Of a stretch of 58,272 nucleotides of DNA, positions 1-58,272 are shown piece by piece (positions within the stretch are counted from its first letter, which is position 1; each line of letters starts with the position of its first letter). The DNA comes from Bacteroidales bacterium (GTDB taxonomy: Bacteria > Bacteroidota > Bacteroidia > Bacteroidales > JAIPAH01): positions 1 through 58,272 of the forward strand of contig JAIPAH010000002.1 of NCBI GenBank assembly GCA_021740175.1. Direction: 5' to 3'. The translations under genes and the position numbers were made by a program. The notes below the pieces were generated by a model. It made no database searches, was not told the origin of the DNA, and was given only the letters and a program-made list of their open reading frames with translations.

Positions 1-124
1 ACACCGGGCCTGAATTGACAGTAGCGGCTTAACTGAGATTGGAATAATCATAATACTGACTATCAGATGTTTAATTAAACCTCAAAAAAATATATTTCTT
101 TGTATCTTAGCGGTTTATCAACAA

Positions 125-367
125 GTGCGAAACTTGAGTAAGGAAGGAAATGAAATATTATCCTGCTCTTATAAAAAGATATTTGAAATGGATAAGGGGC
201 TATTTAAGGTTCAAGCTCAAAATAAGAAATGGGGCGTGTTTAATAATGGTCAGCTAATTATTGATTCTAAATATAAGAAAATTGAATTAAATGATGATGG
301 CAGTATATTAGCCAGAAGGAAGGGGGTTAGCTATTACTTTGAGAAAAATGGAAATGAAATCTTTTAG
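125..367 (+). CDS. Small WG-repeat-like protein, possibly a gene remnant
   Basis: 80-aa ORF with a GTG start. KKWGVFNNGQLIIDSKYKKI and GVSYYFEKNGNEI resemble WG/KWG beta-hairpin repeats. No signal peptide. Weak call. Confidence 0.3.
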   Translation: MRNLSKEGNEILSCSYKKIFEMDKGLFKVQAQNKKWGVFNNGQLIIDSKYKKIELNDDGSILARRKGVSYYFEKNGNEIF

Positions 368-408
368 AGAGTTAACTGCATTTTATTAATTGTAAAATAC
401 ATGATATT

Positions 409-1185
409 ATGAAATGTCAACATTGCGGAAATATAATCAATGACGAAGCTCTTTTTTGTAAATTTTGCGGCAAACAGCAAAACCAAATTAGTGGTAAACA
501 ACACGACCATAGTAAATATAATTATGATAATACAACAGCACCGAGTGAAAGAGCTATTGAAACAGAAGATTCCCTTGATATTAAGCAAGTTCTTAGAGAT
601 AATAAGCTATTTTATAGCAATGATGAAAGGTTAATAGATACACTGGGTAGTGGGTTCATAAGTACATTATTTGTCCAAAATAAATTTAAAAAATCAGTGC
701 TTTTTTGTTCTGACAAAAGAGTATACCAACATGGTAAAATTTTTGAAAAAAACCTTCAAAATAATATCATATATTATTATGGGGAAAAAGTCGTAGATTT
801 AATGAATATCACAGGTATGTCTTTTCTGATAGACAATCCTATACATAAATTTAAATACATTCTTCCTTTATTTCTGCTGGGTATACTCGGTTTTTTTCTC
901 AGTGAAGATATTGGGTATGATGAATCGGTATACGTACGATGGCTTTCTTTTTTCTTTATTATTTTATCATTCGTGCTTTTCGTTCTATATTATGCAAAAA
1001 AAGGAAAGTGGCTCATTATTGAATATCCCTCTGGAATTGGGGGTGGAATGATGATGACTAATTGCAACTGGTATTCAAAAAAATCAATAAAAAGATTTAT
1101 GAAGAACATTTCCATCCAAAAGGAAAAATTAAATAGTGCTAAAAATGGAAATCAGGCAAATAATTATAGAACCACTGGGAATTAA
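409..1185 (+). CDS. Zinc-ribbon membrane protein, function unknown
   Basis: N-terminal CQHCG..(x11)..CKFCG zinc-ribbon motif. Two hydrophobic segments (ILPLFLLGILGFFL, WLSFFFIILSFVLFVLYY). Confidence 0.5.
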   Translation: MKCQHCGNIINDEALFCKFCGKQQNQISGKQHDHSKYNYDNTTAPSERAIETEDSLDIKQVLRDNKLFYSNDERLIDTLGSGFISTLFVQNKFKKSVLFCSDKRVYQHGKIFEKNLQNNIIYYYGEKVVDLMNITGMSFLIDNPIHKFKYILPLFLLGILGFFLSEDIGYDESVYVRWLSFFFIILSFVLFVLYYAKKGKWLIIEYPSGIGGGMMMTNCNWYSKKSIKRFMKNISIQKEKLNSAKNGNQANNYRTTGN

Positions 1186-1362
1186 TAAATTAAAGACATT
1201 TTAAATTTATTCAATCATTTGCTAACCAGCACTATTTTCCTTATAGTTTAGGTTTTTATGGTATTACATTGGAGATAACGCCATTTTGCCATGTTAATTG
1301 TTAATTAAATGGATTTAGATTACTTTAGTTCTGGCTATAAGTTAAAATTGGTTAGGGAGTTT

Positions 1363-1400
1363 AAAAAAGCCCGGTCAGTTGTCGAGGGCTGCCGGGTTAT
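1363..1400. terminator. Bidirectional hairpin between convergent genes
   Basis: CCCGG(T)CAG at 1370-1378 pairs with CTGCCGGG at 1389-1396 (8 bp, one bulge, 10-nt loop). A-run upstream and T-rich tract downstream. Lies between the 3' ends of 409..1185(+) and 1432..2301(-). Confidence 0.4.
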
Positions 1401-1431
1401 ATTATTATAAATAAATAAAACGTAACTTATA

Positions 1432-2301
1432 CTAACGAGCAATACGAAATCCACCGAATTCGCCATTGTACGTATTGCCAGGGCTATACCTTTCGCGTTT
1501 GGATACGCGACATCGGTTTACGTCACTGGCCGTGTAACCACCTCTCAGAACGCGTTCATCGCCTGATGAAGGGCCCTGCGGGTTGTTCTTAGGACTGTTG
1601 CTGTAATAGTTCTCACCGTACCAGTCATGGCACCATTCCATTACATTTCCACTCATGTCGCATATGCCTATTTCATTAGCTTGCTTTTGACCAACTTCGT
1701 GGGTTCGGTCGTCGCTGTTATCATAATACCATGCCACTTCATTCAGATTATCGCTGCCGCTATAGATGTAGTTCTGGCTTTGGTTGCCACCACGAGCGGC
1801 AAATTCCCATTCTGCCTCTCTGGGCAGCCTCCCTCCAGCCCATTTGGCAAAGGCGTTAGCTCCATACCAGCTTACACTCATCACCGGGTGATTTTCTTTA
1901 CCGCTTTCAACAACAAATTGTCCTTCGCTGTATTTGATTTGGCAATCGCTCCAAGCATTATTTTCTAAATCTTCCGTGATATATTCAACATTGCCATATT
2001 CATCGTCATTATAGCTGCCCTCACTGTTGCAGTTTATATCATTCAAAAACTCGGTGTATTGAGCGTTAGTTATTTCGTATTTGGTGATCTCAAAACTGCT
2101 TAAGGTAACTTTATGAAGAGGGGTTTCATCACTTTTACAATCAAATTGTTCATCCGTACATCCCATTTCAAAAGTTCCACCTCCAACATTGATCCATTGA
2201 ATATCGTTTGTACCATCGCTTGAATTACTACATGATTGGGTTGCAAACATGCCTATTGAAAGTGTTGCTATTGTTGCCATTGTAAAAATTACATTTTTCA
2301 T
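1432..2301 (-). CDS. Formylglycine-generating enzyme (SUMF1/FGE-sulfatase) family protein, probable lipoprotein
   Basis: Signal peptide ending ..FATQSC. Motifs HPVMSVSWYGANAFAKWAGGRLPREAEWEFAARGG, GNVMEWCHDWY and RVLRGG are typical of the FGE-sulfatase domain. Confidence 0.85.
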   Translation of the reverse strand: MKNVIFTMATIATLSIGMFATQSCSNSSDGTNDIQWINVGGGTFEMGCTDEQFDCKSDETPLHKVTLSSFEITKYEITNAQYTEFLNDINCNSEGSYNDDEYGNVEYITEDLENNAWSDCQIKYSEGQFVVESGKENHPVMSVSWYGANAFAKWAGGRLPREAEWEFAARGGNQSQNYIYSGSDNLNEVAWYYDNSDDRTHEVGQKQANEIGICDMSGNVMEWCHDWYGENYYSNSPKNNPQGPSSGDERVLRGGYTASDVNRCRVSKRERYSPGNTYNGEFGGFRIAR

Positions 2302-2329
2302 AGTAGATTATTTTTAAATTTAATTCAAA

Positions 2330-3355
2330 TTATTTATAGTAACCATTTTTCATTAAATATGTTCCAACATATTCCGTACCCTCTACATAAACATAAGTAT
2401 CCTCTTCATACTTACTTACTTCATTGATTTCATTTCTATCCATAACATAAGGTGAAAGTTCATCTGAAGCATCATCACCATATTTGTTTTTACCATTCAT
2501 AGTCACTTTTAGAGTTATTTTTTCTGCATCACTATAATCATCTACAATATTCCATATAACCTCAGCTAATTCTTGTGAAGTAAGTTCATAATCGTTATAT
2601 TCAATTTCAGTTTCTGCAGTTACAACTCCATCTTTTTCCTCAATCACATTGTATCCATTTCCTCCCAAAGATGTAAATAAAGTGATTAGAAAAACTACAA
2701 CAACAAAACCCGTAAGTTTTGGATTATTACTAATAGCTTGAAAAGATGTGTAAACTATTTGGTCTTTATTTAAGCCTTTAGCTTTTCGCATTTTTTCTTT
2801 GGAAAGGGGATACATATCAACTTTGGGGATACTTAAGTCAGGGTATAATTGATTCAAATCATATATTGAATTAGAGAGCAAATGTATTTGGTACTTATCG
2901 AAGTATGTTTCTGAAAATTTCGACTTAGCATCACTTATTAATTTGGGGTCTATAATTTCTTCTTTGAATTGTAGTTTTACATCTTGTCCATTCTTTTCGT
3001 AAATGATTTCACCATCTCCTTGCTCACTGAATTTTTTGAGCTTTGATAAAGGAATTGAATGATCCCGAGCTTTTTTATCCAATATTACTAATCTGTAATT
3101 GGTTAAAATAAACTCATTAGCAGAAAATAAAAAATACTCTTTCTTTAAAAGTGGAAATTCAAATAGTGCTTTTAGCTCTTTTTTAATTTCTGTGACACTC
3201 CAACAATATTCAGTCAACCTTTCAAAGGAAACATTTTTGAAACCATTAAACTCACTAAGAGGATCTTCTAAAGAATTATAGAAATCCCTCCAAAATTCTT
3301 CCGTAGTAGCGACATATTTATCAATATTTTCCTGTTTAAGTGTAATTTGTTCCAT
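2330..3355 (-). CDS. Hypothetical membrane-anchored protein
   Basis: 341-aa ORF with a single TM segment (LTGFVVVVFLITLFTSLGG). No family recognised. Confidence 0.5.
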   Translation of the reverse strand: MEQITLKQENIDKYVATTEEFWRDFYNSLEDPLSEFNGFKNVSFERLTEYCWSVTEIKKELKALFEFPLLKKEYFLFSANEFILTNYRLVILDKKARDHSIPLSKLKKFSEQGDGEIIYEKNGQDVKLQFKEEIIDPKLISDAKSKFSETYFDKYQIHLLSNSIYDLNQLYPDLSIPKVDMYPLSKEKMRKAKGLNKDQIVYTSFQAISNNPKLTGFVVVVFLITLFTSLGGNGYNVIEEKDGVVTAETEIEYNDYELTSQELAEVIWNIVDDYSDAEKITLKVTMNGKNKYGDDASDELSPYVMDRNEINEVSKYEEDTYVYVEGTEYVGTYLMKNGYYK

Positions 3356-3376
3356 AATATTTTGTTTTTATTTAAT

Positions 3377-3712
3377 TTAGTAAAACAAGTGTTTCTTAGA
3401 TTTATCTCTCCATCCAGCCTGATTTGGATAATCCACAAAACAGATTGTTAAATCTGCCTGATTCCGATAATCAACGAAATAAATTTTCTTTTTAGCTTGA
3501 TTAGGGTATTTTGTAAAGAACCATTTTCCATTATTTTTACCTGCTTGATTTTGGTATTTTACCCTGAATACCTTCAAATCAGCTTTTAATTCATAATCCG
3601 CCACAAAGACTTTCACCTCAGCTTGATTTTTATATTCTACTGAGTATACTTTTTGGGCTATAATATTGACCCAAAAGAAAAAACTTATACACATTAAAAT
3701 TATCTTCAACAA
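3377..3712 (-). CDS. Small secreted protein with internal (V/K)(D/E)Y.NQA repeats
   Basis: Signal peptide. Repeated motifs EYKNQAEVKVF, VKYQNQAG, KYPNQAKKKIYF, VDYRNQADLTICF and VDYPNQAGW. Confidence 0.5.
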   Translation of the reverse strand: MLKIILMCISFFFWVNIIAQKVYSVEYKNQAEVKVFVADYELKADLKVFRVKYQNQAGKNNGKWFFTKYPNQAKKKIYFVDYRNQADLTICFVDYPNQAGWRDKSKKHLFY

Positions 3713-3725
3713 ATTCTTTTATTGT

Positions 3726-4076
3726 TTACTTTTTGTGAAGTGTTACTCTTTGTCCACCAATGGATGTAGTTAGACTTTCACCATTTACATATCCAATTTT
3801 GACACTCCCAGTTTCATTATAAAGGTCTTCCCCCTTAACAATACCTTTTTGATATTCCGTATTACCTGCTATCGTTGTTTTTCCTTGCCAACTATCTCCA
3901 TTAATTGTGATTACAAGCTCAGCCGTATTGCCACTATAGGTATAAGTTCCATCAATTGTTTCTTTTTTTTCCGATTGTTCTGAATCATCGGATTGTTCTG
4001 AATCATTTGAATTGCAACTTATTGTAAGTTGAGTTGCAATAAATATTACTGTAAAAATTAATGTTAAATTTTTCAT
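3726..4076 (-). CDS. Small lipoprotein
   Basis: Signal peptide with lipobox ..LTISC, followed by an SDDSEQS acidic duplicated linker. Confidence 0.5.
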   Translation of the reverse strand: MKNLTLIFTVIFIATQLTISCNSNDSEQSDDSEQSEKKETIDGTYTYSGNTAELVITINGDSWQGKTTIAGNTEYQKGIVKGEDLYNETGSVKIGYVNGESLTTSIGGQRVTLHKK

Positions 4077-4412
4077 TTTAATTTATTTTTTTGTACCCTT
4101 AACTCATTTTCTTTTTCGGTTACGCCCGGTTTTTAAGCAGTTTCTGGACTCTACTTTTTATTTTGATGATAATAATTTTAATTCTCAAAGCACTTATAAT
4201 TAATAGTTAGTTTTCGTGTCAATTGGCTATATCGATTTCATAACTTAATCAAAAAAATGAAATCATGCTATGTACATTTCAAAAAGATGAATTTCTTTTG
4301 AAATAAATTTAAAAGATGATAAAGCTGAATACATGAATTAATATGTATAAACATGTTATCACATAATGATCATGAATAAAAGCAAGGAATCTGGTATTAA
4401 ATAGGCAGGAAA

Positions 4413-5705
4413 CTATTGGGAATTTTTACCAACTTGATACTTGAAATAACGTCTATCTGTCTGATCTCTATGACGTGAAATGATTTTCTTACCATCTTTC
4501 ATAGCAGATAAGGTGTTTAATTCATTGATTATACGTGCTCTTTGTGCTCTTCGATTATCATACGACGAATTGTCAATTTCAAAGATAGTATCAAGTTGCT
4601 CTGTCGAGAGTTCCAAAGATTTCATTTTAGAAATTATATTATAAATACGCTCCATCTCATTTGAATTAATGTGGCTACCCTCTTTTTTGGTCTTTTTACC
4701 TATTTTTCTTCGAATAAATATCCATGAAATCATTGAAAAAATTATAAAAGCGCCTACAATAATGATTATAGTAAATTTTGATGTTTGGTCTTTCTCTTCA
4801 ATGAAATTCACTTTCCCAATATTTTGTGCTGATTGAATAGCTTCATCCATATTTTTCATCAAAAGCTTATTATTGGAAGATTGCCAGTATAATCTATTGT
4901 CCGAAAAATAAAAATAAGGAGAGTCAGTGATCCCATAAGGTACATATTCTTTAAAATAAATTTTTGATGTAGATTTGTCTATAATTGTAAATCCGGTATT
5001 GGCTTTATATTTGTTATATAAAATCCAATAATTTGGGAGATTAAATGATAATTTATACCATTTGGTTCTCTGAAAATCCTCTTCTTTTAGGTTGATTTGA
5101 ATTTTTTTCCATTCTTTGTTATTTAACGTCAGCCAGTATCCGTTATATTCTCGACTCCTCTGGTTAGTTTTTTCGTCAGCATATTGTCCCAGAAAAGAAA
5201 CAATAGTATCCCCTTTTGTGCCTCTAAGTTCCCCACAATAGTTAGTGAGCGCATTATTTACACTTACAATTTCCCACTCCTTTTCCTCAAAGTCAAATTG
5301 AATAAGGTCGCTATGCCATGTCCAGTATCCATATCCACCCAGAGAATAAAGTTTATTGTTTATGATAAGAACCTGAGAATAAAAATTATATCCACTATAA
5401 ACTCCATCATAAAGATTAATCCACGTTGAATCTTTCCATACATGAACATCAAATGTGCCATCATTTAAGCCGTAAGTGGAATCCGCAATATTGAAAAAAT
5501 AGGTGGGTCTATCCTTGGAATGCTTTCTTGATGGGAACTTATTAATCATTCTTTCACTTAACGATTTTGGCAAAAACGAGAAGTTTTCGATTTCATCGAT
5601 TCTATCGATAACGATTTCTAATCGATAATCTTGGGAGGCATTAGAACTTAAAGATGATATTATTAAACTAAACAGAATGATTACAATTTGCCGAAGTCCT
5701 ATCAT
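4413..5705 (-). CDS. Single-pass membrane protein, Kelch-like extracytoplasmic part and basic cytoplasmic tail
   Basis: Signal peptide. Kelch-like W/Y-rich beta-strand motifs (LYSLGGYGYWTWHSDLIQFD). TM segment FTIIIIVGAFIIFSMISWIFI. C-terminal ..DRR..-containing region. Function unknown. Confidence 0.4.
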   Translation of the reverse strand: MIGLRQIVIILFSLIISSLSSNASQDYRLEIVIDRIDEIENFSFLPKSLSERMINKFPSRKHSKDRPTYFFNIADSTYGLNDGTFDVHVWKDSTWINLYDGVYSGYNFYSQVLIINNKLYSLGGYGYWTWHSDLIQFDFEEKEWEIVSVNNALTNYCGELRGTKGDTIVSFLGQYADEKTNQRSREYNGYWLTLNNKEWKKIQINLKEEDFQRTKWYKLSFNLPNYWILYNKYKANTGFTIIDKSTSKIYFKEYVPYGITDSPYFYFSDNRLYWQSSNNKLLMKNMDEAIQSAQNIGKVNFIEEKDQTSKFTIIIIVGAFIIFSMISWIFIRRKIGKKTKKEGSHINSNEMERIYNIISKMKSLELSTEQLDTIFEIDNSSYDNRRAQRARIINELNTLSAMKDGKKIISRHRDQTDRRYFKYQVGKNSQ

Positions 5706-6233
5706 AATTAAGTTATAACTGTTCTAAAACAACAATACTTTGATTTGCAATTTTAAAAATAAAGAAAAGATAACAAATGAGCGAATTTATGCTCTACTTT
5801 TTTCATTCTATGAGAATAAACTCAGTGTAATAAATCATTTTTAGATTGTTGTTTGCATATACTGCATATAACGGAATATGCGATCAAAAAAAGGCTACCA
5901 CAGGACGTGGTAACCTTAAAGCATTCTATCTGTTTATATGCTGGTACTTATGTAGTAAGTTAAAATCAAATAATATCTCAGCTAAATCAAAATCCGAATA
6001 ACTAAAATTATACTTATTCGAATTCTTCATTTTTTGTTGATTATTTATAGATAGATCACAAATAAGATATTAATGTCCCTCAAATCAAAAAAATAAGACA
6101 AATAAGAAAGGAGTGTAAAACCTCAACGTAAAATTTTAGTAATTTATTGCGATTATATATAAATAATATTATATTAGTCATTATTAATTGATAAATAATT
6201 ATATAGAGAAACAATTAATGAAAAAATTGAATC

Positions 6234-6947
6234 ATGACACTAAGTAATCCACAAAAAAGAACTAAGGTTAAAACAAATAAATTTTTCATAAAAAAAATTA
6301 ACTTCAAATCAGCGACTACCAAAAAGTTATTAACATTCACTCTTTCATTGCTCTTTGTATCTTTTGGACTCTTTGCCCAAGAAAAGATTATCAAAAACTT
6401 TAGTGGCTCAGGAGGCAAGAATACCAGACCATTTGAAGTGGATGATGGGTGGGAACTTCAATGGAATGCTGAAGGTGATTTTTTCCAAATATATCTTTAT
6501 AATGCCGATGGCTCATTGAAAGGTGTTCCTGCGAATCAACAGGGAGATGGAGAAGGTAATTCTTATCAAGCAAATGGCGGGAAATATTACCTGCAAATTA
6601 ATGCAATAGGTGAGTGGGATGTTAATATCGTGCAATTAAACACTGAACAAACCACTACCTCAGCAGCTAATAAAAAAGATAATAATGTGGTAGCTTCATT
6701 CTCAGGGTCTGGGGGTAAAAACACAAGGCCGTTTAATGCCCCATCAGGATGGGAAATTCAATGGAATGCTAAAGGTAGTCTTTTCCAAATTTATCTATAT
6801 AAAGCTAATGGTTCATTAGTTGGCGTCCCAGCTAACCAGCAGGGAGCGGGAGAAGGTAATTCTTATCAACCTAAAAAAGGGAAATACTATCTGCAAATAA
6901 ATGCAATGGGAGATTGGAAAGTGAATATAATAGATATTCAGGAATAA
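6234..6947 (+). CDS. Secreted protein made of two tandem copies of an ~80-aa domain
   Basis: Signal peptide LLTFTLSLLFVSFGLFAQ. FSGSGGKNTRPF..GWE(L/I)QWNA.G..FQIYLY.A(D/N)GSL.GVPANQQG.GEGNSYQ...GKYYLQINA.G.W.VNI occurs twice. The true start codon is uncertain. Confidence 0.6.
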   Translation: MTLSNPQKRTKVKTNKFFIKKINFKSATTKKLLTFTLSLLFVSFGLFAQEKIIKNFSGSGGKNTRPFEVDDGWELQWNAEGDFFQIYLYNADGSLKGVPANQQGDGEGNSYQANGGKYYLQINAIGEWDVNIVQLNTEQTTTSAANKKDNNVVASFSGSGGKNTRPFNAPSGWEIQWNAKGSLFQIYLYKANGSLVGVPANQQGAGEGNSYQPKKGKYYLQINAMGDWKVNIIDIQE

Positions 6948-7114
6948 TCGGAACATATTATTGCTAATGGATAAATTTGCTAAGTAATTGATCAATACTT
7001 ATTAATCTATTTTTAAAAATTTAAATCGCAGTTATAATTTAAGTCACAAATAGATTACAATACTTTGATTAAATAAAAATGAGCAATTGCTGTTGAACCA
7101 AAATAATTTAAGTT

Positions 7115-7330
7115 ATGGAAAAATATTCAGAGTACAAAGTTATCCTAATTACAGAAAGTGGTTGCAGTTCTATTTTCTTGGGGTCTGCTACCCTTCCTGT
7201 TGAAAAAGTAAATCAACGGTTAAATAAAGAAGCGAAAGAAGGATGGCAAGTAGTTTTTCAAGTAATAGAAAAAAAACGAACTGCTCTATTCTGGTCACGT
7301 GAAGCCCTTCTTGTAACATTAGGGAGATAG
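7115..7330 (+). CDS. Small DUF4177-like protein
   Basis: 71-aa ORF. YKVI..(x)..LN..AKEGWQVV pattern as in DUF4177, recognised from memory. Confidence 0.4.
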   Translation: MEKYSEYKVILITESGCSSIFLGSATLPVEKVNQRLNKEAKEGWQVVFQVIEKKRTALFWSREALLVTLGR

Positions 7331-7338
7331 CGGCAAAT

Positions 7339-7551
7339 TTGAATTTATCAATAATGAAAAAGCTTATTTTAAAACTAATTGATAATTATCAAAAAAAGGG
7401 GGGCGGAGAAGAACAGCTTTTTGTGACCTGTAATCTCCGCCCAACTTGTTCTGAGTTTGGTAAATATGCGATTAAAAGATATGGTATTGTAAAAGGAATG
7501 CGATTATTGATAAAAAGAATGAAGAAATGCACCAAAATGAATAATTACTAA
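7339..7551 (+). CDS. yidD: YidD-family membrane protein insertion efficiency factor-like
   Basis: IDNYQKK....C.LRPTCSEFGKYAIKRYGIVKGMRLLIKRMKKC matches the YidD signature (YQ..(x)..C.F.PTCSeY...Ai..yG...G..l...Ri.rC). Confidence 0.6.
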   Translation: MNLSIMKKLILKLIDNYQKKGGGEEQLFVTCNLRPTCSEFGKYAIKRYGIVKGMRLLIKRMKKCTKMNNY

Positions 7552-7937
7552 TTTTTATCTATATTTATATCAGACTTATTCGGGGGCCTTACACATCCAA
7601 TGTTACATTTCTACCCATACTTATATATAATTATATTATTGCTCTTGTTTTACATTGTAAACTACCAATAGTTTATTAATTATCAGAGTTCTATGTGTTA
7701 ATTCTGTGTTAAGTCTTCTAAGAAGAGAATAAAAACCCTTGGTAATTAGAGTTATAAAACAAGCGATGCAATATACCCAAAAAGGATATTGAAGGAGGCT
7801 GGATTGATTAGCCGGAATAATACTTCATTTAACCCAATAATATAGATTACTACATGTTATCTTCGTGCTACTATCATCCTATTGCTTTCTAAATTGTTGT
7901 ATTTAATATTTGATGAAGTGTTTGTATAAAAAAAGGT

Positions 7938-8744
7938 TTATTTTTTATTAAATAAGGTTTGGGTATTTTTATTATCGAAGTATCTTGTACCAAATTTGAT
8001 ATGATGTTCCTTGTTATTCTGCTCACAAAATTTAATGACTTTTTGAGAACACTCTTCAAAGAATCTTCGCGCATCCTTAAAGTTATTTATCTCTGGATTG
8101 TAATTCATCCTTCCAAATACAATCTTGTCTGCAAATGAAACAATATCAAGAAGAGCATCAATTTTATTCTCTGGATCAATATTTGGTGTTGGATAAGGTT
8201 CAATGCTTACCCAAGTTCTAAATCCAGCTTCATGTAAATGTTTTAATGATTTCAATCTTTCCTCGAATGGAGCAGCGTATGGCTCGTAATTAGTTTTAAA
8301 ATGTTCGGTAAGTGATACCAGAGTAACACCATATTCATTTTCTGGACTAAAGTTTTTAAGTATTTCAGGCAATACACCTTTCGTAAGTGCAGTAATCTTT
8401 ATATCATTCTCATTTAACTTCTTAATGATTTTGAGGGTTAATTCCACTACTTCAGGATACTTATACATAAATGGATCCGTCGTAAAGCAGAGGTGAACGA
8501 AATTAATCTTATCCTTATATTTCGGAATTTCTTTATCCAGAATTTCTAATGAATTCTCAACCAATATTGGATTTATCCATTCATCATATGATTTAATTCT
8601 CCCAAACCGTTTTGCCATCATCATTGCATAACAAGGGTATTTACACCCATGTGCACAATTTTCTATATGATTCAAACACCAATCACCGTACTCAACATTA
8701 GTCTGATACAGCAGAGAAGTTCTTTTTTTCTTTTTTATTTTCAT
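7938..8744 (-). CDS. Radical-SAM-like / SplB-like protein with atypical three-Cys motif CX3CX3C
   Basis: N-terminal ..NCAHGCKYPCYAMMMAKR.. compares with canonical CX3CX2C and with the GC..CYA of SplB/Gp37-Gp68-like proteins. ATGA overlap with the upstream TcmP-like gene. Confidence 0.55.
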   Translation of the reverse strand: MKIKKKKRTSLLYQTNVEYGDWCLNHIENCAHGCKYPCYAMMMAKRFGRIKSYDEWINPILVENSLEILDKEIPKYKDKINFVHLCFTTDPFMYKYPEVVELTLKIIKKLNENDIKITALTKGVLPEILKNFSPENEYGVTLVSLTEHFKTNYEPYAAPFEERLKSLKHLHEAGFRTWVSIEPYPTPNIDPENKIDALLDIVSFADKIVFGRMNYNPEINNFKDARRFFEECSQKVIKFCEQNNKEHHIKFGTRYFDNKNTQTLFNKK

Positions 8745-9943
8745 TTTGTGGCAAAGTTAAGTCTATCATCCTCTTTGAATCCTCCCCTATTTTTCCTTTC
8801 TCTTTTTCGTGAACTTCCTTGTATTACTTCGAGAAGTTTATTTTCTTCAAGTTCCCTGAGCGCATCTTTGATCCCTGATTCAGTGAGAGGAACTTCATCA
8901 ATTATCTCATTTCTGAAGTCAAAATAAGTTATAACTCTTCCATTAAACTTCTCATAGATACAATTATCACAGCCTGTACTTCCAGATTTATAGCAAAAAA
9001 ATTTCCCACAAGAATCTGTTCGCTTATGTTTTGGAAGTAAAGAAAATAAATCTAATGCTCTTTTTTTTGATTGAAATTCCATATGCCCACCATAAACTGA
9101 TGCTAATTTGGACGATATGTCCTTTAAAATTGCGCATCCTTTATAGTGCTGACTAATATGGAAAAGATAATAGTAAGTTCTCCTTTGCTCTGGAAACTCA
9201 AATTTATAAGGAACTACATAAAAACCGTGTTTTTTGAATTGATCCCGGTAGCATTTTACAATCTCCCGTTCACGGCTTCTTCTGTCTGAGGTTATGCAAT
9301 CTTTCCACTCATCAGTACCAAAAAGATCGTTCAATGTTGATTCAAGCTGTGGAGAACTTAAAAATTCATTTATTCTTGTATACATAAAATTTATTAATAC
9401 CTCTGATTTTGGAGTTTGCATCAAACGAATGATCGTTGAGTGCTTAATTTTAAATCCGAATGGATCAACAAAAAAGAAGGTTGGGGCAAGTGTTTTCCCT
9501 GATTTCTCAACTTGATCGAGGATTTTGTTTATTTCTTTATCGAAATCACCGTGAACGTAAATTGGCATGAAATTAATTCCATGAAACTCTATAATTTTTT
9601 GTATATTTTGAAGATTCTCATCAGCAGAGTCTATTATCACAACTTTGGCATTATTTATTTTTTTCTTTTTTCGTAGAGAATATATATTTCGAATTGCGAT
9701 GATCGGCGAGCCAAAGTTTTTGGAAATATACTTACCTGCTGCTATGTCATCACTGTTATGATAAGCTCCAAGTCCACCAAAACCGTCTAAATAATTAACT
9801 CCACTATATTTACCAAGAATACTTAACCAAACAGGTAAATACTTTTTTAGTAAAGTGTGTTTAATTTCTGTTTGTTTCTGATAAGGCCAAGTAACAAAAT
9901 TTACGTTAGGCCATTTTATTGTACTATTATTTAATTCCCTCAT
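8741..9943 (-). CDS. tcmP: Three-Cys-motif partner protein TcmP-like (methyltransferase-fold) with C-terminal Cys-rich and wHTH-like tail
   Basis: WPYQKQTEIKHTLLKKYLPVWLSIL....YLDGFGGLGAY....GSPIIA....FFFVDPFGFK matches my recollection of the TcmP family (TIGR04474). Partnered with a three-Cys radical-SAM-like gene as that family is defined. C-terminal CGKFFC..(x7)..CDNC. Confidence 0.6.
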   Translation of the reverse strand: MRELNNSTIKWPNVNFVTWPYQKQTEIKHTLLKKYLPVWLSILGKYSGVNYLDGFGGLGAYHNSDDIAAGKYISKNFGSPIIAIRNIYSLRKKKKINNAKVVIIDSADENLQNIQKIIEFHGINFMPIYVHGDFDKEINKILDQVEKSGKTLAPTFFFVDPFGFKIKHSTIIRLMQTPKSEVLINFMYTRINEFLSSPQLESTLNDLFGTDEWKDCITSDRRSREREIVKCYRDQFKKHGFYVVPYKFEFPEQRRTYYYLFHISQHYKGCAILKDISSKLASVYGGHMEFQSKKRALDLFSLLPKHKRTDSCGKFFCYKSGSTGCDNCIYEKFNGRVITYFDFRNEIIDEVPLTESGIKDALRELEENKLLEVIQGSSRKRERKNRGGFKEDDRLNFATK

Positions 9944-10309
9944 TGTTTACTATTTTATTAACCATAAAAATAACAAATTTAAATATTCATAGTATTCTCT
10001 TGCATTTTGGAGAATATTTATTCAATCTTATTCACTTTATTATATAAATAATCCCATAGGGCTTGAGACACAATTATATTATCTTTGATTATAAATTTTT
10101 AGTATAAGCTTATATGAATTTATCATAAGGGGACAATAAAGAATAACATCATTCTATAAACAAAAATAACTATAAAATTTGATTTTCTCATTTAGTTTAT
10201 TACTTTAGTATAAATTTATTGATACAGATAACCCATTATTTTTTTGAGATGTAAAATAAAATTCAGACTATCAATGATATAGCAATTCAAATTTTTACTT
10301 TTATTTAAT

Positions 10310-12193
10310 ATGGCACATGAACAAAACATTAACAGCTATTTATTCGTCTTCTTCAAGTCCACTGAAAAAACAGATATTCAGAAAGGTGAGTTGTTGGCAT
10401 TAATAGAAATGCAGCATAATAATGTTATAATTGAATCATCAGAAATTGAAAATCTGGAAGGTGAAAATGACTTAAAATTCACAAATAATTCAATCATCGA
10501 TAAGAACAGGGATAAAATACTTGTTATTTTTTTGTCACAATCTGCTATTGTTTATACTTCTGTTAGGCTTGATATAAAAGAAATAATAAGAAGATCAGGT
10601 TATATTCATTCATGTGGTAAATTCATCTTCTTGTCAAAGTGGGATAATTTGAAGATCAAAGAAATAACAAACGATATAACTGCGTTTTTCAAAAAAGAAC
10701 AGCAAGAATACAAAGTACTATTTTATAAAGAATCTGATAATCCTATTAAAAACAAACTTGAAGGGCTCTTAATTGATGACAAACGCTATCATATAGAAAA
10801 TTATCATTTTAATACCGCTCAACAAAAAATTGAAATGTCTCTTGAAAATAATATAAAAAAACATGGAAAAGGATTCAAATCAGGAAATGAAAAAATATTT
10901 ATAATAAAAGAAAAAGGAATAGATAATAGTTCTCCATCAGTACTCTCTAATTTATATAATGACAGAAATATTATAGATTTTGCTATTGGGTATTTAAGTG
11001 AATACAAAAAAGATAATCCAATCCATGAATTAGATGAGGTAAAAGAAATGAAGCCTTTTTGGTCCGGGATATTTACAACTCCTCATAGGTTAATGAATGC
11101 AATGATTAATTTGGCAAAATTAGATGAAACTTCCACGGTTTTAGACCCATTTTGCCGTACAGGGACTATTTCAATTGAAGCCTCTCAAATAGGCTGCAAA
11201 TCAATTTCAAGTGATATATTTGGGTCTCAAGGTGCTAAAGATAATTACGATTTTTTGTGTTCTGGTTATAAGTTTTTCAAAAATACTGTTGAAAAAATCG
11301 ATAATCAAATTGATAATAACGAGCTAAATGAAGAGCTACAAAATAAAATTGGTGATGGCATAAAGGATAATAATAGGCAAGGATTACCAGTAGCTGATAA
11401 TGATGTGGCATTTAAAATAGAAAATTTTAGTAAAAGATTGCATTTTTACATTTTACGAAGATATGAAATGGAAAATAGACGGGGAAGTAGTTTTATTAAA
11501 CAACAAAACCGTAAGTCCAGAGATAAGAATGATAATGGAAAAAATCTACCAAATGAAGTTGATTTTATAAAAAGTTATATTAAGAATTCTAAAAATACAT
11601 TTGATTATACGCTTTGCGGGAAACAACTCAAATTATTCGAAGAACAATATAGAAAGACTAATGAACCTGTATTGAATTTAGATGTTGATACAAGTGGATG
11701 TTTTACTGATGGAAACTATTTAACTAAAAGAGTAGGTTATATTAATAAATCCGCAGAAAATAATATTTATCCTGTATTTAAAATAAATGATATTTGTGAT
11801 AAAAAAGATTTTTATAATATTGCAGAATCAACTATAGATGCAGTCGTCACAGATCCTCCTTATGGTTATGGGGAAGGAATAGATAAGGAAAAGGTAGAAG
11901 AGATATATAAATCATTAGTTGAAAAGTCTTTTTATTGGCTAAAACCATTTGGATATCTAATTATCTGTGCATTAGATAAAGTAAAAACTGGAAGAAAAGA
12001 AAATCTATTGTTTACTGAAAATATTCTTGAAATTATTAATGATATTGCAAAAAAAGAAAATGTTGAGTTTTTAATTAATGATGTTTTATCTACTAATAAA
12101 CATTTAAAAAATATATATTATTGGAAGAGTAAATATGCTTTAAACAGATCGATAATTGCTTTGCAAATTATTAAAAAAAATAAACAGCTATGA
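10310..12193 (+). CDS. SAM-dependent (D/N)PPY-type methyltransferase with large N-terminal domain and long insert
   Basis: Motif I VLDPFCRTGTISIEA (aa 277-291). Acidic motif II ..SSDI (aa ~300). Motif IV VVTDPPYGYGEG (aa 512-523). UPF0020/Trm11/RlmL-like or N6A/N4C DNA methylase. About 210 aa of low-complexity K/N/D-rich sequence lies between motifs II and IV. Confidence 0.7.
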   Translation: MAHEQNINSYLFVFFKSTEKTDIQKGELLALIEMQHNNVIIESSEIENLEGENDLKFTNNSIIDKNRDKILVIFLSQSAIVYTSVRLDIKEIIRRSGYIHSCGKFIFLSKWDNLKIKEITNDITAFFKKEQQEYKVLFYKESDNPIKNKLEGLLIDDKRYHIENYHFNTAQQKIEMSLENNIKKHGKGFKSGNEKIFIIKEKGIDNSSPSVLSNLYNDRNIIDFAIGYLSEYKKDNPIHELDEVKEMKPFWSGIFTTPHRLMNAMINLAKLDETSTVLDPFCRTGTISIEASQIGCKSISSDIFGSQGAKDNYDFLCSGYKFFKNTVEKIDNQIDNNELNEELQNKIGDGIKDNNRQGLPVADNDVAFKIENFSKRLHFYILRRYEMENRRGSSFIKQQNRKSRDKNDNGKNLPNEVDFIKSYIKNSKNTFDYTLCGKQLKLFEEQYRKTNEPVLNLDVDTSGCFTDGNYLTKRVGYINKSAENNIYPVFKINDICDKKDFYNIAESTIDAVVTDPPYGYGEGIDKEKVEEIYKSLVEKSFYWLKPFGYLIICALDKVKTGRKENLLFTENILEIINDIAKKENVEFLINDVLSTNKHLKNIYYWKSKYALNRSIIALQIIKKNKQL

Positions 12194-12570
12194 AAACATT
12201 TAGGTTAAGAAATAAAGTGGATAAAAAAATATTTTGGGGCGGATTAGATAGTAACAATATAATTAATGGATTAAAAGAACTCATTGATAAAATTGAGATT
12301 GTAAATGAAAACAAAATTAATATTGAATTAGATTTAGAAGGGGTAAACTCTATTGATCCATCATTTATTAAAAATGTATTTATTGATATAAAACAGAACT
12401 TATCTCATAAGCCTGACGTCAACTTTATTTTTAAAAATATTGAAAACGAGATGATTCTGTATAACTTAGATGCGTTATTTGAATATTATCATATTAGTGC
12501 CACTGCAAATAATATGTATGGAGAAGAAATTACTATAGGGGCCAAAAAGGATAATGCTGTGAATGTATAG
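12190..12570 (+). CDS. STAS-like (DUF4325-like) small protein
   Basis: ATGA overlap with the methyltransferase stop. IELDLEGVNSIDPSFIKNVF resembles the STAS/DUF4325 core. Weak call by eye. Confidence 0.4.
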   Translation: MKTFRLRNKVDKKIFWGGLDSNNIINGLKELIDKIEIVNENKINIELDLEGVNSIDPSFIKNVFIDIKQNLSHKPDVNFIFKNIENEMILYNLDALFEYYHISATANNMYGEEITIGAKKDNAVNV

Positions 12571-12634
12571 AAATACAACTTTATAAATATTTTTATAAAA
12601 GTTGTGATGAATATGAGATCTTAAAATGCATTTT

Positions 12635-14644
12635 TCATTTCGCCAGATAAGTTATCTGAGTATGTCTACATAGCCGCTTTTCTTGGTAGATTTCAGCTAA
12701 ATCAAAGGGGCCATCTGTTTTTTGGAAGAGGTCTAAACCTCTACCTAAAATAATTTTCCACCCATTATTCGTTTCAATGAATCTATCATGGATGCTATCA
12801 TCAAATTCATAAGTAAAATAAATCTCCATAGATTCAAGGGATTCCTGTATTTGCTTAAAAGATTCCTTAGCGTTTTCAAGGTATTCCTCGTTATTGTTAG
12901 TCACTAAGTGAAGCTTTACCATTTCTCCTTTTTCCTTTACATCTGCCACCAAGCGACAGAATTCCATGAAATTTCTCATTTGATAAGGCAATCTGATAAA
13001 AGGGTCAGTTAGTGTTATTTCTGTAGCGCCTTTTAAATAATCGGCAAAAAGCTTATAATATGAAATCCCTGTTTGGTTATCATGGATTATTTTTTGACTA
13101 TAATCTGGCAGTTTCTTTTTGGTATTTTTAGGCTCTTCCTTTTCCTCTGTATCAACCAGATCTTCCTCGCTTTTGTCTATTTGCTCAGGTAAATAATTCA
13201 AATACTCCAAAGTGTTTATGATTACTTTCTTGCCAGAGCTATTGATATTATATGAGAAGTCGACTGGCTCAAATGTTTCATCCATTTTAATTAGCTCTTG
13301 CTTAACCCGCTTTCTATTTTCAATAGCAAAATCAAAAAGCTCTTTCAGTTGATTTTCATCATATTGCCCGTCAGGATAAATCACTTTAATCAATCCGCTT
13401 ACTGTTTTGGCGATGGAATCTCTATCTCTACTGGTTAACGTGTCTGATAATTCGAAATATTCTTTATAAATGTTCGTATAATCTTCTTTTCTGAGATGTT
13501 TAAGGATCTCTGCTAAATAATCTACTATAAAACCGTAATTATTGGTAAACATCTCTGTTCTTAACTTATTGACTTCCCAGCCGGGCAAATAACATTGTAT
13601 TCGATCAAGAAAAGCTGAATCATGATATACATCAGGCAATGCTTCAAAAAGATCGCTGTGCTTCAGCATAAAGGCGACTGAATGTAAGGTATTACCCACA
13701 AAAGCCATCGAAGCATCAGCACCGTATACTTCAGTACCTCTTGAGAAGGATTTATTTGCCATGTAGTTTTTCATGATGTCTACAAGACCTTTATCGACTT
13801 TTTTTGTCGTCCCTGCAAATTCATCGTAGGCAACAACGTCCCAGTAACCAACTAAACCAATATCTCCAGTACTATTATTTACAAACAATTTGGCCTTAGT
13901 TACTTCCCCTCCACTAATTAAAATACCGTGAGGTGACATTTCAGAGTAAATATGAGATTTTCCTGTTCCTTTAGGGCCAAGTTCAATGAGATTATAGTTA
14001 TTCTCTGCAAATGGAACTAAACGGGTTAATTGGATAAATTTAGATCGCTTATTGAAATGTTCCGGGTTCAGCCCAATGGATCGCATTAGGAGATCCAACC
14101 ATTCATCAGTTTTAAATAACTTTCTGGCCTCTTTAAATTCTTCTATATCAATTTGAGCTACTTGAATGGGTTTTATACTTTCAAGTATCCAAGGACTTTG
14201 CTCTTTTTCCTCAGGAACAATATAACCCAATGTAACTATGCACCAAACCCCTGATGATAGAAGTTTTTTGTGTCTTTTAACAATGTCCGGATCAACAATT
14301 ACTTTTTTTACTCCAAGGTTGGCAAAGGCAGCTTCATACAAACCTCTCCTGTCATTCAATTTAACCGAAACCTTGTCTATTATTCTATGCGATCCCTTTT
14401 CTTTGATAACTGACTTAATATACTGGGCTTCATCCCGGTGAACAAAGTGCTCTGCGATAATCTTTTTTACTGACTCCACCCCTGCATTTATAGTTTCTTC
14501 GTCATCTGTAGCACAATATTGCCCCAATAAGTATTCTAAGACATAGGTTGGAACAACAGCATTCCCTTTAACTAATTTGGTAAGATCCTTTCTGACTACC
14601 TTACCGCCATAGTGTTCGTTGACTTTTTTATCCAGTGTATCCAT
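12635..14644 (-). CDS. brxL: BREX BrxL-like AAA ATPase, variant with MIT_C/PLD-like C-terminal domain in place of Lon protease domain
   Basis: The N-terminus LDKKVNEHYGGKVVRKDLTKLVKGNAVVPTYVLEYLLGQYCATDDEE and Walker A GPKGTGKSH match BrxL over about 470 aa. The last ~150 aa (TDPFIRLPYQMRNFMEFC...SIHDRFIETNNGWKIILGRGLDLFQ) resemble the MITD1 C-terminal PLD-like domain. Last gene of the BREX operon. Confidence 0.85.
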   Translation of the reverse strand: MDTLDKKVNEHYGGKVVRKDLTKLVKGNAVVPTYVLEYLLGQYCATDDEETINAGVESVKKIIAEHFVHRDEAQYIKSVIKEKGSHRIIDKVSVKLNDRRGLYEAAFANLGVKKVIVDPDIVKRHKKLLSSGVWCIVTLGYIVPEEKEQSPWILESIKPIQVAQIDIEEFKEARKLFKTDEWLDLLMRSIGLNPEHFNKRSKFIQLTRLVPFAENNYNLIELGPKGTGKSHIYSEMSPHGILISGGEVTKAKLFVNNSTGDIGLVGYWDVVAYDEFAGTTKKVDKGLVDIMKNYMANKSFSRGTEVYGADASMAFVGNTLHSVAFMLKHSDLFEALPDVYHDSAFLDRIQCYLPGWEVNKLRTEMFTNNYGFIVDYLAEILKHLRKEDYTNIYKEYFELSDTLTSRDRDSIAKTVSGLIKVIYPDGQYDENQLKELFDFAIENRKRVKQELIKMDETFEPVDFSYNINSSGKKVIINTLEYLNYLPEQIDKSEEDLVDTEEKEEPKNTKKKLPDYSQKIIHDNQTGISYYKLFADYLKGATEITLTDPFIRLPYQMRNFMEFCRLVADVKEKGEMVKLHLVTNNNEEYLENAKESFKQIQESLESMEIYFTYEFDDSIHDRFIETNNGWKIILGRGLDLFQKTDGPFDLAEIYQEKRLCRHTQITYLAK

Positions 14645-14646
14645 AA

Positions 14647-17142
14647 TTAAATATCATCAAAATCACTTGTAAATGAAATGTTTAAGGTATAATAATATTC
14701 TTTATAATGCTTCCATTGGTTTGAACCTTCAACAGGTTCTTCCAATATTAATTTAACACGCTGATTCTTATATTTACCACTTGCGTTGGCACTTAATTGG
14801 AATCGGTGTTTTACCTCTCGTGTTCTTTCCAGCCCTTCTGTTTTATCAAATTTGTAGGTGAATTGATCACTCAGAATAGTTCCATCGTCTGCATATAAAG
14901 CTGCCCGAATGGTTCTGGGGAGTGTTTTTTCCGTTACCAATTCGGTTTGTAGAAAGGATACAGCAAGCAAATTGGTAGTTATTTTATCTGATGACTTAAT
15001 CACGTCTATTTCAACTTGCTTGGTAGTATCTTTTCTTACCTTGGTTACTTTCACCAGTGGAACAACTATTTCTTGTAGGGTAGCCCCACCGTGCACATAT
15101 CTTGAGCCTGAACCTTTTACTCGAATCCGATTAATTGATTTTGGAATTAAAACTTCTCCTTTTCCGTTTAATCCCAGCTGCTCTGAAGTAAAGTGTTTTG
15201 TGCTCTTTTCACCATCAAGGTTCTGTCCGATGACATACCTGCGGGATTCTTTCCAAATATTCCCCTTCACCTTTCCTGCGGAGAAATCGCTTTCATCAAG
15301 CTCATGATTTTGGTATAAAAAGCCATGATCAGCCGTAATGAGCATATTATACCCATTCATATTGCTGATTTTCTTCACCACATCTAACAAATAATTGATT
15401 TCTGCCTCAACAGCTTCTGTTAGCTTGTCCTCTGAAGTTTTATCGTCACCTACTTTATCTATCCGGTTGTGAAAGATATAAATCAAGTCATGCTTTTTAA
15501 CAAAGTCCCTCCCATCTGTACTGGCATTCATAGCCATAAAATCCTCTGCATTGATAGCGGTTGCTTTTGCTTCTTGGTAATTTTCTAAAACATTTTTCCG
15601 GCCCTGTAAACCTGAAGCTGATTTACCATCCACTAAAACATTATCGCTTTCAGGCTCTATTGAAATATGCTTATGGGGTAACAAATTGGCCATTCCTAAC
15701 TGGGTGTATGATGGTAGACTTGTAACCATATAATTCATTTGACCTTCAAAACGTTTTTCGTTTTGTATTTTTCGGAAATATTCCCATCCACATTCATACC
15801 TCAGCGCATCTGAAACCACTACAAATACTCTCTGTTTTTTTGTAATAAAGCTTTTCACGTGGCCTGTAAAAAATCTGTTTTGAGAAATTTGGTGAATATC
15901 ACCCCACGAATCAATATTGTCGATGATTTTTTGCCAGTTGTTATTGAAATGGAAAAGCCAGTCGTTACGATAAACCTTTTCTACCTTATCAAGTAACTCC
16001 TCTAATGCTCGATTCTGTTTAGTTAAGCGATAATTATGAATAAACTTCCGGTAATCGTAGTCTATTTCGAAATAAGTATCCGTATAATTTTTGATACCTT
16101 GTTGGAATGATTCAATCTGATCCTGATTATGTTTTTTAACTAATTTGATGAGGTCATTTCCATATTTAAGACAGGCATAGAAATACTGATACTCATTATA
16201 CCAGTATTTGTACTCTCTTTTCTTGATAAACTGGTCAACCTTCCCATTAATATAAACTTCATTGATTATAAAATAAGAAAGATCGGAAATCACTTTTTGA
16301 TCGATGATTTCAAATAGGTCATCTTCTATAACATCATCAACTGTTGCTTCGTTAAGCTTGGCTTCCACGTTCAATTCGTCCGCAATCTTATTCGATAAAG
16401 CTTTAAATGATTCCCTGTAGGTGATTGAATCTTTCCAAACCGAGAGTAAAATTTTGGACTCATTTGAAATACCTGTCCGTTCTCCAAGCGAAAAGTTATT
16501 CTTAAAAACTTCAATTAGAAAATCATAAATAGAAGGATTGTCTGAAATATAATTGAATCGTCTTTCAATCTCTTTCCAATAAAATGATTTTAAGTTGTAG
16601 CGTTCTAATTCCTTGTTATACCTTTTACTTTCATTGGTGAAGGCAGTCGCATGAGCCATGATGAAAGAGGTTAATCCAATATTCTCCACCCCGAAAAGTA
16701 TAGCCAGCATTTTATAGCGGATGGCCTTGTGCTCATCATTTTTCCCGAGTAAATCTTTTAATTTCGCTCTTCTTTCCTTGTTAGCGAAAAACTCAATATG
16801 CTCACCAATGAGTTCTTTAAAATGAAATTCCAGCCCCACCTCCTGACAATACAGGGCTTCTTGATCACTATGAAAGACAAAGTAAGCCAATTCAAGGTCT
16901 AATAGCCAATTGTTGTGATGTTCTGGTTTATCATAAGGAAAATACAGCAGGAACTTATCTTTTGGTTTCTCTCTTTCGATGAGATGTTTTAAATAAAATT
17001 CGTTGTTATCAACCTCAACCTTTTCCACATCTCCTAATGATAATTCAGAGAATTCATGGTAAAGTTTTTTCTCTTTGTCATACCAAAATATTACTCGGTA
17101 ATCCTGAAATTTTTTATTTAGGTTTTCCGCTATTTTACTCAT
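14647..17142 (-). CDS. pglZ: BREX alkaline-phosphatase-like protein PglZ
   Basis: 831 aa. PglZ-type motifs VVVSDALRYE and ITADHGF. Positioned between pglX and brxL, with an ATGA overlap with the pglX stop. Confidence 0.9.
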   Translation of the reverse strand: MSKIAENLNKKFQDYRVIFWYDKEKKLYHEFSELSLGDVEKVEVDNNEFYLKHLIEREKPKDKFLLYFPYDKPEHHNNWLLDLELAYFVFHSDQEALYCQEVGLEFHFKELIGEHIEFFANKERRAKLKDLLGKNDEHKAIRYKMLAILFGVENIGLTSFIMAHATAFTNESKRYNKELERYNLKSFYWKEIERRFNYISDNPSIYDFLIEVFKNNFSLGERTGISNESKILLSVWKDSITYRESFKALSNKIADELNVEAKLNEATVDDVIEDDLFEIIDQKVISDLSYFIINEVYINGKVDQFIKKREYKYWYNEYQYFYACLKYGNDLIKLVKKHNQDQIESFQQGIKNYTDTYFEIDYDYRKFIHNYRLTKQNRALEELLDKVEKVYRNDWLFHFNNNWQKIIDNIDSWGDIHQISQNRFFTGHVKSFITKKQRVFVVVSDALRYECGWEYFRKIQNEKRFEGQMNYMVTSLPSYTQLGMANLLPHKHISIEPESDNVLVDGKSASGLQGRKNVLENYQEAKATAINAEDFMAMNASTDGRDFVKKHDLIYIFHNRIDKVGDDKTSEDKLTEAVEAEINYLLDVVKKISNMNGYNMLITADHGFLYQNHELDESDFSAGKVKGNIWKESRRYVIGQNLDGEKSTKHFTSEQLGLNGKGEVLIPKSINRIRVKGSGSRYVHGGATLQEIVVPLVKVTKVRKDTTKQVEIDVIKSSDKITTNLLAVSFLQTELVTEKTLPRTIRAALYADDGTILSDQFTYKFDKTEGLERTREVKHRFQLSANASGKYKNQRVKLILEEPVEGSNQWKHYKEYYYTLNISFTSDFDDI

Positions 17143-19862
17143 TTTATTTGTGATGTATCAATCCACTCAAAGTTTCTTACTTTGTCTTTTGTTTTCTTAT
17201 CATTAAGTCCATTTACTTCTTTTACAGCTTTTCCGAACTTGTTGTAGTTCACTAATACCCCATCATCTAAATCTATGTTGATCCGCTCTGTAGCCAATGG
17301 ATATAGTATCTCCCTGTCATATTCCTTAACTTCCCAAAGCATCTTATCAATTCTTTCATCTTCTTTTATGGCCTCTGTTTTTTCACGGGTACTTCCACTT
17401 ACCTTGAGTTCTTGTAAGTGTTCTTTTCTAATGCTCAATTTCTCCGTGAATTCTCTCAAATATTTATTCAAAATATTATTTATGGTATCGGGAGTATACC
17501 TGTGCATATAAATTAACACGTTGAAAACGCCATTAGGTGAAGAAAGCATCCAGTAAATAGGTCTCTTTTTGTACCGTTTAATATGGTCTTTATAAAAGTC
17601 TTTCATGAAATACTTACGAATAGGTTTCCCCAGAGAATCTTCCACAAAGGCGAGGTTATTTTCAAAATTTTCTTCTCCAAAGGTGACTTTCAAAAACTGA
17701 TGGAATCGACCCACTATATCGTCTTCAAACCATTCATCGTCCAATACAGGAATTACATTGTCATCATCGGGTAAAAAGGAAATTTCATTTTGAGGCTTTC
17801 CAACTTTTTCAAGGTAATCTTGCAGAGTTTCTCCTTGATTGGCGAGAATAAGTCCTTCTTTATCCAATGAATATCGCCCAAACATACATCCAACGGCATA
17901 ACTCACAAATTGGGCAATGACTTCATCAGCATGAAATATTAGTTGTCCATTTTCTATACTCGTTTCTTGTTGAAGTATTGTAATATTCTCTAATGGTACA
18001 TTAGGAGATAATTCATTTTGCAAACCATAAATTTCAATGAATTGTTGGTTTACTTTTTCTTCATTACGATGAAGTTGGAAATATTTATTTCTCCAATATT
18101 GTTTATAAAGATCAAATGATTCTTCTATATCTTGAGCTTTTAAGCTGCATAATTCATTTTTGGAAAAAAACCATGATGATTCTCTTTGGTTCCAATCGGA
18201 TTTAGCAATGTCAATGCAAGAAGATACAATGACTTTTAAATTATTATCATCAAATCCTGAGTATGGTATTTTTGAAACATCACCTACATTAAAAGTCAAA
18301 GTGGGGCTTAATACCTCAAGAAATGATAAAACAACTTTTGAGTTTAAAAAACCAATTAACTCTTCATTAGTACTATTAATAATAGGTCCCCTTGAATTTG
18401 GAATAAAACCAAACTCTTGCATTCTAAAAGCAGGGGCTCCAGAGCTAACATCACTGAAAGATATTCCTTCCATACAGTAATAGTTATAATTCCTAATATA
18501 TCTTGACCAACTATTTGTAGCTGGATCATTAGGATTGTTTATTAACCAATCTTTTATTTCTTCACCGTCATTTTCCCAATTTATTATGAAATCGTTGTTA
18601 CCATACCATTTTCTAAATCTTCCTCCTTTTGTCATAGGCAACCATTTTTTGGACTCTTTCAGATCATTTCTGCTTTTATTTGAGAAATCTAACTTTGAAA
18701 ATGAGACTTCGTGCCAAAAACGCAAAAAACGATTATTATTGCCTGTAGAAAGACCTGCTCTTGGTGGGTAAATATGTCTCAAATCTGGTTCTTTAGAAAA
18801 TGCTTCAATCTGCTTTCTGTTTAACCAATAACCGATTCGATAATCAGGTATATTCTTAAAATCATCCTGCAAGGCTGTGTACAACCATGAAGAATTTTTA
18901 TTATTTACTGCTTCTATAGCCTTTGGGGCTTGGTTTTTAGAACCTTTAAAATCACTTAGACGAATATAACTTCCTTTAGCTAAATATTCAGGCTGTTTCT
19001 TTCTTAAAGTAAATGTGCAAATTGGCACAGTAGCTCCTTCGAATCCTGAATATTCAAGTTGAACAAGATTATTTATGAAATAGTTATCAATAATTATTTT
19101 TCTTAACTCTTTATAATTAGAAATGAACATCCAAACAAAAGGAGTCATGTTTCCTGAAAGTCCATTATCATTGGCAAACTCAAGACACCTTATTATGAAA
19201 GAAGCAAATAAATCTGTTTTAGTTGCTGGAAAATACTTCTCCACATATTTTTTCAATTCAGCTTCCATTCGAGATGCATTAAGATAAGGTGGATTTGTCA
19301 CAACCACATCATAAGTTCTGGACAGATAATCAGCTTGTAGTTTTAATCGTTGCTGTTGCTGACCAAATAAAGACTCCTCCTCAGTTTTTATTTCCTCATA
19401 TTCCTCTCGATTGATTTTAATCAGGGAACCCAAGACTTTGGCATTTTTGAATTTGGGGTGGTTTTCGATATTTTGAAAAGAGGTAATATTGGGGTGAGCA
19501 CCTTTTCTAAGAAACTTTCTCTGATTTTGGCGGGCTTTCATCATTAAGGAAAAAGCAGCCATTTGTGCAGCCCTATCATCTATATCAATACCGAATAAAT
19601 TTTTTGTAATGATCAATTCAGGTATTTCTGATGGATTGTATCCTTCTTCTTCATAAATTTTATACAGGAAATCAAATGCATAACTGACTATATGTCCACT
19701 ACCCACGCAAGGATCAAAAAATTGAATTTCTTCAGGAGAGGTTAATTTCCTTTTGGGAATCAATTCTTCATTCTGAGGCTTGATATAGAATTGCAAATGC
19801 TCCGTTATTCTGGTATTTGGTCTTGCTTCCTTCCATAGTTGTCCTAATGTATTATCTACCAA
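17139..19862 (-). pseudogene. pglX: pglX 3' fragment (907 codons, from LVDNTLGQLW to stop) of the disrupted BREX methyltransferase
   Basis: Contains the catalytic VVTNPPYL motif and a long PglX-like C-terminal region. It has no start codon of its own and is read only as a continuation of the recombinase ORF 17139..21473. It joins seamlessly to the 5' fragment at 30096-30812. Confidence 0.85.
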
Positions 19863-19870
19863 ATACTGAA
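19863..19870. repeat. Junction core ATACTGAA (recombinase-proximal att site)
   Basis: On the coding strand ..AATTTTATTCAGTAT|TTGGTAGATAAT... The octamer is identical to the one at 30096-30103. Confidence 0.7.
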
Positions 19871-21473
19871 TAAAATTAGTTATATTAGAACGAATATGCT
19901 CTAATTCCTTGTTAACGTCCTGATAATCTTCGTCTAAACTAAATGTATCAATTAAATATTCATCGCTCAATGGCAGGGCAGTAAAGGTATTCTCAATTAT
20001 TCCATTGATTTCAAATGTTACATCCTTATCCCTGGTAGCATCTACATAAACGCCTAATCTACGCCCTTGACTGTCTTTGCCCTGAAAAGCTCGCTCCACT
20101 AAATTGCGTTTCCATTCATACGGCTTATCAAAGAGGACTTTTAGATTGGATTTCGTACTGTTCAATAAAACGCCCTTGCCTAATTTGGATAGTTTTTTCA
20201 CGTGGTTGGAATCCGGTATGCTTTCCAGTTCTGCATCAATAGCATAAATACGATTCTGTTTAGCAGATTCTTTTTCCCTAATGGAATTGAGTTTGTTTTC
20301 AATTTCTGTTTTATCAAATAACCCGTCCGCTACGGCATCAATTATTTTTCCTTTTTGCTTTTCTAAGGTTTTCAGGTCTTTTTCTAACTCGGTTTTCTCG
20401 GTTTGTAATCCGTCTATTTTTTGCATATCCGGGGCAGCCCTTCGCATGGCTTTTTCCAATCGTTCTACATCGCCAAACGTTTGTACTAATTGAATAACAA
20501 CGGCGGATTCAATTTCCTGAGCCGCAATCCAACGTGGATTATTGCATTTTTTGCGGCTGTGGGCGTGGTGTACATAGTAACGATTCCCACTACTGGTTGT
20601 GGTTCCACATAGTGCATATCCGCAATTCTTACAGAAAATCATCCGGCTTAATAGATACTTATTTTTGATTTGCCCGTGCTTATACGTTCTATTCGCCTCT
20701 GAACGTTCCTGAACGGCTTTTATGGTTTCATCATCTAATAAAGGCGGGATTTCCATTGTTATTTCCTCGTGAATATTCAACCGCTCGTTATTAAATTGTA
20801 CTTTCCACTGACTGCCTACTCGCTCTTTTAATATTCGCCACAAATTAGCAGTATTCATGCCTAAGGATTTAGCAATTTCATCAATTTTCTCGCCTTCCAA
20901 ATACCGATTGGCGGCTTGTTGAATCCGTTGTTGTTTTTCCTTATCCAATCCCCAGCCTTTTTCATCACTGTATGTTCTGCCATAAGGCAAATGTCCACTG
21001 GTAGGAATATTGCGTTTGGCTTTATTTATCCGATTGATAATGCTTTTTTGGCTTTGCATCATGGCGTGAAACTCGTTTATTTCCGCGCTCATGCCTAAAA
21101 ACATATTTTGTTCAGGATTAAATAAGTCATATTCCATTGTACCGACGAAAAAACGGATATTACTTTCTTTTAGAATCCTTAGCCCTTCTTTACTTTTCAA
21201 ATTATCTCGGCTCCAACGACTTGCATCGGTTACAATTACAGCATCAAATAAATCCTTATTACTGTCTTGTAACAATTTTTCCATTTTCTTCCGCTCATAT
21301 TCAGGTGTAGCGTGTTCCTGCCCGGTGTATTGCCAACAATGTTCAGGAATAACGCCATTCAACGCCCTTACATATTGTTTGATTTGCTCGGTTTGCGTTT
21401 TCAAACTCTCGCCCTTTGTCTGTTGGCCTTCGGTGGATACGCGGATAATTGGTGCGAATCTTAATTGTGCCAT
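19863..21473 (-). CDS. Large serine recombinase (native part, 537 codons); ORF reads through the junction into pglX
   Basis: Resolvase catalytic motif APIIRVSTEGQ with DASRWSRD. Recombinase domain GHLPYGRTY. Zinc ribbon CKNCGYALCG..(x)..HSRKKC. Coiled-coil region. No stop codon before the element boundary at 19863. Confidence 0.9.
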
Positions 21474-21526
21474 TGTTCTAATCTATTCTGAGTTTATAAA
21501 TCTTATCATTTATTATTTGTTTGGTT

Positions 21527-21811
21527 CTACTTTGCTGACTTTTTAGGGCTCCATAATTTCTTACAATCCTGGCATTCGTAAGTGCCTCCGGCAAATGGTG
21601 ATATTAAACCGAAAAGAAATGCTCCCGCCCCAATAACAATCAACGGAATACCGATAATCGGAAACATTAGAAGCCAAATTCCGCATCCTGTAAGACCAAG
21701 ACCGCCTAAAATAAATTTAATTGTATGCTCTGCTGCTGTGGTTTTCTTCTGTCTGGTTGAACCGCATTGCGGGCATTGTGGGACTTCATTTTGCTCATTT
21801 TGATTTGTCAT
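21527..21811 (-). CDS. Small zinc-ribbon membrane protein
   Basis: CPQCGS near the N-terminus and CQDCKK near the C-terminus, with two TM helices between them. Confidence 0.5.
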   Translation of the reverse strand: MTNQNEQNEVPQCPQCGSTRQKKTTAAEHTIKFILGGLGLTGCGIWLLMFPIIGIPLIVIGAGAFLFGLISPFAGGTYECQDCKKLWSPKKSAK

Positions 21812-21829
21812 TGTTCTAATTTTTTTGGA

Positions 21830-22465
21830 TTAATATTCGATTCGTTTAATATTCGATTCATTGTCGTCTGGTACAAGGTCGGCATATAACAGCGTCATAT
21901 TGATATTAGAGTGCCCCAGGTACTTTTTCACTTTCAGCAAATCCTTTGTACTCTTGTAAAGATACGTTGCGTACGTGTGCCGGGCGTTATGGATGCTGTA
22001 TTTCTTTGACAATCCTGCCGTTTCAACCGCCTTTTCCCAGCTTTTCATGAGTGTTATTGTTGGCGGGTGATTCCCGTTCCTGCCTGCAAACAATGGCGCA
22101 TTTTTATCAATGGATTGGCCTAATGTCTTTTGTTTGTAGCTTATGAAGTTTTTCAGGTGCGAGCATAGACCGGATTCAATGTACACGAAACGCTGTTTTT
22201 TCCTTTTCCCGCTCCTGACAATTAGATAAGGATTTTTTCCTGTGGTGTTAATGTCGCCAATCGTTAAGGCTGCCAGTTCCATAACTCGCAAACCGCTATA
22301 CAAAGCTAAATCAACAAGCATGTAACGGACAGGCTTTGTTTTCCTACCTTTCATTAAATCTAATTCCGAACGTTCACGACACGTTTTTAATAATGTCTTT
22401 TGTTCGTCTTCATCCAGAAACTTTTCCGGTGTGATTACGTAGTTTGAAATTTCTCGGGCTGCCAT
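21830..22465 (-). CDS. Short tyrosine recombinase (catalytic domain only)
   Basis: GLRVMEL (box I Arg), HNARHTYATYLY (H-x-x-R) and LGHSNINMTLLYADL (His/Tyr). At 211 aa it lacks a long N-terminal core-binding domain. Confidence 0.85.
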   Translation of the reverse strand: MAAREISNYVITPEKFLDEDEQKTLLKTCRERSELDLMKGRKTKPVRYMLVDLALYSGLRVMELAALTIGDINTTGKNPYLIVRSGKRKKQRFVYIESGLCSHLKNFISYKQKTLGQSIDKNAPLFAGRNGNHPPTITLMKSWEKAVETAGLSKKYSIHNARHTYATYLYKSTKDLLKVKKYLGHSNINMTLLYADLVPDDNESNIKRIEY

Positions 22466-22702
22466 AATGTAGATTTTTAGTGTAAATATTTTATAGTTTA
22501 TTTAATTGTTTTTATATAATACCTTTAAAAAATCAATTAGATTTTATATATTATATAATATTTGCTATAAAATTAATATAAAAATTGGAACATTCCTGAC
22601 ATATGACCGAATAATTTTAAAATTATTTGTTAAAAATATTTATCACATTCAGCATCCACAAGCAATCTCAGCACTTCCATAACACGAACAATATTTTACA
22701 AG

Positions 22703-23413
22703 TCAACGTAAACGAGTGTATGGAATTGGGCGTGGACGCACAGGCTTTGTTTTATCGGTATTTTCTTCGTTCTCCTGAACGTTCTCCTTTTCCTTATATC
22801 CTTGTTTATCCTTTTCGTCTGTTACAGGCGAAGTTTTCGGGGTTTTTGTACGGGTCATAGGTTTTGTTTGTGGTTTCCTTAATTCCCACGCAAAGTAACT
22901 TTCATCAATAACCGTATTGGAATGCTCGTCTGTCATTTTCGCATACAACTGGTTAAATACCGATAATTCAGTCCGGTTTAGCTTGGAGAATGCCTTTTCT
23001 AATTCAAACTCATGTTCCTGTTCTGTTTGGTGCTGTGCTTGCTCCTGCTCCGCCTGTTTGCTTTGGTGATACGCATACGATATTTTAGATAATAGCTCTA
23101 ATATGTTTCGTTGCTCACTAATCGCTTTTAAAGCCATTCCATCCCGCTGTTTATTATAATTCCTGTCAAATATATCCTTTGCCTTAGTCAGGATGTCATC
23201 GATCTTATCAAACAAATTAAATCCTTCATCTAATGATTTCCTTTCATATGCCTGTTGGATTTGCCTACTTAAATGATTCTGCATATGGTTACGCACTGTA
23301 TAATAAGCCATACCATACTTTTTAGAAATTTGCAGAAAGGATTCACCCCCCATGTAAGCCCTTTCCATTTCGAGTTTATACTCGTCTTTGCATAAATCAC
23401 ATCTATCTGCCAT
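22703..23413 (-). CDS. HTH-containing protein (regulator or small-terminase-like), function uncertain
   Basis: N-terminal C.LC followed by ..FLQISKKYGMAYYTVRNHMQNHL (HTH-like), then a coiled-coil and an acidic/basic tail. Confidence 0.35.
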   Translation of the reverse strand: MADRCDLCKDEYKLEMERAYMGGESFLQISKKYGMAYYTVRNHMQNHLSRQIQQAYERKSLDEGFNLFDKIDDILTKAKDIFDRNYNKQRDGMALKAISEQRNILELLSKISYAYHQSKQAEQEQAQHQTEQEHEFELEKAFSKLNRTELSVFNQLYAKMTDEHSNTVIDESYFAWELRKPQTKPMTRTKTPKTSPVTDEKDKQGYKEKENVQENEENTDKTKPVRPRPIPYTRLR

Positions 23414-23414
23414 T

Positions 23415-23726
23415 TTATTTTCCTCCTTTTAGCCCGTTAATTAATTCTGTTAATTTGATATTTCTATGTTTTGTTCTTATTATTGCCTTAAACCCTTGAT
23501 TTTCATACCTTTCTATAAATTCTGGTAGTTCATCTGCTATTATTGCTGGCTCGGATTGGATTTCCTTAGTCTGTCTCTGGAATGATACAATATCAATTAG
23601 CCAGCAATCTGGGTCTGCTGTGCAAATGAGAATAGAATTGGATGAATGAGTTTTACTCAATATTCCGATTCGTTTGTAGTTTTTATATCTTTTGGATAGC
23701 TTCATCTTATTATTCTTTTGGGTCAA
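23415..23726 (-). CDS. Hypothetical protein
   Basis: 103-aa ORF, tightly packed with its neighbours on the same strand. Confidence 0.4.
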   Translation of the reverse strand: MTQKNNKMKLSKRYKNYKRIGILSKTHSSNSILICTADPDCWLIDIVSFQRQTKEIQSEPAIIADELPEFIERYENQGFKAIIRTKHRNIKLTELINGLKGGK

Positions 23727-23885
23727 TTATTCTTATTATTTATCCATTAGTAAAAATTAGATTAAAAATTGTGTGCAATCTCTCTCCCTTATTTATGTTT
23801 ATAATATATTTTATATAGTATTTTATATTGTATTTAATACGGGTTCTAAAACTTATTGATAACCAATTAATTATAAAGATTTTTA

Positions 23886-24013
23886 TTCTCCATTTATAGT
23901 TAAACCATTCTCCATTTATAGTTAAACCATTCTCCATTTATAGTTAAACCATTCTCCATTTATAGGTCGCTATTTTCCATTTATAGGTCGCTATTTTCCA
24001 TTTATAGGTCTGA
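23886..24013. repeat. Six tandem 21-22-bp iterons (putative replication origin)
   Basis: TTCTCCATTTATAGTTAAACCA occurs three times (23886-23951). TT(C/T)TCCATTTATAGGTCGCTA occurs twice (23952-23993), plus one partial copy. The array abuts and overlaps the 3' end of the Rep-like gene. Confidence 0.8.
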
Positions 24014-25657
24014 TTGTTTTAAATTAGATGTAGATTTATATTTTTCTTCTTTTCCAGTTAAATTCTCTGTTCCGAACTTCATCCCGGTTTGTTCATCCTT
24101 ATATTTCCATTTAACTTTCATTACTTTACTTGGATATTCGCCTTCATCACCTGTTGCAGACATACTACCGATAGTTACCTTGGATTTTCCTTTTCCTTTT
24201 CGATTCATGGCCTCCTCTAATTTGATAAACTTTTCCCGTAAACTTCGCCCGGATTCAATTTGTGGCGTGAATCGGTCATTTATATTCTTAGCATACCACG
24301 ACAAGGCGTTTTCTATCCGCTCAATACTTACTTTGTTTTCCTCCACTAATAACCGAATATCATTGCTCCAATTCTGTTCCTGTTTTACGGTGCAGCGAAT
24401 ACCTCTTTCATTTTCAATAATCGTAGCGAGCTTTTCAGCTAATGGATAATATTTAGAGTTTACAGGCTTTTCGGATAGGGTTTTGGGTTTGCTGCTATTA
24501 GGCTCATTAATTGCAGCACTTTTGTATTGATTGGTTCCTCTGCCACCTGAATGACTACTCGCAACTTCTCCCTTTTCCTGGCCTTGTTTGATAGGCATAA
24601 TATTGACTTTATCCCGTTCAATCTCAAAACGCCCGATAAGTCCTCTTTTCATTAACTTGTTTAATGTAGTTTTAATCTCAAACCGAATATTTGCCATGCT
24701 TTTTTGTTCTGATTGCAGCCCTCCTAATCCGGTTAATTCATACATTTTCCTGATTCCAATGTTAGATAATCGCCCGTATTGATTAAATGACTTTTGCCGC
24801 ATTAAGAAGTAATAAATATTAGCTTCCCGGCTCGGTAACTTGAAATAAATTTCTGGTTTCATAAACGGGTATCCTTCATCAATAAGGTCAACAAAATTCT
24901 TATCCATAAAAATTTCAATCTCAAAAGATGAATCCTCCTCTAATTCCACAGCCCCGTCTAAAATACCGCCAATCATTCTTTTCCCATTTTTATTTTTTAG
25001 AGTTATAACACACCCCCGCAATCGTTCTAAACTATTCCAAATGGCCTCTTTGGTTTTTTTATCATAGGGATTAGCTTTTTGAAGCATTTGGCCTATTTCT
25101 GTCATGGTGGTAGTAAAATAAATATTCTTTCTATTGATTTCCGTTTTCTTCATTCGTTTGATAAGCAATAAAGCGAGTGTCGTTTTCGCATCCTCCGCAG
25201 TTAATGCTGTTCCTTTGATTTCCATTGTTGTTAGGCCATATTTTCGCTCTAACGGTTGTGAAAGCTCAATGAATTTACCTTCCCTTTTATTTAAACATAG
25301 GAAAGGTGTGGGAGCTACAAAATCATTTGGTAACCCTTTATAATCGGTTTCAAAAAATCCTTTGTATTGCGGTTTAATAAGGGGTTTTATAAGTCTCCGA
25401 GCTTGCGGATTGAATTTTTTTGCAATATCTACTACATCTTTTTCATGATGAGCCCTGATAAAGCGGTTAATTCCTTTCTTCATATCAGTTTTAATGGCTT
25501 CAATACTTTGTGTATCGTTATCTGTTGTTTGCCATAGGTCTTCGTATTTACTATAAAGCTCGTTACAATTCTCAAAATATTTACTGACTTGATATAGAGT
25601 GGATAAATATTTTTGTAATTCCGTCTTTTTCTTTGTTGGTTGTTTTGTCCTTTTCAT
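24002..25657 (-). CDS. Putative replication initiator (Rep/winged-helix-like)
   Basis: 551 aa. Central region ..IYYFLMRQKSFNQYGRLSNIGIRKMYELTGLGG.. is reminiscent of RepA/Rep_3 initiators. Iteron array lies immediately downstream. The assignment is mostly contextual. Confidence 0.5.
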   Translation of the reverse strand: MKRTKQPTKKKTELQKYLSTLYQVSKYFENCNELYSKYEDLWQTTDNDTQSIEAIKTDMKKGINRFIRAHHEKDVVDIAKKFNPQARRLIKPLIKPQYKGFFETDYKGLPNDFVAPTPFLCLNKREGKFIELSQPLERKYGLTTMEIKGTALTAEDAKTTLALLLIKRMKKTEINRKNIYFTTTMTEIGQMLQKANPYDKKTKEAIWNSLERLRGCVITLKNKNGKRMIGGILDGAVELEEDSSFEIEIFMDKNFVDLIDEGYPFMKPEIYFKLPSREANIYYFLMRQKSFNQYGRLSNIGIRKMYELTGLGGLQSEQKSMANIRFEIKTTLNKLMKRGLIGRFEIERDKVNIMPIKQGQEKGEVASSHSGGRGTNQYKSAAINEPNSSKPKTLSEKPVNSKYYPLAEKLATIIENERGIRCTVKQEQNWSNDIRLLVEENKVSIERIENALSWYAKNINDRFTPQIESGRSLREKFIKLEEAMNRKGKGKSKVTIGSMSATGDEGEYPSKVMKVKWKYKDEQTGMKFGTENLTGKEEKYKSTSNLKQSDL

Positions 25658-25704
25658 AATACATCATTTTATCATTCTACATTCTGTCCATTCCTTTTTT
25701 ATAA

Positions 25705-25773
25705 GTCTGAGCTAAGGAGCAGTAGAGGAACGAACAAAACTACTGCCCCACAGCTCCGGCAGCTGCCTCAGAC
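25705..25773. other. GC-rich multi-hairpin palindromic element upstream of rep
   Basis: The outer stem GTCTGAG/CTCAGAC (25705-11 / 25767-73) encloses the GCAGTAG/CTACTGC hairpin (25719-25 / 25740-46) and the palindrome GGCAGCTGCC (25758-67). Confidence 0.5.
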
Positions 25774-25850
25774 CCTATATGTTGCCCGGCGGTCGTAATC
25801 CAGTACAAAAACTACAACCCTTTTTTTGGCTTTCCGGGCAATGTCTTTAG

Positions 25851-26012
25851 TTATTCAATTGCTTCTTTTAATATTTTTGATAAGTAAAAAGCATATCCAG
25901 CCCAAAAAGCTATTACGATTCCCGTTATGATATTTTCATCTATAAAATTGTACATGCTAAATCCTATCAATGCCACTGCTATGCTTAGCAAAAAATATCT
26001 TATCGTTTTCAT
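25851..26012 (-). CDS. Possible 53-aa two-TM membrane peptide (below ORF-track cutoff)
   Basis: My own translation: MKTIRYFLLSIAVALIGFSMYNFIDENIITGIVIAFWAGYAFYLSKILKEAIE. Same strand as all other element genes. Confidence 0.35.
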   Translation of the reverse strand: MKTIRYFLLSIAVALIGFSMYNFIDENIITGIVIAFWAGYAFYLSKILKEAIE

Positions 26013-26186
26013 GGTTCATCTTTATTTTATAATACGATTTCATCTCATTTCAATTAAAGAAGGGAGCCGGATGAAAGCACGACCCCCTTCAAACCAAAAA
26101 AAGAGAGAACAAACCAAACCACAAACCAGCATTGCCGTAGAAAATGCTGAAACAAAATCCAACGCCGCCAGTTTGTATCTTAAATA

Positions 26187-26972
26187 TCATTTTACGGATT
26201 CCTTTTCCAATTCAAAATCCTTTCCGTCCCATTTAGGGAGCGGCGCTTTGACGTTCGCCCGCATCATGGATTTTTTGCCTTCATCTTTCGCTTTTGCTCG
26301 TTCTAATTTTGTTAATCTCCTACATTCGAGCTTCCACGTAGATACAAGCGTAAAGTAATCCGAAGTTTTCATTCCGTTGTAAGGACTTCGTTCATCCTTA
26401 ATCCTTAAAACTTTTTTGGAATCCGGTTCAACGTTTTGCCCGTCAATCTCGCAAAGGACTCCGCCTCGCATTTTCCCAGCACCCTGTAAACCATGTTTCA
26501 GGACTCGGCCTTTAGCAATCTTTTCTTTTTCCTTTTGGACTTTATCGAGCCTACGTTTAATCGAATCCAGCTCCAATTTGGTAACATCGTAATATGCTTC
26601 CGCCTTAAACATTTTCTCCGCAATATGTGGCGGGTATTCCGTTGGCTTTGCCCTGCCTGCATTTACCTTTTCTTGTTGGTATTCCTGCCAACTGGTTTCA
26701 GCATCTTTCAGATGAGCTTTCGCAATGTTCATTTTACTATCCCGATTCTCGTTTCTCTCCTGATAGTAAAACATCCCGTCTTCCGGGCGTCCTTCCCATT
26801 CGAGCCGCATAGATTTCAGAAATACCGGGTCATCCAAACTGCCTGACACTGAAAAATCTTCTACAAACTGATTATTCAGTATTGCGCTTTCCTTCCGGTG
26901 CTTGTCATACTTTTTATCATAAGCCGGATGCTGCCCGATTTGATACCTTCGTTTTCCACTATTGTTTCCCAT
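26187..26972 (-). CDS. Hypothetical charged protein (phage-like context)
   Basis: 261-aa ORF, same strand, 10 nt after the upstream gene. No family recognised. Confidence 0.45.
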   Translation of the reverse strand: MGNNSGKRRYQIGQHPAYDKKYDKHRKESAILNNQFVEDFSVSGSLDDPVFLKSMRLEWEGRPEDGMFYYQERNENRDSKMNIAKAHLKDAETSWQEYQQEKVNAGRAKPTEYPPHIAEKMFKAEAYYDVTKLELDSIKRRLDKVQKEKEKIAKGRVLKHGLQGAGKMRGGVLCEIDGQNVEPDSKKVLRIKDERSPYNGMKTSDYFTLVSTWKLECRRLTKLERAKAKDEGKKSMMRANVKAPLPKWDGKDFELEKESVK

Positions 26973-26982
26973 TGTTGCCTCC

Positions 26983-27762
26983 TTATTTTACGTTAGGCAA
27001 CAACAATCCGTCATCGCCTTCATTCTCGTTTTCTTCTACTTTGTTATAAGCAGTAGGCAGCAAGATTCCCTGTTTTTCTGCCTCTGCCTGTAAGGTTTTT
27101 AAACCTTTTTCATCCTTGTTTTCTTTGGGTTTCTCCACTCCATTTGGCGGAAACAATCCCATGTCCTGTAAAGTGTCCATTTCAACCTCCTTATTTACGT
27201 TATTTATCATTATTTCTCCAGCCTGTGTGGCCAGTTCTTTTAATCTACTATTTGTTCTAATCCCGCATCCGTCAGCCCAGCTACATGCACCCCTTTCATT
27301 TGGTAACAGCGCCAGGTGGTCTGGTTCCATAGCAATCGAACTCATATAGTATTCATTATCGTTATATGTACCGTAGGTTTCCGTTTCTTCTGAGAATACC
27401 CCTGCGCTAACTTCTTTCACGCTTTGTATCTCCGTTAATCGGTTATGATTGGATGGAATCTCAATTTTAGCTTTGATTCCTTTTTTGCTATTGTCATATT
27501 GCGGTTGGGTTACTTTTCCGATAATCTCGTCCGGAGCTTCTTTTACGCTAATCGGTTCTCCATTTCGCACTGGATGGTTGATAACAACGGGCGTTCCTTC
27601 CCATTTGCTCGCATTGTCTCGTAATACGTGCGCAGGCCAAAAGATTGGACCGCGGCTTCCGTGATGCACGCCTTCAACCATTATTATGACCGGGGCAACT
27701 GCCTTGTTTCCGACAAGCTGCCACGGGCTGGTTAAATTAACTGTTATTGATTGTCTTTTCAT
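26983..27762 (-). CDS. Phage-like protein, possibly DUF2213 / prohead protease-scaffold-like
   Basis: VEGVHHGSRGPIFWPAHVLRDNASKWEGTPVVINHP resembles the N-terminal signature I recall for DUF2213 phage proteins. Acidic C-terminal tail. Confidence 0.35.
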   Translation of the reverse strand: MKRQSITVNLTSPWQLVGNKAVAPVIIMVEGVHHGSRGPIFWPAHVLRDNASKWEGTPVVINHPVRNGEPISVKEAPDEIIGKVTQPQYDNSKKGIKAKIEIPSNHNRLTEIQSVKEVSAGVFSEETETYGTYNDNEYYMSSIAMEPDHLALLPNERGACSWADGCGIRTNSRLKELATQAGEIMINNVNKEVEMDTLQDMGLFPPNGVEKPKENKDEKGLKTLQAEAEKQGILLPTAYNKVEENENEGDDGLLLPNVK

Positions 27763-28219
27763 AGCTTAATCGTTTTTGAAGGTCTGACATATATTTTTTC
27801 TCCTCTTCGGCAAAGTCCACTCCATCTCGTCTCAATTGCATTTCAGCTCGGGTTTTTTCCATCAATAAAAAACGGTCGAAAAAGGATTTTGCGCTAACGA
27901 GAAAAGATAACTTCTCATTCATCGGTAAACCCTGAATCTTTGTGAAAACCTTGTAAAATGCTTGCTCCACTTCGTAGGGGGCCATGGGCTTGCCTTTCAT
28001 TGGCATTTCTCGGTTATTCAACCAGTCAATCGGTCCTAATTCTACTTCCAGAAGTTCCCGGACTTTCGGCCCTGGGTTATTTGTACCGTTTTCAATAAAG
28101 CTGATTGTCACTGTGGAAACGCCTGACTTAGCGGCTAACTCCGTTTGTGTTAATCCCGCTCTTTTTCTCACATTTTGCAGAGAATAGTATCTCATTTTTT
28201 TATCGTATTTAAGTACCAA
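27737..28219 (-). CDS. XRE-family HTH regulator
   Basis: LQNVRKRAGLTQTELAAKSGVSTVTISFIENGTNNP is a canonical Cro/C1 HTH. The start may be the internal Met (MRYYSLQN). Confidence 0.8.
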   Translation of the reverse strand: MVLKYDKKMRYYSLQNVRKRAGLTQTELAAKSGVSTVTISFIENGTNNPGPKVRELLEVELGPIDWLNNREMPMKGKPMAPYEVEQAFYKVFTKIQGLPMNEKLSFLVSAKSFFDRFLLMEKTRAEMQLRRDGVDFAEEEKKYMSDLQKRLSYEKTINNS

Positions 28220-28623
28220 AATTCATTTACAAGATTAAAATTAATATCTTCCCTTAATAAAACCTAATAAAATCATAATAGTTATTAACAATTTTTTATA
28301 TGTTTGTTAATTATATTATATTAATCAATTGCAATCCAATCCATTAACCTTTTATTTAAAATATATATTAATTATTAATATTTTTAAAATATATGCTTAA
28401 GTTTTAAACTTTGGGGTTTATTTTATACTTTTAATCAGATACTTGCGAAAGTCTAAAACACGAAATGAACGGCTCTAATAAACGTTCGGGGTAATATGGG
28501 TATAATATACTGGAAAGGATAGAACGTTTATGAGAGCTTAAATTTGACACCTTATTTGCTTTTTAAATCGGAATTGATTAATTTAGTCAGGTTATGTATA
28601 ATATTGCGATTAGGGTTGAGATG

Positions 28624-28663
28624 AAAAAGCCCGGCCATTTCGAGGAAAGGTCGGGCTTTGTTA
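28624..28663. terminator. Rho-independent-type hairpin downstream of lipoprotein gene
   Basis: GCCCGGCC (28629-36) pairs with GGTCGGGC (28649-56), 8 bp with one G-U. Flanked by AAAAA on one side and TTTGTTATT on the other. Confidence 0.5.
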
Positions 28664-28697
28664 TTATATTAAAATTTAATTATCAATTAGTGCCAGT

Positions 28698-29330
28698 TTA
28701 TTTTATGTCTTCAAATCTCTTAATTTTAAAATTACGTGTTAATATTATTTGTGTATCAAGTGTTCTCTGGGTTAAATCAGCTTCTGTTGCAGTGATTTTA
28801 GCAGTTACCAAATAATATCTAAAAGTCAATGAGTCCAGAGTAGGGTTATTCAAGTCACCCATTAAAGTACCAAGTCTAATTTGATCTTCCGTTTCTTCTT
28901 CTATCATTTGTTGGATTTCTTTTTCCGCTGATTCTTTTAGCGTCTCATTTTCGTAAACACCCAATTCTCTGTTCAAGGCAATTTTCTTCGATTTTAATTT
29001 TCGTAACTTTCTATTTTTTTTAATTTCTTGCCGTAAAGCATTAAGTTTCATTGTCAAAATAGATTTATCTGTCAAGGTGTCAATACGCTTTATTGTTATT
29101 GAATCAATTGTAATTTTCTCCTCCTCTTTCTTTTGAAGGTCTTCAAGATTCTTGGTGATAAATGTAGTTACTGTTTCTGAAATATTCTCTCTATAGTCTT
29201 TTTTTTCACCTTCTTTTTTGTGGTTAGTGTCAGAGCAAGATAAAAGAGTAGTAATGAAAATTACTAATGTCAGAGTGTTTAATAAGATTTTCATTTTTGT
29301 ATGTTTTTGTTTATAAATTGGAGCTAACAA
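28698..29330 (-). CDS. Lipoprotein with coiled-coil region (element cargo)
   Basis: MKILLNTLTLVIFITTLLSC lipobox. The likely start is the internal Met at 29294. K/E-rich. Confidence 0.55.
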   Translation of the reverse strand: MLAPIYKQKHTKMKILLNTLTLVIFITTLLSCSDTNHKKEGEKKDYRENISETVTTFITKNLEDLQKKEEEKITIDSITIKRIDTLTDKSILTMKLNALRQEIKKNRKLRKLKSKKIALNRELGVYENETLKESAEKEIQQMIEEETEDQIRLGTLMGDLNNPTLDSLTFRYYLVTAKITATEADLTQRTLDTQIILTRNFKIKRFEDIK

Positions 29331-29352
29331 CTAAATATTAATAATTATTTTT

Positions 29353-29904
29353 TTACCAGTTGTCTTTTTCTTTCCTAACTTTAAGCATATTTGTAAGTGT
29401 ATAATCTAAAATTTTTGCAGGGTGTTTAAAATTCATATCTGCATAATCCCTTAATGGATTTTTCTCCCCTTTTTCAGTCAAGGGGTCATCATAAGCCTGA
29501 GAAAACACAAAATTCTTTACTGTTGTCCTGTATTTCCCTTCTTTATAATCAACAATTAAATATCCTGTAAAATGGCTTCTTGCAATATATATTGGTGCTC
29601 TCATTTCTGAATATCCAGCACCTTTATAATCAGGATCAAATGGTTTTAAATCGGCCATAAATTCCTTTTCACTTGGATTTATTTCTACTGTCTCATTTTC
29701 TAAGTAACCTGTTGATTTAAAATTTCTAACAAGTTCATCAAAAGTCAGGTCAGTGTTAAAAACTTTTTGCCATAGAATAACATTACCTTTTTTCTCAAAA
29801 TTGTAACGTTCTTCTTCTGACAAATTGGTTATGCCACTGGAAAATCCACAGCCATTTAATAATGAAGCTGATAGTAATAATAAGATAAAAATGTATTTTT
29901 TCAT
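29353..29904 (-). CDS. Lipoprotein (element cargo)
   Basis: MKKYIFILLLLSASLLNGC lipobox. Confidence 0.55.
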   Translation of the reverse strand: MKKYIFILLLLSASLLNGCGFSSGITNLSEEERYNFEKKGNVILWQKVFNTDLTFDELVRNFKSTGYLENETVEINPSEKEFMADLKPFDPDYKGAGYSEMRAPIYIARSHFTGYLIVDYKEGKYRTTVKNFVFSQAYDDPLTEKGEKNPLRDYADMNFKHPAKILDYTLTNMLKVRKEKDNW

Positions 29905-30053
29905 AGCTTATAAATTTAGTTTAACTAAATTATCAAAAAAATTAAACAATTAATAAATTGTGACTAAGTTAATAGTGATTTGAGCAAAAGTCCAGTTTAT
30001 CTACTAAACAAAATTGCCTTTTTATAAATTAGCTTTCATGTTTTATGTCATAT

Positions 30054-30812
30054 CTAAAAAGAAGCAGCTATATTAAAAGTAGTTTTAGTTTGTATATACT
30101 GAACAATCCATTTAGGAGTGAAAAGCTGCGTAACCGGGGCAATTTCATTCGGATTGTATCTTTTCTTTGCATTAATTAACCTGTCTTTTTCTTCTGAAAT
30201 ATAAAATTGATATAACCAACCAATGATTTCCACATTCTTACAGTCTTTTATATTCATTCCATTCCTTATATCTGTAACAATAGAAAAATCACTACTCAGG
30301 TCATCGGGTAATAGCAATTCTGAATAATCATTAATATGCTCAAATAAAAAAGGGAATATTTTATGTAAATGATTACACGCCCCAATTAGTAATATTTTGT
30401 AAGCCTCATTTTGTGGATTAGAACTGGGAACATTTCCATCCAATATATCCATTATTTTGGCTTTATCAACGGGTAGCTCCTCTGGAATATCGCCTTGCTT
30501 TGCATGGTCAAGGATCTCTGGAATGGTAAATCCATCTTTAGGAGTTACAATTCTAATCTTTAAAGGCTGAAAATCATTAGCATCCAAGAATCTTAGAGCG
30601 ATCAAGCGGTTAAACCAAGTGTAAGCCACCTTCTCAATGAGTTGTTCCTGACTTATCTGATCTAATGTCTCTTTTAATTGTTTTACCCGCCCTTCCTTCT
30701 CTCTTAATTCCGAACTATCACTTGAAAGAATAAAATTAAGATTGGCTTCAATTTGTTCCAAAAGTTTTCTTCTGGCTGACTGAGCAAATTGCTTTAATCG
30801 GTTAGTGTCCAT
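30054..30812 (-). pseudogene. pglX: pglX 5' fragment (239 native codons plus 13 element-derived codons and stop)
   Basis: MDTNRLKQFAQSARRKLLEQ... is a PglX-type N-terminus. The native sequence ends ..FTPKWIVQY at 30096, then IQTKTTFNIAASF* is read from element DNA. Confidence 0.85.
30096..30103. repeat. Junction core ATACTGAA (distal att site)
   Basis: On the coding strand ..TGGATTGTTCAGTAT|ATACAAACTAAA... The octamer is identical to the one at 19863-19870. Confidence 0.7.
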
Positions 30813-30813
30813 A

Positions 30814-33800
30814 CTACAAGGTAATGCGTTTATTGTTCTTTATTTGTTCTAATAACCTCTTTTTTAGCTCCTCTATATATTCATTTACATCTTGCTCATT
30901 CTGTAATTCATTTTTGCCAATATCTACTTTTATAGCCTCTTTTCTTACATAATGAACTGGTGGCCTATCATAGTCTTCATCAGCTTTTCCTTCTTCTTTT
31001 TCAATATTCCTCACCATGAAATTAAGTTGACGTTCCAATAACTCATTTTGCACATAGCTTTTAGTTTGTCTAATATTTGCAATAAATCTTGATGCCTTTA
31101 GCTTCTCAATTTCTTCTTCAAAAGGTTTTATGGCGGCCTCCCTATGATATTCTGATAATTGACTAAACTCGTTTTTTTCTTTTAAAATTTTGATAACCTT
31201 TTCTACTTCTTTTATGGCTTGATTTCTTTCTTGGTCTATCATCTCCAACATTTTTTTTGTCAGAGTGTCTTTGGCCGCTTTGGCATTTTGAATCAAATTT
31301 CCTTTGTAGGGCTGTGGATGGTTATAGACTTTCCGCAAAGTGTCTAATTCTTCAGATTGGATATAATCAAGGTTAGACTGGTCATTCGTAAAGAATTTTT
31401 TAATGGAGTCATAAATATTTTTTTGTTCGCTATACCAAAACTTTTTGATGGGATCTAATAGATCATCTTTTTTATCCAACAGATCATCTTCAAATTCATT
31501 CAGGTGATTTAAGAAATAGGAGTATTCCTTTTTAGATAATCGCTCCAAGAATTCAGAATAAGGTTCAAGCTCTTTTAAAAATTCATAATCAGCCTTGTTA
31601 CTAAGAATCTTTTTTACTTCATCAAGTTCTTCTTGAAGCTTCTCTTTGAAAGCTATTCCTACATCTTTAGCTTCTTTATATGGGCAAGGTTCATCGAATA
31701 TTTCATTATAAAAATTAATTAGGTCTTTTGGATCAATGTCAAGTTGAGGTTCCAAAATCGTGTTGTTGTGGTTTCGATTATTGAGTAAAGCTTCAATAGC
31801 ATCTTCATCTTCCAGTAAAGTGCCTTCTTGCCTCATCTCAATTTTACCACGTTTATAAAGCTTGGCGGTGATACTCCAAATAGCATTAGGATACCAACCA
31901 TATGGTTTCTTAACGAAAGAATCACGAACATCTGCTAATGTTGTTCTATCCGATTGCATTTTCCTTCTGTGAATTAAATTCAGGATTTCACTTTCCGCTT
32001 CTGACATACTGGAATCATCAGTTCCGAATAGATTATAATCGTCACTCCTGATGATTTTCTTGACCGAATCCTCATTAAACTCTTGTTTCCCTATCATTTT
32101 GAGATTCGGGTAGGCAAGCGTTACAAGTTTTTGAAACTCATTTATAACTCTGGTTTTTCCATCTGTGGCAGGACGAGTTTCTTGTTTCTGTCCATTCAGG
32201 TATACATCTGACTGGGCAACTAATTTCTTTAACAGCAGGCCTATATCCCTTCTTCTTTCGGTATTCTGCTGTTGTTTCTCAAATAATATTCTTTTGATAT
32301 TATCATTGTTTGTTGTGGATTGGCTTTGTTTTACGTATTTATCTGTCTTTAAATACATTCTAATATCTTGAAGAAGGCGGTTATCCTGTGGAATGACCAT
32401 CATCATCATAGTATTGTACCCCATTGTCTGGGACTTGAAAAAATCTTTATTATTGTGTCCTTCAAAATTTGGCGTGATAAACTCAATCGTCAACTCTTTC
32501 TCACGACCGAAGAAGGCCCCATCTACTTTTCTCGTATATTCATATTCGTGCTTGTTTTCTAAATACTTAATCTTAGTATCCCCAATAATATGATCAAAAA
32601 TAATCTCGTTGAAAAGTTGGGAAACTTGCTGTTCATCGATTGAAGTGTTCTTAATCTCTTGCTCAATATCTTTCTCATCGTCGGTAAGGTATTCATAAAG
32701 CTCTCCGTTTCTTTGAATATAAGTCTGATTTTCAAGTAGCGCTAATGCCTCTTTAACCTTCTTATCATGCTCATTAATATCTATTTGAGTATGGTCAATC
32801 ATTAAAGTAGAAATATTTCTTTCAGTTGTTTTAAAATTGTCAAAATATTTGACCATAAAAAGGGCCTTTAATACTTGAATGGCAAAGTCATTATCTAAAT
32901 TATTCTCAGCTAAATTGATGGCATTTTGAATTTCACCTCGAATAGTCGCCCTTATTCCCTCGAATAATAAATCAAAACTTACCAGTGTGTTTTCATCATG
33001 ATCTTCAATTCTTTGAACCACATTCTGAAAAACTCCCAACATCGACCTTTCTCCAACTGATTGATGATGCCCTTGGAAAGCATTATGGTTGGACAATGCT
33101 TTTATACACTGCTGGAAAAGATCAAATTGGTAAGGGACAAATGGGTATTTATTGATAAAATCATTTTCATCTTGAAATTTTCTGAACTGCACACCTACAT
33201 CACTAAATGACAAGAGCGTATCCAATGAAGCTTTTTCTTTCTCCCATATGCTTGCCAAAACAGATTTTTTATCCTTTTTTTTTCTTAAAAGTCTTTTTTC
33301 AATAACCTCATCGACATTAGCTGATGTGAGGGGAATTTTTAATTTAAATCTGGCTTGAATCCTTGAAAAATCATTTCTCTGAGACCTATTCATATCTCCC
33401 ACGACCTTTTCCATGTCTTCTTGCGAAGTAACGAAAATCCATGAGTGGCCTTTTGTTTTGGTGGCTAATGTCTCGGCTATAGTTTGTAGATTCAGCATTA
33501 GCTTGGTGTTATTGGAAATATACTGTCCAACCTCATCCACATAGAAATTCAACCGAAAATCCTTCGATTTGGTCTTGATATACTCACTTACTTTATCACA
33601 GAAATCTTCAACCGAAGCATTAATATCTTTTCGTATTGTCTCGATTATATCTCTGTACTTCTCTGGCTTGTCATTCCAAATAGCTCCCAGAACCTCTCCA
33701 ATAGCATCTTTTACTCGTGGGGCGAAATATTGACGTCTATCGTGTGTCCAAAATTTCCCTGTGTGCTTTTCATATTTTTCTTGGAACTCTTTAAAGACGC

Positions 33801-34311
33801 CTTCATTATCCAACCATCTTTCAAATTCTGCCACATGACGTTGTGAGCCAAAATACCCAAGATGGTCATTTAACACTTTGTAAAAGACATTAAGTATGGC
33901 TTCCTCATCGTTTCGGCTTGTTATTTGAGCTTGCTGGTCAATATTAAACAAAATCGACTCGGAGGGAATGCGGGTTGCTTTTAGGATGTCCCCTTTTAGC
34001 ATTTCATCGTCTTCAATCTTTTCAGCAAAGATTTCTCCCAGTTTCTTGTCCTCGTATTCACGGTTTTCTAAAACATAGGAAAGGATTTTTAAAAGATGGG
34101 ATTTACCTGAACCAAAGAAACCACTGATCCATACTCCATTGGCTCCTTGGAAATTATTGTAAGCGGTAAAAAACTCAGATACTTTTTTGGATATTTCTTT
34201 AGTTACCACAAATTCAGAAACCTCATCATGGATGTTTTCTTGATCATCCGCTTTGATGACAGTTTCAATGTAACGGTTAATGTCTTCGGAGAATAAATTT
34301 TTGATTTCCAT
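30814..34311 (-). CDS. brxC: BREX P-loop ATPase BrxC
   Basis: 1165 aa. Walker A GFFGSGKSHLLK. Size and position between brxB and pglX fit BrxC. Confidence 0.9.
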   Translation of the reverse strand: MEIKNLFSEDINRYIETVIKADDQENIHDEVSEFVVTKEISKKVSEFFTAYNNFQGANGVWISGFFGSGKSHLLKILSYVLENREYEDKKLGEIFAEKIEDDEMLKGDILKATRIPSESILFNIDQQAQITSRNDEEAILNVFYKVLNDHLGYFGSQRHVAEFERWLDNEGVFKEFQEKYEKHTGKFWTHDRRQYFAPRVKDAIGEVLGAIWNDKPEKYRDIIETIRKDINASVEDFCDKVSEYIKTKSKDFRLNFYVDEVGQYISNNTKLMLNLQTIAETLATKTKGHSWIFVTSQEDMEKVVGDMNRSQRNDFSRIQARFKLKIPLTSANVDEVIEKRLLRKKKDKKSVLASIWEKEKASLDTLLSFSDVGVQFRKFQDENDFINKYPFVPYQFDLFQQCIKALSNHNAFQGHHQSVGERSMLGVFQNVVQRIEDHDENTLVSFDLLFEGIRATIRGEIQNAINLAENNLDNDFAIQVLKALFMVKYFDNFKTTERNISTLMIDHTQIDINEHDKKVKEALALLENQTYIQRNGELYEYLTDDEKDIEQEIKNTSIDEQQVSQLFNEIIFDHIIGDTKIKYLENKHEYEYTRKVDGAFFGREKELTIEFITPNFEGHNNKDFFKSQTMGYNTMMMMVIPQDNRLLQDIRMYLKTDKYVKQSQSTTNNDNIKRILFEKQQQNTERRRDIGLLLKKLVAQSDVYLNGQKQETRPATDGKTRVINEFQKLVTLAYPNLKMIGKQEFNEDSVKKIIRSDDYNLFGTDDSSMSEAESEILNLIHRRKMQSDRTTLADVRDSFVKKPYGWYPNAIWSITAKLYKRGKIEMRQEGTLLEDEDAIEALLNNRNHNNTILEPQLDIDPKDLINFYNEIFDEPCPYKEAKDVGIAFKEKLQEELDEVKKILSNKADYEFLKELEPYSEFLERLSKKEYSYFLNHLNEFEDDLLDKKDDLLDPIKKFWYSEQKNIYDSIKKFFTNDQSNLDYIQSEELDTLRKVYNHPQPYKGNLIQNAKAAKDTLTKKMLEMIDQERNQAIKEVEKVIKILKEKNEFSQLSEYHREAAIKPFEEEIEKLKASRFIANIRQTKSYVQNELLERQLNFMVRNIEKEEGKADEDYDRPPVHYVRKEAIKVDIGKNELQNEQDVNEYIEELKKRLLEQIKNNKRITL

Positions 34312-34895
34312 TATTTACGAACTTTGTATTGATCAATATTGAATGCTCTGTAGTAGTTTTCATCTTTCAGTAACCCGAATAATTCCAAGGATTGCCCATT
34401 GTAGTCACCCGGAAAAAAGGCTACTGTTGGGGCGTCTTTAGCGATGTTCTGTAAATTGTTTAAAACGTTATGAGACCTAATAAATGGAAAAACCATTCCA
34501 ATACCAGTGAGAAAATAGACTTTAGCATTACTGGATTCAATGATTTTCTTTAATTCTGGAATTAAAACTTCATTAAGATCTAATGTCGATTGAAGGGCTT
34601 GCTTGAATTCCTCTTTGTCCATTTGTTTTTCCAATTCAAATATTTCCTCATCTTCGAACTCCCTGTTGATTATGCTCATTGAAATATCATATAGATTTAA
34701 CTCTAAAACCTTGATTCCAATGTTTTCTAATTTGTTTTTTAATCCTTTCACAGCTTTATTAACTTCAAGTTGTTGATTGGGATTAAAGGTTGAGATAAAA
34801 AAAGGGATCTCCCCACCCAAAGATTCCATTTTCAAGAATTCTTCTGATGAAATTACATTGAAAAGGTGGTTAAATTTTTTAGCTATATCTTCCAT
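34311..34895 (-). CDS. brxB: BREX protein BrxB (DUF1788-like)
   Basis: 194 aa. 1-nt stop/start overlap with brxC. Assigned by size and synteny in the type 1 BREX order. Confidence 0.75.
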   Translation of the reverse strand: MEDIAKKFNHLFNVISSEEFLKMESLGGEIPFFISTFNPNQQLEVNKAVKGLKNKLENIGIKVLELNLYDISMSIINREFEDEEIFELEKQMDKEEFKQALQSTLDLNEVLIPELKKIIESSNAKVYFLTGIGMVFPFIRSHNVLNNLQNIAKDAPTVAFFPGDYNGQSLELFGLLKDENYYRAFNIDQYKVRK

Positions 34896-35520
34896 ATTCA
34901 GTTATTGCGCTTTTTATATCCAAATCAGGTAAAGAAAAAATCTTTAAAAACTCTGGATCGTCATTTACTATGGCATTTAATAGAGCCTTTTCCAAAAGTT
35001 GAGGTTGAATAATTCTTTGTTGTGAATCATTTATTATACCAACTTGAGATAAAATAAGAAACATTACTTGCTTTGCTTTTTTTAATGTAGATTCACTAAA
35101 ATCCTCTAATTCTGGATGCAGTTCAGTTTTTCTGTTAAAAAAAGCATTGTAATCTCCATCAAATATTTGATAATCAAAACTCAGAAGCTTTTCTCTTATA
35201 ACCTCAACCGTAAAATCCCTTATAAATAAATAGTGTTTGCAGATGGCAAGAAATCCAATTTGCTTTTGAGTTATAAAATCTCCGCTCACCAACAATTCTA
35301 TTTGTCCCCGAGTAAGAAGCTCAAGTCGTTTTCTTATTTCTCTGAACTCTCTGATAGAGGTTCTATGAGTTGACGAACTAAACACTAAGCCTTGATCCCT
35401 TATTGATTGGAAATCCTGTATATTATTGTCCAATGCGAATTGAGCCACTTTAATCGTTTCATTGAGTTTCAAAGAGGCCGCATTAAACGAAAGCTTATAT
35501 TTTACTTGATTTTTCTTCAT
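34879..35520 (-). CDS. brxA: BREX protein BrxA (DUF1819-like)
   Basis: 213 aa, first structural gene of the operon. Assigned by size and synteny. Confidence 0.75.
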   Translation of the reverse strand: MKKNQVKYKLSFNAASLKLNETIKVAQFALDNNIQDFQSIRDQGLVFSSSTHRTSIREFREIRKRLELLTRGQIELLVSGDFITQKQIGFLAICKHYLFIRDFTVEVIREKLLSFDYQIFDGDYNAFFNRKTELHPELEDFSESTLKKAKQVMFLILSQVGIINDSQQRIIQPQLLEKALLNAIVNDDPEFLKIFSLPDLDIKSAITEYGRYS

Positions 35521-35699
35521 TCGTTAATTAACGTTTCCAATGGAATTTGAAAAACTTCACTAATTTTTATTAAATGTTCTTTTTTAGGCACACTCTTTCC
35601 AGACACCCAATTACTGTGGGTTACCTCTGACACCCCAATTCTATCAGCTAACCACTTTTGCTTTATGCCTTTGGATTTTAGCAACTCTTTTAGAAGCAT
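35517..35699 (-). CDS. Small XRE-family HTH protein, translationally coupled to brxA
   Basis: LLKSKGIKQKWLADRIGVSEVTHSNWVSGKSVP is a Cro/C1 HTH. ATGA overlap with the brxA start. Confidence 0.75.
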   Translation of the reverse strand: MLLKELLKSKGIKQKWLADRIGVSEVTHSNWVSGKSVPKKEHLIKISEVFQIPLETLINE

Positions 35700-36134
35700 T
35701 GTTTAAAGAAAAATTAAAGTATAGCTGTAAATTTAGATAAATTTCGGTGGTCTATTTAAAAATGAAGGAATAAATTATACATTTCCGTATAAGTGCCAAT
35801 GATATTTCTATCGCTCAGTTAATGATGCTTTATGGCCATTTTATGACTTAGTTAATGATGAAGTTGCTTTATTAGTATATACTCATAACTTTCATTATTG
35901 GTATGAAACTAATCCTCTTGTAGAAATTCAGAACTCCTGACCTGTTTATTGATAATCAAGCATTTGAGCTTAGCACATCGTAAAACAACATGTCGGGTTG
36001 TTGTCGTAAATAGATTTTTGGTTAAGTAGTTAAAACAGATTATCAGTTCTCTATGAGATTCAATAATGATTTTTTAATTAAGGTTCATCCGTATATTGCG
36101 CAGGAACTTTTATGTAAAACAAAACTTCTTATTA

Positions 36135-36878
36135 CTATCGAATAAAACCTATTAGGTTATAGAAATTCCTATTATTAAATATTTCTCCCCATCGTGACCA
36201 AGCTTCTTTCACATTATCTTTAGGAGGCGGTAAAAAATATATTTTTCTTTCAAAAGTGTCAGGTTGTTTATGCGAAACCCCATTTGTAAAATATTTGTCT
36301 AACGTATCAATAAAATTAGCACTGGTAAAAGACAGATTAACTTTACCTTCTGGTGTTAAATTGTAGGTATTTTCTCCATCTTCTTTTCTACTCGGTTTAT
36401 AAATGAAAATTTTTTGATCACAATTTTCTTCTTTTGCCCAGTTCACTCCAAGTTTTTTTAATTCTTCGGTATTGTCATATACCAAAAATTGTGCTGCTCG
36501 ACTATTGAAAACAATATACGCTTGTTTTGTACTGACTTCACCTGTTTCAGGATTTTTATATTCACCCCAAACAGGAACATAAGCATATAAAAAATATTTA
36601 ATATCCTTCCTTAGTTGTTCGTTTCTCTTATAATTTTGTTCTAAAGTATAGTCATCTTTAAAAGCAGTTATTATTATATAACCTGCATCATTTTCCTCTT
36701 TTAATAATTCATTTTTTGTTTTTTCCTTTAATGAATCCAAATCAACCTCAACAAGTTCTGAACGATGTCTATCTTTATATATCAGCTTATCTATTTCTTC
36801 TTTATTCCTTTCATTGGCTACTTTCATTTTTACCTCCTTCATTCTTTTAAAAATAATACTTTTAAATCTGTTGACCAT
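36135..36878 (-). CDS. Hypothetical protein
   Basis: 247-aa ORF between the BREX operon and tRNA-Pro. No family recognised. Confidence 0.45.
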   Translation of the reverse strand: MVNRFKSIIFKRMKEVKMKVANERNKEEIDKLIYKDRHRSELVEVDLDSLKEKTKNELLKEENDAGYIIITAFKDDYTLEQNYKRNEQLRKDIKYFLYAYVPVWGEYKNPETGEVSTKQAYIVFNSRAAQFLVYDNTEELKKLGVNWAKEENCDQKIFIYKPSRKEDGENTYNLTPEGKVNLSFTSANFIDTLDKYFTNGVSHKQPDTFERKIYFLPPPKDNVKEAWSRWGEIFNNRNFYNLIGFIR

Positions 36879-37401
36879 ATTTTTATGCTTTAAAATACAA
36901 GAAAAAGAAGAGATTAAAGGGTGATAAGCAATTACAGTTGTTTGGTGATTTCCAATTATGTTATCTTACCAGTTAGGGATAATGTTTAGCTTAATCTTAC
37001 AAAATAGCATTAATATTATTCTTTTTTCTCAAATTAAATCGGTAGAAAATTATCAATAAACAGCCTTATTTAAGACTATGAATTTTAAATAAATGTGCTG
37101 GTTACTCTATTAAATTCTTCAATATCCTGCTTGATTTTAGGGTTTGACGTAATAAAAAAGTTGAAAAATTTAATGCAACTTAATAGTGTATTATGGGGGG
37201 ATGATAATTTGTTTTTGGTACTTAAAAATAAATGAAAAATTTGGCTGGGTTGGTTTTAAAAAATTATTAAATTTAATATTGCTGGAGAAATTGATATTTA
37301 ATGCTTTATAGGGAAGATAAATCGGGTTTTTGTGTATACAATTGTGTATACAAAAAAAGGCAGCATGAAAAATTATTTTCATAACTGCCTTATTATCAGT
37401 G

Positions 37402-37476
37402 TCGGAGTGGGGAGATTTGAACTCCCGACCTCTTGACCCCCAGTCAAGCGCGCTGACCATACTGCGCTACACCCCG
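37402..37476 (-). tRNA. tRNA-Pro (anticodon GGG)
   Basis: Manual cloverleaf, 75 nt: CGGGGTG TA GCGC AGTATGGTCA GCGC G CTTGA CTGGGGG TCAAG AGGTC GGGAG TTCAAAT CTCCC CACTCCG A. The 7-bp acceptor stem has one G-U. G37 present. CCA is not encoded. Confidence 0.85.
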
Positions 37477-37602
37477 AAATGTTTATGGTGTCTCTTGACT
37501 CCCAGTCAAGCGTCCCGCTAACAGCGGGACTACACCCCGAAATGTTTATGGTGTCTCTTGACTCCCAGTCAAGCGTCCCGCTAACAGCGGGGCTACACCC
37601 CG
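37477..37602 (-). repeat. Two tandem 63-bp units copying the 5' half of tRNA-Pro (plus degenerate copies to about 37727)
   Basis: The unit is AAATGTTTATGGTG plus a 49-mer (37491-37539 and 37554-37602). The 49-mer keeps the acceptor 5' strand and the anticodon stem-loop, has a replaced D-arm hairpin (CCCGCTAACAGCGGG) and has no T-arm. Confidence 0.75.
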
Positions 37603-37853
37603 ATTTTTTTTGAATGCTGCCTGACGGGGTTTGCTGCCCCGGTCAAGCGCCCCGCCCCAAAGCGGGACTACACTAATTGTTGAGTATTTTTAATCAAGCA
37701 CCCCGCCAAAAAGTGGGATTGTATCCGATTAAGCATGCAAAACTAATAATTTTTGTTTGAATAACCACGTCTTTAAATGAAATTATTAAAAGCCTTTTTA
37801 AGACAGACCTAACCTTTGAAAGCCTTAACTCACTTAACTTCTTGGATACTGAG

Positions 37854-39266
37854 TTATTTTTTTTCATGCCTGGCGGCCACCCGAAAGATGCGTTCTTGTT
37901 TATCGGGATGCTTATCCGGATCATATCCACCGTTTTCAAAAACAATGCGGCGGTAATGCCAGTTTCCGACATACGCCCAGATAGCTGACTTAAGTTTCCG
38001 ACTTCGCATAACCGATTTAATAACATTTTTACGCATGGTGGTTTTGTTGTAAATTTTGTGCCAAATTATATACATATGATGTTCAAGCTCTTCCGCACTC
38101 ATTCTATCGGGTTGGATAACCACTTCCTCTGCATGATATCGTTGCCAGTCTTCCGGGTAATTATTGCGAATTACCCTGTTTTCTCTGGTAAGCTTTTCAA
38201 ATAACTCTGTTCCCGGATTGGGAGTTAGAACTGTTGCCTGAATAGCATCTACACCTGATTTTTTAATGAACCTTTCGCGGCGGTGAAGGCTTTCCGGAGT
38301 ATCGCCGTCCAGGCCGAAAATAAATGCACCCAAAACGGAGATTCCCGCTCTTTGTATTTTCCTGAATTTCTTTTTGAAGCTTTCGGGCTTCATTTTGGCA
38401 TTGAGAAATTTGTTTGACTGCTTGAGTTGATCGAGATTGTCTGATTCCACCCCGAGTAAGACTTCCCGGCAACCAGCTTTGGAGGCTAGTTTCAGGAATC
38501 TGGGGTCCTCGGCAATGTTCATTGAGGCTTGTATAAACCATTGCTTTTTTAACCCTCTCTCGATCATGCCTTCAAGGATTGCATAGGAATGTTCCCTGCT
38601 GCGTATGGAATATCCATAGAAATTATCATCGACAATGCCGAGAAGTTTGTCAGGTAGTTGCTCCATTTCATCTAAAATGTCTTGCACCGGGCGTAAACGA
38701 TGTTTGTTTCCATTGAACCGGTGAACCGAACAAAAATCGCACTTGTAAGGACAACCCCTCGTGGTTTGGATAGAGTTGAAAAGATAATCTTTGTGAAACA
38801 AGTCATGACGGGCTGTGGGTATTTTTTCCATAGGAGGTCTTCCTCCTTCATAGACCGGTTGAAGGTTATTGTTTTCAAAATCTTTTATTAAATCGGGCCA
38901 TTTACTTTCAGCCTCCCCTTTAAAAACCACATCCACATACTGAGTAGCTTCTCCGGGCATCATCGTAGCATGAATGCCTCCCAAAACCACAGGAATATCC
39001 CTGCTCTTGTAGTGTTCGGCAATTTGATAGGCACGAAATACATTCGGAGTAAAAGCCGTAATGCCTACTAAATCAGCCTCTTTGTCCGGGTTATCTTCAA
39101 ACCTGTCAAAATTTTCGTCTAAAATTTCCACCTCCCAGCTATCAGGTGTCAAGGCGGCGATTATTCCCAGGCTGATCGGGGGATACCGTGAAGTAACAGT
39201 CAGCGCAAAACCAATCCTGTGTTGATTCTGCGGGTTAATTAACAATAATTTATATTTTTTGGCCAT
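37854..39266 (-). CDS. B12-binding-domain radical SAM protein
   Basis: N-terminal cobalamin-binding-like region (LLLINPQN..PPISLGIIAALTP). TTRGCPYKCDFCSV is a canonical CX3CX2C. Confidence 0.85.
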   Translation of the reverse strand: MAKKYKLLLINPQNQHRIGFALTVTSRYPPISLGIIAALTPDSWEVEILDENFDRFEDNPDKEADLVGITAFTPNVFRAYQIAEHYKSRDIPVVLGGIHATMMPGEATQYVDVVFKGEAESKWPDLIKDFENNNLQPVYEGGRPPMEKIPTARHDLFHKDYLFNSIQTTRGCPYKCDFCSVHRFNGNKHRLRPVQDILDEMEQLPDKLLGIVDDNFYGYSIRSREHSYAILEGMIERGLKKQWFIQASMNIAEDPRFLKLASKAGCREVLLGVESDNLDQLKQSNKFLNAKMKPESFKKKFRKIQRAGISVLGAFIFGLDGDTPESLHRRERFIKKSGVDAIQATVLTPNPGTELFEKLTRENRVIRNNYPEDWQRYHAEEVVIQPDRMSAEELEHHMYIIWHKIYNKTTMRKNVIKSVMRSRKLKSAIWAYVGNWHYRRIVFENGGYDPDKHPDKQERIFRVAARHEKK

Positions 39267-39293
39267 TCAATTTTTTTTGCAATATATTAAAAA

Positions 39294-40016
39294 TCATCCT
39301 TCTCTAACAATTTTGATGATCTCTTCAATTTCTTTTTCATCAGGGATTTTCGTATTTGCTGCATAATAATGCTCGAAAACAAAATTCCCCAACGCATTGC
39401 AATATTTTATGCCGGTATCGATAAAGGTTGCTACGGCTACATCCATTGGGACTAATACTGTCAAACCCACATAATTATCTTGAAAGTCAAAGTTTTCAAT
39501 ATAACAATCTAATTCTTTAGCTCTATGAGATACTTCATTTTCAATAATTTTATGCTGCTTTTGGTCAAATGTATAACCCTCATGAGGCAAAACCAGGAAA
39601 TATATCCTCAATTTATCATTGGTTCCACCTAGTCCTGTAGAAATAAAACCGGCACTTTCATCTGTTAGCTCGCTCTCGAGGAACATTTTGCATTCTTGTA
39701 AAGCCAATGCCGACCACTTTTTTAAGGTGCCGTCAGCATTTTCATAATACTTATTTATTTGTTTGTATGCACTTATTGTCCCTACGTGTGCTAAAATGGT
39801 CAATCCTTTCTTCTTCCCTTCATCCGGTACTTCCGGATTATGGAGTATCCTTCCGATTTTGTTTATCTCATCTTCTGTAAGCTCGCCGCGTTCAAAGCTA
39901 TGGGAATAATCAAGATATTTTTTCTGAAGATCAAAGTCGATTCCTTCTTCGAGAATTTGAAAATTATCGGGGATACTGTCTAAAAATTGTCTTATTTCTT
40001 CGTGTTCGTCTGTCAT
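39294..40016 (-). CDS. Hypothetical protein
   Basis: 240-aa ORF, 27 nt upstream of the radical SAM gene on the same strand. Confidence 0.5.
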   Translation of the reverse strand: MTDEHEEIRQFLDSIPDNFQILEEGIDFDLQKKYLDYSHSFERGELTEDEINKIGRILHNPEVPDEGKKKGLTILAHVGTISAYKQINKYYENADGTLKKWSALALQECKMFLESELTDESAGFISTGLGGTNDKLRIYFLVLPHEGYTFDQKQHKIIENEVSHRAKELDCYIENFDFQDNYVGLTVLVPMDVAVATFIDTGIKYCNALGNFVFEHYYAANTKIPDEKEIEEIIKIVREG

Positions 40017-40107
40017 TTTACAATGTTTTTAGTATAAAGCAGTTTGAAGAAGATTTCTTTCAAGTGTTACTTGTTGACCAATTCATGTTGGCTCTTAATC
40101 TTTTATA

Positions 40108-40902
40108 TTACTGCAAAATCATTTCATTGAGAATAGATGTAATTTTTTTATCCGTACTCCCTTTTTTATATCCAATAAATATATTTTTGATCTCTCTTTC
40201 CTTATCTATTATAAAAAATGTCGGAACTCCCTGGACGTTATATTTATGTTTTACTTTTTTATTAGATATGAAATACTTGTAATTGATTTTATTTTTTTTC
40301 ATGAATTTTTTAATTTCCTTAATGTTGGCTTCTTGAGTCTCAATACTCACCAGTTCAAAATTTTTATTCCTGTAATCATTCTCCAGGTTCCTTAGAAAGG
40401 GGATTGCTTTATGACATGGACCGCAATACATGCCCGTAAAATTCAATAAAATCACTTTACTCTTAATGTCATCTAAAGCAACACTGTCTCCGCTACAGGA
40501 TTTTAATTTCCAATAGGGTGCTATTTCCCACCTTAATTGTTTTTTTACTGTTTTTGCCTTTTTCTTGACAACCTCAGCTTCACTTTTAATGGCAAAATCA
40601 TCCGGTATCTTTTGGGTTGCATCAAAATTCTGCTTTTTCTCATCATTAATTTTTATATCTGAACACGCTGTTGAAGATTTTACAGGCGGATTACTTCCGA
40701 TTAACTTATAAGGCAGCTTTTTTTCTTTATTTATCCATAACACGTAACGGGTAGATTTATCGGGGGATTGCTTTATCTGTGGAATTAAGCTACCAAAATA
40801 TGCTGTTTTTCCGGGAAAATGAAAATTTATCCTGGCCGAATCTTCAAAATCTTTATGAGTAATTCTTATATTATCTTTATGATCTAGTATTAGTTTTTTC
40901 AT
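40108..40902 (-). CDS. TlpA/redoxin-family thiol-disulfide oxidoreductase with N-terminal extension
   Basis: VILLNFTGMYCGPCHKAIPFL contains the CxxC thioredoxin-fold motif. VQGVPTFFII is also present. Confidence 0.75.
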   Translation of the reverse strand: MKKLILDHKDNIRITHKDFEDSARINFHFPGKTAYFGSLIPQIKQSPDKSTRYVLWINKEKKLPYKLIGSNPPVKSSTACSDIKINDEKKQNFDATQKIPDDFAIKSEAEVVKKKAKTVKKQLRWEIAPYWKLKSCSGDSVALDDIKSKVILLNFTGMYCGPCHKAIPFLRNLENDYRNKNFELVSIETQEANIKEIKKFMKKNKINYKYFISNKKVKHKYNVQGVPTFFIIDKEREIKNIFIGYKKGSTDKKITSILNEMILQ

Positions 40903-41426
40903 AGCATTATGTTTTTGGTATGATTTTTACTTTTATTTATTCCAATGTCTCTGCAAAAGCAATATTCCGTTTATTTTCTTTTACAAGTTTTGTTTATACT
41001 GCCATTTTAGAAGAAAAAAAATTGCTTTGATTTTAATCCGTGTTTTTTTCAATGCGCTGATTTGTAAATATACTAAAACTATATCCAAAAAACTAATAGA
41101 CATTGATTTTTGTTAATGGTTGAGATGAAGTATTGACAAATGATTCAAACCGAAAAAAACCAACGCATTTTAGGTATGGCAATAGTAAAATGAAGAAGGA
41201 AATCCCGAACGCGAGACCCGGGACTCGAGACCCGAAACAAAGAACAAGGGATAACATACAAGGAACAAAAAATCTCCCACTTCCTATCTAGCTTGTTTAA
41301 TGAGCATTCTTGTTCCATGACTATCCCTTAAGTTCAAAAGTCCTTTAATAGTGAACCTCATTTACCACGGTTTTGTTATCTTAGTCCACAGCTTTTTAAA
41401 CGGACTAAAATTCGAAGAAGAAATAC

Positions 41427-42884
41427 ATGAAAATTCATTCTAAGGAATTTGGGAATTTTAAGTTTTATCGTTTTGGGAATACCTCCTTCCGTGATGCCTT
41501 GAGATGGTTGTTGGCTTTGCTGGTCTTTTCCCTCTTTCTGATGGCCGGCTGTGCCACCCAAACAAAAATTTCAGACTTACCGGCTGAGGATGCACCGTCG
41601 TTTTCATCCTCCGGGGATGAAGCGATGCCCGGTCGATGGTGGCAAGCTTTTGAGGACGAGCAGCTAAATGGGTTAGTGGACAGTGCACTGGCCAACAACT
41701 TCAATCTCCGCACGGCGTGGCAGCGCCTGAAAACGGCCGAAGCCAGTGTCAGGCGTGAATCGGCTTCCCTGTTCCCATGGTTGGATGCCTCTGCCCAGGG
41801 GCGTTCGAGTCGCTTCGGCGGTAATACTGTACTGCGCGATAACCTTAGCCTGGATGCCTCGGCCTCTTATGAAGTAGACCTGTGGGGCAGAATACGCTCG
41901 CAAGTGGAAGCCGAACGCTTCAGGGCCGAAGCTACACGCTGGGATTATAAAACGGCAGCCCTGTCGCTCTCTGCTGAGATATCCCGCACATGGTTTCAAC
42001 TACTGGAAACCCGCAATCAGCTGGAGCTGATCAACCATCAAATCGAAACCAACCAAAAGACGCTACGGCTTCTTAAAGCACGTTTCGGGAGTGGTCAAAT
42101 CCGAAGTGTAGATATTTTACGTCAGAGACGATTGCTGGAAAGCACCCGCGAACAGAAAGCTACATTGCAGGCCGGCGTGGAGGTACTTGAAAACCGGCTG
42201 GCTGTACTCACAGGCCACCCCCCTCAGGAAGCCTTCAATTACCAGGGCGATAGTTTGCCGGATATGCCGCCATTACCTGAAACCGGGTTGCCGGCAGAGT
42301 TGCTGCGGCGTCGTCCGGATGTGCAGAGTGCTTTCAATGCACTGAAGGCAGCCGACAAGGATGTGGCTTCAGCTATTAGTAATCGTTATCCCAGGCTGTC
42401 ATTAAGCGCCTCCCTGTCATCTACGGCAAGTTCAAACAATGTGGAGGATATTTTAAACGGTTGGGTAAGTTCCTTTGGAGGGAACCTGTTTGCTCCGCTC
42501 ATTTACGCCGGGCAGCGAAAAGCTGAAGTAGATCGTGCTGAAGCTGTGAAGAAACAACGCCTATACCAATACGGGCAAGCCGTTCTTACTGCTTATCGCG
42601 AAGTGGAGGATGCCTTGGTGCAGGAGAAAAAACAACGCGAGAAGATTGAAAGCATACAAAAGCAGCTTGAAATGGCACAGCAAAGCTATGAGCAACTCAG
42701 GCTGGAGTATTTCAATGGTATGAGCGATTACCTGGACGTCTTGACGGCTCTGGATGAGAAGCAGCGTTTGCAGCGGGATTTGCTCTCGGCCCGCATGACC
42801 CTGTTGGAGTATCGTATAACGTTGTATCGTGCCCTGGCCGGAGGGTTTGAGACGGGGAGGGAAGAAGTGAGTAGTGAGAAGTGA
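41427..42884 (+). CDS. Efflux outer-membrane factor lipoprotein (NodT/TolC family)
   Basis: Lipobox LMAGC. Two TolC-like repeats. [14 protein letters not shown] and PDVQSA motifs typical of the NodT family. Confidence 0.9.
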
Positions 42885-42977
42885 GAAGTGAGAAGTGAGT
42901 AGTGAGAAGTGAGTAGTGAGTGATGAGTAGTGAGTGATGAGTAGTGAGTGATGAGTAGTGAGTGATGAGTAGTGAGT
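42864..42977. repeat. Tandem heptamer/14-mer repeat (GTGAGAA / GTGAGTA / GTGAGTGATGAGTA)
   Basis: About 114 bp of (A)GTGAG(A/T)A units that include the last codons and the stop (42882-84) of the OMF gene. Confidence 0.85.
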
Positions 42978-43449
42978 TCCACCTCCGCTAAAGCTTCGGT
43001 GGACGAAGGAGTAGCTAGTTGAAAAGCGATGATTCGAGCTGGCGAGGAGGCGAATTGGCGATAGGGCGAAGTGTGATGGGATGAGAGTTACCGGATTTCG
43101 TGTTTCGTATTCCGGATTCGTTCTGACAATTGGTTATGACTTTAGTGAATTGCTTCTCGTGTTAGAGTGTAATTTTGTAGCAATTAGTGGTAATTTGTTG
43201 TAATTGATTGTATATACATGAAATTCTTGAGCCCTGGAGGGGCGATGATTTTTGTAGCCCAGCTTCGTAATTTCACGGGATAAAGGTGGAGTATAGCGAA
43301 GCGAAACGGAGCCCTGGGTAAAAGGGATTCCTGAAGTTTCCGCCGAATCTCATGTAGTATCGGCATAATCCAATGTCGCATACGGAGGAACGGTAGGGCG
43401 TTTGAGATGGAACACAGAACAAGGAACACAGAACAAAGAACAAACGATC

Positions 43450-44649
43450 ATGAAGAAAAAAACAACGCTTATCATCAGTTTGGCTGCCTTAGCTGTAGCT
43501 GCCGTAGTGGTTCTGGTAATTTTTTCCACGGAGCCTACAGCAAAACGTGCTGGAGCAACAAAGCAAACCGCCATGCTGGTGAATGTTATCGAAGTCGAAA
43601 AAGGCACTTATCGTCCCGAAATTGAAGCGATGGGCACTGTGGAACCATCGCAGGACATTGTGCTGAGTCCACGGGTGAGCGGTGAAATCATGGAACGCTC
43701 CGACGCGTTTACACCCGGTGGCTATGTTCAGAAAGGAGAAGTGCTTCTGCAGATCGACCCGTCGGATTACAAAAACACCCTTGAGCAGCGGAAAAGTGAA
43801 TTGCTGCAGGCTCAGGCCGATTTGAACGTGGAGATGGGTCGCCAGACTGTGGCTGAGAAAGATTACCAGCTTATTGACGAAACGCTGTCGGAGAAGAACA
43901 AGGATTTGGTCCTACGAAAACCCCAGCTGAATGCTGCCCGCTCGCGCGTTCAATCCGCAAAAGCGGCTGTGGAACAAGCGAAGCTGGAATTAAACCGAAC
44001 TACTATCAAAGCCCCATTTGATGCCCATATTCTTAGCCGTAATGTGAATGTCGGATCACAGGTTTCACCCGGACAAAACCTGGGACGGCTTGTCGGGAGA
44101 GAGACCTACTGGGTAGAAGCTACCGTTCCGGTTTCCAAACTTCGCTGGATTTCTTTTCCCGAAGGCGATACGGCAACGGGCTCGGATGTATTGGTGCGTA
44201 ACCGTTCGGCATGGCCTGAAGGAGAATATCGCAAGGGTTATCTTTACAGGTTGGTCGGCTCGCTTGAGGATGAGACCCGCATGGCCAGGGTGCTGGTGAA
44301 TGTCCCCGACCCGCTGGCTTACAATGCTAAAAATGAAGAGAAACCTGCTTTGATGATAGGCTCTTATGTGCAATCTAAAATAAAAGGGAAACGGGTTACG
44401 AACGTAATTCGCCTTAACCGGGATTATGTCCGCAAGAATGAAACCGTATGGGTTATGGAAGATGAAAAGCTGCGGATTCAGGATGTGGATATTATGACCC
44501 GTGACGCTGAAAACGCTTACATCCGCGAAGGATTGAGCGATGGCGATAAGGTGGTAACCACCAATCTCAGTACCGTGGCCGACGGAGCTAAGTTGCGTGT
44601 AAAATCAGATACTACCGTGAATAATAATTCATCGACCGGTGACGAGTAA
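43450..44649 (+). CDS. Efflux RND periplasmic adaptor (MFP/HlyD family)
   Basis: I prefer a start at MKKKTTLIISLAALAV, the internal Met of track ORF 43402... Membrane-fusion-protein lipoyl, coiled-coil and beta-barrel layout (IEVEKGTY..., LLQIDPSDY, TTIKAPFDA). Confidence 0.88.
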   Translation: MKKKTTLIISLAALAVAAVVVLVIFSTEPTAKRAGATKQTAMLVNVIEVEKGTYRPEIEAMGTVEPSQDIVLSPRVSGEIMERSDAFTPGGYVQKGEVLLQIDPSDYKNTLEQRKSELLQAQADLNVEMGRQTVAEKDYQLIDETLSEKNKDLVLRKPQLNAARSRVQSAKAAVEQAKLELNRTTIKAPFDAHILSRNVNVGSQVSPGQNLGRLVGRETYWVEATVPVSKLRWISFPEGDTATGSDVLVRNRSAWPEGEYRKGYLYRLVGSLEDETRMARVLVNVPDPLAYNAKNEEKPALMIGSYVQSKIKGKRVTNVIRLNRDYVRKNETVWVMEDEKLRIQDVDIMTRDAENAYIREGLSDGDKVVTTNLSTVADGAKLRVKSDTTVNNNSSTGDE

Positions 44650-44679
44650 ATATAGAATCGAAAACAGGAGGAGACATTC

Positions 44680-47600
44680 ATGAAGAGTTCCAATTCAAAT
44701 AATGAATCGGGTAATGGTGGGAAAGGGCCTATAGCCTATATGGCTCGTAACGCTATTGCCGCTAACTTATTGATGATTATCCTGATCGGGGGAGGGCTTT
44801 ATACGACTTACAATATTCAGAAAGAGGTGTTCCCGCAATTCCAACTGGATATGGTGGAGGTTACTGTCGTCTACCCCGGAGCTGCACCTGCGGAGGTGGA
44901 ACAAGGTATCCTGTTGCCGGTGGAAGAGGCTATTAGAGGTGTTCAGGGCATCAAGGAGGTGACCTCCACAGCTTATGAAGGCTATGGGCAGATAAGTATT
45001 GAACTGGTGGTCGGAACTAATCGTATGAAAGCTTTTCAGGATATAGACCAGGCCGTAAACCGGATACGCACCTTCCCGGATAACATCGAGGAACCCGAAG
45101 TAAGACTCCAATCACGCCAGCGGGATGTTATGAATATCGCTTTGTATGGGGATGTTGATATCTGGACCCTGCGTAAGCTCTCCGAGCAGCTTCGCGACCG
45201 GTTGCTTAGTAATAAAGAAATAACGCAGGTAGAGCAGGGTTTTGTGCCCGATTACATGACCCATGTGGAAATACCCCGCCAAAAGTTACGTGAATATAAC
45301 CTAACGCTTGGTGAGGTGGCCGATATCATTGCCCGCTCAAGCAGGGATATTCCTGCAGGTTCGGTGGAAACGAATGCCGGGGAGATTCTTCTGCGTATGA
45401 AGGAACGTAAGCAATGGGCAAGAGAATTCGGAAAAATTGAAGTTGTAACTTCCGAAACAGGGGCTGCGGTTACCCTTGATGATATAGCGGAAATTACTGA
45501 CGGTTTCGATGAATCCGGTTTCCACGGTCAATTCAATCAACAACCTTCCGTTGGACTCTCGATTTACCGGATTGGTGATCAGTCGCCTCTTGATATCGCC
45601 AGTAACGTAAAGAGCATCCTAAAGGATTTTGAGAAAAGGCTCCCGCCCGGCGTAGAATATCGCATTGACAGTAATCGGGCCGAAGATTACAGGGACCGCT
45701 TATCCCTGCTGACTGAAAACGGTGTTATAGCCATCGTGATTGTTTTGCTCATCCTGGGCCTTTTCCTGGAATACCGCCTGGCTTTCTGGGTGATGATGGG
45801 TATGGTGATTTCTTTTATCGGGGGACTGGTGTTTATGCCTTCATTCGGAATAAGCATCAACATGATATCGATGTTTGGATTCCTGGTAGCTCTTGGTATT
45901 GTGGTGGATGATGCCATTGTGGTAGGTGAAAATATCTATCATTTCAGGCAGAGAGGGATGGGTTTTGTTGATGCTGCCATTGCCGGAGCGCGCGATATTG
46001 TTCGCCCTGTGACTTTCAGCATCCTTACCAATATTATTGCCTTTATACCGTTGCTTTTCATTCCCGGAACTACGGGTAAATTCTGGTGGCCGCTGCCCGC
46101 AGTGGTTATCATTGTGCTGGCCATCTCATTGCTGGAGGCTTTGTTTATCCTTCCGGCCCATCTTGGCCACAGCAAAAGCAAGTCTTCCAATATCGTGGGT
46201 CGTTCAATTGAAAAGTGGCAACAAGCTTTTGGCAGTATCTTCAGCAGATTCGTGGATAAGTACTATCGCAGGTTCCTGGAATTTTGTTTGCGTCACCGTT
46301 ATATTACCCTCAGCATAGCGATTTCCACATTATTGATGGTTGGTGCATACAGCTATAGCGACCACATGGGTATCATCATGATGCCGGAGGTAGCCGCTGA
46401 CGAGATTGAAGCCGGGGTAAGCCTGCCTGTAGGCACCACCCCGCGGCAAGCTGAAAAAGTGGCGAAAGAAATCACACAATCCAGCCGGAAAATGTTTGAT
46501 GAAAATAACCTGGAACTTGCGGCCGAGGGAATAAAAACGAATATTCGCGGTCAGAGTTTTATTGATGTGGAGATTGTAATGAAACCTCCGGATGAGCGGG
46601 AGATGTTAGCCCAGGAAGTTATCGAATTATGGCGTGATGAGATTGGCGACATAGAGGGTGTGGACCAGATTACCTTCGAAGCTGAAAGAGGACCGGGCGG
46701 CTGGCAGCAGGATATTAGTGTGGATTTGAGCCACTCCAGCATCGAGGTGCTGGAAAAAGCGCATGAGGATTTTTCTGAAGATATGGAAGCTTTTGAGGCT
46801 ACACGTGATATAAATGATAACTACAACAAGGGTAAAGAACAATTTGACTTTAAGTTGCTCCCGGAAGGAAGGAGTCTAGGCTTAACACCTTCGGATGTAG
46901 GGCGGCAGATACGTGATGCTTTTTACGGGGCCCTGGCTATGCGTCAGCTGCGGGGCACCAACGAGATAGAAGTACGCGTGAAATTACTCAAAGAACAGCG
47001 AATAGATATTCATCACCTCGAAGATTTTGTTATTGAAACGCCTGAAGGAAAAGAAGTTCCTTTGATGAATGTCGTAAAACTGAAAGAGGGGGAGGCTTTT
47101 ACGAGTATCCACCGTCGCGACGGCCGCAGGGTGATTTCGGTGGGTATGGATGTTGAACCGAAAAATGCAATATCCCGGGTGATGGCATCGATAAAAACGG
47201 AGGTTCTCCCCCAGTTGCGGGCCGATTATCCCGGTATGACCTGGAGCTTTGAAGGGAGCCAGGCCGAAATGCGGGAGTCCACCGAAGCGCTTTACGGGGG
47301 CTTTGCGTTAGCTTTGATGGTGATTTATGCTTTATTAGCCGTAGCTTTCGGTAGTTACCTGCAACCCTTGATCGTGATGGGAGCTATTCCTTTTGGTATC
47401 TTCGGAGCTGTGATTGGCCACATTTTGCTGGGCTTTGACCTTTCGCTGGTTAGCTTGATGGGTGTTATCGCCCTGTCGGGGGTAGTAGTGAACGATTCCT
47501 TGATCATGATCGATTATGCTAACAAACGGCGCTCCGATCATACGGCATTTGAAGCAATTCATGAAGCAGGATTGCGGCGTTTCAGACCCATCATCCTGAC

Positions 47601-47817
47601 AACCTTAACCACTTTCGGCGGCCTCACACCCATTATCCTGGAAACTTCGCGCCAGGCTACCCATCTGATACCTATGGCTATATCCCTCGGCTTCGGGATT
47701 GTCTTTGCTACCGGAATTATCCTGGTGATTGTTCCCAGTCTCTATATGATCCTGGAGGATGTGAAGGGAGCGTCCAGGAAATCTTCAGCAGTGAGAGAGA
47801 GAAGAAGTGACAAGTAG
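44680..47817 (+). CDS. RND efflux permease (AcrB/AcrD/AcrF superfamily)
   Basis: 1045 aa. Twelve-TM layout with two large periplasmic loops. Motifs [14 protein letters not shown] and [12 protein letters not shown]. Confidence 0.95.
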
Positions 47818-47837
47818 TGAGTAGTGAGTGGTGAGAG
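47791..47837. repeat. Second patch of the GTGAG(A/T)A-type repeat at the RND gene 3' end
   Basis: GTGAGAGAGAGAAGAAGTGACAAGTAGTGAGTAGTGAGTGGTGAGAG spans the stop codon at 47815-17. Confidence 0.7.
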
Positions 47838-48053
47838 TAATTTGTAGTAATTTATTATTATGACCTTCCGGCTTTTTGCGCGGGCATTGTTGGTGGAGCA
47901 GATGGAAGGTCTTTCCGTTTCGTGTCTCGGGAACCGGGTTGAAGAAGTCATTCAGTTGTCATTCGTAGTCATTAATTGTCTATCCTCTGGATTGAGAAAG
48001 AGGAGAGGGTTGCTGCCAAAAGAATGATGTTTGAGTCTGGTCTAAAAAGCCAT

Positions 48054-48107
48054 CAAGCTGCTGATTTTTAGTATTTTTACCCCTAACTGCTAAAAATCAG
48101 CAGCTTG
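48054..48107. terminator. Perfect 18-bp-stem hairpin between convergent RND and TonB-receptor genes
   Basis: CAAGCTGCTGATTTTTAG (48054-71) is the exact reverse complement of CTAAAAATCAGCAGCTTG (48090-107). A second hairpin CCCGAAGCTTCGGG lies at 48125-38. Confidence 0.5.
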
Positions 48108-48201
48108 CAAAAGTCCCCTTTAGTCCCGAAGCTTCGGGATTAGGGCTTATAAAGCTTTTTAGAATGGACTCATTAAATTTTATGACAAAACCTTACTAAT
48201 T

Positions 48202-50817
48202 TCACAAAATATCCGCCTTCACTCCAACCCTGAAAACCCTTGGCCTGGGGTACTGCAAATAATCAACTCCCGATGGCACCTCGGGGTCAAGGCCTTTGTA
48301 ATCGGTAATTGTAAACACATTCTGTATCGAACCGTAAATTTTTAAATTCATCTTCCCTGTGTAAAGATTTTTCAGATCATATCCTATTGTTAACCGGTCA
48401 ATCTTAAGAAAAGAAGCATCTTCCAGGTAATGATTGGAAAACACCTGTCTTTGATCAAAATGCTGATAGTTCGCTGTCAGATTTTGCAAATAGCCATCTT
48501 CATGATATAGATTTGTATATGATGAGTGATAAGAGCCCACATTGTTGTAAACATGATTACCTGACCATATTCTGCCCGCGAAACTGAATTCAAAGTCTTT
48601 GTAATTGAAATCGGAATAGAATCCAAGTACTAAATCCGGTGATACGTTTTGAGAAATGTGTCTGTCTTCAATATTAATGACTCCATCGCCGTTTTGATCC
48701 ACATATTCTCCTTCAATGGGTTCCCCGTTGTTATCGTATTTTTGCTCATACAGGTAATACGAGTCAATAGCATGCCCGGGGTTAAGTATCAGAACATCTG
48801 CATTTAATCCCCCTCCTTTGATAGCACCATATGTCAGGGATGTCTCGCTGCGTGATTCGTTTTTTAGCGATTCAATCTTATTGGTATTGGCAGTCAAATT
48901 AATTCCTGCATGCCACTGTAAGTCCTTCTGACGTAAAGGGTACCCATTGAGGTTCAATTCAACTCCTTTATTTATAACTGTTCTATTTATAACTGTCAAG
49001 TAATTGGCAAATCTATCCGTTTCGCGCTGATACCAATTGAAGCTTCCGGCGATTCTATTACTTAACATGCTGAAAGTTAATCCGGCACTTAAAGATGATG
49101 TTTTGGGATATCCTTTATTCGCATCATTATCGTACATAAATAGAAAATTTGTAGCTAGACGACCTGATGCTCCATAACTTGCATAAAGCTTAAACTGATT
49201 TATAAGTCCATCGGAATTGAAAAACGGTTCCCGGTCCATTCGCCAGGAAAGGGAACCCCCCGGATAGTTGGCGTAAGACTCCGTCCCGTAAAAAACTGAA
49301 TTCCAATCACGGCTGAAAGCCATTTGAAGGAAATACCTGTTTTTAAGGTCATAATTTAGTTGAGCAAACACCGAGGAGTAAGTATATTCTTCGTCTTCTA
49401 ACTCCGGTAAAAAGGAATACTGATGATTTGTTATAATCTGATTCTCATATCCTGCCTTAAAATTAATGTCGGAATTGATAGCAGCAAAGGATTCAGAATA
49501 AGTAAGGCTTCCCCTGAAAAATTGATCGGATTGTTGTGTCGTATCTTTCGAGAGGGACATGTTCTGGGAATGATTCGATGACCAGCGCCGGTCAATTCTT
49601 TGAGTTTTACGATCCATGTAGCTGTATTGAACGTTTGCAGTAAGTTCAGGAATCGAATGAATTTGATAATTCAGCCCCAGGTTAAAATAAGCTCTGTGTC
49701 CCTGTTTGATTTCGGCTGTCACTTCATTAAATCTCTTTGGATTTCTTGGTAAGTCGACGAAGTAAGCATTACTATTGCGATCGTATTCACTATACACAGG
49801 TTGCGTCGGATTAAACATTAATGCGTGTTGTAATGAATTCACATTCCTGGGGCTGCCGTAATGGTATTGCAATGGGTTGTGGCTGTCCATATACAAACCC
49901 CTCATGTTGATATCGGTTTTCAGGTGGTTATCAAAAAATGACGGGGTGAATCTTAATGAGGCAGTCGTTCGGGAGAGGTTTGTGGTATTGAGGGTTCCCT
50001 GTTGGTCATCAAACCCAATAGAAGCCCTGAAAGGTAGAGAAATAGACTTGAGATGACCTGAGACTCCCAGATAATGCTTATGACCGATTCCCTGGCGGAA
50101 AATTTTGTCCTGCCATGGCGTATTGGTATTTCCAAGCAGATTTAAGACCGTGTCATTATTCGGGTAGCGCTCCCGTACGAGGCTTTCGAATTTATTGGCT
50201 CCCATAACCGGGATAGACGAAGGATTGGTGTTTAGAGACATTTCGCCCTTGTAGCTTAATTGAAAGGATTCATTTTGCGAAGGTTTTTTTGTGTTGATCA
50301 AAATCACCCCGTTGGCACCCCTCGATCCATAACGGGTTACATCGGCCCCATCTTTAAGAACAGTGATGCTCTCAATATCATTTGAATTCAAATAGAGAAG
50401 AGCATTATTTTCAGTATAAAAATTTTCTTCATCGTAAACCGCTCCGTCAATCACAAATAATGGAAGATTTAACCCGCTGGTAGTCGAGGCTCCCCTGATG
50501 TTGAAGTTATAATCACTACCCGGGTATCCGTTAATACGGCTCAAAGACAGCCCCGGAACACGGGCTTGTAACAAATCCATTACCGAAACAAACGTCCCTT
50601 TATTAAAGTCTTTTTTTGTAAGCGTTACCGCTGAGGGACTTTTCCATTGACATGAGTCTGGTTCAATGGAATCCGGGGAGTCTTCTTCAGATCCTTTTTG
50701 TGACAAAAGGGTGTCTTTAAATACGTAAGTGTTGATTGAGTAACTGCTTAGTGAGTTTATTAAAATACCGGAAAGTATCAAGCAGATGACGGTTAAAAAG
50801 GATTTAGTTTTTTTCAT
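48202..50817 (-). CDS. TonB-dependent outer-membrane receptor
   Basis: Signal peptide. Plug-domain motifs (VPGLSL.R, FNIRGASTTSG, PLFVIDG, ESITVLKD, RGANGVILI). Long beta-barrel region. Confidence 0.85.
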   Translation of the reverse strand: MKKTKSFLTVICLILSGILINSLSSYSINTYVFKDTLLSQKGSEEDSPDSIEPDSCQWKSPSAVTLTKKDFNKGTFVSVMDLLQARVPGLSLSRINGYPGSDYNFNIRGASTTSGLNLPLFVIDGAVYDEENFYTENNALLYLNSNDIESITVLKDGADVTRYGSRGANGVILINTKKPSQNESFQLSYKGEMSLNTNPSSIPVMGANKFESLVRERYPNNDTVLNLLGNTNTPWQDKIFRQGIGHKHYLGVSGHLKSISLPFRASIGFDDQQGTLNTTNLSRTTASLRFTPSFFDNHLKTDINMRGLYMDSHNPLQYHYGSPRNVNSLQHALMFNPTQPVYSEYDRNSNAYFVDLPRNPKRFNEVTAEIKQGHRAYFNLGLNYQIHSIPELTANVQYSYMDRKTQRIDRRWSSNHSQNMSLSKDTTQQSDQFFRGSLTYSESFAAINSDINFKAGYENQIITNHQYSFLPELEDEEYTYSSVFAQLNYDLKNRYFLQMAFSRDWNSVFYGTESYANYPGGSLSWRMDREPFFNSDGLINQFKLYASYGASGRLATNFLFMYDNDANKGYPKTSSLSAGLTFSMLSNRIAGSFNWYQRETDRFANYLTVINRTVINKGVELNLNGYPLRQKDLQWHAGINLTANTNKIESLKNESRSETSLTYGAIKGGGLNADVLILNPGHAIDSYYLYEQKYDNNGEPIEGEYVDQNGDGVINIEDRHISQNVSPDLVLGFYSDFNYKDFEFSFAGRIWSGNHVYNNVGSYHSSYTNLYHEDGYLQNLTANYQHFDQRQVFSNHYLEDASFLKIDRLTIGYDLKNLYTGKMNLKIYGSIQNVFTITDYKGLDPEVPSGVDYLQYPRPRVFRVGVKADIL

Positions 50818-50968
50818 AATCTTAGTTTTATATTGAATTCCTGATTCAGAATAGCTTTCTTATAAAAACCAATTTATTTTTATCAAATATAAAAAATATC
50901 TATTCAAAATTCAATTATTCCAGCAATTTTCACTGATTTCGCAAGCTGTCCAAAAAGCCTTATAAGAT

Positions 50969-51021
50969 GATATTCAGCAACTTTTACCCTTAAATTCCCT
51001 GAAGGGAAGTTGCTGAATATC
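50969..51021. repeat. 15-bp-stem nested hairpin upstream of the TonB receptor gene
   Basis: GATATTCAGCAACTT (50969-83) pairs with AAGTTGCTGAATATC (51007-21). The loop contains TTTTACCCTTAA and the inner hairpin TTCCCTGAAGGGAA. Confidence 0.6.
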
Positions 51022-51204
51022 ACTGAATTTCATTTTTTAGTCGGGCTTTACAAAGGTACTTTAACGTTAATTTTTTACCTTTTTGGACAGCTTCCAAAGG
51101 ATATTATAATAAGAAAGACAACCATTTACAACAAGTTGTCATTGGTAGAAAAATATCAAATCTCAAAAAAGCACCAAAACACAAATCCCAACATACTTTT
51201 AATC

Positions 51205-51322
51205 AAAACCTGCCCCCTCAATCACCCCACAAGGCCTTCTCCAAGAGCTGGCAGGTTGTTGCTCCTGACCTTCCAGCTTTCTGCGTGGGCAGTGCGCGTG
51301 GAAGAAGGTGGAAGGTCAGGCC
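51205..51322 (+). repeat. Copy A of a roughly 115-bp two-hairpin repeat
   Basis: AACCTGCC (51207-14) pairs with GGCAGGTT (51250-57). CCTGACCTTCCA (51264-75) pairs with TGGAAGGTCAGG (51309-20). Homologous to 52279-52393. Confidence 0.7.
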
Positions 51323-51357
51323 ACAGGTTACCACTTTATCATAGCTTTGGTGATTTA

Positions 51358-51756
51358 TCAGGACTTTAGATATTTTCGGACGCGTTGGATAAACGTCTTC
51401 ATATCTATGTATAATGCTTCAACTTCCTCTTTATCGAGCTGGCTCATCGGTTCATAATCACCTTCTATACGATACTGGTAAGCTTTGCGTAATATTTTAC
51501 CATATATTTTGTCAAACAAACCGGTATGGATGAATTCTTTGTTGAACCATCCAATTAATTGCTGATGTTTTGAAGTTTTGAATTCATATTTAAGGGCAAG
51601 GGCCATTACTGCATAAAATATCCCATAATATATCCTGCTGGTCGCAGCTCTCAATTTATCGGCATTCAATAAAATACTAACTTCTTCAACTGATTCTTCA
51701 GCCTGACTCAGGCGATAATCAATGAGTTCATTTCGCTCCTCTTCATTTAAACTCAT
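51358..51756 (-). CDS. HEPN-domain protein (toxin partner of MNT)
   Basis: 132 aa. ..AATSRIYYGIFYAVMALA.. and ..YQYRIEGDY.. are typical of HEPN proteins paired with minimal nucleotidyltransferases. ATGA-type overlap with the upstream MNT gene. Confidence 0.8.
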   Translation of the reverse strand: MSLNEEERNELIDYRLSQAEESVEEVSILLNADKLRAATSRIYYGIFYAVMALALKYEFKTSKHQQLIGWFNKEFIHTGLFDKIYGKILRKAYQYRIEGDYEPMSQLDKEEVEALYIDMKTFIQRVRKYLKS

Positions 51757-52082
51757 ACACGTATTCCATTATTCATAGCCTCCGCGAAAACAGGTTGTTT
51801 CCCTCTTAGGGAATTGATATCATGGGTAGATAAAATATGTGTATCTGTCAGGATACCATATTTTAAATCTGTTTCATAACACAATGAAATAACCTCGTCT
51901 TTCAGGTGAGGGGTGATTTCCGAATCAACAATAATCAGGATATCATAATCGGAATGCTTGTCAGTTGTATCATCCAATTGAGAACCAAATAAAATCACTT
52001 CCTTAACAAGCCCGTTAAGTTCTTTATTTAGGATTGTTTTCAGCTCTTTTATGATATCTATATTGTTATCTTTCATTTCCAA
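51753..52082 (-). CDS. Minimal nucleotidyltransferase (MNT) domain protein
   Basis: ILFGSQLDDTTDKHSDYDILIIV contains the GS..(x)..D.D polymerase-beta-type NTase motif. Confidence 0.85.
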   Translation of the reverse strand: MEMKDNNIDIIKELKTILNKELNGLVKEVILFGSQLDDTTDKHSDYDILIIVDSEITPHLKDEVISLCYETDLKYGILTDTHILSTHDINSLRGKQPVFAEAMNNGIRV

Positions 52083-52278
52083 TGTTTGTTTTTGATGACC
52101 ATTACGGTAACCATAACAAAGGTAGGGTGTTTTTTATTGATATTCAACATCATTTTCTAACCATTCATTGAATAAAAACAAATTTCCGGTACGATATAAT
52201 AGCAAAGAGAAAATCCCAAAAGAATTCCGATATAATATTCCCGGGTCTCGGGCCCGATGTTCTATATCCGGACTAAAA

Positions 52279-52393
52279 AAAACCTGCCACCTCAATCGTT
52301 CCGCAAGGCTATCTCCAAGATCTGGCAGGTTGTTGCACATGACCTTCCAGCTTTCTGGGCGGGCACCGCGGGTGGGATAAGATGGAAGGTCTT
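52279..52393 (+). repeat. Copy B of the roughly 115-bp two-hairpin repeat
   Basis: AACCTGCC (52281-88) pairs with GGCAGGTT (52324-31). GACCTTCCA (52341-49) pairs with TGGAAGGTC (52383-91). Same orientation as copy A. Confidence 0.7.
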
Positions 52394-52531
52394 TGTTGAG
52401 CATATCCATAACACCACATCAAAAGCTGCATGTAGCTTCGGCTTTCTTCCAATTGCTTTTACAAAAATGTTTCTTATATTTACAGTTCAACAAACAACTG
52501 AATCTTAACCACATCACAAACAATCTGCATC

Positions 52532-52768
52532 ATGAGCAACCCGGACTTAGGCCATATCCAAATCGTGGAACCACACGAACTCTGGAAAAACGAAGCCAGG
52601 GACTTCACCCCGTGGCTCGCCGAAAACGCCCAGCAACTCTCCGAAGCCATTGGAATTCCCATTGAGATTGATAGTACCGAGAAAAGCGTCCTGAACGACG
52701 AAAACTACAAAAAGGAACTCTTCGATACTAAAAAAGCCCCTGATTACTCAGAGGCTTTAATTTCTTAA
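52532..52768 (+). pseudogene. Internally deleted copy of the PD-(D/E)XK/DUF4268-type gene (5' 50 codons fused to a short 3' segment)
   Basis: MSNPDLGHIQIVEPHELWKNEARDFTPWLAENAQQLSEAIGIPIEIDSTEK is followed directly by SVLNDENYKKELF. That segment matches residues RVLNDENYKKELF near the C-terminus of 54587..55540. Confidence 0.7.
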
Positions 52769-52858
52769 ACTTGATTACGTTTCCCGAAGGAAAGAGGCTT
52801 AATCAAGCATAACAGTACAAAGATATAACATATAAGTATGATATGCAAGAAATAAAAA

Positions 52859-53542
52859 ATGGATTATACAAAGCTGGAATATTATCTATCTAAACCAAGA
52901 CTCAATAGGTTTCTGCAAGCCACAGGCTCACATTCTAAAGCGCAAAAGCTCTACAGGATTAATCTCAGAGTTTCTCAAGAATTTTATCCTGTCCTTAACT
53001 TATTTGAAATTTTTTTCAGAAATACGGTTTATCAATGCGTTGCTATATATTTCTCAAACCCAAATTGGATCATTACTGAAAAGTCGGGTTTTATGAGTGA
53101 TCAAAGCCTTTCATCATCCAATTATTTTCTAAAGAAAAGTGTACAAAAAGCTGAACGTGCAATAAGACGAAAGGGGAGCCCCATTACGGCAGGAAAAGTT
53201 GTTGCCGAGCAGTCATTGGGATTCTGGACCAGCCTTTATGACCCACATCATTACCGGCTTGTAGGTGGTTCCCCTATACAGGGTTTCCCCAACAAACCAG
53301 CATATGCCAACAGAAGGTTTATAAATCAAAAACTTAATATTATACGTGAGTTTCGTAACCGTGTGTATCACAATGAGCCCATCTGCTTTAACAATGTGCA
53401 TGTGGAATTTTCTCACGCAAAACACATTGAAGATGAAATATATGATTTGCTCAATTGGATTGACTCAGATTTGACAAAATACGTAGATTACTTTAATGAC
53501 ATAGATTCTAAAATTAATCTCGTCAATAAAATCTTTCCTTAA
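52859..53542 (+). CDS. Abi-like (Abi_2, AbiD/AbiF family) protein
   Basis: LSKPRLNRFLQATGSHSKAQKLYRINLRVSQEFYPVLNLFEIFFRNTV and REFRNRVYHNEPI match the Abi_2 pattern (S..R...Y.....a..lY..N..ls.a......lEi.lRN ... R.lRN...H.e.i). Confidence 0.75.
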   Translation: MDYTKLEYYLSKPRLNRFLQATGSHSKAQKLYRINLRVSQEFYPVLNLFEIFFRNTVYQCVAIYFSNPNWIITEKSGFMSDQSLSSSNYFLKKSVQKAERAIRRKGSPITAGKVVAEQSLGFWTSLYDPHHYRLVGGSPIQGFPNKPAYANRRFINQKLNIIREFRNRVYHNEPICFNNVHVEFSHAKHIEDEIYDLLNWIDSDLTKYVDYFNDIDSKINLVNKIFP

Positions 53543-53656
53543 AATTGATTTGCTATTTAGGGCGAAATCCATACATTCAACCCACCAAATCGTTCCTTCC
53601 AAATTGCCTTTCCGAAAACATTTCTTATATTTATAGTTTAACAAATAACCTGCATC

Positions 53657-53905
53657 ATGAGAAGCCCGGACTTAGGAAATATCAAAATCGTCGAAGCCCG
53701 CGAACTATGGAAGGACGAAGCCAGGGACTTCACCCCGTGGCTCGCTGAAAATGCCCGGCAACTTTCCGAAGTCATTGGAATTCCCATTGAGATTGATAGT
53801 ACGGAGAATAAGGTCGGAGTTTTCAATCTTAATATCGATAGTAAACTAAAGGACTTAAAAAATGAATTTGTTATAAAGGTGATCGCAAAATGCGATAGCC
53901 TTTAA
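53657..53905 (+). pseudogene. Truncated 5' copy of the PD-(D/E)XK/DUF4268-type gene
   Basis: MRSPDLGNIKIVEARELWKDEARDFTPWLAENARQLSEVIGIPIEIDSTENKVGVFNLNID, then unrelated sequence and a stop before the nuclease core. Confidence 0.7.
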
Positions 53906-53923
53906 TCCGATAAAGCATACCTT

Positions 53924-54451
53924 ATGGAAAATAAAAGCATTATACCAACAGAAAGAATTTACAAGGCCATAGTAATTATTCGGGGACAAAAAGTAATGCT
54001 GGATAGTGACCTGGCCGAAATATTTGGAGTTACAACAAGCAGACTAAATGAACAGGTAAAACGAAACAAAAAACGATTTCCGAAGGATTTCATGTTGCAA
54101 CTGACAAACGGAGAAAAGCTGGAGGTGATCGCAAATTGCGATCACCTCGAAAAGTTGAAATATTCAAACACAAACCCTTATGCCTTCACCGAACATGGAA
54201 CTATCATGCTGGCCAATGTATTGAATACAGATACCGCCATTCAAACAAGTGTATTAATCGTGCGGGCATTTGTTAAATTAAGAGAAATTCTGTCGACACA
54301 TAAAGACCTTGAACGCAAAATCTATGAACTGGAATCCAAATACGACAAACAGTTCAAAATGATTTTTAAAGCAATAAGAGAATTAATGCAAGAAGAAGAA
54401 CCTGATAAAAACAGGCCAAAAATAGGCTATAAAACTGGAGGGGAAGATTAA
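53924..54451 (+). CDS. ORF6N-domain (KilA-N-like) DNA-binding protein
   Basis: IRGQKVMLDSDLAEIFGVTTSRLNEQVKRNKKRFPKDFMLQLT and NPYAFTEHGTIMLANVLN match the ORF6N signature. Confidence 0.8.
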   Translation: MENKSIIPTERIYKAIVIIRGQKVMLDSDLAEIFGVTTSRLNEQVKRNKKRFPKDFMLQLTNGEKLEVIANCDHLEKLKYSNTNPYAFTEHGTIMLANVLNTDTAIQTSVLIVRAFVKLREILSTHKDLERKIYELESKYDKQFKMIFKAIRELMQEEEPDKNRPKIGYKTGGED

Positions 54452-54586
54452 AACAGAAACTATAACGGGGAAATGCTACAATCCAAAATTACACCATGTA
54501 TCAGTGATTGCCTTACCCAAAAGTTTTGTTATATTTACGGTTTAACAAATCACTGAGTCTTAACCATATTATCAAAAACCTGCATC

Positions 54587-55540
54587 ATGAGCAATCCGGA
54601 CTTAGGCCATATCAAAATCATAGACGCCCACGAACTATGGAAAAACGAAGCCAGGGATTTCACCCCTTGGCTCGCTGATAACGCCCAACAACTTTCCGAA
54701 GCTATCGGAATTCCCATTGAAATTGATAGTACGGAAAAGGATGTGGGGGATTTTAACCTTGATATCTATGGCACGATCGAAGGAACCGATAAACGCGTGG
54801 CCATAGAAAACCAGCTCGAATACAGCGACCATAAACACCTGGGACAGATTATTACATACGCTGCCGGATTGGACGCTTCGGTGGTGATATGGATAACACC
54901 CAACATCCGTCAGGAACACAAGGATGCCGTAGACTGGCTGAATGACATCTCCAGCGATGAGGTGTCGTTTTTCCTCGTGCGGCCAGAGGTGCTGCGTATC
55001 GACCAGTCCAAACCGGCGGCACGATTTATCGTGGAGGCCCAGCCCAGCGATTTCCTGAACAAGGTCAAGCAGTTTCTCGGAACCGAAGAAGGACCCCGCC
55101 ACCGCTACCGACGCCAGTTCTGGCAGGAATTCCTGGATTACCTCGCCAAAAATGGCGTGGATTGGGCTAAAAACCGGAAGACTACTAAAGATACCTGGCT
55201 ATACAGCGCCGGTGGAAAAACTGGTGTCAGCGCAAACATTGCTATGGCACAGAATAATCAAATAAGAGTGGAGATATACCTAGACAACCCGGAAACCGAA
55301 ATAAACCAAAAACGCTATCAGATATTACTTGATAACAAAGATAAGGTTGAGGAAGCCCTGGGCACTAAAAATCTCTCATGGGAGCCGCTTGGCAACAGGA
55401 AAGCTTCCCGCGTGGCCGTATACCGAGATCACGACAAAGAACGCGTCCTGAACGACGAAAACTATAAAAAGGAACTATTCGCCTGGCTGATGAAACATCT
55501 GATGATTATGCGGAAATTGGCGAGAGAGGTGTTGGGGTGA
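54587..55540 (+). CDS. Full-length PD-(D/E)XK-like / DUF4268-type protein
   Basis: 317 aa. FNLDIYG...RVAIENQLEYSDHKHLGQIITYAAG is a D...E.Q nuclease-like core. The C-terminal region is of the kind annotated DUF4268, from memory. Confidence 0.7.
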   Translation: MSNPDLGHIKIIDAHELWKNEARDFTPWLADNAQQLSEAIGIPIEIDSTEKDVGDFNLDIYGTIEGTDKRVAIENQLEYSDHKHLGQIITYAAGLDASVVIWITPNIRQEHKDAVDWLNDISSDEVSFFLVRPEVLRIDQSKPAARFIVEAQPSDFLNKVKQFLGTEEGPRHRYRRQFWQEFLDYLAKNGVDWAKNRKTTKDTWLYSAGGKTGVSANIAMAQNNQIRVEIYLDNPETEINQKRYQILLDNKDKVEEALGTKNLSWEPLGNRKASRVAVYRDHDKERVLNDENYKKELFAWLMKHLMIMRKLAREVLG

Positions 55541-55590
55541 GGGATAAAAAATATATGATTTTCAAAATATTTATTTAAATTTGGATTAAA

Positions 55591-56451
55591 ATGCATCTAA
55601 TAGATTTAAATCAAAAAGCTAAACACCGAGAATTAAATCTCCATGAGAGAGACTTATCTAGAATATTTTATAGAAATTGGAGTAAAATCTTTCCTGATTT
55701 AAAACTAATACAAAAAGAATTTACCTTACAAGGTGAGGTAAGAGCAAAGCAAACTAGTGGTAGAATTGATTTTTTCGCTTTTAACCCCTCAGAAAAAAGA
55801 TTTGTTGTTATTGAATTGAAAGTTGAATATGACAAAAACATAAGAAATCAAATATTTGATTATGTAGATTTTATTGAAGATAATCTAGACTTCATTATAA
55901 TGCAATCAAAAAAGATAATATCGGATATTAATATTAACACAAAAAAGCCAATTGAATTAATTTTGATATCAAAATACTTTAAAACAAATGATTACAAACG
56001 AGCAAAAAGTATTAAATATCCAATAAAGCTTATAAAATACAGGTTGTTTAAGAACTACTCACTAATCTTGGAGGAGTTTAACAATATAAATGTGGAAAAG
56101 GAAAATAAATTAGAGATTTCAAATAATAGCCACAAAAAGGAAGAATCATCATATGAATTGGTAAAATTTTGGGAAAAATTTATGGAGCTAAAGGATAAAC
56201 AAATAATAAATATAAACGAGGATTATAAAATAGAAGGTCCCGAACTCATTATTGGACTTGGTAAAATTTATCAAAAATATATCAATGAACAAAAACTTAT
56301 AGAAAATGATTATTATTCACTCAACCATTTAAGAAATCAGCTTATATCTACAGATGCTTTTAATGGAAGAATTAAAAGTGTACGATTTGGTAAAACTGTA
56401 ACATCAGGTTATATATTTGATAAACAAAAAATATTTGACAAATTCGGCTAG
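55591..56451 (+). CDS. PD-(D/E)XK-fold (NucS/DUF91-like) protein with C-terminal extension
   Basis: SGRIDFFAFNPSEKRFVVIELKVEYD contains a D..(x)..E.K motif. The block is very AT-rich compared with the flanking genes. Confidence 0.5.
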   Translation: MHLIDLNQKAKHRELNLHERDLSRIFYRNWSKIFPDLKLIQKEFTLQGEVRAKQTSGRIDFFAFNPSEKRFVVIELKVEYDKNIRNQIFDYVDFIEDNLDFIIMQSKKIISDININTKKPIELILISKYFKTNDYKRAKSIKYPIKLIKYRLFKNYSLILEEFNNINVEKENKLEISNNSHKKEESSYELVKFWEKFMELKDKQIININEDYKIEGPELIIGLGKIYQKYINEQKLIENDYYSLNHLRNQLISTDAFNGRIKSVRFGKTVTSGYIFDKQKIFDKFG

Positions 56452-56472
56452 CATTATTTAATTCGTAGTATT

Positions 56473-57546
56473 ATGGAGCAAAGAGAAATATTAAATATAA
56501 AAGATAACCTTAGAGCGAGATTAAACACTAAATACCCATCTTTTGATAAGGAATGGGAGTCGGTTGTAACAACATTGGGAAATGACTTTGTTTCATCTGT
56601 AAAACAAATTCTACAGGATGAATTAGTGAGATTTAAAGAAGTTTCCAAATTCCGCTTTTCTATTGTCATAGACAATAATTTTATTTTTGGTCAAATTAAG
56701 GCCGCAGTTACTAATCAAACTCCAATAAAAGAAACGTTTGTATACAATCTTCTAAATACGGACTATATAGATATTTATGCTCCTCCAAAATTGCAGGAAG
56801 AATTATTAGATAAAATTGAAAATATTATTATTAAAAATAAAGATTTAGCCAAGTACTACTCTAGCTTATTGCTTGATAAAATAATAATAAAAGATGCTTA
56901 TTGGATTGAAGAATGGAAAAAAGCAAATAACATTATAGGTCATATGGATAATGATGATGTGCCCTACCTAGCGTTGGCTCTTCATACTAAAAGTCATTCT
57001 ATTATTTCTTATGACAAGCATTTTAAAGCTCAAGAAAATTTAAAATGCTGGAATATACAAACAACTAACAATATCATTACTTCTTATAACACTGGATTTA
57101 TATCTTTTTGTATTCTCGGAGTAAGTATGAAAATCATAGAATATTTTTACAACATAATTACAATTGTTCTTAAAGTAATAGGAGATATTGTTATGGAATT
57201 GATTAGGGCTGTTGGTCTTTTAATTCAAGGCTCGTATGAGATGCTTAAAAAATTGCCTTCTTGGTTAATTATTAGCGTTTTGGCTATTGGAACTGGTGCA
57301 ATAATCTTCTCTGAAGATGTAAGAGCACGTGGAAATGAATTAATTAAAAAAATTCGCGGATCGGCTCAAATTATCCTGCAAGAAGTTAAAATTTTTATTT
57401 TAGAGATTATTAAATACCTACAAGAGTTTTGGGAGTTATTCAAACCTACTGGTATAACTGGTCTAGAGTTTTTTGGATATTTGGTAATGGAATATAGATT
57501 ATTAAAAAAGCAAGTTGAAGACCTTGATGATACAAGAGTTCAATAA
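56473..57546 (+). CDS. PIN-like domain protein fused to a C-terminal multi-TM region
   Basis: FSIVIDNNFIFG, DIYAPPKLQEEL, DDVPYLALAL and SYDKHF give a PIN-like acidic quartet. The C-terminal half has 3-4 hydrophobic helices. Confidence 0.5.
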   Translation: MEQREILNIKDNLRARLNTKYPSFDKEWESVVTTLGNDFVSSVKQILQDELVRFKEVSKFRFSIVIDNNFIFGQIKAAVTNQTPIKETFVYNLLNTDYIDIYAPPKLQEELLDKIENIIIKNKDLAKYYSSLLLDKIIIKDAYWIEEWKKANNIIGHMDNDDVPYLALALHTKSHSIISYDKHFKAQENLKCWNIQTTNNIITSYNTGFISFCILGVSMKIIEYFYNIITIVLKVIGDIVMELIRAVGLLIQGSYEMLKKLPSWLIISVLAIGTGAIIFSEDVRARGNELIKKIRGSAQIILQEVKIFILEIIKYLQEFWELFKPTGITGLEFFGYLVMEYRLLKKQVEDLDDTRVQ

Positions 57547-57637
57547 TAATACTCTTTAGAAAATAAGTGTAGCTTTTTGATAATTATAACTAAAGTTTTA
57601 AATGTCCGAGCTATGGGGATGCTTACAAAACGTACCC

Positions 57638-57940
<303 letters not shown>

Positions 57941-58188
57941 AACCTTATTCCCCGGTGTTCAACCTTAGTAACCTGCCATACCCCAAACCACCCACTAACC
58001 TTATTGATCCTGTAAACGGTAGCGTACTATACGAAAAGATCAATAAGATTGCATTTATTGGGCTGAATATCTGGCTACTAAGGTCAGGGAAATGAAAATA
58101 AGGTTTTATAAAAAATACGACCTACTTGCTTTCTTGTGGTTGCCTAAATATGTTGACCTAAATCGAGTTATAAATCAAAACAGTCAAC

Positions 58189-58272
58189 ATGGCAACGCGA
58201 GAGAATTATAAAAAATTAACCGAAAGGCAGCGTAGAAATCGTTATTTTAGTGAAGAATTTCGCCGGCAAAAA
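58189..58272 (+). CDS. Partial ORF, IS3-family orfA-like N-terminus (runs off the window)
   Basis: MATRENYKKLTERQRRNRYFSEEFRRQK. The ..YFSEEF(K/R)RQ.. pattern is typical of IS3/IS911-type transposase orfA N-termini. Only 28 codons are visible. Confidence 0.3.
   Translation, partial: MATRENYKKLTERQRRNRYFSEEFRRQK

Follow-up and report, generated by a model that had tools for sequence, protein, structure and literature searches.

[quoted passage not shown] The kind is thus not entirely new: it is defined by NCBIfam, and PADLOC lists TcmP+DUF5131 pairs as defence candidates PDC-M30 and PDC-M41. It should be noted that the literature searched contained no experimental validation of PDC-M30 or PDC-M41, and described no function for any component of the module considered below. 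DUF5131 proteins share one RadicalSAM.org megacluster with the spore photoproduct lyases (SPL; PMC9477430).

The window, i.e., the whole stretch of DNA that was analysed (58,272 nucleotides of a Bacteroidales contig), carries a related pair within a larger arrangement, beside a BREX system represented by brxA, brxB, brxC, pglX, pglZ, and brxL. The features are as follows.

7938..8744, minus strand: gene of the radical-SAM-type three-Cys enzyme (268 aa), the ATGA-overlap partner of TcmP
8741..9943, minus strand: gene of TcmP, the three-Cys-motif partner protein (400 aa; TIGR04474)
9944..10309: divergent intergenic region (366 bp, 19.4% GC), presumed promoter region of both operons
10310..12193, plus strand: gene of a rare DPPY amino-methyltransferase (627 aa; UPF0020, N6_N4_Mtase)
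12190..12570, plus strand: gene of a STAS-like DUF4325 protein (126 aa), with an ATGA overlap with the methylase gene
12571..12634: spacer between the convergent STAS-gene and brxL stops (64 bp)
12635-14644, convergent to the STAS gene: brxL (BrxL, PADLOC 984 bits)

This layout had been proposed in the sequence-only reading, and an ORF check reproduced it in full: the coordinates, strands, and lengths of the four ORFs match, the members of each pair are translationally coupled through a 4-nt overlap that reads ATGA, the divergent region is AT-rich relative to the window (36% GC), and the gap to brxL is as given. TAnnTTTG, which we take to be the Bacteroidota -7 consensus, occurs three times in the divergent region, against 0.36 occurrences expected from the window-wide rate; a sigma-70 scan was uninformative. 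Within the spacer, an AT-rich hairpin (ACAACTTT-N15-AAAGTTGT, 12575-12605) may act as a bidirectional terminator. No BREX genes were found near the other four-gene loci compared, and the adjacency of the module to BREX is incidental.

The cysteine motif of the 268-aa protein reads N-C30-AHG-C34-KYP-C38-YA; the putative [4Fe-4S] ligands would therefore be spaced CX3CX3C. Across 20 bacterial and archaeal homologues that share only ~60% identity overall, residues C30, H32, G33, C34, P37, C38, Y39, and A40 never vary. Because the spacing is invariant in so diverse a set, the residue added to the ordinary radical-SAM CX3CX2C is a family trait rather than an error or a chance variant. The protein, which has more than 6,700 homologues, scores 43.3 bits against PF04055 (Radical_SAM; gathering score 29.5) and 16.7 bits against DUF5131, under the gathering score of 28.9. 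When it is aligned with DUF5131 and a canonical CX3CX2C partner, 21 positions nevertheless prove invariant in all of them, including the three Cys and the Tyr that follows them. In a structure search with an AF2 model (pLDDT 86), the top six PDB matches were all spore photoproduct lyase (TM ~0.6), which makes the earlier label "photolyase-like" an apt one; a weak match to TYW1, a tRNA-modifying radical-SAM enzyme, was also found. The arrangement had been described as the one for which TcmP was named. The partner that gave rise to the name was presumably a DUF5131 protein (CX6CX2C), whose family is a sister to that of the enzyme in the window.

TcmP scores 168 bits against TIGR04474 (cutoff 53) and matches PADLOC PDC-M30A with E = 3.7e-33. 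Its N-terminal domain has a class-I SAM-methyltransferase fold with four motifs conserved in 38 homologues, namely QTxxKH, Y(I/L)DGFGGxGxY (motif I-like), GSP, and PTFFFxDPFG (motif IV-like), while the C-terminus is a winged HTH (Pfam GMT-wHTH, residues 329-374). A Cys-rich insert (C-x5-C-x7-C-x2-C, approximately aa 316-333) is confined to this TcmP and its three closest relatives. The methyltransferase-fold assignment made from the sequence is borne out by structure prediction: a Foldseek search with the AF2 model (pLDDT 89) returned class-I SAM methyltransferases only, RlmJ occupying ranks 4, 6, and 24. Since motif IV (DPFG) deviates from the (D/N/S)PP(Y/F) of known amino-methyltransferases, TcmP may lack methylation activity. 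TcmP homologues are 30-40% identical, versus ~60% for the radical enzyme across bacteria and archaea. On the strength of this fast evolution we read TcmP as the nucleic-acid recognition subunit; judged by sequence divergence, the two proteins behave as would an effector that is conserved while its recognition subunit diversifies.

The 627-aa protein is a DPPY methylase, as first supposed. An insert of ~200 aa separates motif I (DPFCRTGT, around residues 279-286) from motif IV (DPPYGYGE, residues 515-522), and both motifs (DPFxxTGT and DPPYGYGE) are invariant in 17 relatives; the matches to UPF0020 (46.6 bits) and N6_N4_Mtase (27.5 bits) exceed the gathering scores. The N-terminal domain (~250 aa) is conserved and of unassigned fold. 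PADLOC mad2 is matched with E = 1.7e-11, and the closest PDB relatives are the Trm11/Trm-G10 m2G methyltransferases, at the motif level only; the nearest characterised relatives (Trm11, Trm14, RlmL/K) are RNA methyltransferases. The methylase is rare: a word-indexed search returned only 20 relatives, and an exhaustive search 84 cluster representatives at E <= 1e-30. The 126-aa protein reaches 20.8 bits against DUF4325, just below the gathering score of 23, and its orthologues score 25.8, 25.0 (both above it), and 22.9 bits, in keeping with the original STAS/DUF4325-like call. Small homologues follow the methylase gene at L081, L083, L085, L087, L090, L091, L094-L096, and L155.

Nine contigs, the window included, carry a close relative of the methylase with enough flank to be informative. 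A three-Cys gene lies beside the methylase gene in all nine, and TcmP is present in seven, so that the genes do co-occur in other genomes. The full four-gene set is found in the window and at L081, L083, L085, L087, L090, and L091, where the genes are arranged in three different orders and the flanks are unrelated. L155 has the three-Cys, methylase, and STAS-like genes on a contig that ends where TcmP would sit; L156 combines the methylase with DUF5131, TcmP being absent from the available sequence. A further, short contig, L097, also has TcmP downstream of the methylase. The compared methylases are 37-55% identical to that of the window, and those at 52-55% are partnered with CX3CX3C, CX3CX2C, or CX6CX2C (DUF5131) enzymes, from which we conclude that the three-Cys partners are interchangeable. 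Given this co-occurrence across gene orders and three-Cys types, the two pairs of the window constitute one mobile four-gene functional unit. At L090 the module is cargo of a conjugative element; at L081 it lies beside Mrr and a ubiquitin-like system.

The association is one-way: the methylase/STAS pair is tied to three-Cys genes, and not vice versa. TcmP/CX3CX3C pairs occur widely as units of their own, in at least 587 species, and the methylase/STAS pair occurs at 0 of 135 such loci. TcmP is encoded directly upstream on the same strand at 61 of 71 genomic and 50 of 55 viral loci, and fused TcmP-rSAM and TcmP-SPL (P0215) proteins exist; pairing or fusion of TcmP with three-Cys enzymes is obligatory. 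Among 106 immediate neighbours at genomic loci the commonest families are ResIII, N6_N4_Mtase, N6_Mtase, and Eco57I, while on viral contigs DNA methylases, serine recombinases, HTH_3 repressors, M78 (ImmA/IrrE-type) peptidases, and restriction endonucleases prevail; DNA methylases account for 17 of 68 abutting downstream genes. Restriction-modification (R-M) families thus head the neighbour lists, and the predicted proximity to defence genes is upheld by these family counts, which cover 22 genomic and ~27 viral loci and carry no matched background. Prophages carry the pair in their lysogeny/integration module. The immunity repressor gene of Gordonia phage ThankyouJordi is followed, after a gap of 3 nt, by a TcmP-like gene, with a convergent DUF5131 gene adjoining; because of this short gap the TcmP-like gene is probably expressed in the lysogen. 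Altogether, TcmP/three-Cys modules occupy defence islands, prophage lysogeny modules, and, in one case, a conjugative element. The earlier proposal of a new defence or DNA-modification candidate therefore stands insofar as the module is a recurring mobile unit in conflict regions, and has to be qualified insofar as its core pair belongs to a candidate kind already known.

In our opinion, the module is best read, with a probability of roughly 0.4, as an R-M-like system acting on DNA, possibly in immunity or DNA marking. TcmP and the three-Cys enzyme would form the core pair, and the DPPY methylase and the DUF4325 STAS-like protein an accessory pair. The methylase would write an N-methyl self mark, with the STAS-like subunit gating or targeting it; TcmP would bind DNA and present a nucleotide to the radical enzyme; and the latter, by means of a 5'-deoxyadenosyl radical, would alter or damage the nucleotide wherever the DNA lacks its proper mark. 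In the two-gene form, which is far commoner, TcmP would supply both recognition and marking, like Mod of type III systems, with the radical enzyme as a Res-like effector. We infer the defence or modification function here, along with the DNA substrate, the catalysis, the allocation of protecting and attacking roles, and an anti-phage phenotype. The R-M-like reading is supported by the predicted structure of the radical enzyme, whose best match, spore photoproduct lyase, works on DNA; against it, no recognisable nuclease is encoded among the genes of the module. Moreover, since more than 95% of TcmP/three-Cys pairs come without a dedicated methylase, a scheme in which the methylase protects and the radical enzyme kills is not general.

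The missing nuclease fits a second, rather doubtful reading, in which TcmP and the radical enzyme, joined by the DPPY methylase where four genes are present, modify the DNA of their own element or host with no killing step. A complex covalent base modification would then shield DNA from restriction enzymes or serve as an epigenetic mark, any restriction partner being encoded elsewhere or absent. All three enzymes are predicted SAM-dependent modifiers, radical-SAM enzymes participate in the post-replicative thymidine hypermodification of phages, the pair is carried by prophages and a conjugative element, and a two-enzyme writer could likewise combine a conserved catalyst with a recognition subunit that varies. 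However, location in a lysogeny module is usual for host-protective defence cargo and not for self-protection in the lytic phase, and only 15 of 50,697 GenBank phage records match, just two of these being close relatives.

The substrate could also be RNA, which the RNA methyltransferases among the methylase relatives and the TcmP fold neighbour RlmJ keep in play. TcmP, the methylase, and the radical enzyme would in that case modify tRNA or rRNA, which could tune or protect translation while a conflict lasts, or could disable RNAs of the phage or the host. We regard this as improbable. The m2G tRNA and rRNA methyltransferases nearest to the methylase, the rank of RlmJ among the TcmP matches, and the weak TYW1 match speak for it, but the likeness is at the motif or fold level only (TIGR01177, 70 against a cutoff of 317), TcmP has a winged HTH, the radical enzyme is closest to a DNA lyase, and a patchy, mobile, R-M-linked distribution is unlike that of housekeeping RNA modification.

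It is less probable still that the radical enzyme, in the manner of viperin, turns a nucleotide into an antiviral chain terminator or toxic analogue which the methyltransferase-fold proteins tailor. Prokaryotic viperins show that radical-SAM enzymes can serve in defence, and the genes do lie in defence islands; yet the fold of the enzyme is nearest to spore photoproduct lyase rather than viperin, TcmP has a wHTH of the DNA-binding type and diversifies fast, as would a subunit recognising a macromolecule, and consistent linkage to a nucleotide kinase is lacking (L155 is the only locus with a thymidylate kinase). Finally, the idea that two unrelated systems merely sit side by side, as happens in densely packed defence islands and might be suggested by the divergent transcription in the window and the lack of the methylase pair at the 135 TcmP/CX3CX3C loci, is effectively refuted by the adjacent three-Cys gene in every informative methylase contig, a linkage that persists across 37-55% identity and differing flanks, gene orders, and three-Cys families.

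Compared with PDC-M30 and PDC-M41, the TcmP of the window is a clear family member, while its partner belongs to a sister family (CX3CX3C versus CX6CX2C) that passes Pfam Radical_SAM and fails DUF5131. Because this partner matches the PADLOC B models weakly (E ~1e-4), PADLOC would probably miss the pair. The known candidates are also two-gene systems without the methylase/DUF4325 pair that the window module has. Structurally, the radical enzyme is matched best by the SplB/COG1533 "DNA repair photolyase" group, and some of its homologues are annotated with that name. Nevertheless, identity with SplB is ~11%, the cluster spacing differs, the lengths are 340 versus 268 aa, and the Pfam SPL profile does not match the window protein; the radical enzyme differs further in its obligatory methyltransferase-fold partner, its mobile and patchy spread, and its lack of a sporulation link. 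RlmJ, the 23S rRNA m6A2030 methyltransferase, shares with TcmP the class-I fold and a similar motif I context (Y-L/I-D-x-x-x-G-x-G-x-Y), but the two sequences show no significant similarity (E = 2.3 among PDB sequences; hhalign probability 30%), and TcmP has DPFG instead of DPPY and an extra wHTH. As in type III R-M and, more loosely, in MADS and BREX, the module has a methylase (DPPY) that could provide the self mark; this methylase resembles, at the motif level only, mad2, the self-marking methylase that MADS carries (bioRxiv 10.1101/2023.03.30.534895). Like those systems, the module is selfish, mobile, and found among R-M genes, and its fused forms resemble type IIG enzymes. With type III R-M (Mod/Res) it has in common a variable methyltransferase-fold recognition subunit and a conserved effector; it differs in having no helicase or nuclease and, as its putative effector, a radical-SAM enzyme, which is unprecedented in restriction.

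All four open reading frames proposed in the sequence-only reading were recovered in the ORF list, as two pairs that diverge from a common spacer:

7938–8744, minus strand, radical enzyme (268 aa)
8741–9943, minus strand, TcmP (400 aa)
10310–12193, plus strand, DPPY methylase (627 aa)
12190–12570, plus strand, STAS-like protein, probably DUF4325 (126 aa)

The finer details proposed for this arrangement were also confirmed. Each pair shares a 4-base overlap, -ATGA-; the divergent spacer (9944–10309) is 366 bp long, with a GC content of 19.4% against 36% for the window; and the stop of the 126-aa gene lies 64 bp from the convergent stop of brxL (PADLOC BrxL, 984 bits). An AT-rich hairpin is found between these two stops, and the rest of the type 1 BREX set lies upstream of brxL in the order pglZ, pglX, brxC, brxB, brxA. 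The spacer holds three matches to -TAnnTTTG-, at 10080 (+), 9981 (−), and 10168 (−), where 0.36 would be expected from the window-wide rate. These matches to a motif that we take to be the Bacteroidota −7 promoter box are consistent with divergent promoters. A scan for sigma-70 promoters and terminators returned fewer matches than shuffled sequences and is uninformative for AT-rich, probably Bacteroidota DNA; repeats sought in the spacer amounted to low-complexity AT matches only.

The four genes form one module. The full or partial set, whose co-occurrence elsewhere had been proposed as a check, recurs in the fetched loci L081, L083, L085, L087, L090, L091, L155, and L156. The form of the three-Cys partner and the surroundings in these loci are as follows:

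L081, canonical CX3CX2C radical-SAM partner; beside Mrr and a ubiquitin-like system
L083, DUF5131 partner; Draconibacterium sediminis, genome record JRHC01
L085, DUF5131 partner; metagenome contig with a tyrosine-recombinase gene and two further radical-SAM genes nearby
L087, in the order methylase, STAS, TcmP, DUF5131; metagenome contig with Y1 transposase and CI-type repressor genes nearby
L090, DUF5131 partner; conjugative element
L091, DUF5131 partner; metagenome contig with housekeeping-type flanks
L155, DUF5131, then methylase and STAS-like gene; short contig that ends upstream
L156, 2172–5238, methylase of the clade of the 627-aa protein, an 85-aa ORF, then DUF5131; short contig with no TcmP within 5.4 kb

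For the last of these, the lack of TcmP may mark a true variant of the module or may reflect the contig end. On other short contigs, the STAS gene lies 3′ of the methylase (L094–L096) or TcmP lies downstream of it (L097). The three-Cys gene adjoins the methylase in every contig that has a close methylase relative and enough flank. The methylases of these loci are 37–55% identical to that of the window, and the flanks are unrelated. When the partners are aligned, the same three cysteines appear in the spacings CX6CX2C (DUF5131), CX3CX2C (L081), and CX3CX3C (window), together with 21 invariant positions. Thus, the three-Cys enzymes are homologues that can replace one another in the module.

This linkage runs in one direction and is confined to one clade: the methylase pair implies the three-Cys gene, not the reverse. 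No methylase/STAS pair was found at 135 TcmP/CX3CX3C loci (80 genomic and 55 viral), and the locus encoding the closest homologue of the window radical enzyme (L089, 74% identity) has TcmP and lacks the methylase pair. More distant methylase relatives of 630–730 aa (E 1e-37 to 1e-57; L092, L153, L154, L157) have neither TcmP nor three-Cys neighbours; in one case, the methylase gene follows that of a ClpB-like AAA+ ATPase. The linkage is therefore specific to the close clade, and, since distant full-length relatives sit in other contexts, the architecture of an N-terminal domain with a split methylase is broader than the four-gene module.

The flanks fetched around the remaining four-gene loci, which span up to 10 kb on each side for L081, L083, L085, L087, L090, and L091 and 5 kb in all for L155, contain no BREX gene. 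For this reason, the idea of a BREX accessory was rejected, and the adjacency seen in the window is read as co-location within a defence island. The interpretation of the cluster as a candidate module survived every in-silico attempt to refute it.

In the BREX locus itself, the pglX ORF (17139–21473, minus strand, 1444 aa) fuses an N-terminal serine-recombinase part (Resolvase, residues 10–153; Zn_ribbon_recom, 274–326) in frame to an Eco57I/N6_Mtase part, and an insert of about 9 kb (21500–30812) separates brxC from pglX. The insert contains:

21830–22465, tyrosine recombinase
24002–25657, DnaD-like replisome organiser
27737–28219, HTH_3 protein

The locus thus looks interrupted by a mobile element, or recombinase-controlled. 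Just upstream of brxA, a 247-aa protein (36135–36878, minus strand) weakly matches S-adenosylmethionine (SAM) lyase (22.8 bits, gathering score 28) and, also weakly, the PHROG family "SAM-dependent methyltransferase", which is of note beside SAM-dependent BREX. The sole Rfam match in the window is a tRNA gene (37402–37476, minus strand), situated at the distal end of the BREX island; a direct repeat of the tRNA end, sought near 7.5 kb as an island boundary, was not found at 12 nt or longer. Between 41000 and 48000, GC content steps from ~0.30 to ~0.48. This segment carries large plus-strand ORFs (41427–42884, 43402–44649, and 44680–47817) and, in the Rfam scan of the window, no rRNA match; by its composition, the segment is foreign.

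TcmP and the radical enzyme constitute a real, autonomous unit. TcmP lies directly upstream of the radical-enzyme gene on the same strand in 61 of the 71 genomic loci that have an upstream same-strand ORF (80 were fetched) and in 50 of 55 IMG/VR viral contigs. Fusions are known as well, both TcmP-rSAM (protein P0161 and others) and TcmP-SPL (protein P0215; SPL, spore photoproduct lyase). TcmP homologues are far more divergent (30–40% identity) than their partners (~60%), which suggests, on sequence grounds, a diversifying recognition subunit with a constrained catalyst.

Among the 106 immediate neighbours of the pair at 22 genomic loci, the commonest Pfam families are ResIII (7), N6_N4_Mtase (4), N6_Mtase (4), Eco57I (4), and SWI2/SNF2 (3), together with type I HsdR domains. 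PADLOC matches among genomic neighbours are mostly type I, II, and III methylases and type I restriction enzymes; clustering of the neighbours agrees and adds Schlafen/AlbA_2 and SAVED proteins. The 95 neighbours on ~27 viral contigs are lysogeny and integration modules with restriction-modification cargo, in which N6_N4_Mtase (7), HTH_3 (7), serine recombinase (6), M78 (ImmA/IrrE-type) peptidase (4), and the MvaI/BcnI and HindIII endonucleases lead the counts. The anticipated enrichment of TcmP pairs in defence islands stands qualitatively: restriction-modification families top the neighbour counts, which are raw and have no matched background. A gene abuts the pair downstream at 68 of 126 loci and is a DNA methylase in 17 of these 68, so that such a methylase is frequent, yet far from universal. 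In Gordonia phage ThankyouJordi (L093, 3263–5841), the TcmP-like gene 42, annotated "methyltransferase", begins 3 nt after the immunity repressor gene 43 and is convergent with gene 41, which encodes a DUF5131 protein (338 bits); this is the usual site for prophage-encoded defence genes in actinophages.

The radical enzyme scores 43.3 bits against Pfam Radical_SAM (PF04055; gathering score 29.5) over residues 25–181. Its cluster motif is indeed CX3CX3C, as first read (-C30-AHG-C34-KYP-C38-YA-); the canonical CX3CX2C is absent. The three cysteines, and the longer motif -C-[AS]-H-G-C-x-[YF]-P-C-Y-A-, are invariant in an alignment of 20 diverse homologues, which makes the extra residue a family characteristic. 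Bona fide radical-SAM members with non-canonical cluster spacings are known, so CX3CX3C does not exclude radical-SAM chemistry. More than 6,700 database proteins match the enzyme; homologues in Clostridia, Patescibacteria, Nitrospirota, Woesearchaeota, Methanosarcinales, and other groups are ~60% identical, and a scan of one genome per species places the family in no fewer than 587 bacterial and archaeal species. A search of the plasmid collection found no homologue.

The AF2 model (pLDDT 86) predicts a partial TIM-barrel fold like that of solved radical-SAM members. Its six best Foldseek matches in the PDB are all spore photoproduct lyase (TM ~0.6, ~11% identity), and SPL, SuiB, HydE, LipA, and PFL-AE match with a probability of 1.00. 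No match to the SPL family PF20903 was obtained at E ≤ 0.1, and a PDB sequence search with the enzyme profile found no solved structure; the likeness to SPL, as judged from the model, is structural only. Against DUF5131 (PF07505), the enzyme scores 16.7 bits (gathering threshold 28.9) and does not have the C-x6-C-x2-C-Y-A spacing. Because it is alignable with common invariant positions but falls below threshold with a different spacing, it represents a sister family of DUF5131, not a member. Two more radical-SAM genes (272 and 403 aa) lie directly beside one four-gene module (L085, 12526–17712; L086, 4977–10163), each paired with a 334-aa protein with no family assigned, and a DHO_dh/Fer4 protein adjoins them. 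Of the two, the 272-aa protein is distantly related to the window radical enzyme (E = 1e-17).

TcmP scores 168.1 bits against NCBIfam TIGR04474 (three-Cys-motif partner protein; cutoff 53) over residues 24–277, and its gene adjoins a three-Cys gene with a 4-nt overlap. The PADLOC models of the TcmP-like component match it well (PDC-M30A, E = 3.7e-33; PDC-M41A, 8e-11); those of the DUF5131-like component match the radical enzyme weakly and in its N-terminal 100 residues only (M41B, 4.3e-5; M30B, 1.5e-4). Four motifs are common to 38 TcmP homologues: -QTxxKH-, -Y(I/L)DGFGGxGxY-, -GSP-, and -PTFFFxDPFG-. The second resembles the SAM-binding motif I, and the fourth appears motif IV-like, though it is not (D/N/S)PP(Y/F). 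The C-terminus is a GMT-type winged HTH (Pfam). Foldseek matches of the model (pLDDT 89) are class-I SAM methyltransferases only, among which the rRNA m6A methylase RlmJ takes ranks 4, 6, and 24. Homology to RlmJ finds no significant support in sequence, where only motif I aligns (against an approximate RlmJ sequence); TcmP is therefore assigned to the class-I fold, not to RlmJ. A BFVD fold search returned generic methyltransferases only, and PDB sequence searches gave insignificant matches only for both TcmP and the STAS-like protein. Before the winged HTH, at residues ~316–333, TcmP has a Cys-rich insert, SCGKFFCYKSGSTGCDNC (C-x5-C-x7-C-x2-C), which in the 38-homologue alignment is restricted to TcmP of the window and P0142–P0144, the three proteins closest to it. 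It lies in a low-confidence region of the AF2 model and may be a zinc knuckle.

The assignment of the 627-aa protein as a DPPY methylase held up. The residues that define motif I (-DPFxxTGT-) and motif IV (-DPPYGYGE-) do not vary across 17 relatives; an insert of ~200 residues separates the two motifs, and a conserved N-terminal domain of ~250 residues lies ahead of motif I. Both Pfam thresholds are passed (UPF0020, 46.6 bits against 22.3; N6_N4_Mtase, marginally, 27.5 against 26.7). By these sequence features, the protein qualifies as a putative amino-methyltransferase (N6A/N4C/N2G) of DNA or RNA. It resembles mad2, the self-marking methylase of MADS, at the motif level (PADLOC), and the closest proteins of solved structure are m2G tRNA methyltransferases, so that its substrate may be either DNA or RNA. 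The family is rare, with 20 relatives among 5.8 billion proteins in a word-indexed search and 84 cluster representatives (E ≤ 1e-30) among 1.84 billion in an exhaustive profile search. A housekeeping RNA methylase reading was rejected on this rarity and on the mobile context. The 126-aa protein, first read as STAS/DUF4325-like, scores 20.8 bits against PF14213, slightly short of the gathering threshold of 23. Among its orthologues, those of L081 (25.8) and L090 (25.0) exceed the threshold, and that of L083 scores 22.9. The orthologues align, some with C-terminal extensions, and the alignment is consistent with DUF4325 membership.

The analysis thus covers the predicted folds, the intact SAM-binding and cluster motifs, the obligatory pairing and fusion, the linkage of the accessory pair, and the mobile, conflict-associated context. 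As to mechanism, our leading inference is that the module would act on DNA in a restriction-modification-like way. The self mark would be the work of the DPPY methylase together with the STAS-like protein. TcmP would serve in recognition of DNA and hand a nucleotide over to the SPL-like radical enzyme, whose reaction would change or damage that nucleotide. Where only the two genes are present, TcmP would correspond to Mod and the radical enzyme to Res. A more specific proposal, to which we give a probability of only about 15%, is that TcmP/three-Cys pairs confer restriction-type immunity whose effector is a radical-SAM enzyme and not a hydrolytic nuclease. TcmP would then read or flip a nucleotide in unmarked DNA, and the SPL-like enzyme would abstract a hydrogen atom, which would leave a lesion, a crosslink, or a broken strand. 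The self mark of four-gene systems would come from the dedicated N-methylase, gated by the STAS-like subunit.

The main rival is a non-lethal writer of DNA hypermodification. RNA modification, toward which the solved tRNA methyltransferase relatives of the methylase would point, is less likely, as is a viperin-like route through a small molecule. Chance adjacency of the two pairs is effectively refuted, the four genes recurring together between unrelated flanks.

Radical-based restriction of DNA, if true, would be the first of its kind and would provide a function for the large DUF5131 and COG1533-like orphan families. Whether the module proves to be a radical restriction effector or a writer of a new DNA hypermodification, either outcome would introduce a biochemical principle new to prokaryotic conflict systems and would give function to the non-canonical CX3CX3C motif; such chemistry could be a novelty in immunity or in the modification of DNA. 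The CX3CX3C family is large and, like its sister family DUF5131, uncharacterised. Members of both families occur with a methyltransferase-fold partner and move together with restriction-modification systems, the lysogeny modules of prophages, and conjugative elements. A genetic handle comes with the four-gene form, whose dedicated methylase and regulator-like subunit could help to tell the marking side from the attacking side. Draconibacterium sediminis, which carries the four-gene module, has an isolate-type genome record and is presumably cultured, so that methylome and nucleoside analysis would be directly feasible.

TcmP is defined in NCBIfam by its partnership, and PADLOC lists TcmP with DUF5131 as candidates PDC-M30 and PDC-M41. 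PDC candidates were derived by guilt-by-embedding, and the majority still await validation (PMC12988326). Across the searchable literature, mentions of TcmP, DUF5131, PF07505, PDC-M30/M41, and DUF4325 are confined to annotation tables, and no description was found of the CX3CX3C family as such or of the methylase/DUF4325 add-on. One such mention of TcmP/DUF5131 is next to Hna, a defence gene of Sinorhizobium meliloti (PMC12445080), and another is in prophages of S. meliloti (PMC12429752). DUF5131 and spore photoproduct lyase fall in one RadicalSAM.org megacluster (PMC9477430). Compared with restriction-modification, the window module has methyltransferase domains, but no nuclease domain was detected in the four proteins; the likeness, drawn by analogy, would be one of logic and context only. 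Unlike the two-gene PDC candidates, it comprises four genes, a non-canonical cluster motif, and a rare methylase of its own that is paired with a STAS-like protein. The four-gene module is a variant of an already listed, uncharacterised kind of candidate.

Follow-up and report, generated by a model that had tools for sequence, protein, structure and literature searches.

BrxL is required for BREX restriction, and the model systems of E. coli, Acinetobacter and Salmonella all have a BrxL of the Lon type. The Acinetobacter protein (8EMC/8EMH; Shen et al., NAR 2023, PMC10164562), whose gene also closes a type-1 BREX operon, combines an N-terminal domain and an MCM-like AAA+ ATPase with a C-terminal domain (residues ~498-679) of Lon/RadA-like fold, which is devoid of protease residues and makes the contact between hexamers. 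A second kind of BrxL, with a MIT_C domain at the C-terminus, is already known from Pfam, from a full-length PADLOC model (PDLC02508) and from two papers, in which it is treated as a 'HKD-endoDNase' or MIT_C variant (Li et al., NAR 2025, PMC12065111; 'Expanding the landscape of BREX diversity', NAR 2026, PMC12839542), and it accounts for 1030 of the 2913 type-1 BrxLs in the latter survey. An active endoDNase with an HRD motif has been proposed for these proteins (PMC12065111, PMC12839542), with a putative site consisting of an Asp after strand beta2 and the H-D-R before strand beta5 (PMC12065111). The MIT_C domain is otherwise typified by human MITD1, where it follows an N-terminal MIT domain that functions in ESCRT-III binding and cytokinesis, as opposed to the DNA-loading AAA+ ring of a phage-defence operon. 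We know of no enzymatic activity reported for MITD1. A further relative is DruE of the type III Druantia systems, which also joins a nucleic-acid motor to MITD1-like PLD domains, although DruE relies on an SF2 helicase where BrxL has an AAA+ ring, and each of its chains has two PLD domains, i.e. a built-in pseudo-dimer, against one in BrxL. The C-terminal PLD domains of DruE form an Asp/His/Arg pocket; nuclease activity in vitro is lost in the D1740A mutant, and defence is lost in Asp/Arg mutants (bioRxiv 10.64898/2026.05.13.724313).

Here we analyse a brxL gene in a window of 58,272 nucleotides, the whole stretch of DNA considered, from a Bacteroidales bacterium. It adds one more member to the known architecture: the published MIT_C-type BrxLs have the same three parts, the same HDR ('HRD') motif and the same position after pglZ, and nothing of substance differs, save that the copy here has Asn in place of the motif Asp (H-x-R-x4-N) and belongs to an operon with a disrupted pglX. 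The original prediction spoke of a BrxL variant; the subtype is common and already published rather than unusual. To the existing descriptions we add its frequency in the phylum, its origin as a single clade, a shift in the position of a pocket Asp and the lack of a conserved partner gene after brxL.

A MIT_C domain in place of the Lon-like domain

The ORF at 12635..14644 (minus strand, as are all features described below), on whose boundaries and 669-residue product the ORF list and translation agree, is the brxL gene of the MIT_C subtype and the terminal gene of a type-1 BREX operon. The PADLOC model PDLC02508 covers residues 1-668 of its product (E 1e-296), and TIGR02688 matches it with 602 bits. 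The protein begins with a BrxL_N domain (residues 10-141, 14222..14617; PF20442, E 9e-50), which is followed by the BrxL-type AAA+ ATPase domain (BrxL_ATPase, residues 152-463, 13256..14191; PF13337, E 2e-130) with both the Walker A motif GPKGTGKS (residues 223-230, 13955-13978) and the Walker B motif ..VVAYDEF.. (13817-13837, DEF being residues 274-276). In a PDB sequence search residues 4-472 aligned with residues 9-477 of the Acinetobacter BrxL structures (E 1e-150) and the match ended there, in agreement with the original prediction, which had read a canonical BrxL up to about residue 470 and had picked out the same Walker A motif. Beyond this point lies an acidic and lysine-rich linker (residues ~484-515, 13100..13195) which falls in variable columns of alignment A3 and is predicted to be disordered, with a pLDDT below 50 for residues 484-510 of the full-length AF2 model. 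As this monomer model also has a pLDDT below 50 within the ATPase core, at residues 219-362, it is uninformative on how the MIT_C domain packs. The AAA+ core is thus tethered to the C-terminal domain through a flexible stretch of about 30 residues.

The C-terminal domain (residues 526-667, 12644..13069) is recognized by the Pfam MIT_C profile PF16565 over profile positions 1-141 of 142, with 152.7 bits against a cut-off of 25 (E 8.2e-45), and the same region was recovered at the same coordinates in a six-frame profile search of the whole genome. Residues 515-665 match human MITD1 (2YMB, 4A5Z) in a PDB sequence search with E-values of 2e-25 to 2e-26, at 35-37% identity over ~150 residues. An AF2 model of residues 500-669 (pLDDT 89) has MITD1 as its top Foldseek matches in the PDB (TM 0.80-0.88, rmsd 2.1 A, 35-37% identity), after which PLD1/2, Zucchini and other enzymes of the PLD superfamily are ranked. 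Membership of the PLD fold is assigned with Foldseek probabilities of 0.99-1.0 to PLD1/2, Zucchini, phosphatidylserine synthase and F13, at TM scores of only 0.41-0.54. With the single-HKD nucleases of this superfamily (Nuc, BfiI, Zucchini/PLD6) the domain has in common the fold, as seen against Zucchini (4GGK/4GGJ), and the presence of one motif per chain, so that dimerisation is to be expected. It departs from them in its overall similarity (TM 0.41-0.51, 9-18% identity), in the replacement of the motif Lys by Arg and of the motif Asp by Asn, and in having G-R-G-L-D where they have G-S-x-N. When the PDB was searched by profile for DruE and other distant relatives of MIT_C, only MITD1 came up, plus S1 proteins by way of one fused row.

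Searches of the same product with Pfam gave no match to Lon_C (the profile expected of a Lon S16 protease with a Ser-Lys dyad) or ChlI even at E <= 1, whereas three Lon-type BrxLs of the same phylum, taken as positive controls, match Lon_C at E 1e-10, 4e-4 and 8e-16. TIGR02653, which describes the canonical Lon-tailed form, stops at position 478 of its 675 and remains below its cut-off (624 vs 628.25 bits); the Lon-like tail defines only the canonical subtype, and PDLC02508 spans MIT_C-tailed BrxLs from end to end. In this BrxL, then, the non-proteolytic Lon-like C-terminal domain has been replaced by a MIT_C domain with the MITD1-type PLD fold. The original prediction had made this proposal from a MITD1-like tail and an apparent lack of Lon motifs, and both observations hold up in the profile comparison of Lon_C with MIT_C and the structure prediction that were suggested with it as checks.

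Distribution and origin of MIT_C-type BrxLs

A survey of BrxL C-terminal types, also suggested with the original prediction, recovered 18 BrxL loci of the MIT_C type, 12 of the Lon type and 5 with short or cut forms across 401 genomes of the Bacteroidota, a phylum in which MIT_C-type loci are thus no rarer than Lon-type ones. The 120 best-scoring homologues of the protein described here are 67-71% identical to it, and all have the same Pfam architecture. When a tree was built from the N-terminal and ATPase regions, the MIT_C-type BrxLs formed a single clade (SH-aLRT 100) inside the Lon-type BrxLs (the row L032_MITC, which represents a wrong ORF with a branch length of 10, was disregarded and leaves the clade unaffected). 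This nesting points to a genuine replacement, as the domain swap of the original prediction supposed, and the tree fits a single event as the source of all MIT_C-type BrxLs. Related loci were gathered with the closer alignment A2, which returns only BrxL-fused copies of MIT_C; in those with enough upstream sequence the adjacency of pglZ and brxL is kept, and downstream of the MIT_C-type brxL no gene family, such as an inhibitor or immunity gene, recurred in more than 2 of 61 loci.

The invariant pocket and its possible functions

Sequence comparisons place a set of polar residues of the MIT_C domain in one putative pocket. The putative catalytic pair consists of the His and Arg of the motif His619-Asp620-Arg621 (12782..12790, the His codon lying at 12788-12790 as originally predicted), neither of which varies in two sets of 27 and 48 diverse MIT_C domains. 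Across diverse domains of this family the invariant set is D, Q, N, T, H, R, R-G-x-D and R, every member of which is also found in human MITD1; the domains of alignment A4 are 36-58% identical to the one here. The acidic member is the Asp of Asp547-Pro548 (13001..13006), invariant in alignments A4 and A2, and a further Arg, Gly and Asp are contributed by Gly634-Arg-Gly-Leu-Asp638 (12731..12745). Asp547 comes after the strand at 542-546 and the HDR precedes that at 622-625, which is the arrangement described for the published site. The Asp of HDR itself co-varies with the residue preceding RGLD: among 141 cluster representatives 102 have H-D-R and 39 have D-RGLD, the two being mutually exclusive and one of them always present. 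Such a pattern resembles compensation, with a carboxylate that the pocket needs moving from one position to the other. The pocket of DruE also holds an H-x-R pair (H1999, R2001), its residues being equated with those of BrxL from spacing only.

Elsewhere MIT_C is joined to GmrSD_N, S1/OB domains, BrxA and PglZ fragments, i.e. mostly to nucleic-acid modules, and in the GmrSD_N fusions it takes the place where GmrSD normally has its nuclease domain. A standalone MIT_C protein encoded beside an EVE-McrB gene (locus L065) was considered as a substitute for McrC and rejected, as a McrC-like gene comes next.

Based on the invariant residues, the compensatory Asp shift, the fusions to nucleic-acid modules and the nuclease activity of DruE, we favor a role for the domain as a motor-coupled phosphodiesterase. 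The N-terminal and ATPase parts would form an MCM-like hexameric ring loading on double-stranded DNA, as in the Acinetobacter BrxL. The MIT_C domains would pair in the manner of PLD-fold domains and MITD1, and each pair would build a composite pocket from Asp547, Gln555, Asn558, Thr582, His619, Arg621, Arg635 and Asp638. This pocket may cleave the DNA held by the ring as a phosphodiesterase (nuclease) that needs no metal, whereby this BREX subtype would gain a motor-coupled DNA-cutting effector beside PglZ. Several points count against the nuclease reading. BREX was originally reported to leave phage DNA undegraded, and human MITD1 shares these residues but is known as a membrane-binding, dimerising protein and not for catalysis. 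Moreover, the domain here lacks a strict HxK(x)4D motif (H619-D-R621-F-I-E-T-N626, with Lys replaced by Arg and Asp by Asn); the Asn four residues past the Arg also occurs in the closest relatives and in MITD1, and H-x-R-x4-D does occur in more distant MIT_C domains. The identity of brxL as a member of the MIT_C subtype is established; the explanation as a whole, with the ring-coupled putative phosphodiesterase mechanism and the probable inactivity of the present system (see below), appears to us about evenly poised between right and wrong. A more far-reaching version, which we put forward only tentatively and rate as rather doubtful, is that single MIT_C domains pair across stacked rings or between ring neighbours and set composite His-Arg-Asp sites at the exit of the DNA pore. 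BrxL would then be a translocase-coupled nuclease, about one-third of type-1 BREX systems would be restriction machines, and the exchangeable Asp (H-D-R...G-RGLD vs H-A-R...D-RGLD) would be catalytic. As human MITD1 keeps every pocket residue, it would on the same reading be a phosphodiesterase too, so far overlooked and descended from a bacterial defence module. Should the tail prove to have nuclease activity, a large fraction of BREX systems would have a DNA-cutting output hidden from the Lon-type models, and an enzymatic role would be suggested for MITD1.

The main rival, which we regard as unlikely, holds that the MIT_C domain is a non-catalytic structural substitute that pairs BrxL rings tail to tail or holds neighbouring protomers together. 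The C-terminal domain of the Acinetobacter BrxL dimerises hexamers without protease residues and mutants in the ring contact still restrict phage (PMC10164562), which makes a purely structural substitute possible; MIT_C sits at the same post-linker position, MITD1 has been described as a dimer and its crystal entries have several chains. However, such a role leaves unexplained both the invariance of the polar D, Q, N, T, H, R, R and D across diverse partners and the compensatory shift of the Asp, the domain is also joined to proteins that form no ring (GmrSD_N, S1, BrxA), and the MITD1-like domains of DruE are catalytic. The conserved His/Arg/Asp pocket would also suit phosphate binding, and it might sense a DNA end, a nick or a nucleotide signal without cleavage and thereby gate the ATPase ring. 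Phosphoinositide head groups are bound by MITD1, which has these residues as well (PMC9776629), and nicks made by PglZ could be sensed by auxiliary effectors, as proposed in PMC12839542. This sensor role nevertheless seems improbable to us, given the catalytic precedent of DruE and the lack of a conserved signal-making partner gene downstream of brxL in the 61 loci.

Still less probable is a membrane anchor, by which the domain would bind acidic phospholipids and keep BrxL at the inner membrane near the point of phage DNA entry. The PLD-like domain of MITD1 reportedly binds membranes, as the title of Hadders 2012 has it. MITD1 is further listed as a binder of PI(4,5)P2 (PMC9776629), and the sequence identity and TM scores to it given above are in keeping with such a function. 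Against this, what the domain shares with MITD1 is the set of residues in the PLD-type pocket rather than a demonstrated lipid-binding surface, the fusion partners of MIT_C are mostly nucleic-acid modules, and BrxL works on DNA within its pore. Both nuclease-like activity and membrane binding were among the outputs suggested in the original prediction, and both are hypotheses already found in the literature. Finally, a cryptic, diverged Lon S16 protease in the C-terminal third, for which one might cite the NCBI name 'Lon protease-like protein BrxL' given to relatives (a family name), is refuted by the absence of Lon_C, the behaviour of the Lon-type positive controls and a confident MIT_C fold that accounts for the whole of this third.

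The BREX operon and its interrupted pglX

The six genes of the operon are arranged in the order brxA-brxB-brxC-pglX-pglZ-brxL on the minus strand. brxA (34879..35520; PF08849, E 1.5e-40), brxB (34311..34895; PF08747, E 6e-40) and brxC (30814..34311; BrxC Pfam domains) precede pglX, and pglZ (14647..17142, 831 aa; PF08665, E 2e-55) lies directly upstream of brxL. The pglX gene is split by an integrative element of ~10.2 kb (19863..30103), as seen in blastp against the intact PglX proteins of three related loci (L039, L040 and L019). Its 5' fragment (30054..30812, 252 aa) corresponds to residues 1-244 of PglX and matches BrxX residues 75-256 (E 7e-39). The 3' part (17139..19871), also detected with the BrxX/PglX structures 8C45 and 9EWZ, corresponds to about residues 237-1137 of the intact protein and makes up, in frame, the C-terminal end of a 1444-aa ORF (17139-21473). 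The N-terminal part of this ORF is a large serine recombinase of the element, which further encodes a tyrosine recombinase, a Rep/DnaD-like protein and an XRE repressor. An 8-bp core, TTCAGTAT, is present at both junctions. No excised (empty-site) form of pglX was seen in the metagenome contigs, although Logan contigs drop rare variants and could miss excision. Contigs from the metagenome span both junctions, with even depth inside and outside the element. As pglX is split by a mobile element, the BREX system of this genome is probably inactive for now, though its brxL is intact.

BrxL architecture and published status

The type-1 BREX operon ends with brxL (12635..14644, minus strand), a single ORF encoding 669 aa, in which Pfam recovers BrxL_N (residues 10-141, E 9e-50), BrxL_ATPase (residues 152-463, E 2e-130) and MIT_C (residues 526-667, window 12644-13069; E 8.2e-45, 152.7 bits against a cut-off of 25), the last described in its Pfam entry as 'phospholipase D-like domain at C-terminus of MIT'. 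Sequence comparisons with the PDB align residues 4-472 with Acinetobacter BrxL (8EMC/8EMH, E 1e-150), the similarity ending there, and residues 515-665 with human MITD1 (2YMB/4A5Z, E about 2e-26). The original prediction had read the protein as a canonical N-terminal part followed by a MITD1-like PLD-fold tail in place of a Lon S16 motif, and its details are correct: Walker A GPKGTGKS lies at residues 223-230, the acidic/lysine-rich linker at residues 493-511, and the HDR histidine is residue 619 (codon 12788-12790).

Lon_C gives no Pfam match to the 669-aa protein even at E <= 1; as a positive control, three Lon-type BrxLs from genomes of the same phylum match it at E 1e-10, 4e-4 and 8e-16. 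A hidden Lon protease in the C-terminal third is thereby excluded. One short-type BrxL wholly lacks the C-terminal domain. An AlphaFold2 model of residues 500-669 has a mean pLDDT of 89, and its top Foldseek matches in the PDB are MITD1 chains (TM 0.80-0.88, rmsd 2.1 A, 35-37% identity), followed by PLD1/PLD2, phosphatidylserine synthase, Zucchini, vaccinia F13 and PLD3 (probability about 1, TM only 0.41-0.54). In a full-length model the linker of about 30 residues preceding MIT_C falls below pLDDT 50. The domain swap is thus confirmed and its earlier interpretation supported.

The canonical BrxL model TIGR02653 (NCBIfam) aligns only up to about position 479 of 675 and scores slightly below its cut-off, and TIGR02688 (449 positions) scores well above its own. 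The PADLOC model PDLC02508 aligns end to end (residues 1-668, E 1e-296); therefore the MIT_C-type BrxL already has its own profile. This type was published by Li et al. (NAR 2025, PMC12065111), and 'Expanding the landscape of BREX diversity' (NAR 2026, PMC12839542) reports that an HRD-motif 'HKD-endoDNase' replaces LonP in 1030 of 2913 type-1 BREX taxa and proposes that this domain joins PglZ in breaking down invading DNA. The window's brxL is accordingly a further member of an already known and common subtype.

Distribution and origin of the MIT_C-type BrxL

The best 120 homologues (67-71% identity) all carry the identical three Pfam domains; their named sources are Bacteroidota and Balneolales, for example Gracilimonas, Pontibacter, Hymenobacter and Flavobacteriales, and the database labels them 'Lon protease-like protein BrxL'. 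Relatives occur in at least 469 genomes (one genome per species scanned), the best 80 of which are nearly all from Bacteroidota. Across related loci MIT_C is contiguous with the N-terminal/ATPase part, the sole exception being a contig-cut locus, and pglZ lies immediately upstream of brxL wherever the contig extends far enough. Among 401 genomes evenly sampled from the window's phylum, 20 had MIT_C above cut-off, nearly always in a frame of 672-709 aa. Matching these places with those of BrxL_ATPase yielded 18 MIT_C-type loci, 12 full-length loci lacking MIT_C and counted as Lon-type (three Pfam-confirmed), and five that were short or contig-cut.

In a maximum-likelihood tree of the N-terminal and ATPase region, the 27 validly extracted MIT_C-type rows (one further row, L032, is a wrong ORF and is disregarded) form one clade, to which only two contig-truncated rows are sister (SH-aLRT 100). 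As this clade is unique and nested among Lon-type BrxLs, with the short type at the root, the phylogeny supports a scenario in which the Lon-like domain would have been replaced once by MIT_C, which spread afterwards. The identity between human and bacterial MIT_C is high for a bacteria-animal pair and the pocket residues are all common, which suggests that the eukaryotic domain may have been acquired from a prokaryotic conflict system.

The conserved pocket and its candidate function

A search with the last 170 residues against 1.84 billion cluster representatives recovered 1143 clusters at E <= 1e-3, of which 583 reach E <= 1e-10. Ten residues are invariant across diverse members (D547, Q555, N558, T582, H619, R621, R635, G636, D638 and R657 in this BrxL's numbering); human MITD1 has all of them, and the window's brxL, itself intact, retains every conserved residue. 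Of 141 motif-bearing representatives, 102 combine H-D-R with a residue other than Asp (mostly Gly, also Ser) before R-G-L-D, 39 combine H-[A/G/S/K/R/L]-R with an Asp at that position, and none lacks both Asp residues (Asp-shift representatives, P0122-P0271). Both arrangements are found among BrxL fusions, and we found no description of the shift in the accessible portions of PMC12065111 or PMC12839542. From sequence, the shift points to compensation, with a carboxylate probably required near the His/Arg pair, which would argue for a functioning pocket rather than a scaffold.

Beyond BrxL, MIT_C is fused to GmrSD_N (775 aa), to three S1 domains and an OB-like domain (790 aa, MIT_C N-terminal), to BrxA (395 aa), to C-terminal PglZ fragments (partial proteins), to PC4 and Helicase_C, and to PKD/Ig, sugar-binding and Sel1 modules; a further family of about 300 aa has an N-terminal domain of no known family (non-BrxL fusions: proteins P0265, P0157, P0125/P0140, P0147 and P0182; contigs G242:C67, locus L099, and G091:C17, locus L101). 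In GmrSD enzymes a nuclease domain sits where the GmrSD_N fusion carries MIT_C. In a Gillisia MAG (L065:10222-11121), a second, standalone MIT_C protein of 299 aa is encoded about 0.7 kb 3' of an MIT_C-type brxL and just upstream of genes for an EVE-McrB-like AAA_5 protein and a McrC-like protein; BREX and a type IV restriction system are thus neighbors at this locus, with the extra MIT_C gene between them.

We favor, at about even odds, a model in which the AAA+ ring would load on DNA, after the solved BrxL, and the MIT_C domains, on their flexible linkers of about 30 residues, would pair into PLD-type sites that cut nucleic acid. At its C-terminus, Druantia DruE has two PLD domains that 'closely resemble' MITD1 and form an Asp/His/Arg pocket including an H-x-R pair; the protein has ssDNA nuclease activity, abolished by D1740A, and its defense is abolished by Asp/Arg mutants (bioRxiv 10.64898/2026.05.13.724313). 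By spacing alone, not by alignment, D1740 and D1917 of DruE may correspond to D547 of BrxL. Two observations weaken the nuclease model: this BrxL has H-x-R-x4-N in place of the strict HxK(x)4D motif, and MITD1, which shares the pocket residues, has membrane binding as its sole known property (PMC12065111; PMC9776629).

The main rival, to which we give perhaps half that credence, is that MIT_C is a non-catalytic module that pairs rings in place of the lost Lon-like domain. In Acinetobacter BrxL that domain, of Lon/RadA fold without the protease motif, mediates contact of two hexameric rings; tryptophan substitutions in this contact leave restriction intact, and a Walker B mutant abolishes it (PMC10164562). 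Against such a scaffold, the Asp shift points to a working pocket. A role as phosphate-ligand sensor is improbable; downstream of MIT_C-type brxL no gene family recurs in more than two of 61 loci, which gives no hint of a dedicated inhibitor or of a partner that would make a signal. An anchor to membranes, as in MITD1, is less probable still.

The split pglX and the neighborhood

The operon, entirely on the minus strand, comprises brxA (34879-35520), brxB (34311-34895), brxC (30814-34311), a split pglX (5' part 30054-30812, 3' part 17139-19871), pglZ (14647-17142) and brxL. The 252-aa ORF at 30054-30812 corresponds to intact PglX over residues 1-244 of the latter. In the 1444-aa ORF at 17139-21473, residues 535-1444 match PglX from about 237 to its end, and residues 1 to about 534 are a large serine recombinase that lacks its own stop codon and reads in frame across the junction; in relatives pglX is uninterrupted. 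The integrative element responsible (19863-30103, minus strand, about 10.2 kb) has the 8-bp core TTCAGTAT at both junctions, 30103 and 19870; among its other genes are those for a tyrosine recombinase, a DnaD/Rep-like protein and an XRE repressor. Contigs of two lake-water metagenome runs, possibly the MAG's own source samples, span both junctions, the depth within the element being the same as outside it, with no empty-site contig seen in either run. As pglX is split and the integrated form is evenly covered, BREX is probably switched off in this population, with brxL itself intact. Within the element, both lake-water assemblies break at 23885-24010 into several pieces of 35-49 nt that differ in depth, which indicates a short repeat or strain-variable stretch.

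Beside the BREX locus, a gene for TcmP (the three-Cys-motif partner; TIGR04474, E 4e-49) and a small radical SAM gene overlap (7938-9943, minus strand), the two constituting a cassette of the mobile-pair type. Convergent with brxL are two translationally coupled genes (10310-12570, plus strand), one for a 627-aa protein that bears a class I methyltransferase motif (UPF0020/Trm14-like, partial match) and one for a 126-aa STAS-like DUF4325 protein; this pair may be a further defense-island module. At 42000-48000 the G+C content is 0.48-0.49, against about 0.30-0.35 elsewhere, the GC skew flips sign, and plus-strand ORFs of 485, 415 and 1045 aa are present.

Follow-up and report, generated by a model that had tools for sequence, protein, structure and literature searches.

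An integrative element probably inserted in frame in a type 1 BREX pglX gene by a serine recombinase whose reading frame carries its own attachment site

[quoted passage not shown] They act on an attP of about 40 bp, an imperfect palindrome around a central dinucleotide, and integrate at a conserved motif within a protein-coding gene. In the skin element in sigK of Bacillus subtilis, in SPbeta in spsM and in the Anabaena fdxN element, a serine recombinase is at work and the interrupted gene is restored on excision. An attP lying within a coding sequence is known from the SSV1-type archaeal integrases and from the integration-dependent immunity of mycobacteriophage BPs, where the affected gene is the repressor. 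These are tyrosine-recombinase systems, as is Myxococcus phage Mx8 (IntP/IntX), whose attP is likewise within the coding sequence, so that integration gives the resulting recombinant gene a different 3' end (PMC6070905).

The locus described here lies in a 58,272-nucleotide stretch of DNA (the window) and has the above features of the known LSR systems. Like the skin, SPbeta and fdxN elements, it concerns an element placed inside a coding gene, with the recombinase at its edge, whose precise excision would restore the gene; unlike them, it has hit a defence gene, the crossover positions of attL and attR seem mismatched, and no developmental or inducible excision was seen here. The recombinase has very low sequence similarity to every characterised LSR and, unlike those reported in the literature that we found, it has the attP centre inside its own last codons. 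As in Mx8, the integrase stop comes after the crossover and integration changes the C-terminus, but the recombinase is of the serine type and, whereas a large C-terminal part is replaced and activity altered in Mx8, most members of this family exchange a short, unconserved tail following the last helix. The gene that is hit is also the one concerned by the known variability of type 1 BREX pglX (phase variation, disrupted pglX); unlike the slippage of a repeat tract or a pglX shufflon, the event is the in-frame presence of a 10.2-kb LSR element. The features are the following.

12635-14644, minus strand: brxL, intact (PADLOC)
14647-17142, minus strand: pglZ, intact (PADLOC)
17139-21473, minus strand: read-through ORF, recombinase residues 1-537 joined to PglX residues 240-1146
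17139-19862, minus strand: pglX 3' part, 907 codons and stop, with motif I (DPCVGSGH), NPPY and the C-terminal recognition region
19844-19881, minus strand: attR, with P arm AACTAATTTTATTCAGTA (19881-19864), centre TT (19863-19862) and B' arm TGGTAGATAATACATTAG
19863-21473, minus strand: large serine recombinase part, 537 codons (Pfam, AF2 model, fold matches, 933 homologues)
19863-30095, minus strand: integrative element, 10,233 bp, all genes co-oriented
21830-22465, minus strand: short tyrosine recombinase of the element
24002-25657, minus strand: 551-aa replisome-organiser-like protein of the element
26983-27762, minus strand: DUF2213/prohead-protease-like protein of the element
27737-28219, minus strand: HTH_3 regulator of the element
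30054-30095, minus strand: 13-codon tail (IQTKTTFNIAASF) and stop, encoded by the P' arm of the element
30077-30114, minus strand: attL, with B arm TAAATGGATTGTTCAGTA, centre TA (30096-30095) and P' arm TACAAACTAAAACTACTT (30094-30077)
30096-30812, minus strand: pglX 5' part, 239 codons ending ..QLFTPKWIVQY, with the helical bundle and the first methylase-domain residues (domain limits from PMC11341690)
30814-34311, minus strand: brxC, intact (PADLOC)
34311-34895, minus strand: brxB, intact (PADLOC)
34879-35520, minus strand: brxA, intact (PADLOC)

The type 1 BREX gene set brxA-brxB-brxC-pglX-pglZ-brxL is complete in one operon, with PADLOC E-values of 5e-48 for BrxA, 2e-62 for BrxB, 0 for BrxC, 6e-254 for PglZ and 1.2e-296 for BrxL. 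pglX is split after residue 239 by the 10,233 bp of the element. When its first 239 and last 907 codons are joined, the product aligns without a gap to the Salmonella PglX 8C45 across the joint (TQLFTPNWIVQYLVQNSVG), and neither half contains a stop or a frameshift. The undecayed state of the two halves would fit a recent insertion, but would also be expected if the fusion were under selection or the insertion reversible. As the element interrupts the methylase domain some 27 residues from its start and no second pglX was found in the approximately 80%-complete genome, pglX, and hence BREX methylation and defence, is most likely knocked out, as judged from the sequence. No empty pglX site was found in seven genomes of the same genus, and no LSR insertion in pglX was found in a literature search.

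Besides the genes listed above, the element encodes two lipoprotein-like ORFs, proteins of 261, 103 and 236 aa and a 94-aa zinc-ribbon membrane protein. Its modules are common to the relatives L003, L004, L005, L010 and L022.

With its catalytic domain, its zinc ribbon and predicted coiled coil and a dyad attP, the recombinase is a large serine recombinase. Its catalytic motif is RVSTEGQ (Ser13), and Pfam places PF00239 over residues 10-153 (E 1.1e-14) and the PF13408 zinc ribbon over residues 274-326; in a 27-sequence alignment, R11, S13, S85, R86 and R89 show little or no variation, and the Pfam search gave no match to the Recombinase domain PF07508 in the recombinase part. In the AF2 model (pLDDT 77.7), coiled-coil helices are predicted at about 350-417 and the last helix at 520-535, the last six residues having a pLDDT below 50. 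Full-length fold matches to this model are 9dxd/9dxh (E 5.5e-17), a 535-residue serine integrase with RDF which we take to be the SPbeta integrase, Bxb1 9iu2, PhiC31 9rah and the LSR of 4kis. At the sequence level, the recombinase reaches 67 bits with the XisF model, whose cut-off is 375, and the one match in a PDB sequence search is to the catalytic domain of TP901-1.

The recombinase reading frame has no stop codon inside the element. The 1444-codon ORF at 17139-21473, which had been described in an earlier note made from the sequence, is indeed present and consists of 537 LSR codons followed, in frame, by the last 907 codons of pglX; Pfam accordingly detects Resolvase (10-153), Zn_ribbon_recom (274-326) and Eco57I/N6_Mtase/MmeI_Mtase (581-863). 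The in-frame position of the insertion is the only reason for the existence of this ORF; read in either of the two alternative frames, the 3' part of pglX hits a stop after 1-2 codons. The predicted product would have a mass of about 165 kDa; a search for RNA runs containing this stretch gave none.

The octamer TTCAGTAT is found at both junctions (19870-19863 and 30103-30096). The equal codon phase of the junctions (CAG TAT) and the 13-codon tail ATACAAACT...TTTTAG (YIQTKTTFNIAASF, then stop), which is the present end of the pglX 5' fragment (30054-30812), are both as the note had claimed. In the circular form, this tail of the P' arm would terminate the recombinase. The P arm of attR (19881-19864) is made of the recombinase codons ..ITNFIQY. 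The partial dyad symmetry previously reported for the attP, with 11 matches out of 15, was recomputed and is correct; over 18-nt arms it amounts to 13/18, a value reached by 0.025% of random element centres (P = 0.00025), and the register of the dyad centre agrees with that of the relatives. The register of attL and attR is borrowed from L002, L010, L057 and L060, relatives that are just 45-57% identical; the P' arm of the window attP and that of the L060 attP are identical at 14 of 18 positions (manual count).

The same layout is found throughout the recombinase family. It has 933 homologues, of which the best is 57% identical, and their median length is 544 aa. Conservation extends to the column of Y537, after which come the tails: 110 of 120 reach the crossover column, and their tails beyond Y537 are 0-55 aa long (median 10 aa), with no conservation of length, sequence or frame, nor even of the strand that is read. 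In this family, the P arm of attP coincides with the last conserved recombinase codons (..I-T/S-N/S-F-x-x-Y). The conserved stop upstream of the crossover, which the note had considered for homologous elements, is thus absent from them, and the lack of a stop before the crossover is a family-wide trait.

The arrangement is also visible in elements that are not integrated. In three unintegrated attP forms, the recombinase ORF reads through the site centre. One of these elements, P0002, was recovered as two circularly permuted contigs of about 7.86 kb from two samples; its ORF crosses AAGTAGTTTTACTTCGTC TT TACCTGATAAATATAGTT and stops 22 codons later. The unintegrated attP of L060, AAGAGAATATTTTTTGTA TT TACAAAATAGAACTTCTT, has a 13/18 dyad and is followed by a 12-codon tail, LQNRTSFIISSR. 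The circular-type end of this recombinase, ..EYFLY followed by LQNRTSFIISSR, resembles the one predicted for the window, ..NFIQY followed by IQTKTTFNIAASF, and a circular product of about 550 aa, as proposed earlier, fits the median length of the family.

When integrated relatives are considered, yjbQ adjoins 29 of 47 genome loci, and in 29/29 the recombinase stop is inside yjbQ-derived DNA. The crossover is thus upstream of the integrase stop in the window, in the unintegrated L057 and L060 and in all 29 yjbQ-integrated relatives. These 29 read-throughs are antisense in 13 cases, sense in frame +1 in 15 and sense in frame +2 in one, none being in frame. The junctions of the relatives were read against the yjbQ frame, the cores obtained automatically as longest common substrings being mostly false. 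The attP of L002, rebuilt from its attL and attR, is a 16/18 inverted repeat (manual count), its junctions sharing the core TTAC with the centre TT. L009 and L017 are inserted in a dprA-like gene (identified by eye). No relative sits in pglX, and tblastn with both PglX halves gave no match in 55 related loci. That the usual target of the family might still be free in this genome was considered and rejected: the yjbQ of the genome, although intact, belongs to another subtype that lacks the NAMHITAS site.

What is new here is the family-wide absence of a stop before the crossover, the P arm of attP being the last recombinase codons. Our literature search found no serine integrase with its attP inside its own ORF, which is no proof of absence.

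Taken together, these results make it quite probable that the element was inserted in frame in pglX, that its attP lies in the 3' end of the recombinase gene, and that the long ORF is a by-product of an event that put pglX out of use. A 10.2-kb integrative, probably plasmid-like element would have entered the pglX of a type 1 BREX system by site-specific recombination, at the motif ..FTPKWIVQY, followed beyond the crossover by LVDNTLG. In this family, attP overlaps the last codons of the recombinase gene, with the crossover dinucleotide in or beside the Y codon. As no stop precedes the crossover, the stop is always supplied from beyond it, by the P' arm in the circle and by host DNA when the element is integrated. 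In the present case, the host DNA is by chance part of a gene that is co-oriented with the recombinase and in frame with it, which lets the frame continue for 907 codons. The long ORF is therefore real but most likely an accidental by-product and not a designed fusion protein. The central claim of the earlier note, that the recombinase ORF spans its own attachment site, so that the tail at its C-terminus cannot be the same in the integrated element and in the circle, holds true and extends to the family.

The exact crossover position was also reconsidered. In the joint proposed in the note, the junction octamer is as described, but the relatives put the site centre one base rightward. At this centre, attL has TA and attR has TT, TT being the crossover dinucleotide of the relatives; the two dinucleotides would agree if the crossover were 1-2 nt leftward, inside the shared octamer. 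With the centre placed as in the relatives, the ancestral circular tail would probably have begun with L and not with I, and excision may have been lost. Serine integrases in general form no products when the central dinucleotides are mismatched. This copy of the element may thus be locked in and no longer excise.

The layout has consequences for the mining of serine integrases. In this family, annotation gives a chimeric C-terminus in which host DNA encodes the final 0 to about 55 residues (907 here), and the true end of the circular-form protein can be read from attP only. Catalogues built from integrated copies would contain wrong protein ends and might miss the overlap between attP and ORF. 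For phage defence, the locus would be a clear example from nature in which a mobile element disables BREX via a highly conserved methylase motif. As one recombinase family with one attP layout uses at least three unrelated target genes (yjbQ, dprA and pglX), it is a good system for studying shifts in target specificity.

Several alternatives could be proposed for the role of the exchanged tail or of the insertion. The tail could sense the integration state, the swap of C-terminus altering the activity, stability or directionality of the recombinase and stabilising the integrated state, as is reported for the Mx8 tyrosine integrase. The swap is real and a family-wide consequence of the attP layout, integration of Mx8 gives int a new 3' end and an altered specificity (PMC6070905), and synapsis could plausibly be impeded by 907 additional residues attached to the last helix. 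We nevertheless consider this unlikely, since the integrated tails of the relatives, from 0 to tens of residues in two sense frames and in antisense, are unconserved, and the long fusion is unique. In addition, the note had located the change in the region controlling directionality, which does not agree with the model: the part known to have this role is the coiled coil, predicted at about 350-417, and the tail follows the last predicted helix (520-535), about 120 residues further on. A broader version, also improbable, would see in the position of attP in the last codons, throughout this widespread family, a regulatory device like that of Mx8 IntP/IntX but in a serine integrase, the tail reporting whether the element is free or integrated and tuning the activity or stability of the integrase; at this locus, the 907-residue PglX extension would silence the integrase while the element silences BREX.

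A reversible BREX switch, in which excision would restore pglX exactly and integration would silence defence, is quite improbable. If the element left at the octamer, pglX would be whole again, neither the remaining BREX genes nor the two pglX halves show decay, and the recombinase retains all residues invariant in the 27-sequence alignment. Nevertheless, no excision or circle joint was found in the contigs of three runs (contigs drop rare variants), the depth of the element equals that of its flanks, and the TA of attL faces the TT of attR at the crossover dinucleotide of the relatives. Moreover, no recombination directionality factor was identified, and LSR targets are not enriched in defence genes in a large survey (PMC10083194). 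Two short contig "skips" were considered as excision joints and rejected as spurious (21-nt sides, depth 3-10).

That the chimera is a functional new protein, such as a recombinase-tethered adenine methylase or a specificity module, seems very improbable. The fused PglX part does keep GxG in motif I, NPPY, to which the note had drawn attention, and the C-terminal recognition region, but it is without the N-terminal helical bundle and without about the first 27 methylase-domain residues, including the conserved FTP motif (8C45 alignment; PMC11341690). Among 5.8 billion proteins, the only long protein (794-2527 aa) with this recombinase is that of the window itself. From the lack of conservation of the tails, we infer that the fusion has no selected function, and it is probably of no functional importance. 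One 883-aa protein met in the same search shares just the recombinase N-terminus.

Finally, an assembly or sequencing artefact, either a chimeric join or a stop or frameshift lost near the junction, is hardly conceivable: the window does stem from a metagenome assembly, as a contig of a genome that is 79.65% complete, but the 8-bp repeat is too short for a misjoin and a stop-free ORF up to the crossover is the rule in the recombinase family. Furthermore, both junctions, including the 19863-19900 region where the note had envisaged an error, are crossed with 0 differences by Logan contigs from two lake-metagenome runs (about 260x and 130x), which were assembled independently and may include the sample behind the window's own assembly; in these contigs, the sequencing depth of the element equals that of its flanks. 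Element and host have the same GC content, 0.36, with no contrast between them.

The recombinase gene has no stop codon inside the inserted element and continues in frame into pglX: as the earlier note had proposed, ORF, Pfam and junction reading agree on 537 recombinase codons followed by 907 of pglX. The features concerned are:

17139-21473, minus strand, read-through ORF of 1444 codons
21473-19863, minus strand, recombinase part of the fused ORF, 537 codons, C-terminal end ..SNITNFIQY
30054-30812, ORF holding the pglX 5' part, 239 pglX codons ending ..QLFTPKWIVQY, then IQTKTTFNIAASF*
19863-30095, inserted element of 10,233 bp, genes co-oriented

On the fused ORF, Pfam places a Resolvase domain (10-153), a recombinase zinc ribbon (274-326) and Eco57I/N6_Mtase/MmeI-type methylase domains (581-863). 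The codon after the recombinase part, TTG at 19862, starts LVDNTLGQLW.., the rest of pglX, which in its two other frames meets a stop after 1-2 codons. The octamer TTCAGTAT is present at both junctions in identical codon phase and the tail IQTKTTFNIAASF* does end the pglX 5' fragment, both as previously described. When pglX residues 1-239 are joined to the 907 codons, the resulting PglX matches Salmonella PglX (8C45) over the joint with no gap in the alignment. The window is one entire contig of a metagenome-assembled genome (80% complete), and both junctions are spanned, with 0 differences, by the independent Logan assemblies of two runs of lake water, at ~260x and ~130x and with the same depth on element and flanks. 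The sequence error or frameshift near the junction that the earlier note had envisaged, or a misjoin, is therefore excluded.

With the predicted 550-aa circular form as query, 933 homologues are found, of 468-593 aa (median 544), the best being only 57% identical. The alignment is conserved as far as the column of Y537, the last recombinase residue at the crossover, and gives way beyond it to divergent tails of 0-55 residues; this column is reached by 110 of 120 homologues, most others being cut short or ending within a few residues of it. The AF2 model (pLDDT 77.7) shows a catalytic domain and a second domain besides the zinc ribbon; residues 350-417 form a long helical hairpin, the coiled coil, and residues 520-535 the last helix, with low confidence for the final six residues. 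The structures closest to it are those of full-length serine integrases, namely 9dxd/9dxh (535 residues, with RDF), which we take to be the SPbeta integrase, Bxb1, PhiC31 and the large serine recombinase (LSR) 4kis; by sequence, the window recombinase is distant from every characterised member.

We then considered where relatives stop, using 55 loci from species-representative genomes, none of them inserted in pglX and 47 of them full-length. A fragment of yjbQ (UPF0047), interrupted at the Asn codon of ..(V/C)NAMHITAS.., adjoins 29 of the 47. The recombinase runs antisense into the yjbQ 5' fragment at 13 of these loci, in sense and frame +1 at 15, with a recurrent tail ..CHAYHxxRxYQ*, in sense and frame +2 at one, and in frame at none; its stop lies inside yjbQ-derived DNA at all 29. 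In the relative L002, with the junctions read against the yjbQ frame, attL reads ..GCATGGCGT[TTAC]CAAATAAAACTAGTT and attR AACTAGTTTTACTTCGTA[TTAC]ACAAAAGAAG..., and the attP rebuilt from them has arms matching at 16/18 positions (hand count), the P arm coding ..ITSFTSY. TT stands at the same position in L010, L018 and L046, and in L038, which is in sense orientation, the complementary AA lies inside an 11-bp core.

Two unintegrated forms are also available. The contigs L057 (7860 bp) and L058 (7856 bp) come from two different JGI samples and are circularly permuted versions of the same ~7.9-kb molecule, which points to either a circle in the free state or tandemly arrayed copies. Its recombinase ORF P0002 (560 aa) crosses AAGTAGTTTTACTTCGTC[TT]TACCTGATAAATATAGTT and ends 22 codons past the centre, and P0040 of L060 crosses AAGAGAATATTTTTTGTA[TT]TACAAAATAGAACTTCTT (13/18 dyad) to end in LQNRTSFIISSR*. 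Since all 29 stops lie in host DNA and the unintegrated attP is read through, a stopless crossover is the rule of the family and not a loss in the window copy; homologues have no conserved stop upstream of the crossover, and the claim that the ORF spans its own att site holds family-wide. The ~7.9-kb molecule also codes a small resolvase, an Imm_superinfect protein and a 465-aa protein.

An attP within an ORF is also known from SSV1-type integrases and, for the repressor, from mycobacteriophage BPs. The attP of the Mx8 tyrosine integrase lies within the integrase ORF, and integration gives it a new 3' end (PMC6070905). For serine integrases, a non-exhaustive literature search found no such report. 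What is new here is a family of serine integrases whose attP lies within the final codons of the recombinase gene, together with a single in-frame insertion into pglX.

Among 5.8 billion proteins, a search restricted to long ones found no other recombinase fusion. P0122 (883 aa, ENA, 3485-bp contig) is the only other long protein that shares the N-terminus of this recombinase; the match covers 27% of the query at 58% identity and is confined to the Resolvase domain. Relatives' tails vary in length, frame and strand, and from the family layout a sense-strand insertion into a coding gene should be in frame one time in three and then be read to that gene's stop. Directionality of serine integrases is governed by the coiled coil, and the tail starts ~120 residues past it. 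Together, these points argue that the recombinase-PglX fusion is probably an accident of frame. The proposal that the changed C-terminus alters directionality finds no support in such distant and variable tails, and sensor-type regulation by the tail is, on the same observations, unlikely. A reversible BREX switch, the other live alternative, appears slightly less likely still.

The window attR reads AACTAATTTTATTCAGTA-TT-TGGTAGAT.. and attL ..GGATTGTTCAGTA-TA-TACAAACTAAAACTACTT. The attP rebuilt from the two is dyad-symmetric at 13/18 positions, a score attained by no more than 0.025% of randomly chosen centres within the element, and its P' arm is identical to that of L060 at 14/18 positions (hand count). 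The symmetric centre is TT in L010, L057, L060 and window attR, and TA in window attL, the next base being T in both window sites. The simplest reading would be an ancestral 10-bp identity, TTCAGTATTT, with a later T-to-A change in attL, which affects neither frame nor stop; the circular tail would then have started LQTK.., to be compared with LQN(K/R).. of P0012 and P0040. Mismatched crossover dinucleotides block product formation by serine integrases, and the window copy may therefore be locked in. This depends on a register borrowed from relatives, however: a crossover 1-2 nt leftward, within the shared octamer, would leave no mismatch.

A complete type 1 BREX operon surrounds the element (brxA, brxB, brxC, split pglX, pglZ, brxL), and no second pglX was found in the 80% complete genome. 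Salmonella PglX has a helical bundle (1-227) and a methylase domain (227-661) with GxG at 315-317 and NPPY at 509-512 (PMC11341690). By alignment to 8C45, the split falls near residue 254, ~27 residues inside the methylase domain and directly after the conserved FTP motif, so placed that neither fragment would be expected to be a working methylase and BREX would be off.

yjbQ, pglX and dprA, whose apparent 3' part, identified by eye from sequence, adjoins the element in the Bacteroidales relatives L009 (10146-10529) and L017 (11569-12213), would make at least three target genes. A large LSR survey, limited to LSRs lying no more than 500 nt from their att sites, found targets enriched in competence genes, in agreement with dprA, but not in defence genes, which makes pglX unusual (PMC10083194). 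The host's own yjbQ (L062 1480-1887, contig C119) is intact but belongs to another subtype (..VYVQGATAAIMIQENWD..) that lacks the NAMHITAS motif, so this host does not offer the site at which the family usually inserts. In many relatives that target yjbQ, an entire yjbQ of their own lies directly upstream of the recombinase gene (L015, 9557-9973 and 11565-11873; also L006, L007, L013, L014, L018, L019, L030, L056), its 3' part being (near-)identical to the displaced 3' fragment of the host gene. The element thus appears to supply a substitute for the gene that it disrupts, much like islands that insert into tRNA genes.

The element codes an HTH regulator, a DUF2213/prohead-protease-like protein, a 551-aa replisome-organiser-like protein, a short Xer-type tyrosine recombinase and, outermost, at its very edge, the serine recombinase. 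A second, small recombinase always lies directly upstream of the large one, in the window and in relatives:

window 21830-22465, small recombinase gene
L003 8748-9377, small recombinase gene
L010 9111-9698, small recombinase gene
L057 2513-3157, small recombinase gene
L060 1650-2333, small recombinase gene

The window and about a dozen relatives have a Xer-like tyrosine recombinase of 211 aa in this place, other relatives a serine resolvase of ~215-227 aa; the protein may resolve multimers of a replicating circle. In both runs, the Logan contigs fragment at window 23885-24010 into 35-49-nt pieces (depth 100-336), consistent with a short tandem repeat, possibly of varying copy number.

Follow-up and report, generated by a model that had tools for sequence, protein, structure and literature searches.

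Exact split of the BREX-1 methyltransferase gene pglX by a 10.2-kb insert with a large serine recombinase at its edge in a Bacteroidales bacterium

Introduction

Elements with a large serine recombinase (LSR) are known from comK (A118/phi10403S), spsM (SPbeta, recombinase SprA), sigK (skin, SpoIVCA) and fdxN (fdxN element, XisF). Their serine recombinases, about 550 aa long, are encoded at the element edge, the core is short and attP is dyad-symmetric, and they split a protein-coding gene so exactly that in-silico excision restores it. The locus analysed here lies in a 58,272-nt stretch of DNA from a Bacteroidales bacterium (GCA_021740175.1 JAIPAH010000002.1:1-58272; the whole stretch is called the window) and is alike in all these respects. 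In contrast to the developmental or competence genes occupied by the known elements, its target is a phage-defence gene, the BREX gene pglX; in addition, the recombinase reading frame crosses attP, no sign of programmed excision was seen at the locus and the centres of its att sites are mismatched.

The use of a defence locus as attachment site has a parallel in prophages that, as Varble et al. reportedly described in 2021, integrate into CRISPR arrays of Streptococcus pyogenes, with immunity being weakened as it would be here. There, complete prophages recurrently occupy a CRISPR repeat, whereas here a small, non-viral-looking element is found in a protein-coding BREX gene in one instance. 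Mycobacteriophages BPs and Brujita, with their integration-dependent immunity, are comparable in that attP lies inside a gene and integration alters the C-terminus of an element protein. However, there a tyrosine recombinase serves as integrase and attP lies in the repressor gene, while the present element carries attP in the gene of the serine recombinase itself.

When BREX is shut down, pglX is usually the vulnerable gene (PMC6326788; PMC9881135; PMC9716671). The known on/off routes of pglX comprise homopolymer phase variation by slippage, programmed inversions in which invertases swap pglX segments, and truncated or split pglX with unexplained truncations, and none of them involves a discrete integrative element bearing its own att sites.

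Organization of the BREX-1 operon

The BREX type 1 gene order brxA-brxB-brxC-pglX-pglZ-brxL is complete on one strand, with pglX present as two fragments that flank the inserted element:

34879..35520, minus strand: brxA (Pfam BrxA PF08849, E = 1.5e-40)
34311..34895, minus strand: brxB (Pfam BrxB PF08747, E = 5.6e-40)
30814..34311, minus strand: brxC, full length (NCBIfam BREX_BrxC, 1058 bits, profile positions 1-1172 of 1173)
30096..30812, minus strand: pglX 5' fragment, codons 1-239 (NCBIfam BREX_1_MTaseX, profile positions 1-263; homologue alignment)
19863..30095, minus strand: inserted element, 10,233 bp, bounded by two octamer copies, all genes on the strand of the BREX operon
17139..19862, minus strand: pglX 3' fragment, codons 240-1146 (Pfam Eco57I, N6_Mtase and MmeI_Mtase; alignment to PDB 8C45)
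14647..17142, minus strand: pglZ, full length (TIGR02687, 697 bits)
12635..14644, minus strand: brxL, full length (TIGR02688, 602 bits)

The open reading frame of the 5' fragment extends over 13 element-encoded codons to a stop at 30054-30056. The 3' fragment matches the rest of the BREX_1_MTaseX profile up to position 1209 (1002 bits) and contains the MmeI-like methyltransferase domain (GSG and NPPY motifs) as well as the entire C-terminal half of PglX. BrxA, BrxB, BrxC, PglZ and BrxL are each encoded at full length and the insertion is the only visible lesion, as had been proposed in an earlier reading of the sequence alone (the sequence-only reading). Since published work ties both BREX defence and BREX methylation to PglX/BrxX (10.1101/2024.04.12.589305), the system is predicted neither to methylate nor to defend without full-length PglX.

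Exactness of the split

The plus-strand octamer ATACTGAA is found only at 19863-19870 and 30096-30103, with a spacing of 10,233 bp. On the minus strand, the 5' fragment of pglX ends in ..FTPKWIVQY (Y codon at 30098-30096) and the 3' fragment begins with LVDNTLGQLW at 19862. Joining of 30812..30096 to 19862..17139 resulted in an open reading frame of 3441 nt and 1146 codons without internal stops, and the repaired PglX matched over 100 intact PglX proteins (1125-1193 aa, 57-65% identity) at 100% coverage of each. In alignments with 39 and with 119 intact homologues the repaired protein was colinear and the joint gapless, with nothing missing or duplicated; in-silico excision thus restores the target exactly, which corresponds to a conservative insertion. 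A 30-nt degenerate pattern covering both junctions had 2 sites in the window and none in 100 shuffled sequences. The split falls between codons 239 and 240, just beyond the N-terminal helical bundle of PglX and, according to the alignment to Salmonella PglX, about 20-25 residues into the MmeI-like methyltransferase domain.

The clean split at a repeated octamer and the normal size of the repaired product, both put forward in the sequence-only reading, are therefore borne out. Its third claim, that the conserved block is restored, holds with one qualification: TPKWIVQY/xVDNTLGQ (the slash marks the joint) is regained, but the joint is followed by Leu (TTG), whereas 119 of the 119 closest homologues have Met (ATG) at this position. 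This Met240Leu difference is one of only two deviations at the 167 columns that are invariant across these homologues. Leu is the normal residue at this position in PglX of Salmonella and E. coli (WIVQYLVQN), so that TTG could be native to this host.

The locus is a single instance on a single contig of a metagenome assembly; a second record (GCA_021739995.1 JAIPAQ010000002.1) is identical across 24,335 bp and is for this reason not independent. Given the metagenomic origin, an assembly chimera in which a contig of the element was joined to a BREX contig was considered, and it is hardly credible. Two independent reading frames, namely the colinear PglX and a recombinase tail with homology to the tails of relatives, are rebuilt only with both junctions, which together also rebuild a dyad-symmetric attP. 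Furthermore, an overlap of 8 bp is too short to mislead a k-mer assembler.

Gene content of the inserted element

The G+C content of the element is 0.40-0.43, compared with 0.29-0.34 in the flanks. Upstream of the LSR gene the following features were assigned, in the direction of transcription:

29353..29904, minus strand: 183-aa ORF, lipoprotein-like by reading of its N-terminus (no Pfam, NCBIfam or PADLOC match)
28698..29330, minus strand: 210-aa ORF, lipoprotein-like by reading of its N-terminus (no significant PHROG, Pfam, NCBIfam or PADLOC match)
27737..28219, minus strand: HTH_3 (XRE-type) regulator, candidate repressor (Pfam HTH_3, E = 8.6e-12; PHROG transcriptional repressor families)
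26983..27762, minus strand: 259-aa DUF2213-like protein (PHROG 12864 and 530, E = 6e-7 and 6e-5)
26187..26972, minus strand: 261-aa protein, hallmark of the element family (tblastn matches in related elements)
24002..25657, minus strand: 551-aa replication protein with DnaD-like/replisome-organiser C-terminal region (PHROG 2514 and 4880, E = 3e-9 and 2e-8)
23885..24007, no strand: iteron array, 5.7 x 22 bp, candidate replication origin (TRF score 162, 94% matches)
22703..23413, minus strand: 236-aa protein, conserved in the family (tblastn matches in related loci L002, L003, L009, L011, L022 and L055)
21830..22465, minus strand: 211-aa Xer-like tyrosine recombinase, catalytic domain only (Pfam Phage_integrase, E = 2.5e-29)
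21527..21811, minus strand: 94-aa ORF with CxxC pairs and a hydrophobic stretch by reading (zinc-ribbon matches below threshold only)

The iterons follow immediately after the rep stop codon and are succeeded by an AT-rich stretch. L002 encodes a 42% identical homologue of the Rep-like protein. The short tyrosine recombinase resembles XerA/XerC/XerD in NCBIfam at scores below the cut-offs, and its 58% identical counterparts in L002 and L009 likewise precede the LSR gene in a similar position. For the 261-aa protein, tblastn matches were obtained in L002, L003, L004, L008, L009, L017, L022, L055, L057 and L059.

As in phage satellites of the PICI type, an integrase, a repressor-like gene and rep-adjacent iterons are present. 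Among packaging or capsid-redirection functions, the only match is that of the 259-aa protein, whose similarity to head-maturation proteases is weak (PHROG E about 1e-6, and a Pfam match to DUF2213 at E = 0.0058 that misses the curated cut-off). Terminase or capsid genes were not recognised in the element, a search of 50,697 phage records with the 236-aa and 261-aa proteins gave no match, and IMG/VR contained only one related LSR locus. Structure models of two element proteins, one of them the 259-aa protein, were too poor for use (pLDDT 38 and 60).

The large serine recombinase and its fused reading frame

The causal agent, which the sequence-only reading had missed, is an LSR whose own gene spans the att site. 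This gene comes last in the insert, at the element edge:

19863..21473, minus strand: LSR, 537 element-encoded codons (Pfam Resolvase at residues 10-153 and Zn_ribbon_recom at 274-326; PHROG 95 integrase, E = 2e-49)

With a resolvase catalytic domain including the serine nucleophile, a zinc ribbon and a rebuilt length of 550 aa, the protein has the make-up of LSRs of about 450-700 aa. All 75 columns that are invariant in the alignment with relatives are kept, including the serine of RVSTE; the best NCBIfam match, a weak one, is XisF. Because the gene crosses the att site, its frame continues through the junction into the 907-codon remainder of pglX, resulting in a chromosomal fusion ORF of 1444 aa (17139-21473). 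In the rebuilt excised circle, the 550-aa LSR instead ends in ..FIQYIQTKTTFNIAASF. As attP lies within the last approximately 40 nt of the LSR gene, integration exchanged the native 13-residue tail for 907 pglX codons, and the codons of the native tail now continue the pglX 5' fragment at the opposite end of the element.

Conservation of the LSR stops at the junction, beyond which the tails of relatives diverge. The rebuilt native tail FIQY/IQTKTTFNI resembles FASY/LQNKISFII of one relative (P0131) and similar tails in 7 others. The three tail-matching relatives that were looked up are all encoded on contigs with only element-type genes; one of these contigs is an 11.8-kb circle that has two further genes in common with the pglX element.

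Attachment sites

The att sites were derived from the junction sequences and from dyad analysis of the rebuilt attP:

30071..30120, minus strand: attL, with pglX-side arm, central TA (30096, 30095) and element-side P' arm TACAAACTAAAAC...
19838..19887, minus strand: attR, with P arm in the LSR 3' end, central TT (19863, 19862) and pglX-side arm TGGTAGATAAT...

In the rebuilt attP, 17 of 24 positions are dyad-symmetric around TA, which is formed by the last octamer base and the next base; a score of at least 17/24 was reached at only 2 of 58,223 positions of the window. As expected of an LSR attP, imperfect inverted repeats surround a 2-bp crossover and the core shared with attB is short, the sequence common to both junctions being 8 bp. 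The same centre, GTR-NN-TAC, was also found in the relative L002, inside the 3-bp core common to both of its junctions, and in the unintegrated relative L057. In unintegrated relatives a dyad centre is located 42-55 nt before the LSR stop, ranking first in L055, L056 and L059 and third in L057. The left arms of attB and attP agree at 12/23 positions and the right arms at 8/23, and the attP of the pglX element differs from the attPs of yjbQ-targeting relatives.

Relatives of the recombinase and choice of target

Related LSRs are 47-57% identical to that of the pglX element and belong to elements of about 9-12 kb in Bacteroidales, Desulfobacterota, Spirochaetota and other MAGs (e.g. L002, L013, L015 and the circular L055). 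Like the pglX element, they carry attP in the 3' end of the LSR gene, an arrangement shown by all relatives that were analysed closely, whether integrated or free. In this clade, the C-terminal tail of the recombinase is thereby swapped upon integration. Subsets also share the 261-aa, 236-aa and Rep-like proteins and the short tyrosine recombinase. In the literature searched, no description was found of such a tail swap in an LSR clade or of insertion into a yjbQ-like gene with a spare copy. The targets are different: a yjbQ/UPF0047-like gene is the insertion site in 58 of the 119 relatives with an available 3' flank, and an intact spare copy of it is carried by 26 of the 139 related loci, most of them located in a yjbQ-like gene, whereas the pglX element occupies pglX and brings no spare pglX. 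Other targets seen in the family appear to be of the housekeeping type (by eye DprA-, SDR- and UspA-like).

Against this background, it appears unlikely that pglX is the regular attB of a dedicated lineage, selected because insertion disarms BREX. The site falls within a motif that is among the most highly conserved of PglX and would thus be available wherever BREX-1 spreads, the arms of attB and attP look cognate rather than random, the spare target copy of the relatives is missing, and Rep with iterons, the repressor-like gene and the weak head-protease-like gene recall phage satellites. However, none of the 139 related LSR loci adjoins pglX, no second LSR-PglX fusion was among the best 150 matches of a junction-spanning search, and the protein database contained no LSR more than 57% identical. 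The housekeeping look of the other targets and the scarcity of phage hallmarks described above also argue against such targeting. An element family dedicated to pglX is thus not supported by the relatives. A more specific version is quite unlikely. In it, a small replicative element, possibly a phage satellite, from a lineage that usually inserts into yjbQ-like genes and often supplies a spare copy would have been retargeted to a conserved pglX motif with no replacement gene on board, with selection for BREX disarming and a tail swap that aids directionality control. A possible benefit under targeting of this kind would be the admission of a helper phage or of other incoming DNA on which the element depends.

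Serine integrases can use pseudo-sites, and with pglX insertion being a singleton, the event might have been an accident at a site sufficiently similar to a different, normal attB. This reading, too, is unlikely to hold: no alternative attB was identified, the similarity of the arms to the pglX site is appreciable, and the attP, being unlike those of the yjbQ-targeting relatives, suggests a specificity of its own.

Reversibility

Excision requires identical central dinucleotides in attL and attR, and with the centre deduced from symmetry these are TA and TT. In Bxb1 and phiC31, a mismatch of the central dinucleotide prevents productive strand exchange. Both attP and the ancestral attB (..CAG TAT ATG..) presumably had TA as crossover dinucleotide, and attR would later have gained an A-to-T change, giving both the TT centre and Met240Leu. 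With this mismatch, precise recombinase-mediated excision is probably blocked and the inactivation probably fixed in this lineage, a reading that is fragile, as it depends on one base of a metagenome assembly and on the symmetry-deduced crossover position.

The sequence-only reading had also suggested a reversible excision switch comparable to active lysogeny of the comK or sigK type. In such a switch, for which spsM is a further model, signal-driven exit would restore pglX and turn BREX back on. Such a switch is consistent with the exact split, with a repaired gene that is fully open and has all motifs intact, with the retention of every invariant recombinase residue and with the compatibility of Leu240 with PglX function in other clades. 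It is nevertheless very unlikely, since the inferred centres of attL and attR differ in a way expected to block excision and the integrated recombinase lacks the conserved native tail while carrying a 907-aa extension. The recurrent occupancy of one gene that marks active lysogeny was also not observed: pglX was adjoined at 0 of the 139 loci, no other fusion was detected and the junction pattern had no match in metagenome contigs.

Conclusions

The 10.2-kb insert is probably an integrative, self-replicating element that entered pglX by site-specific recombination through its serine recombinase. In the proposed course of events, the LSR would have recombined a TA-centred attP with the ancestral attB in pglX; this would have replaced the native LSR tail by pglX codons and moved that tail to the pglX 5' fragment. 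The later base change in attR would probably have blocked precise excision, and BREX, with PglX split, would almost certainly be left without methylation and defence. The suggestion that a mobile element uses a defence gene as its attB thus stands as regards a genuine site-specific element and pglX as attB, with anti-defence as a functional consequence. Events of this kind are well known, and the locus is a clean example that is unique so far.

A single clean insertion can silence a six-gene defence system that is otherwise intact, and the loss of pglX is tolerated. Of possible wider interest is the LSR clade itself, with its tail swap and its many members that insert into a yjbQ-like gene with a spare copy. 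If pglX targeting should prove recurrent, site-specific insertion into a defence gene would join the known anti-defence repertoire, and in many Bacteroidota with BREX the recombinase would find a landing site already in place.

Exact split of pglX and repair in silico

The octamer ATACTGAA was located on the plus strand at both ends of the insert in pglX and nowhere else in the window. The features around its two copies are as follows.

30812..30054, minus strand: upstream ORF, reading ..FTPKWIVQY and then 13 further codons, IQTKTTFNIAASF and a stop
30096-30103, plus strand: core octamer at attL, on the side of the pglX 5′ fragment
19863..30095: inserted element, 10,233 bp
19863-19870, plus strand: core octamer at attR, after which the minus strand reads LVDNTLGQLW..
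17139..21473, minus strand: ORF of 1444 aa that holds the pglX 3′ fragment and starts upstream of the junction

Joining of 30812..30096 to 19862..17139 gave 1146 codons with no internal stop, as the sequence-only reading had proposed. A search with this repaired PglX found over 100 full-length BREX-1 homologues in Bacteroidota (1125-1193 aa, 57-65% identity, 100% query coverage). The repaired protein is colinear with intact homologues, with no gap at the joint in an alignment with 39 of them, and deviates in 2 of 167 invariant columns in an alignment with 119 homologues. BrxA, BrxB, BrxC, PglZ and BrxL are full length. Since these genes are complete and the repaired PglX aligns without a gap at the joint, the earlier description of a clean split in an otherwise intact BREX-1 system was accurate.

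Additional genes were recorded on both sides of the BREX genes. Just upstream of brxA a 247-aa ORF (36135-36878, minus strand) shows a weak, below cut-off match to an S-adenosylmethionine-lyase family (PF23780, E = 9.6e-5). A tRNA-Pro(GGG) gene (37401-37476, minus strand) lies about 500 bp beyond this ORF, and the G+C content increases past the tRNA gene to 0.38-0.44; the BREX genes may themselves form an island beside a tRNA gene. Beyond brxL, the region 7938-12570 encodes a 627-aa methyltransferase-like protein (UPF0020, N6_N4_Mtase) and its DUF4325 STAS-like partner, as well as one GMT-wHTH and one radical SAM protein; these genes may be further defence-island cargo.

The large serine recombinase and its fusion to PglX

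The first 537 residues of the 1444-aa ORF are a large serine recombinase (LSR) with the Pfam domains Resolvase (residues 10-153) and Zn_ribbon_recom (274-326) and a match to PHROG 95 'integrase' (E = 2e-49). All invariant columns of 26 relatives are kept, the serine of the RVSTE motif included. The frame of the LSR is that of pglX across the core (..AAT TTT ATT CAG TAT|TTG GTA..); the sequence-only reading had placed the split correctly and had missed the recombinase gene fused in frame across the junction. When the element was circularised in silico, the LSR ORF passed the joint and stopped 13 codons further on, and the resulting length of 550 aa is typical of the relatives (468-593 aa). An LSR-PglX fusion by design was considered and rejected, because in the examined relatives inserted into yjbQ (e.g. 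locus L002) the LSR is out of frame with its target and reaches a stop within about 50 codons. That the two frames coincide is probably accidental.

Gene content of the element

All genes of the element lie on the strand of the BREX genes, in the order given below.

Order of features in the element, from attL to attR
1. Two lipoprotein-like ORFs (by N-terminal sequence), no family match
2. XRE-type HTH regulator
3. DUF2213-type protein, weakly head-protease-like
4. 261-aa protein, no assigned function
5. 551-aa Rep-like protein with DnaD-like C-terminal region
6. 22-bp iteron, 5.7 copies, directly after the rep stop codon, then an AT-rich stretch
7. 103-aa and 236-aa proteins, no assigned function
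8. 211-aa Xer-like tyrosine recombinase (21830-22465)
9. 94-aa ORF with CxxC pairs and a hydrophobic stretch
10. LSR

The iterons and the AT-rich stretch are a candidate replication origin. No capsid, terminase, conjugation or defence genes were recognised in the element with Pfam, PHROG, NCBIfam and PADLOC, the latter reporting an HTH domain only. The 236-aa and 261-aa proteins had no tblastn match in phage genomes, and sequence searches of the PDB with three element proteins gave none. A homologue search with the 261-aa protein found one sequence besides itself, and the structures predicted with AlphaFold for the 259-aa and 261-aa proteins (mean pLDDT 37.7 and 59.5) were too poor for a fold search. 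Promoter and terminator scans yielded no more than shuffled sequence, and the single Rfam match was a tRNA outside the element. Related elements in Bacteroidales and other metagenome-assembled genomes have subsets of its genes in common with it (LSR, tyrosine recombinase, Rep-like, 261-aa and 236-aa proteins). Judged by its gene content, this is a small integrative, replicative element, for which a satellite lifestyle is possible.

The tyrosine recombinase, encoded upstream of the LSR gene, has 58% identical and similarly placed counterparts in the related loci L002 and L009. It was rejected as the integrase, since it consists of the catalytic domain only and its gene lies within the element, and since two free relatives (L055 and L057) encode a small serine resolvase in its place. 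A possible role is the resolution of multimeric circles. Locus L055 (JGI 3300035701, Ga0373625_0016053, 1-11816; 11,816 bp) closes to a circle by a 127-bp terminal overlap and encodes, besides the resolvase, a related LSR, GIY-YIG, HTH and cold-shock-domain proteins and proteins homologous to the 261-aa and 236-aa ones; it has the appearance of a free form of this family of elements.

Targets of related recombinases

No LSR in a database of 5.8 billion proteins came closer than 57% identity. Similarity to PglX was searched by tblastn at 139 other loci with related LSRs (52 from species-representative genomes, 80 from metagenomes, 1 from IMG/VR and 6 from protein look-up) and was found at none of them; only the window's own contig matched. 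A degenerate 30-nt pattern matching attB, attP, attL and attR had no occurrence in metagenome contigs. A junction-spanning query of 600 aa was compared with 1.84 billion representative proteins, and no other LSR-PglX fusion was present among the best 150 matches; this absence is weak evidence, because clustering at 50% can conceal fusions: the 1444-aa protein of the window itself was neither a representative nor listed in the LSR search. The idea of pglX as a regular target therefore found no support.

The best match of the junction-spanning query, P0241, is a PglX in which about 330 residues are tandemly duplicated internally; in P0356, BrxC reads on into PglX. Both are either irregular pglX forms or assembly artefacts. 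Ten more matches, inspected for a PglX match starting unusually near the N-terminus, were PglX proteins cut at contig ends.

The commonest target of the clade is a yjbQ/UPF0047-like gene, which is interrupted at ..LVN|AMH.., with both orientations seen (L002:1545-11882; L013; L015; L005). A fragment of it is abutted by 58 of the 119 relatives with the LSR 3′ flank present, 23 co-oriented with the LSR and 35 opposed. An intact spare yjbQ occurs in 26 of the 139 loci, in 20 directly upstream of the LSR gene; no replacement pglX is carried by the window's element. No description of a yjbQ-targeting LSR clade was found in the literature searched on yjbQ with attB. Other relatives adjoin DprA-, SDR- and UspA-like genes as judged by eye. 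With yjbQ-like genes as the commonest target and other housekeeping-type sites in use, the window's element is best placed as a target-switch member of the clade. In at least two cases (L017:11575-12213 and L071:1833-2336) the LSR abuts a DprA/Smf-like ORF, assigned by eye rather than with a profile; were this right, the targets of this LSR family would include a competence gene as well.

Attachment sites and exchange of the recombinase tail

The attachment sites and the LSR tail both point to the LSR as the recombinase behind the insertion. The rebuilt attP, cagTA|TA|TACaaac, shows dyad symmetry at 17 of 24 positions, a score reached or exceeded at only 2 of 58,223 positions of the window. 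In L002, the relative with the best synteny, the yjbQ-like gene is split exactly (..GLALVN|AMHISAS..) and the attP dyad centre (17/24) falls inside the 3-bp core common to both junctions, which validates this way of placing the centre for the window's element. In the free forms a dyad centre is present 42-55 nt upstream of the LSR stop; it ranks first in L055, L056 and L059 and third (14/24) in L057, where it was picked for its GGTA|TA|TACC.

Across the clade attP is located 40-55 nt inside the LSR 3′ end (window 19863-19905 and 30054-30095; L055:2943; L057:6308; L059:3923), so that the last 13-18 residues of the LSR are exchanged at integration. Conservation among the relatives reaches ..IRSNITN-F, and the tails beyond it are wholly different in sequence and length, as expected if they are read from whatever DNA lies beyond the att site. 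The rebuilt native tail FIQY|IQTKTTFNI resembles that of P0131 (FASY|LQNKISFII) and also those of P0159, P0129, P0154, P0174, P0183 and P0194. A motif describing these tails matched 9 of 120 C-termini, with the match in P0207 judged to be by chance, versus 4 of 1853 control windows. P0154, P0174 and P0183 were looked up and are all encoded on contigs with only element-type genes, one of these contigs being the circular L055. The conserved motif [QK]..[ST][FY].I in the native tail hints at a function, possibly in directionality control.

Reversibility of the insertion

The dyad centre puts the crossover at the last base of the octamer and the next base, that is TA in attL (30096/30095) and TT in attR (19863/19862), the latter resting on one base of one metagenome assembly, of which a second record is identical and not independent. 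A methionine (ATG) follows the tyrosine codon in all 119 close homologues. With a native tyrosine codon TAT, as here, the native attB would thus have the centre TA, matching attP, and an A-to-T change in attR after integration would be the simplest account of the TT centre. If the placing of the centre is wrong, TTG could instead be native to the host; leucine is normal at this position in the PglX of Salmonella and E. coli. For Bxb1 and phiC31, unequal central dinucleotides stop productive strand exchange. With TA in attL versus TT in attR, precise excision is expected to fail, which leaves the suggested reversible excision switch unsupported.

Consequences for PglX and BREX

By alignment, the joint corresponds to about residue 250 of Salmonella PglX (PDB 8C45), in the conserved block TQLFTPNWIVQY|LVQN. 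The break therefore comes shortly after the N-terminal helical bundle, some 20-25 residues into the methyltransferase domain. GSG, NPPY and the whole C-terminal half are retained in the fusion, in which the recombinase has taken the place of the bundle and of the start of the methyltransferase domain. As stated in a preprint abstract, both defence and methylation by type I BREX rest on PglX/BrxX (10.1101/2024.04.12.589305). The BREX system is therefore most likely off.

It is already known that BREX is commonly turned off at pglX and that this gene is found in truncated form (PMC6326788; PMC9881135; PMC9716671); no description of an integrative element that has its att sites within pglX was found in the literature searched. 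The event in the window is the standard insertion of an LSR element into a coding gene, by the same mechanism as at comK, sigK, spsM and fdxN. A deliberate anti-defence insertion by the element is unlikely, and this reading would become more interesting if further cases were found.
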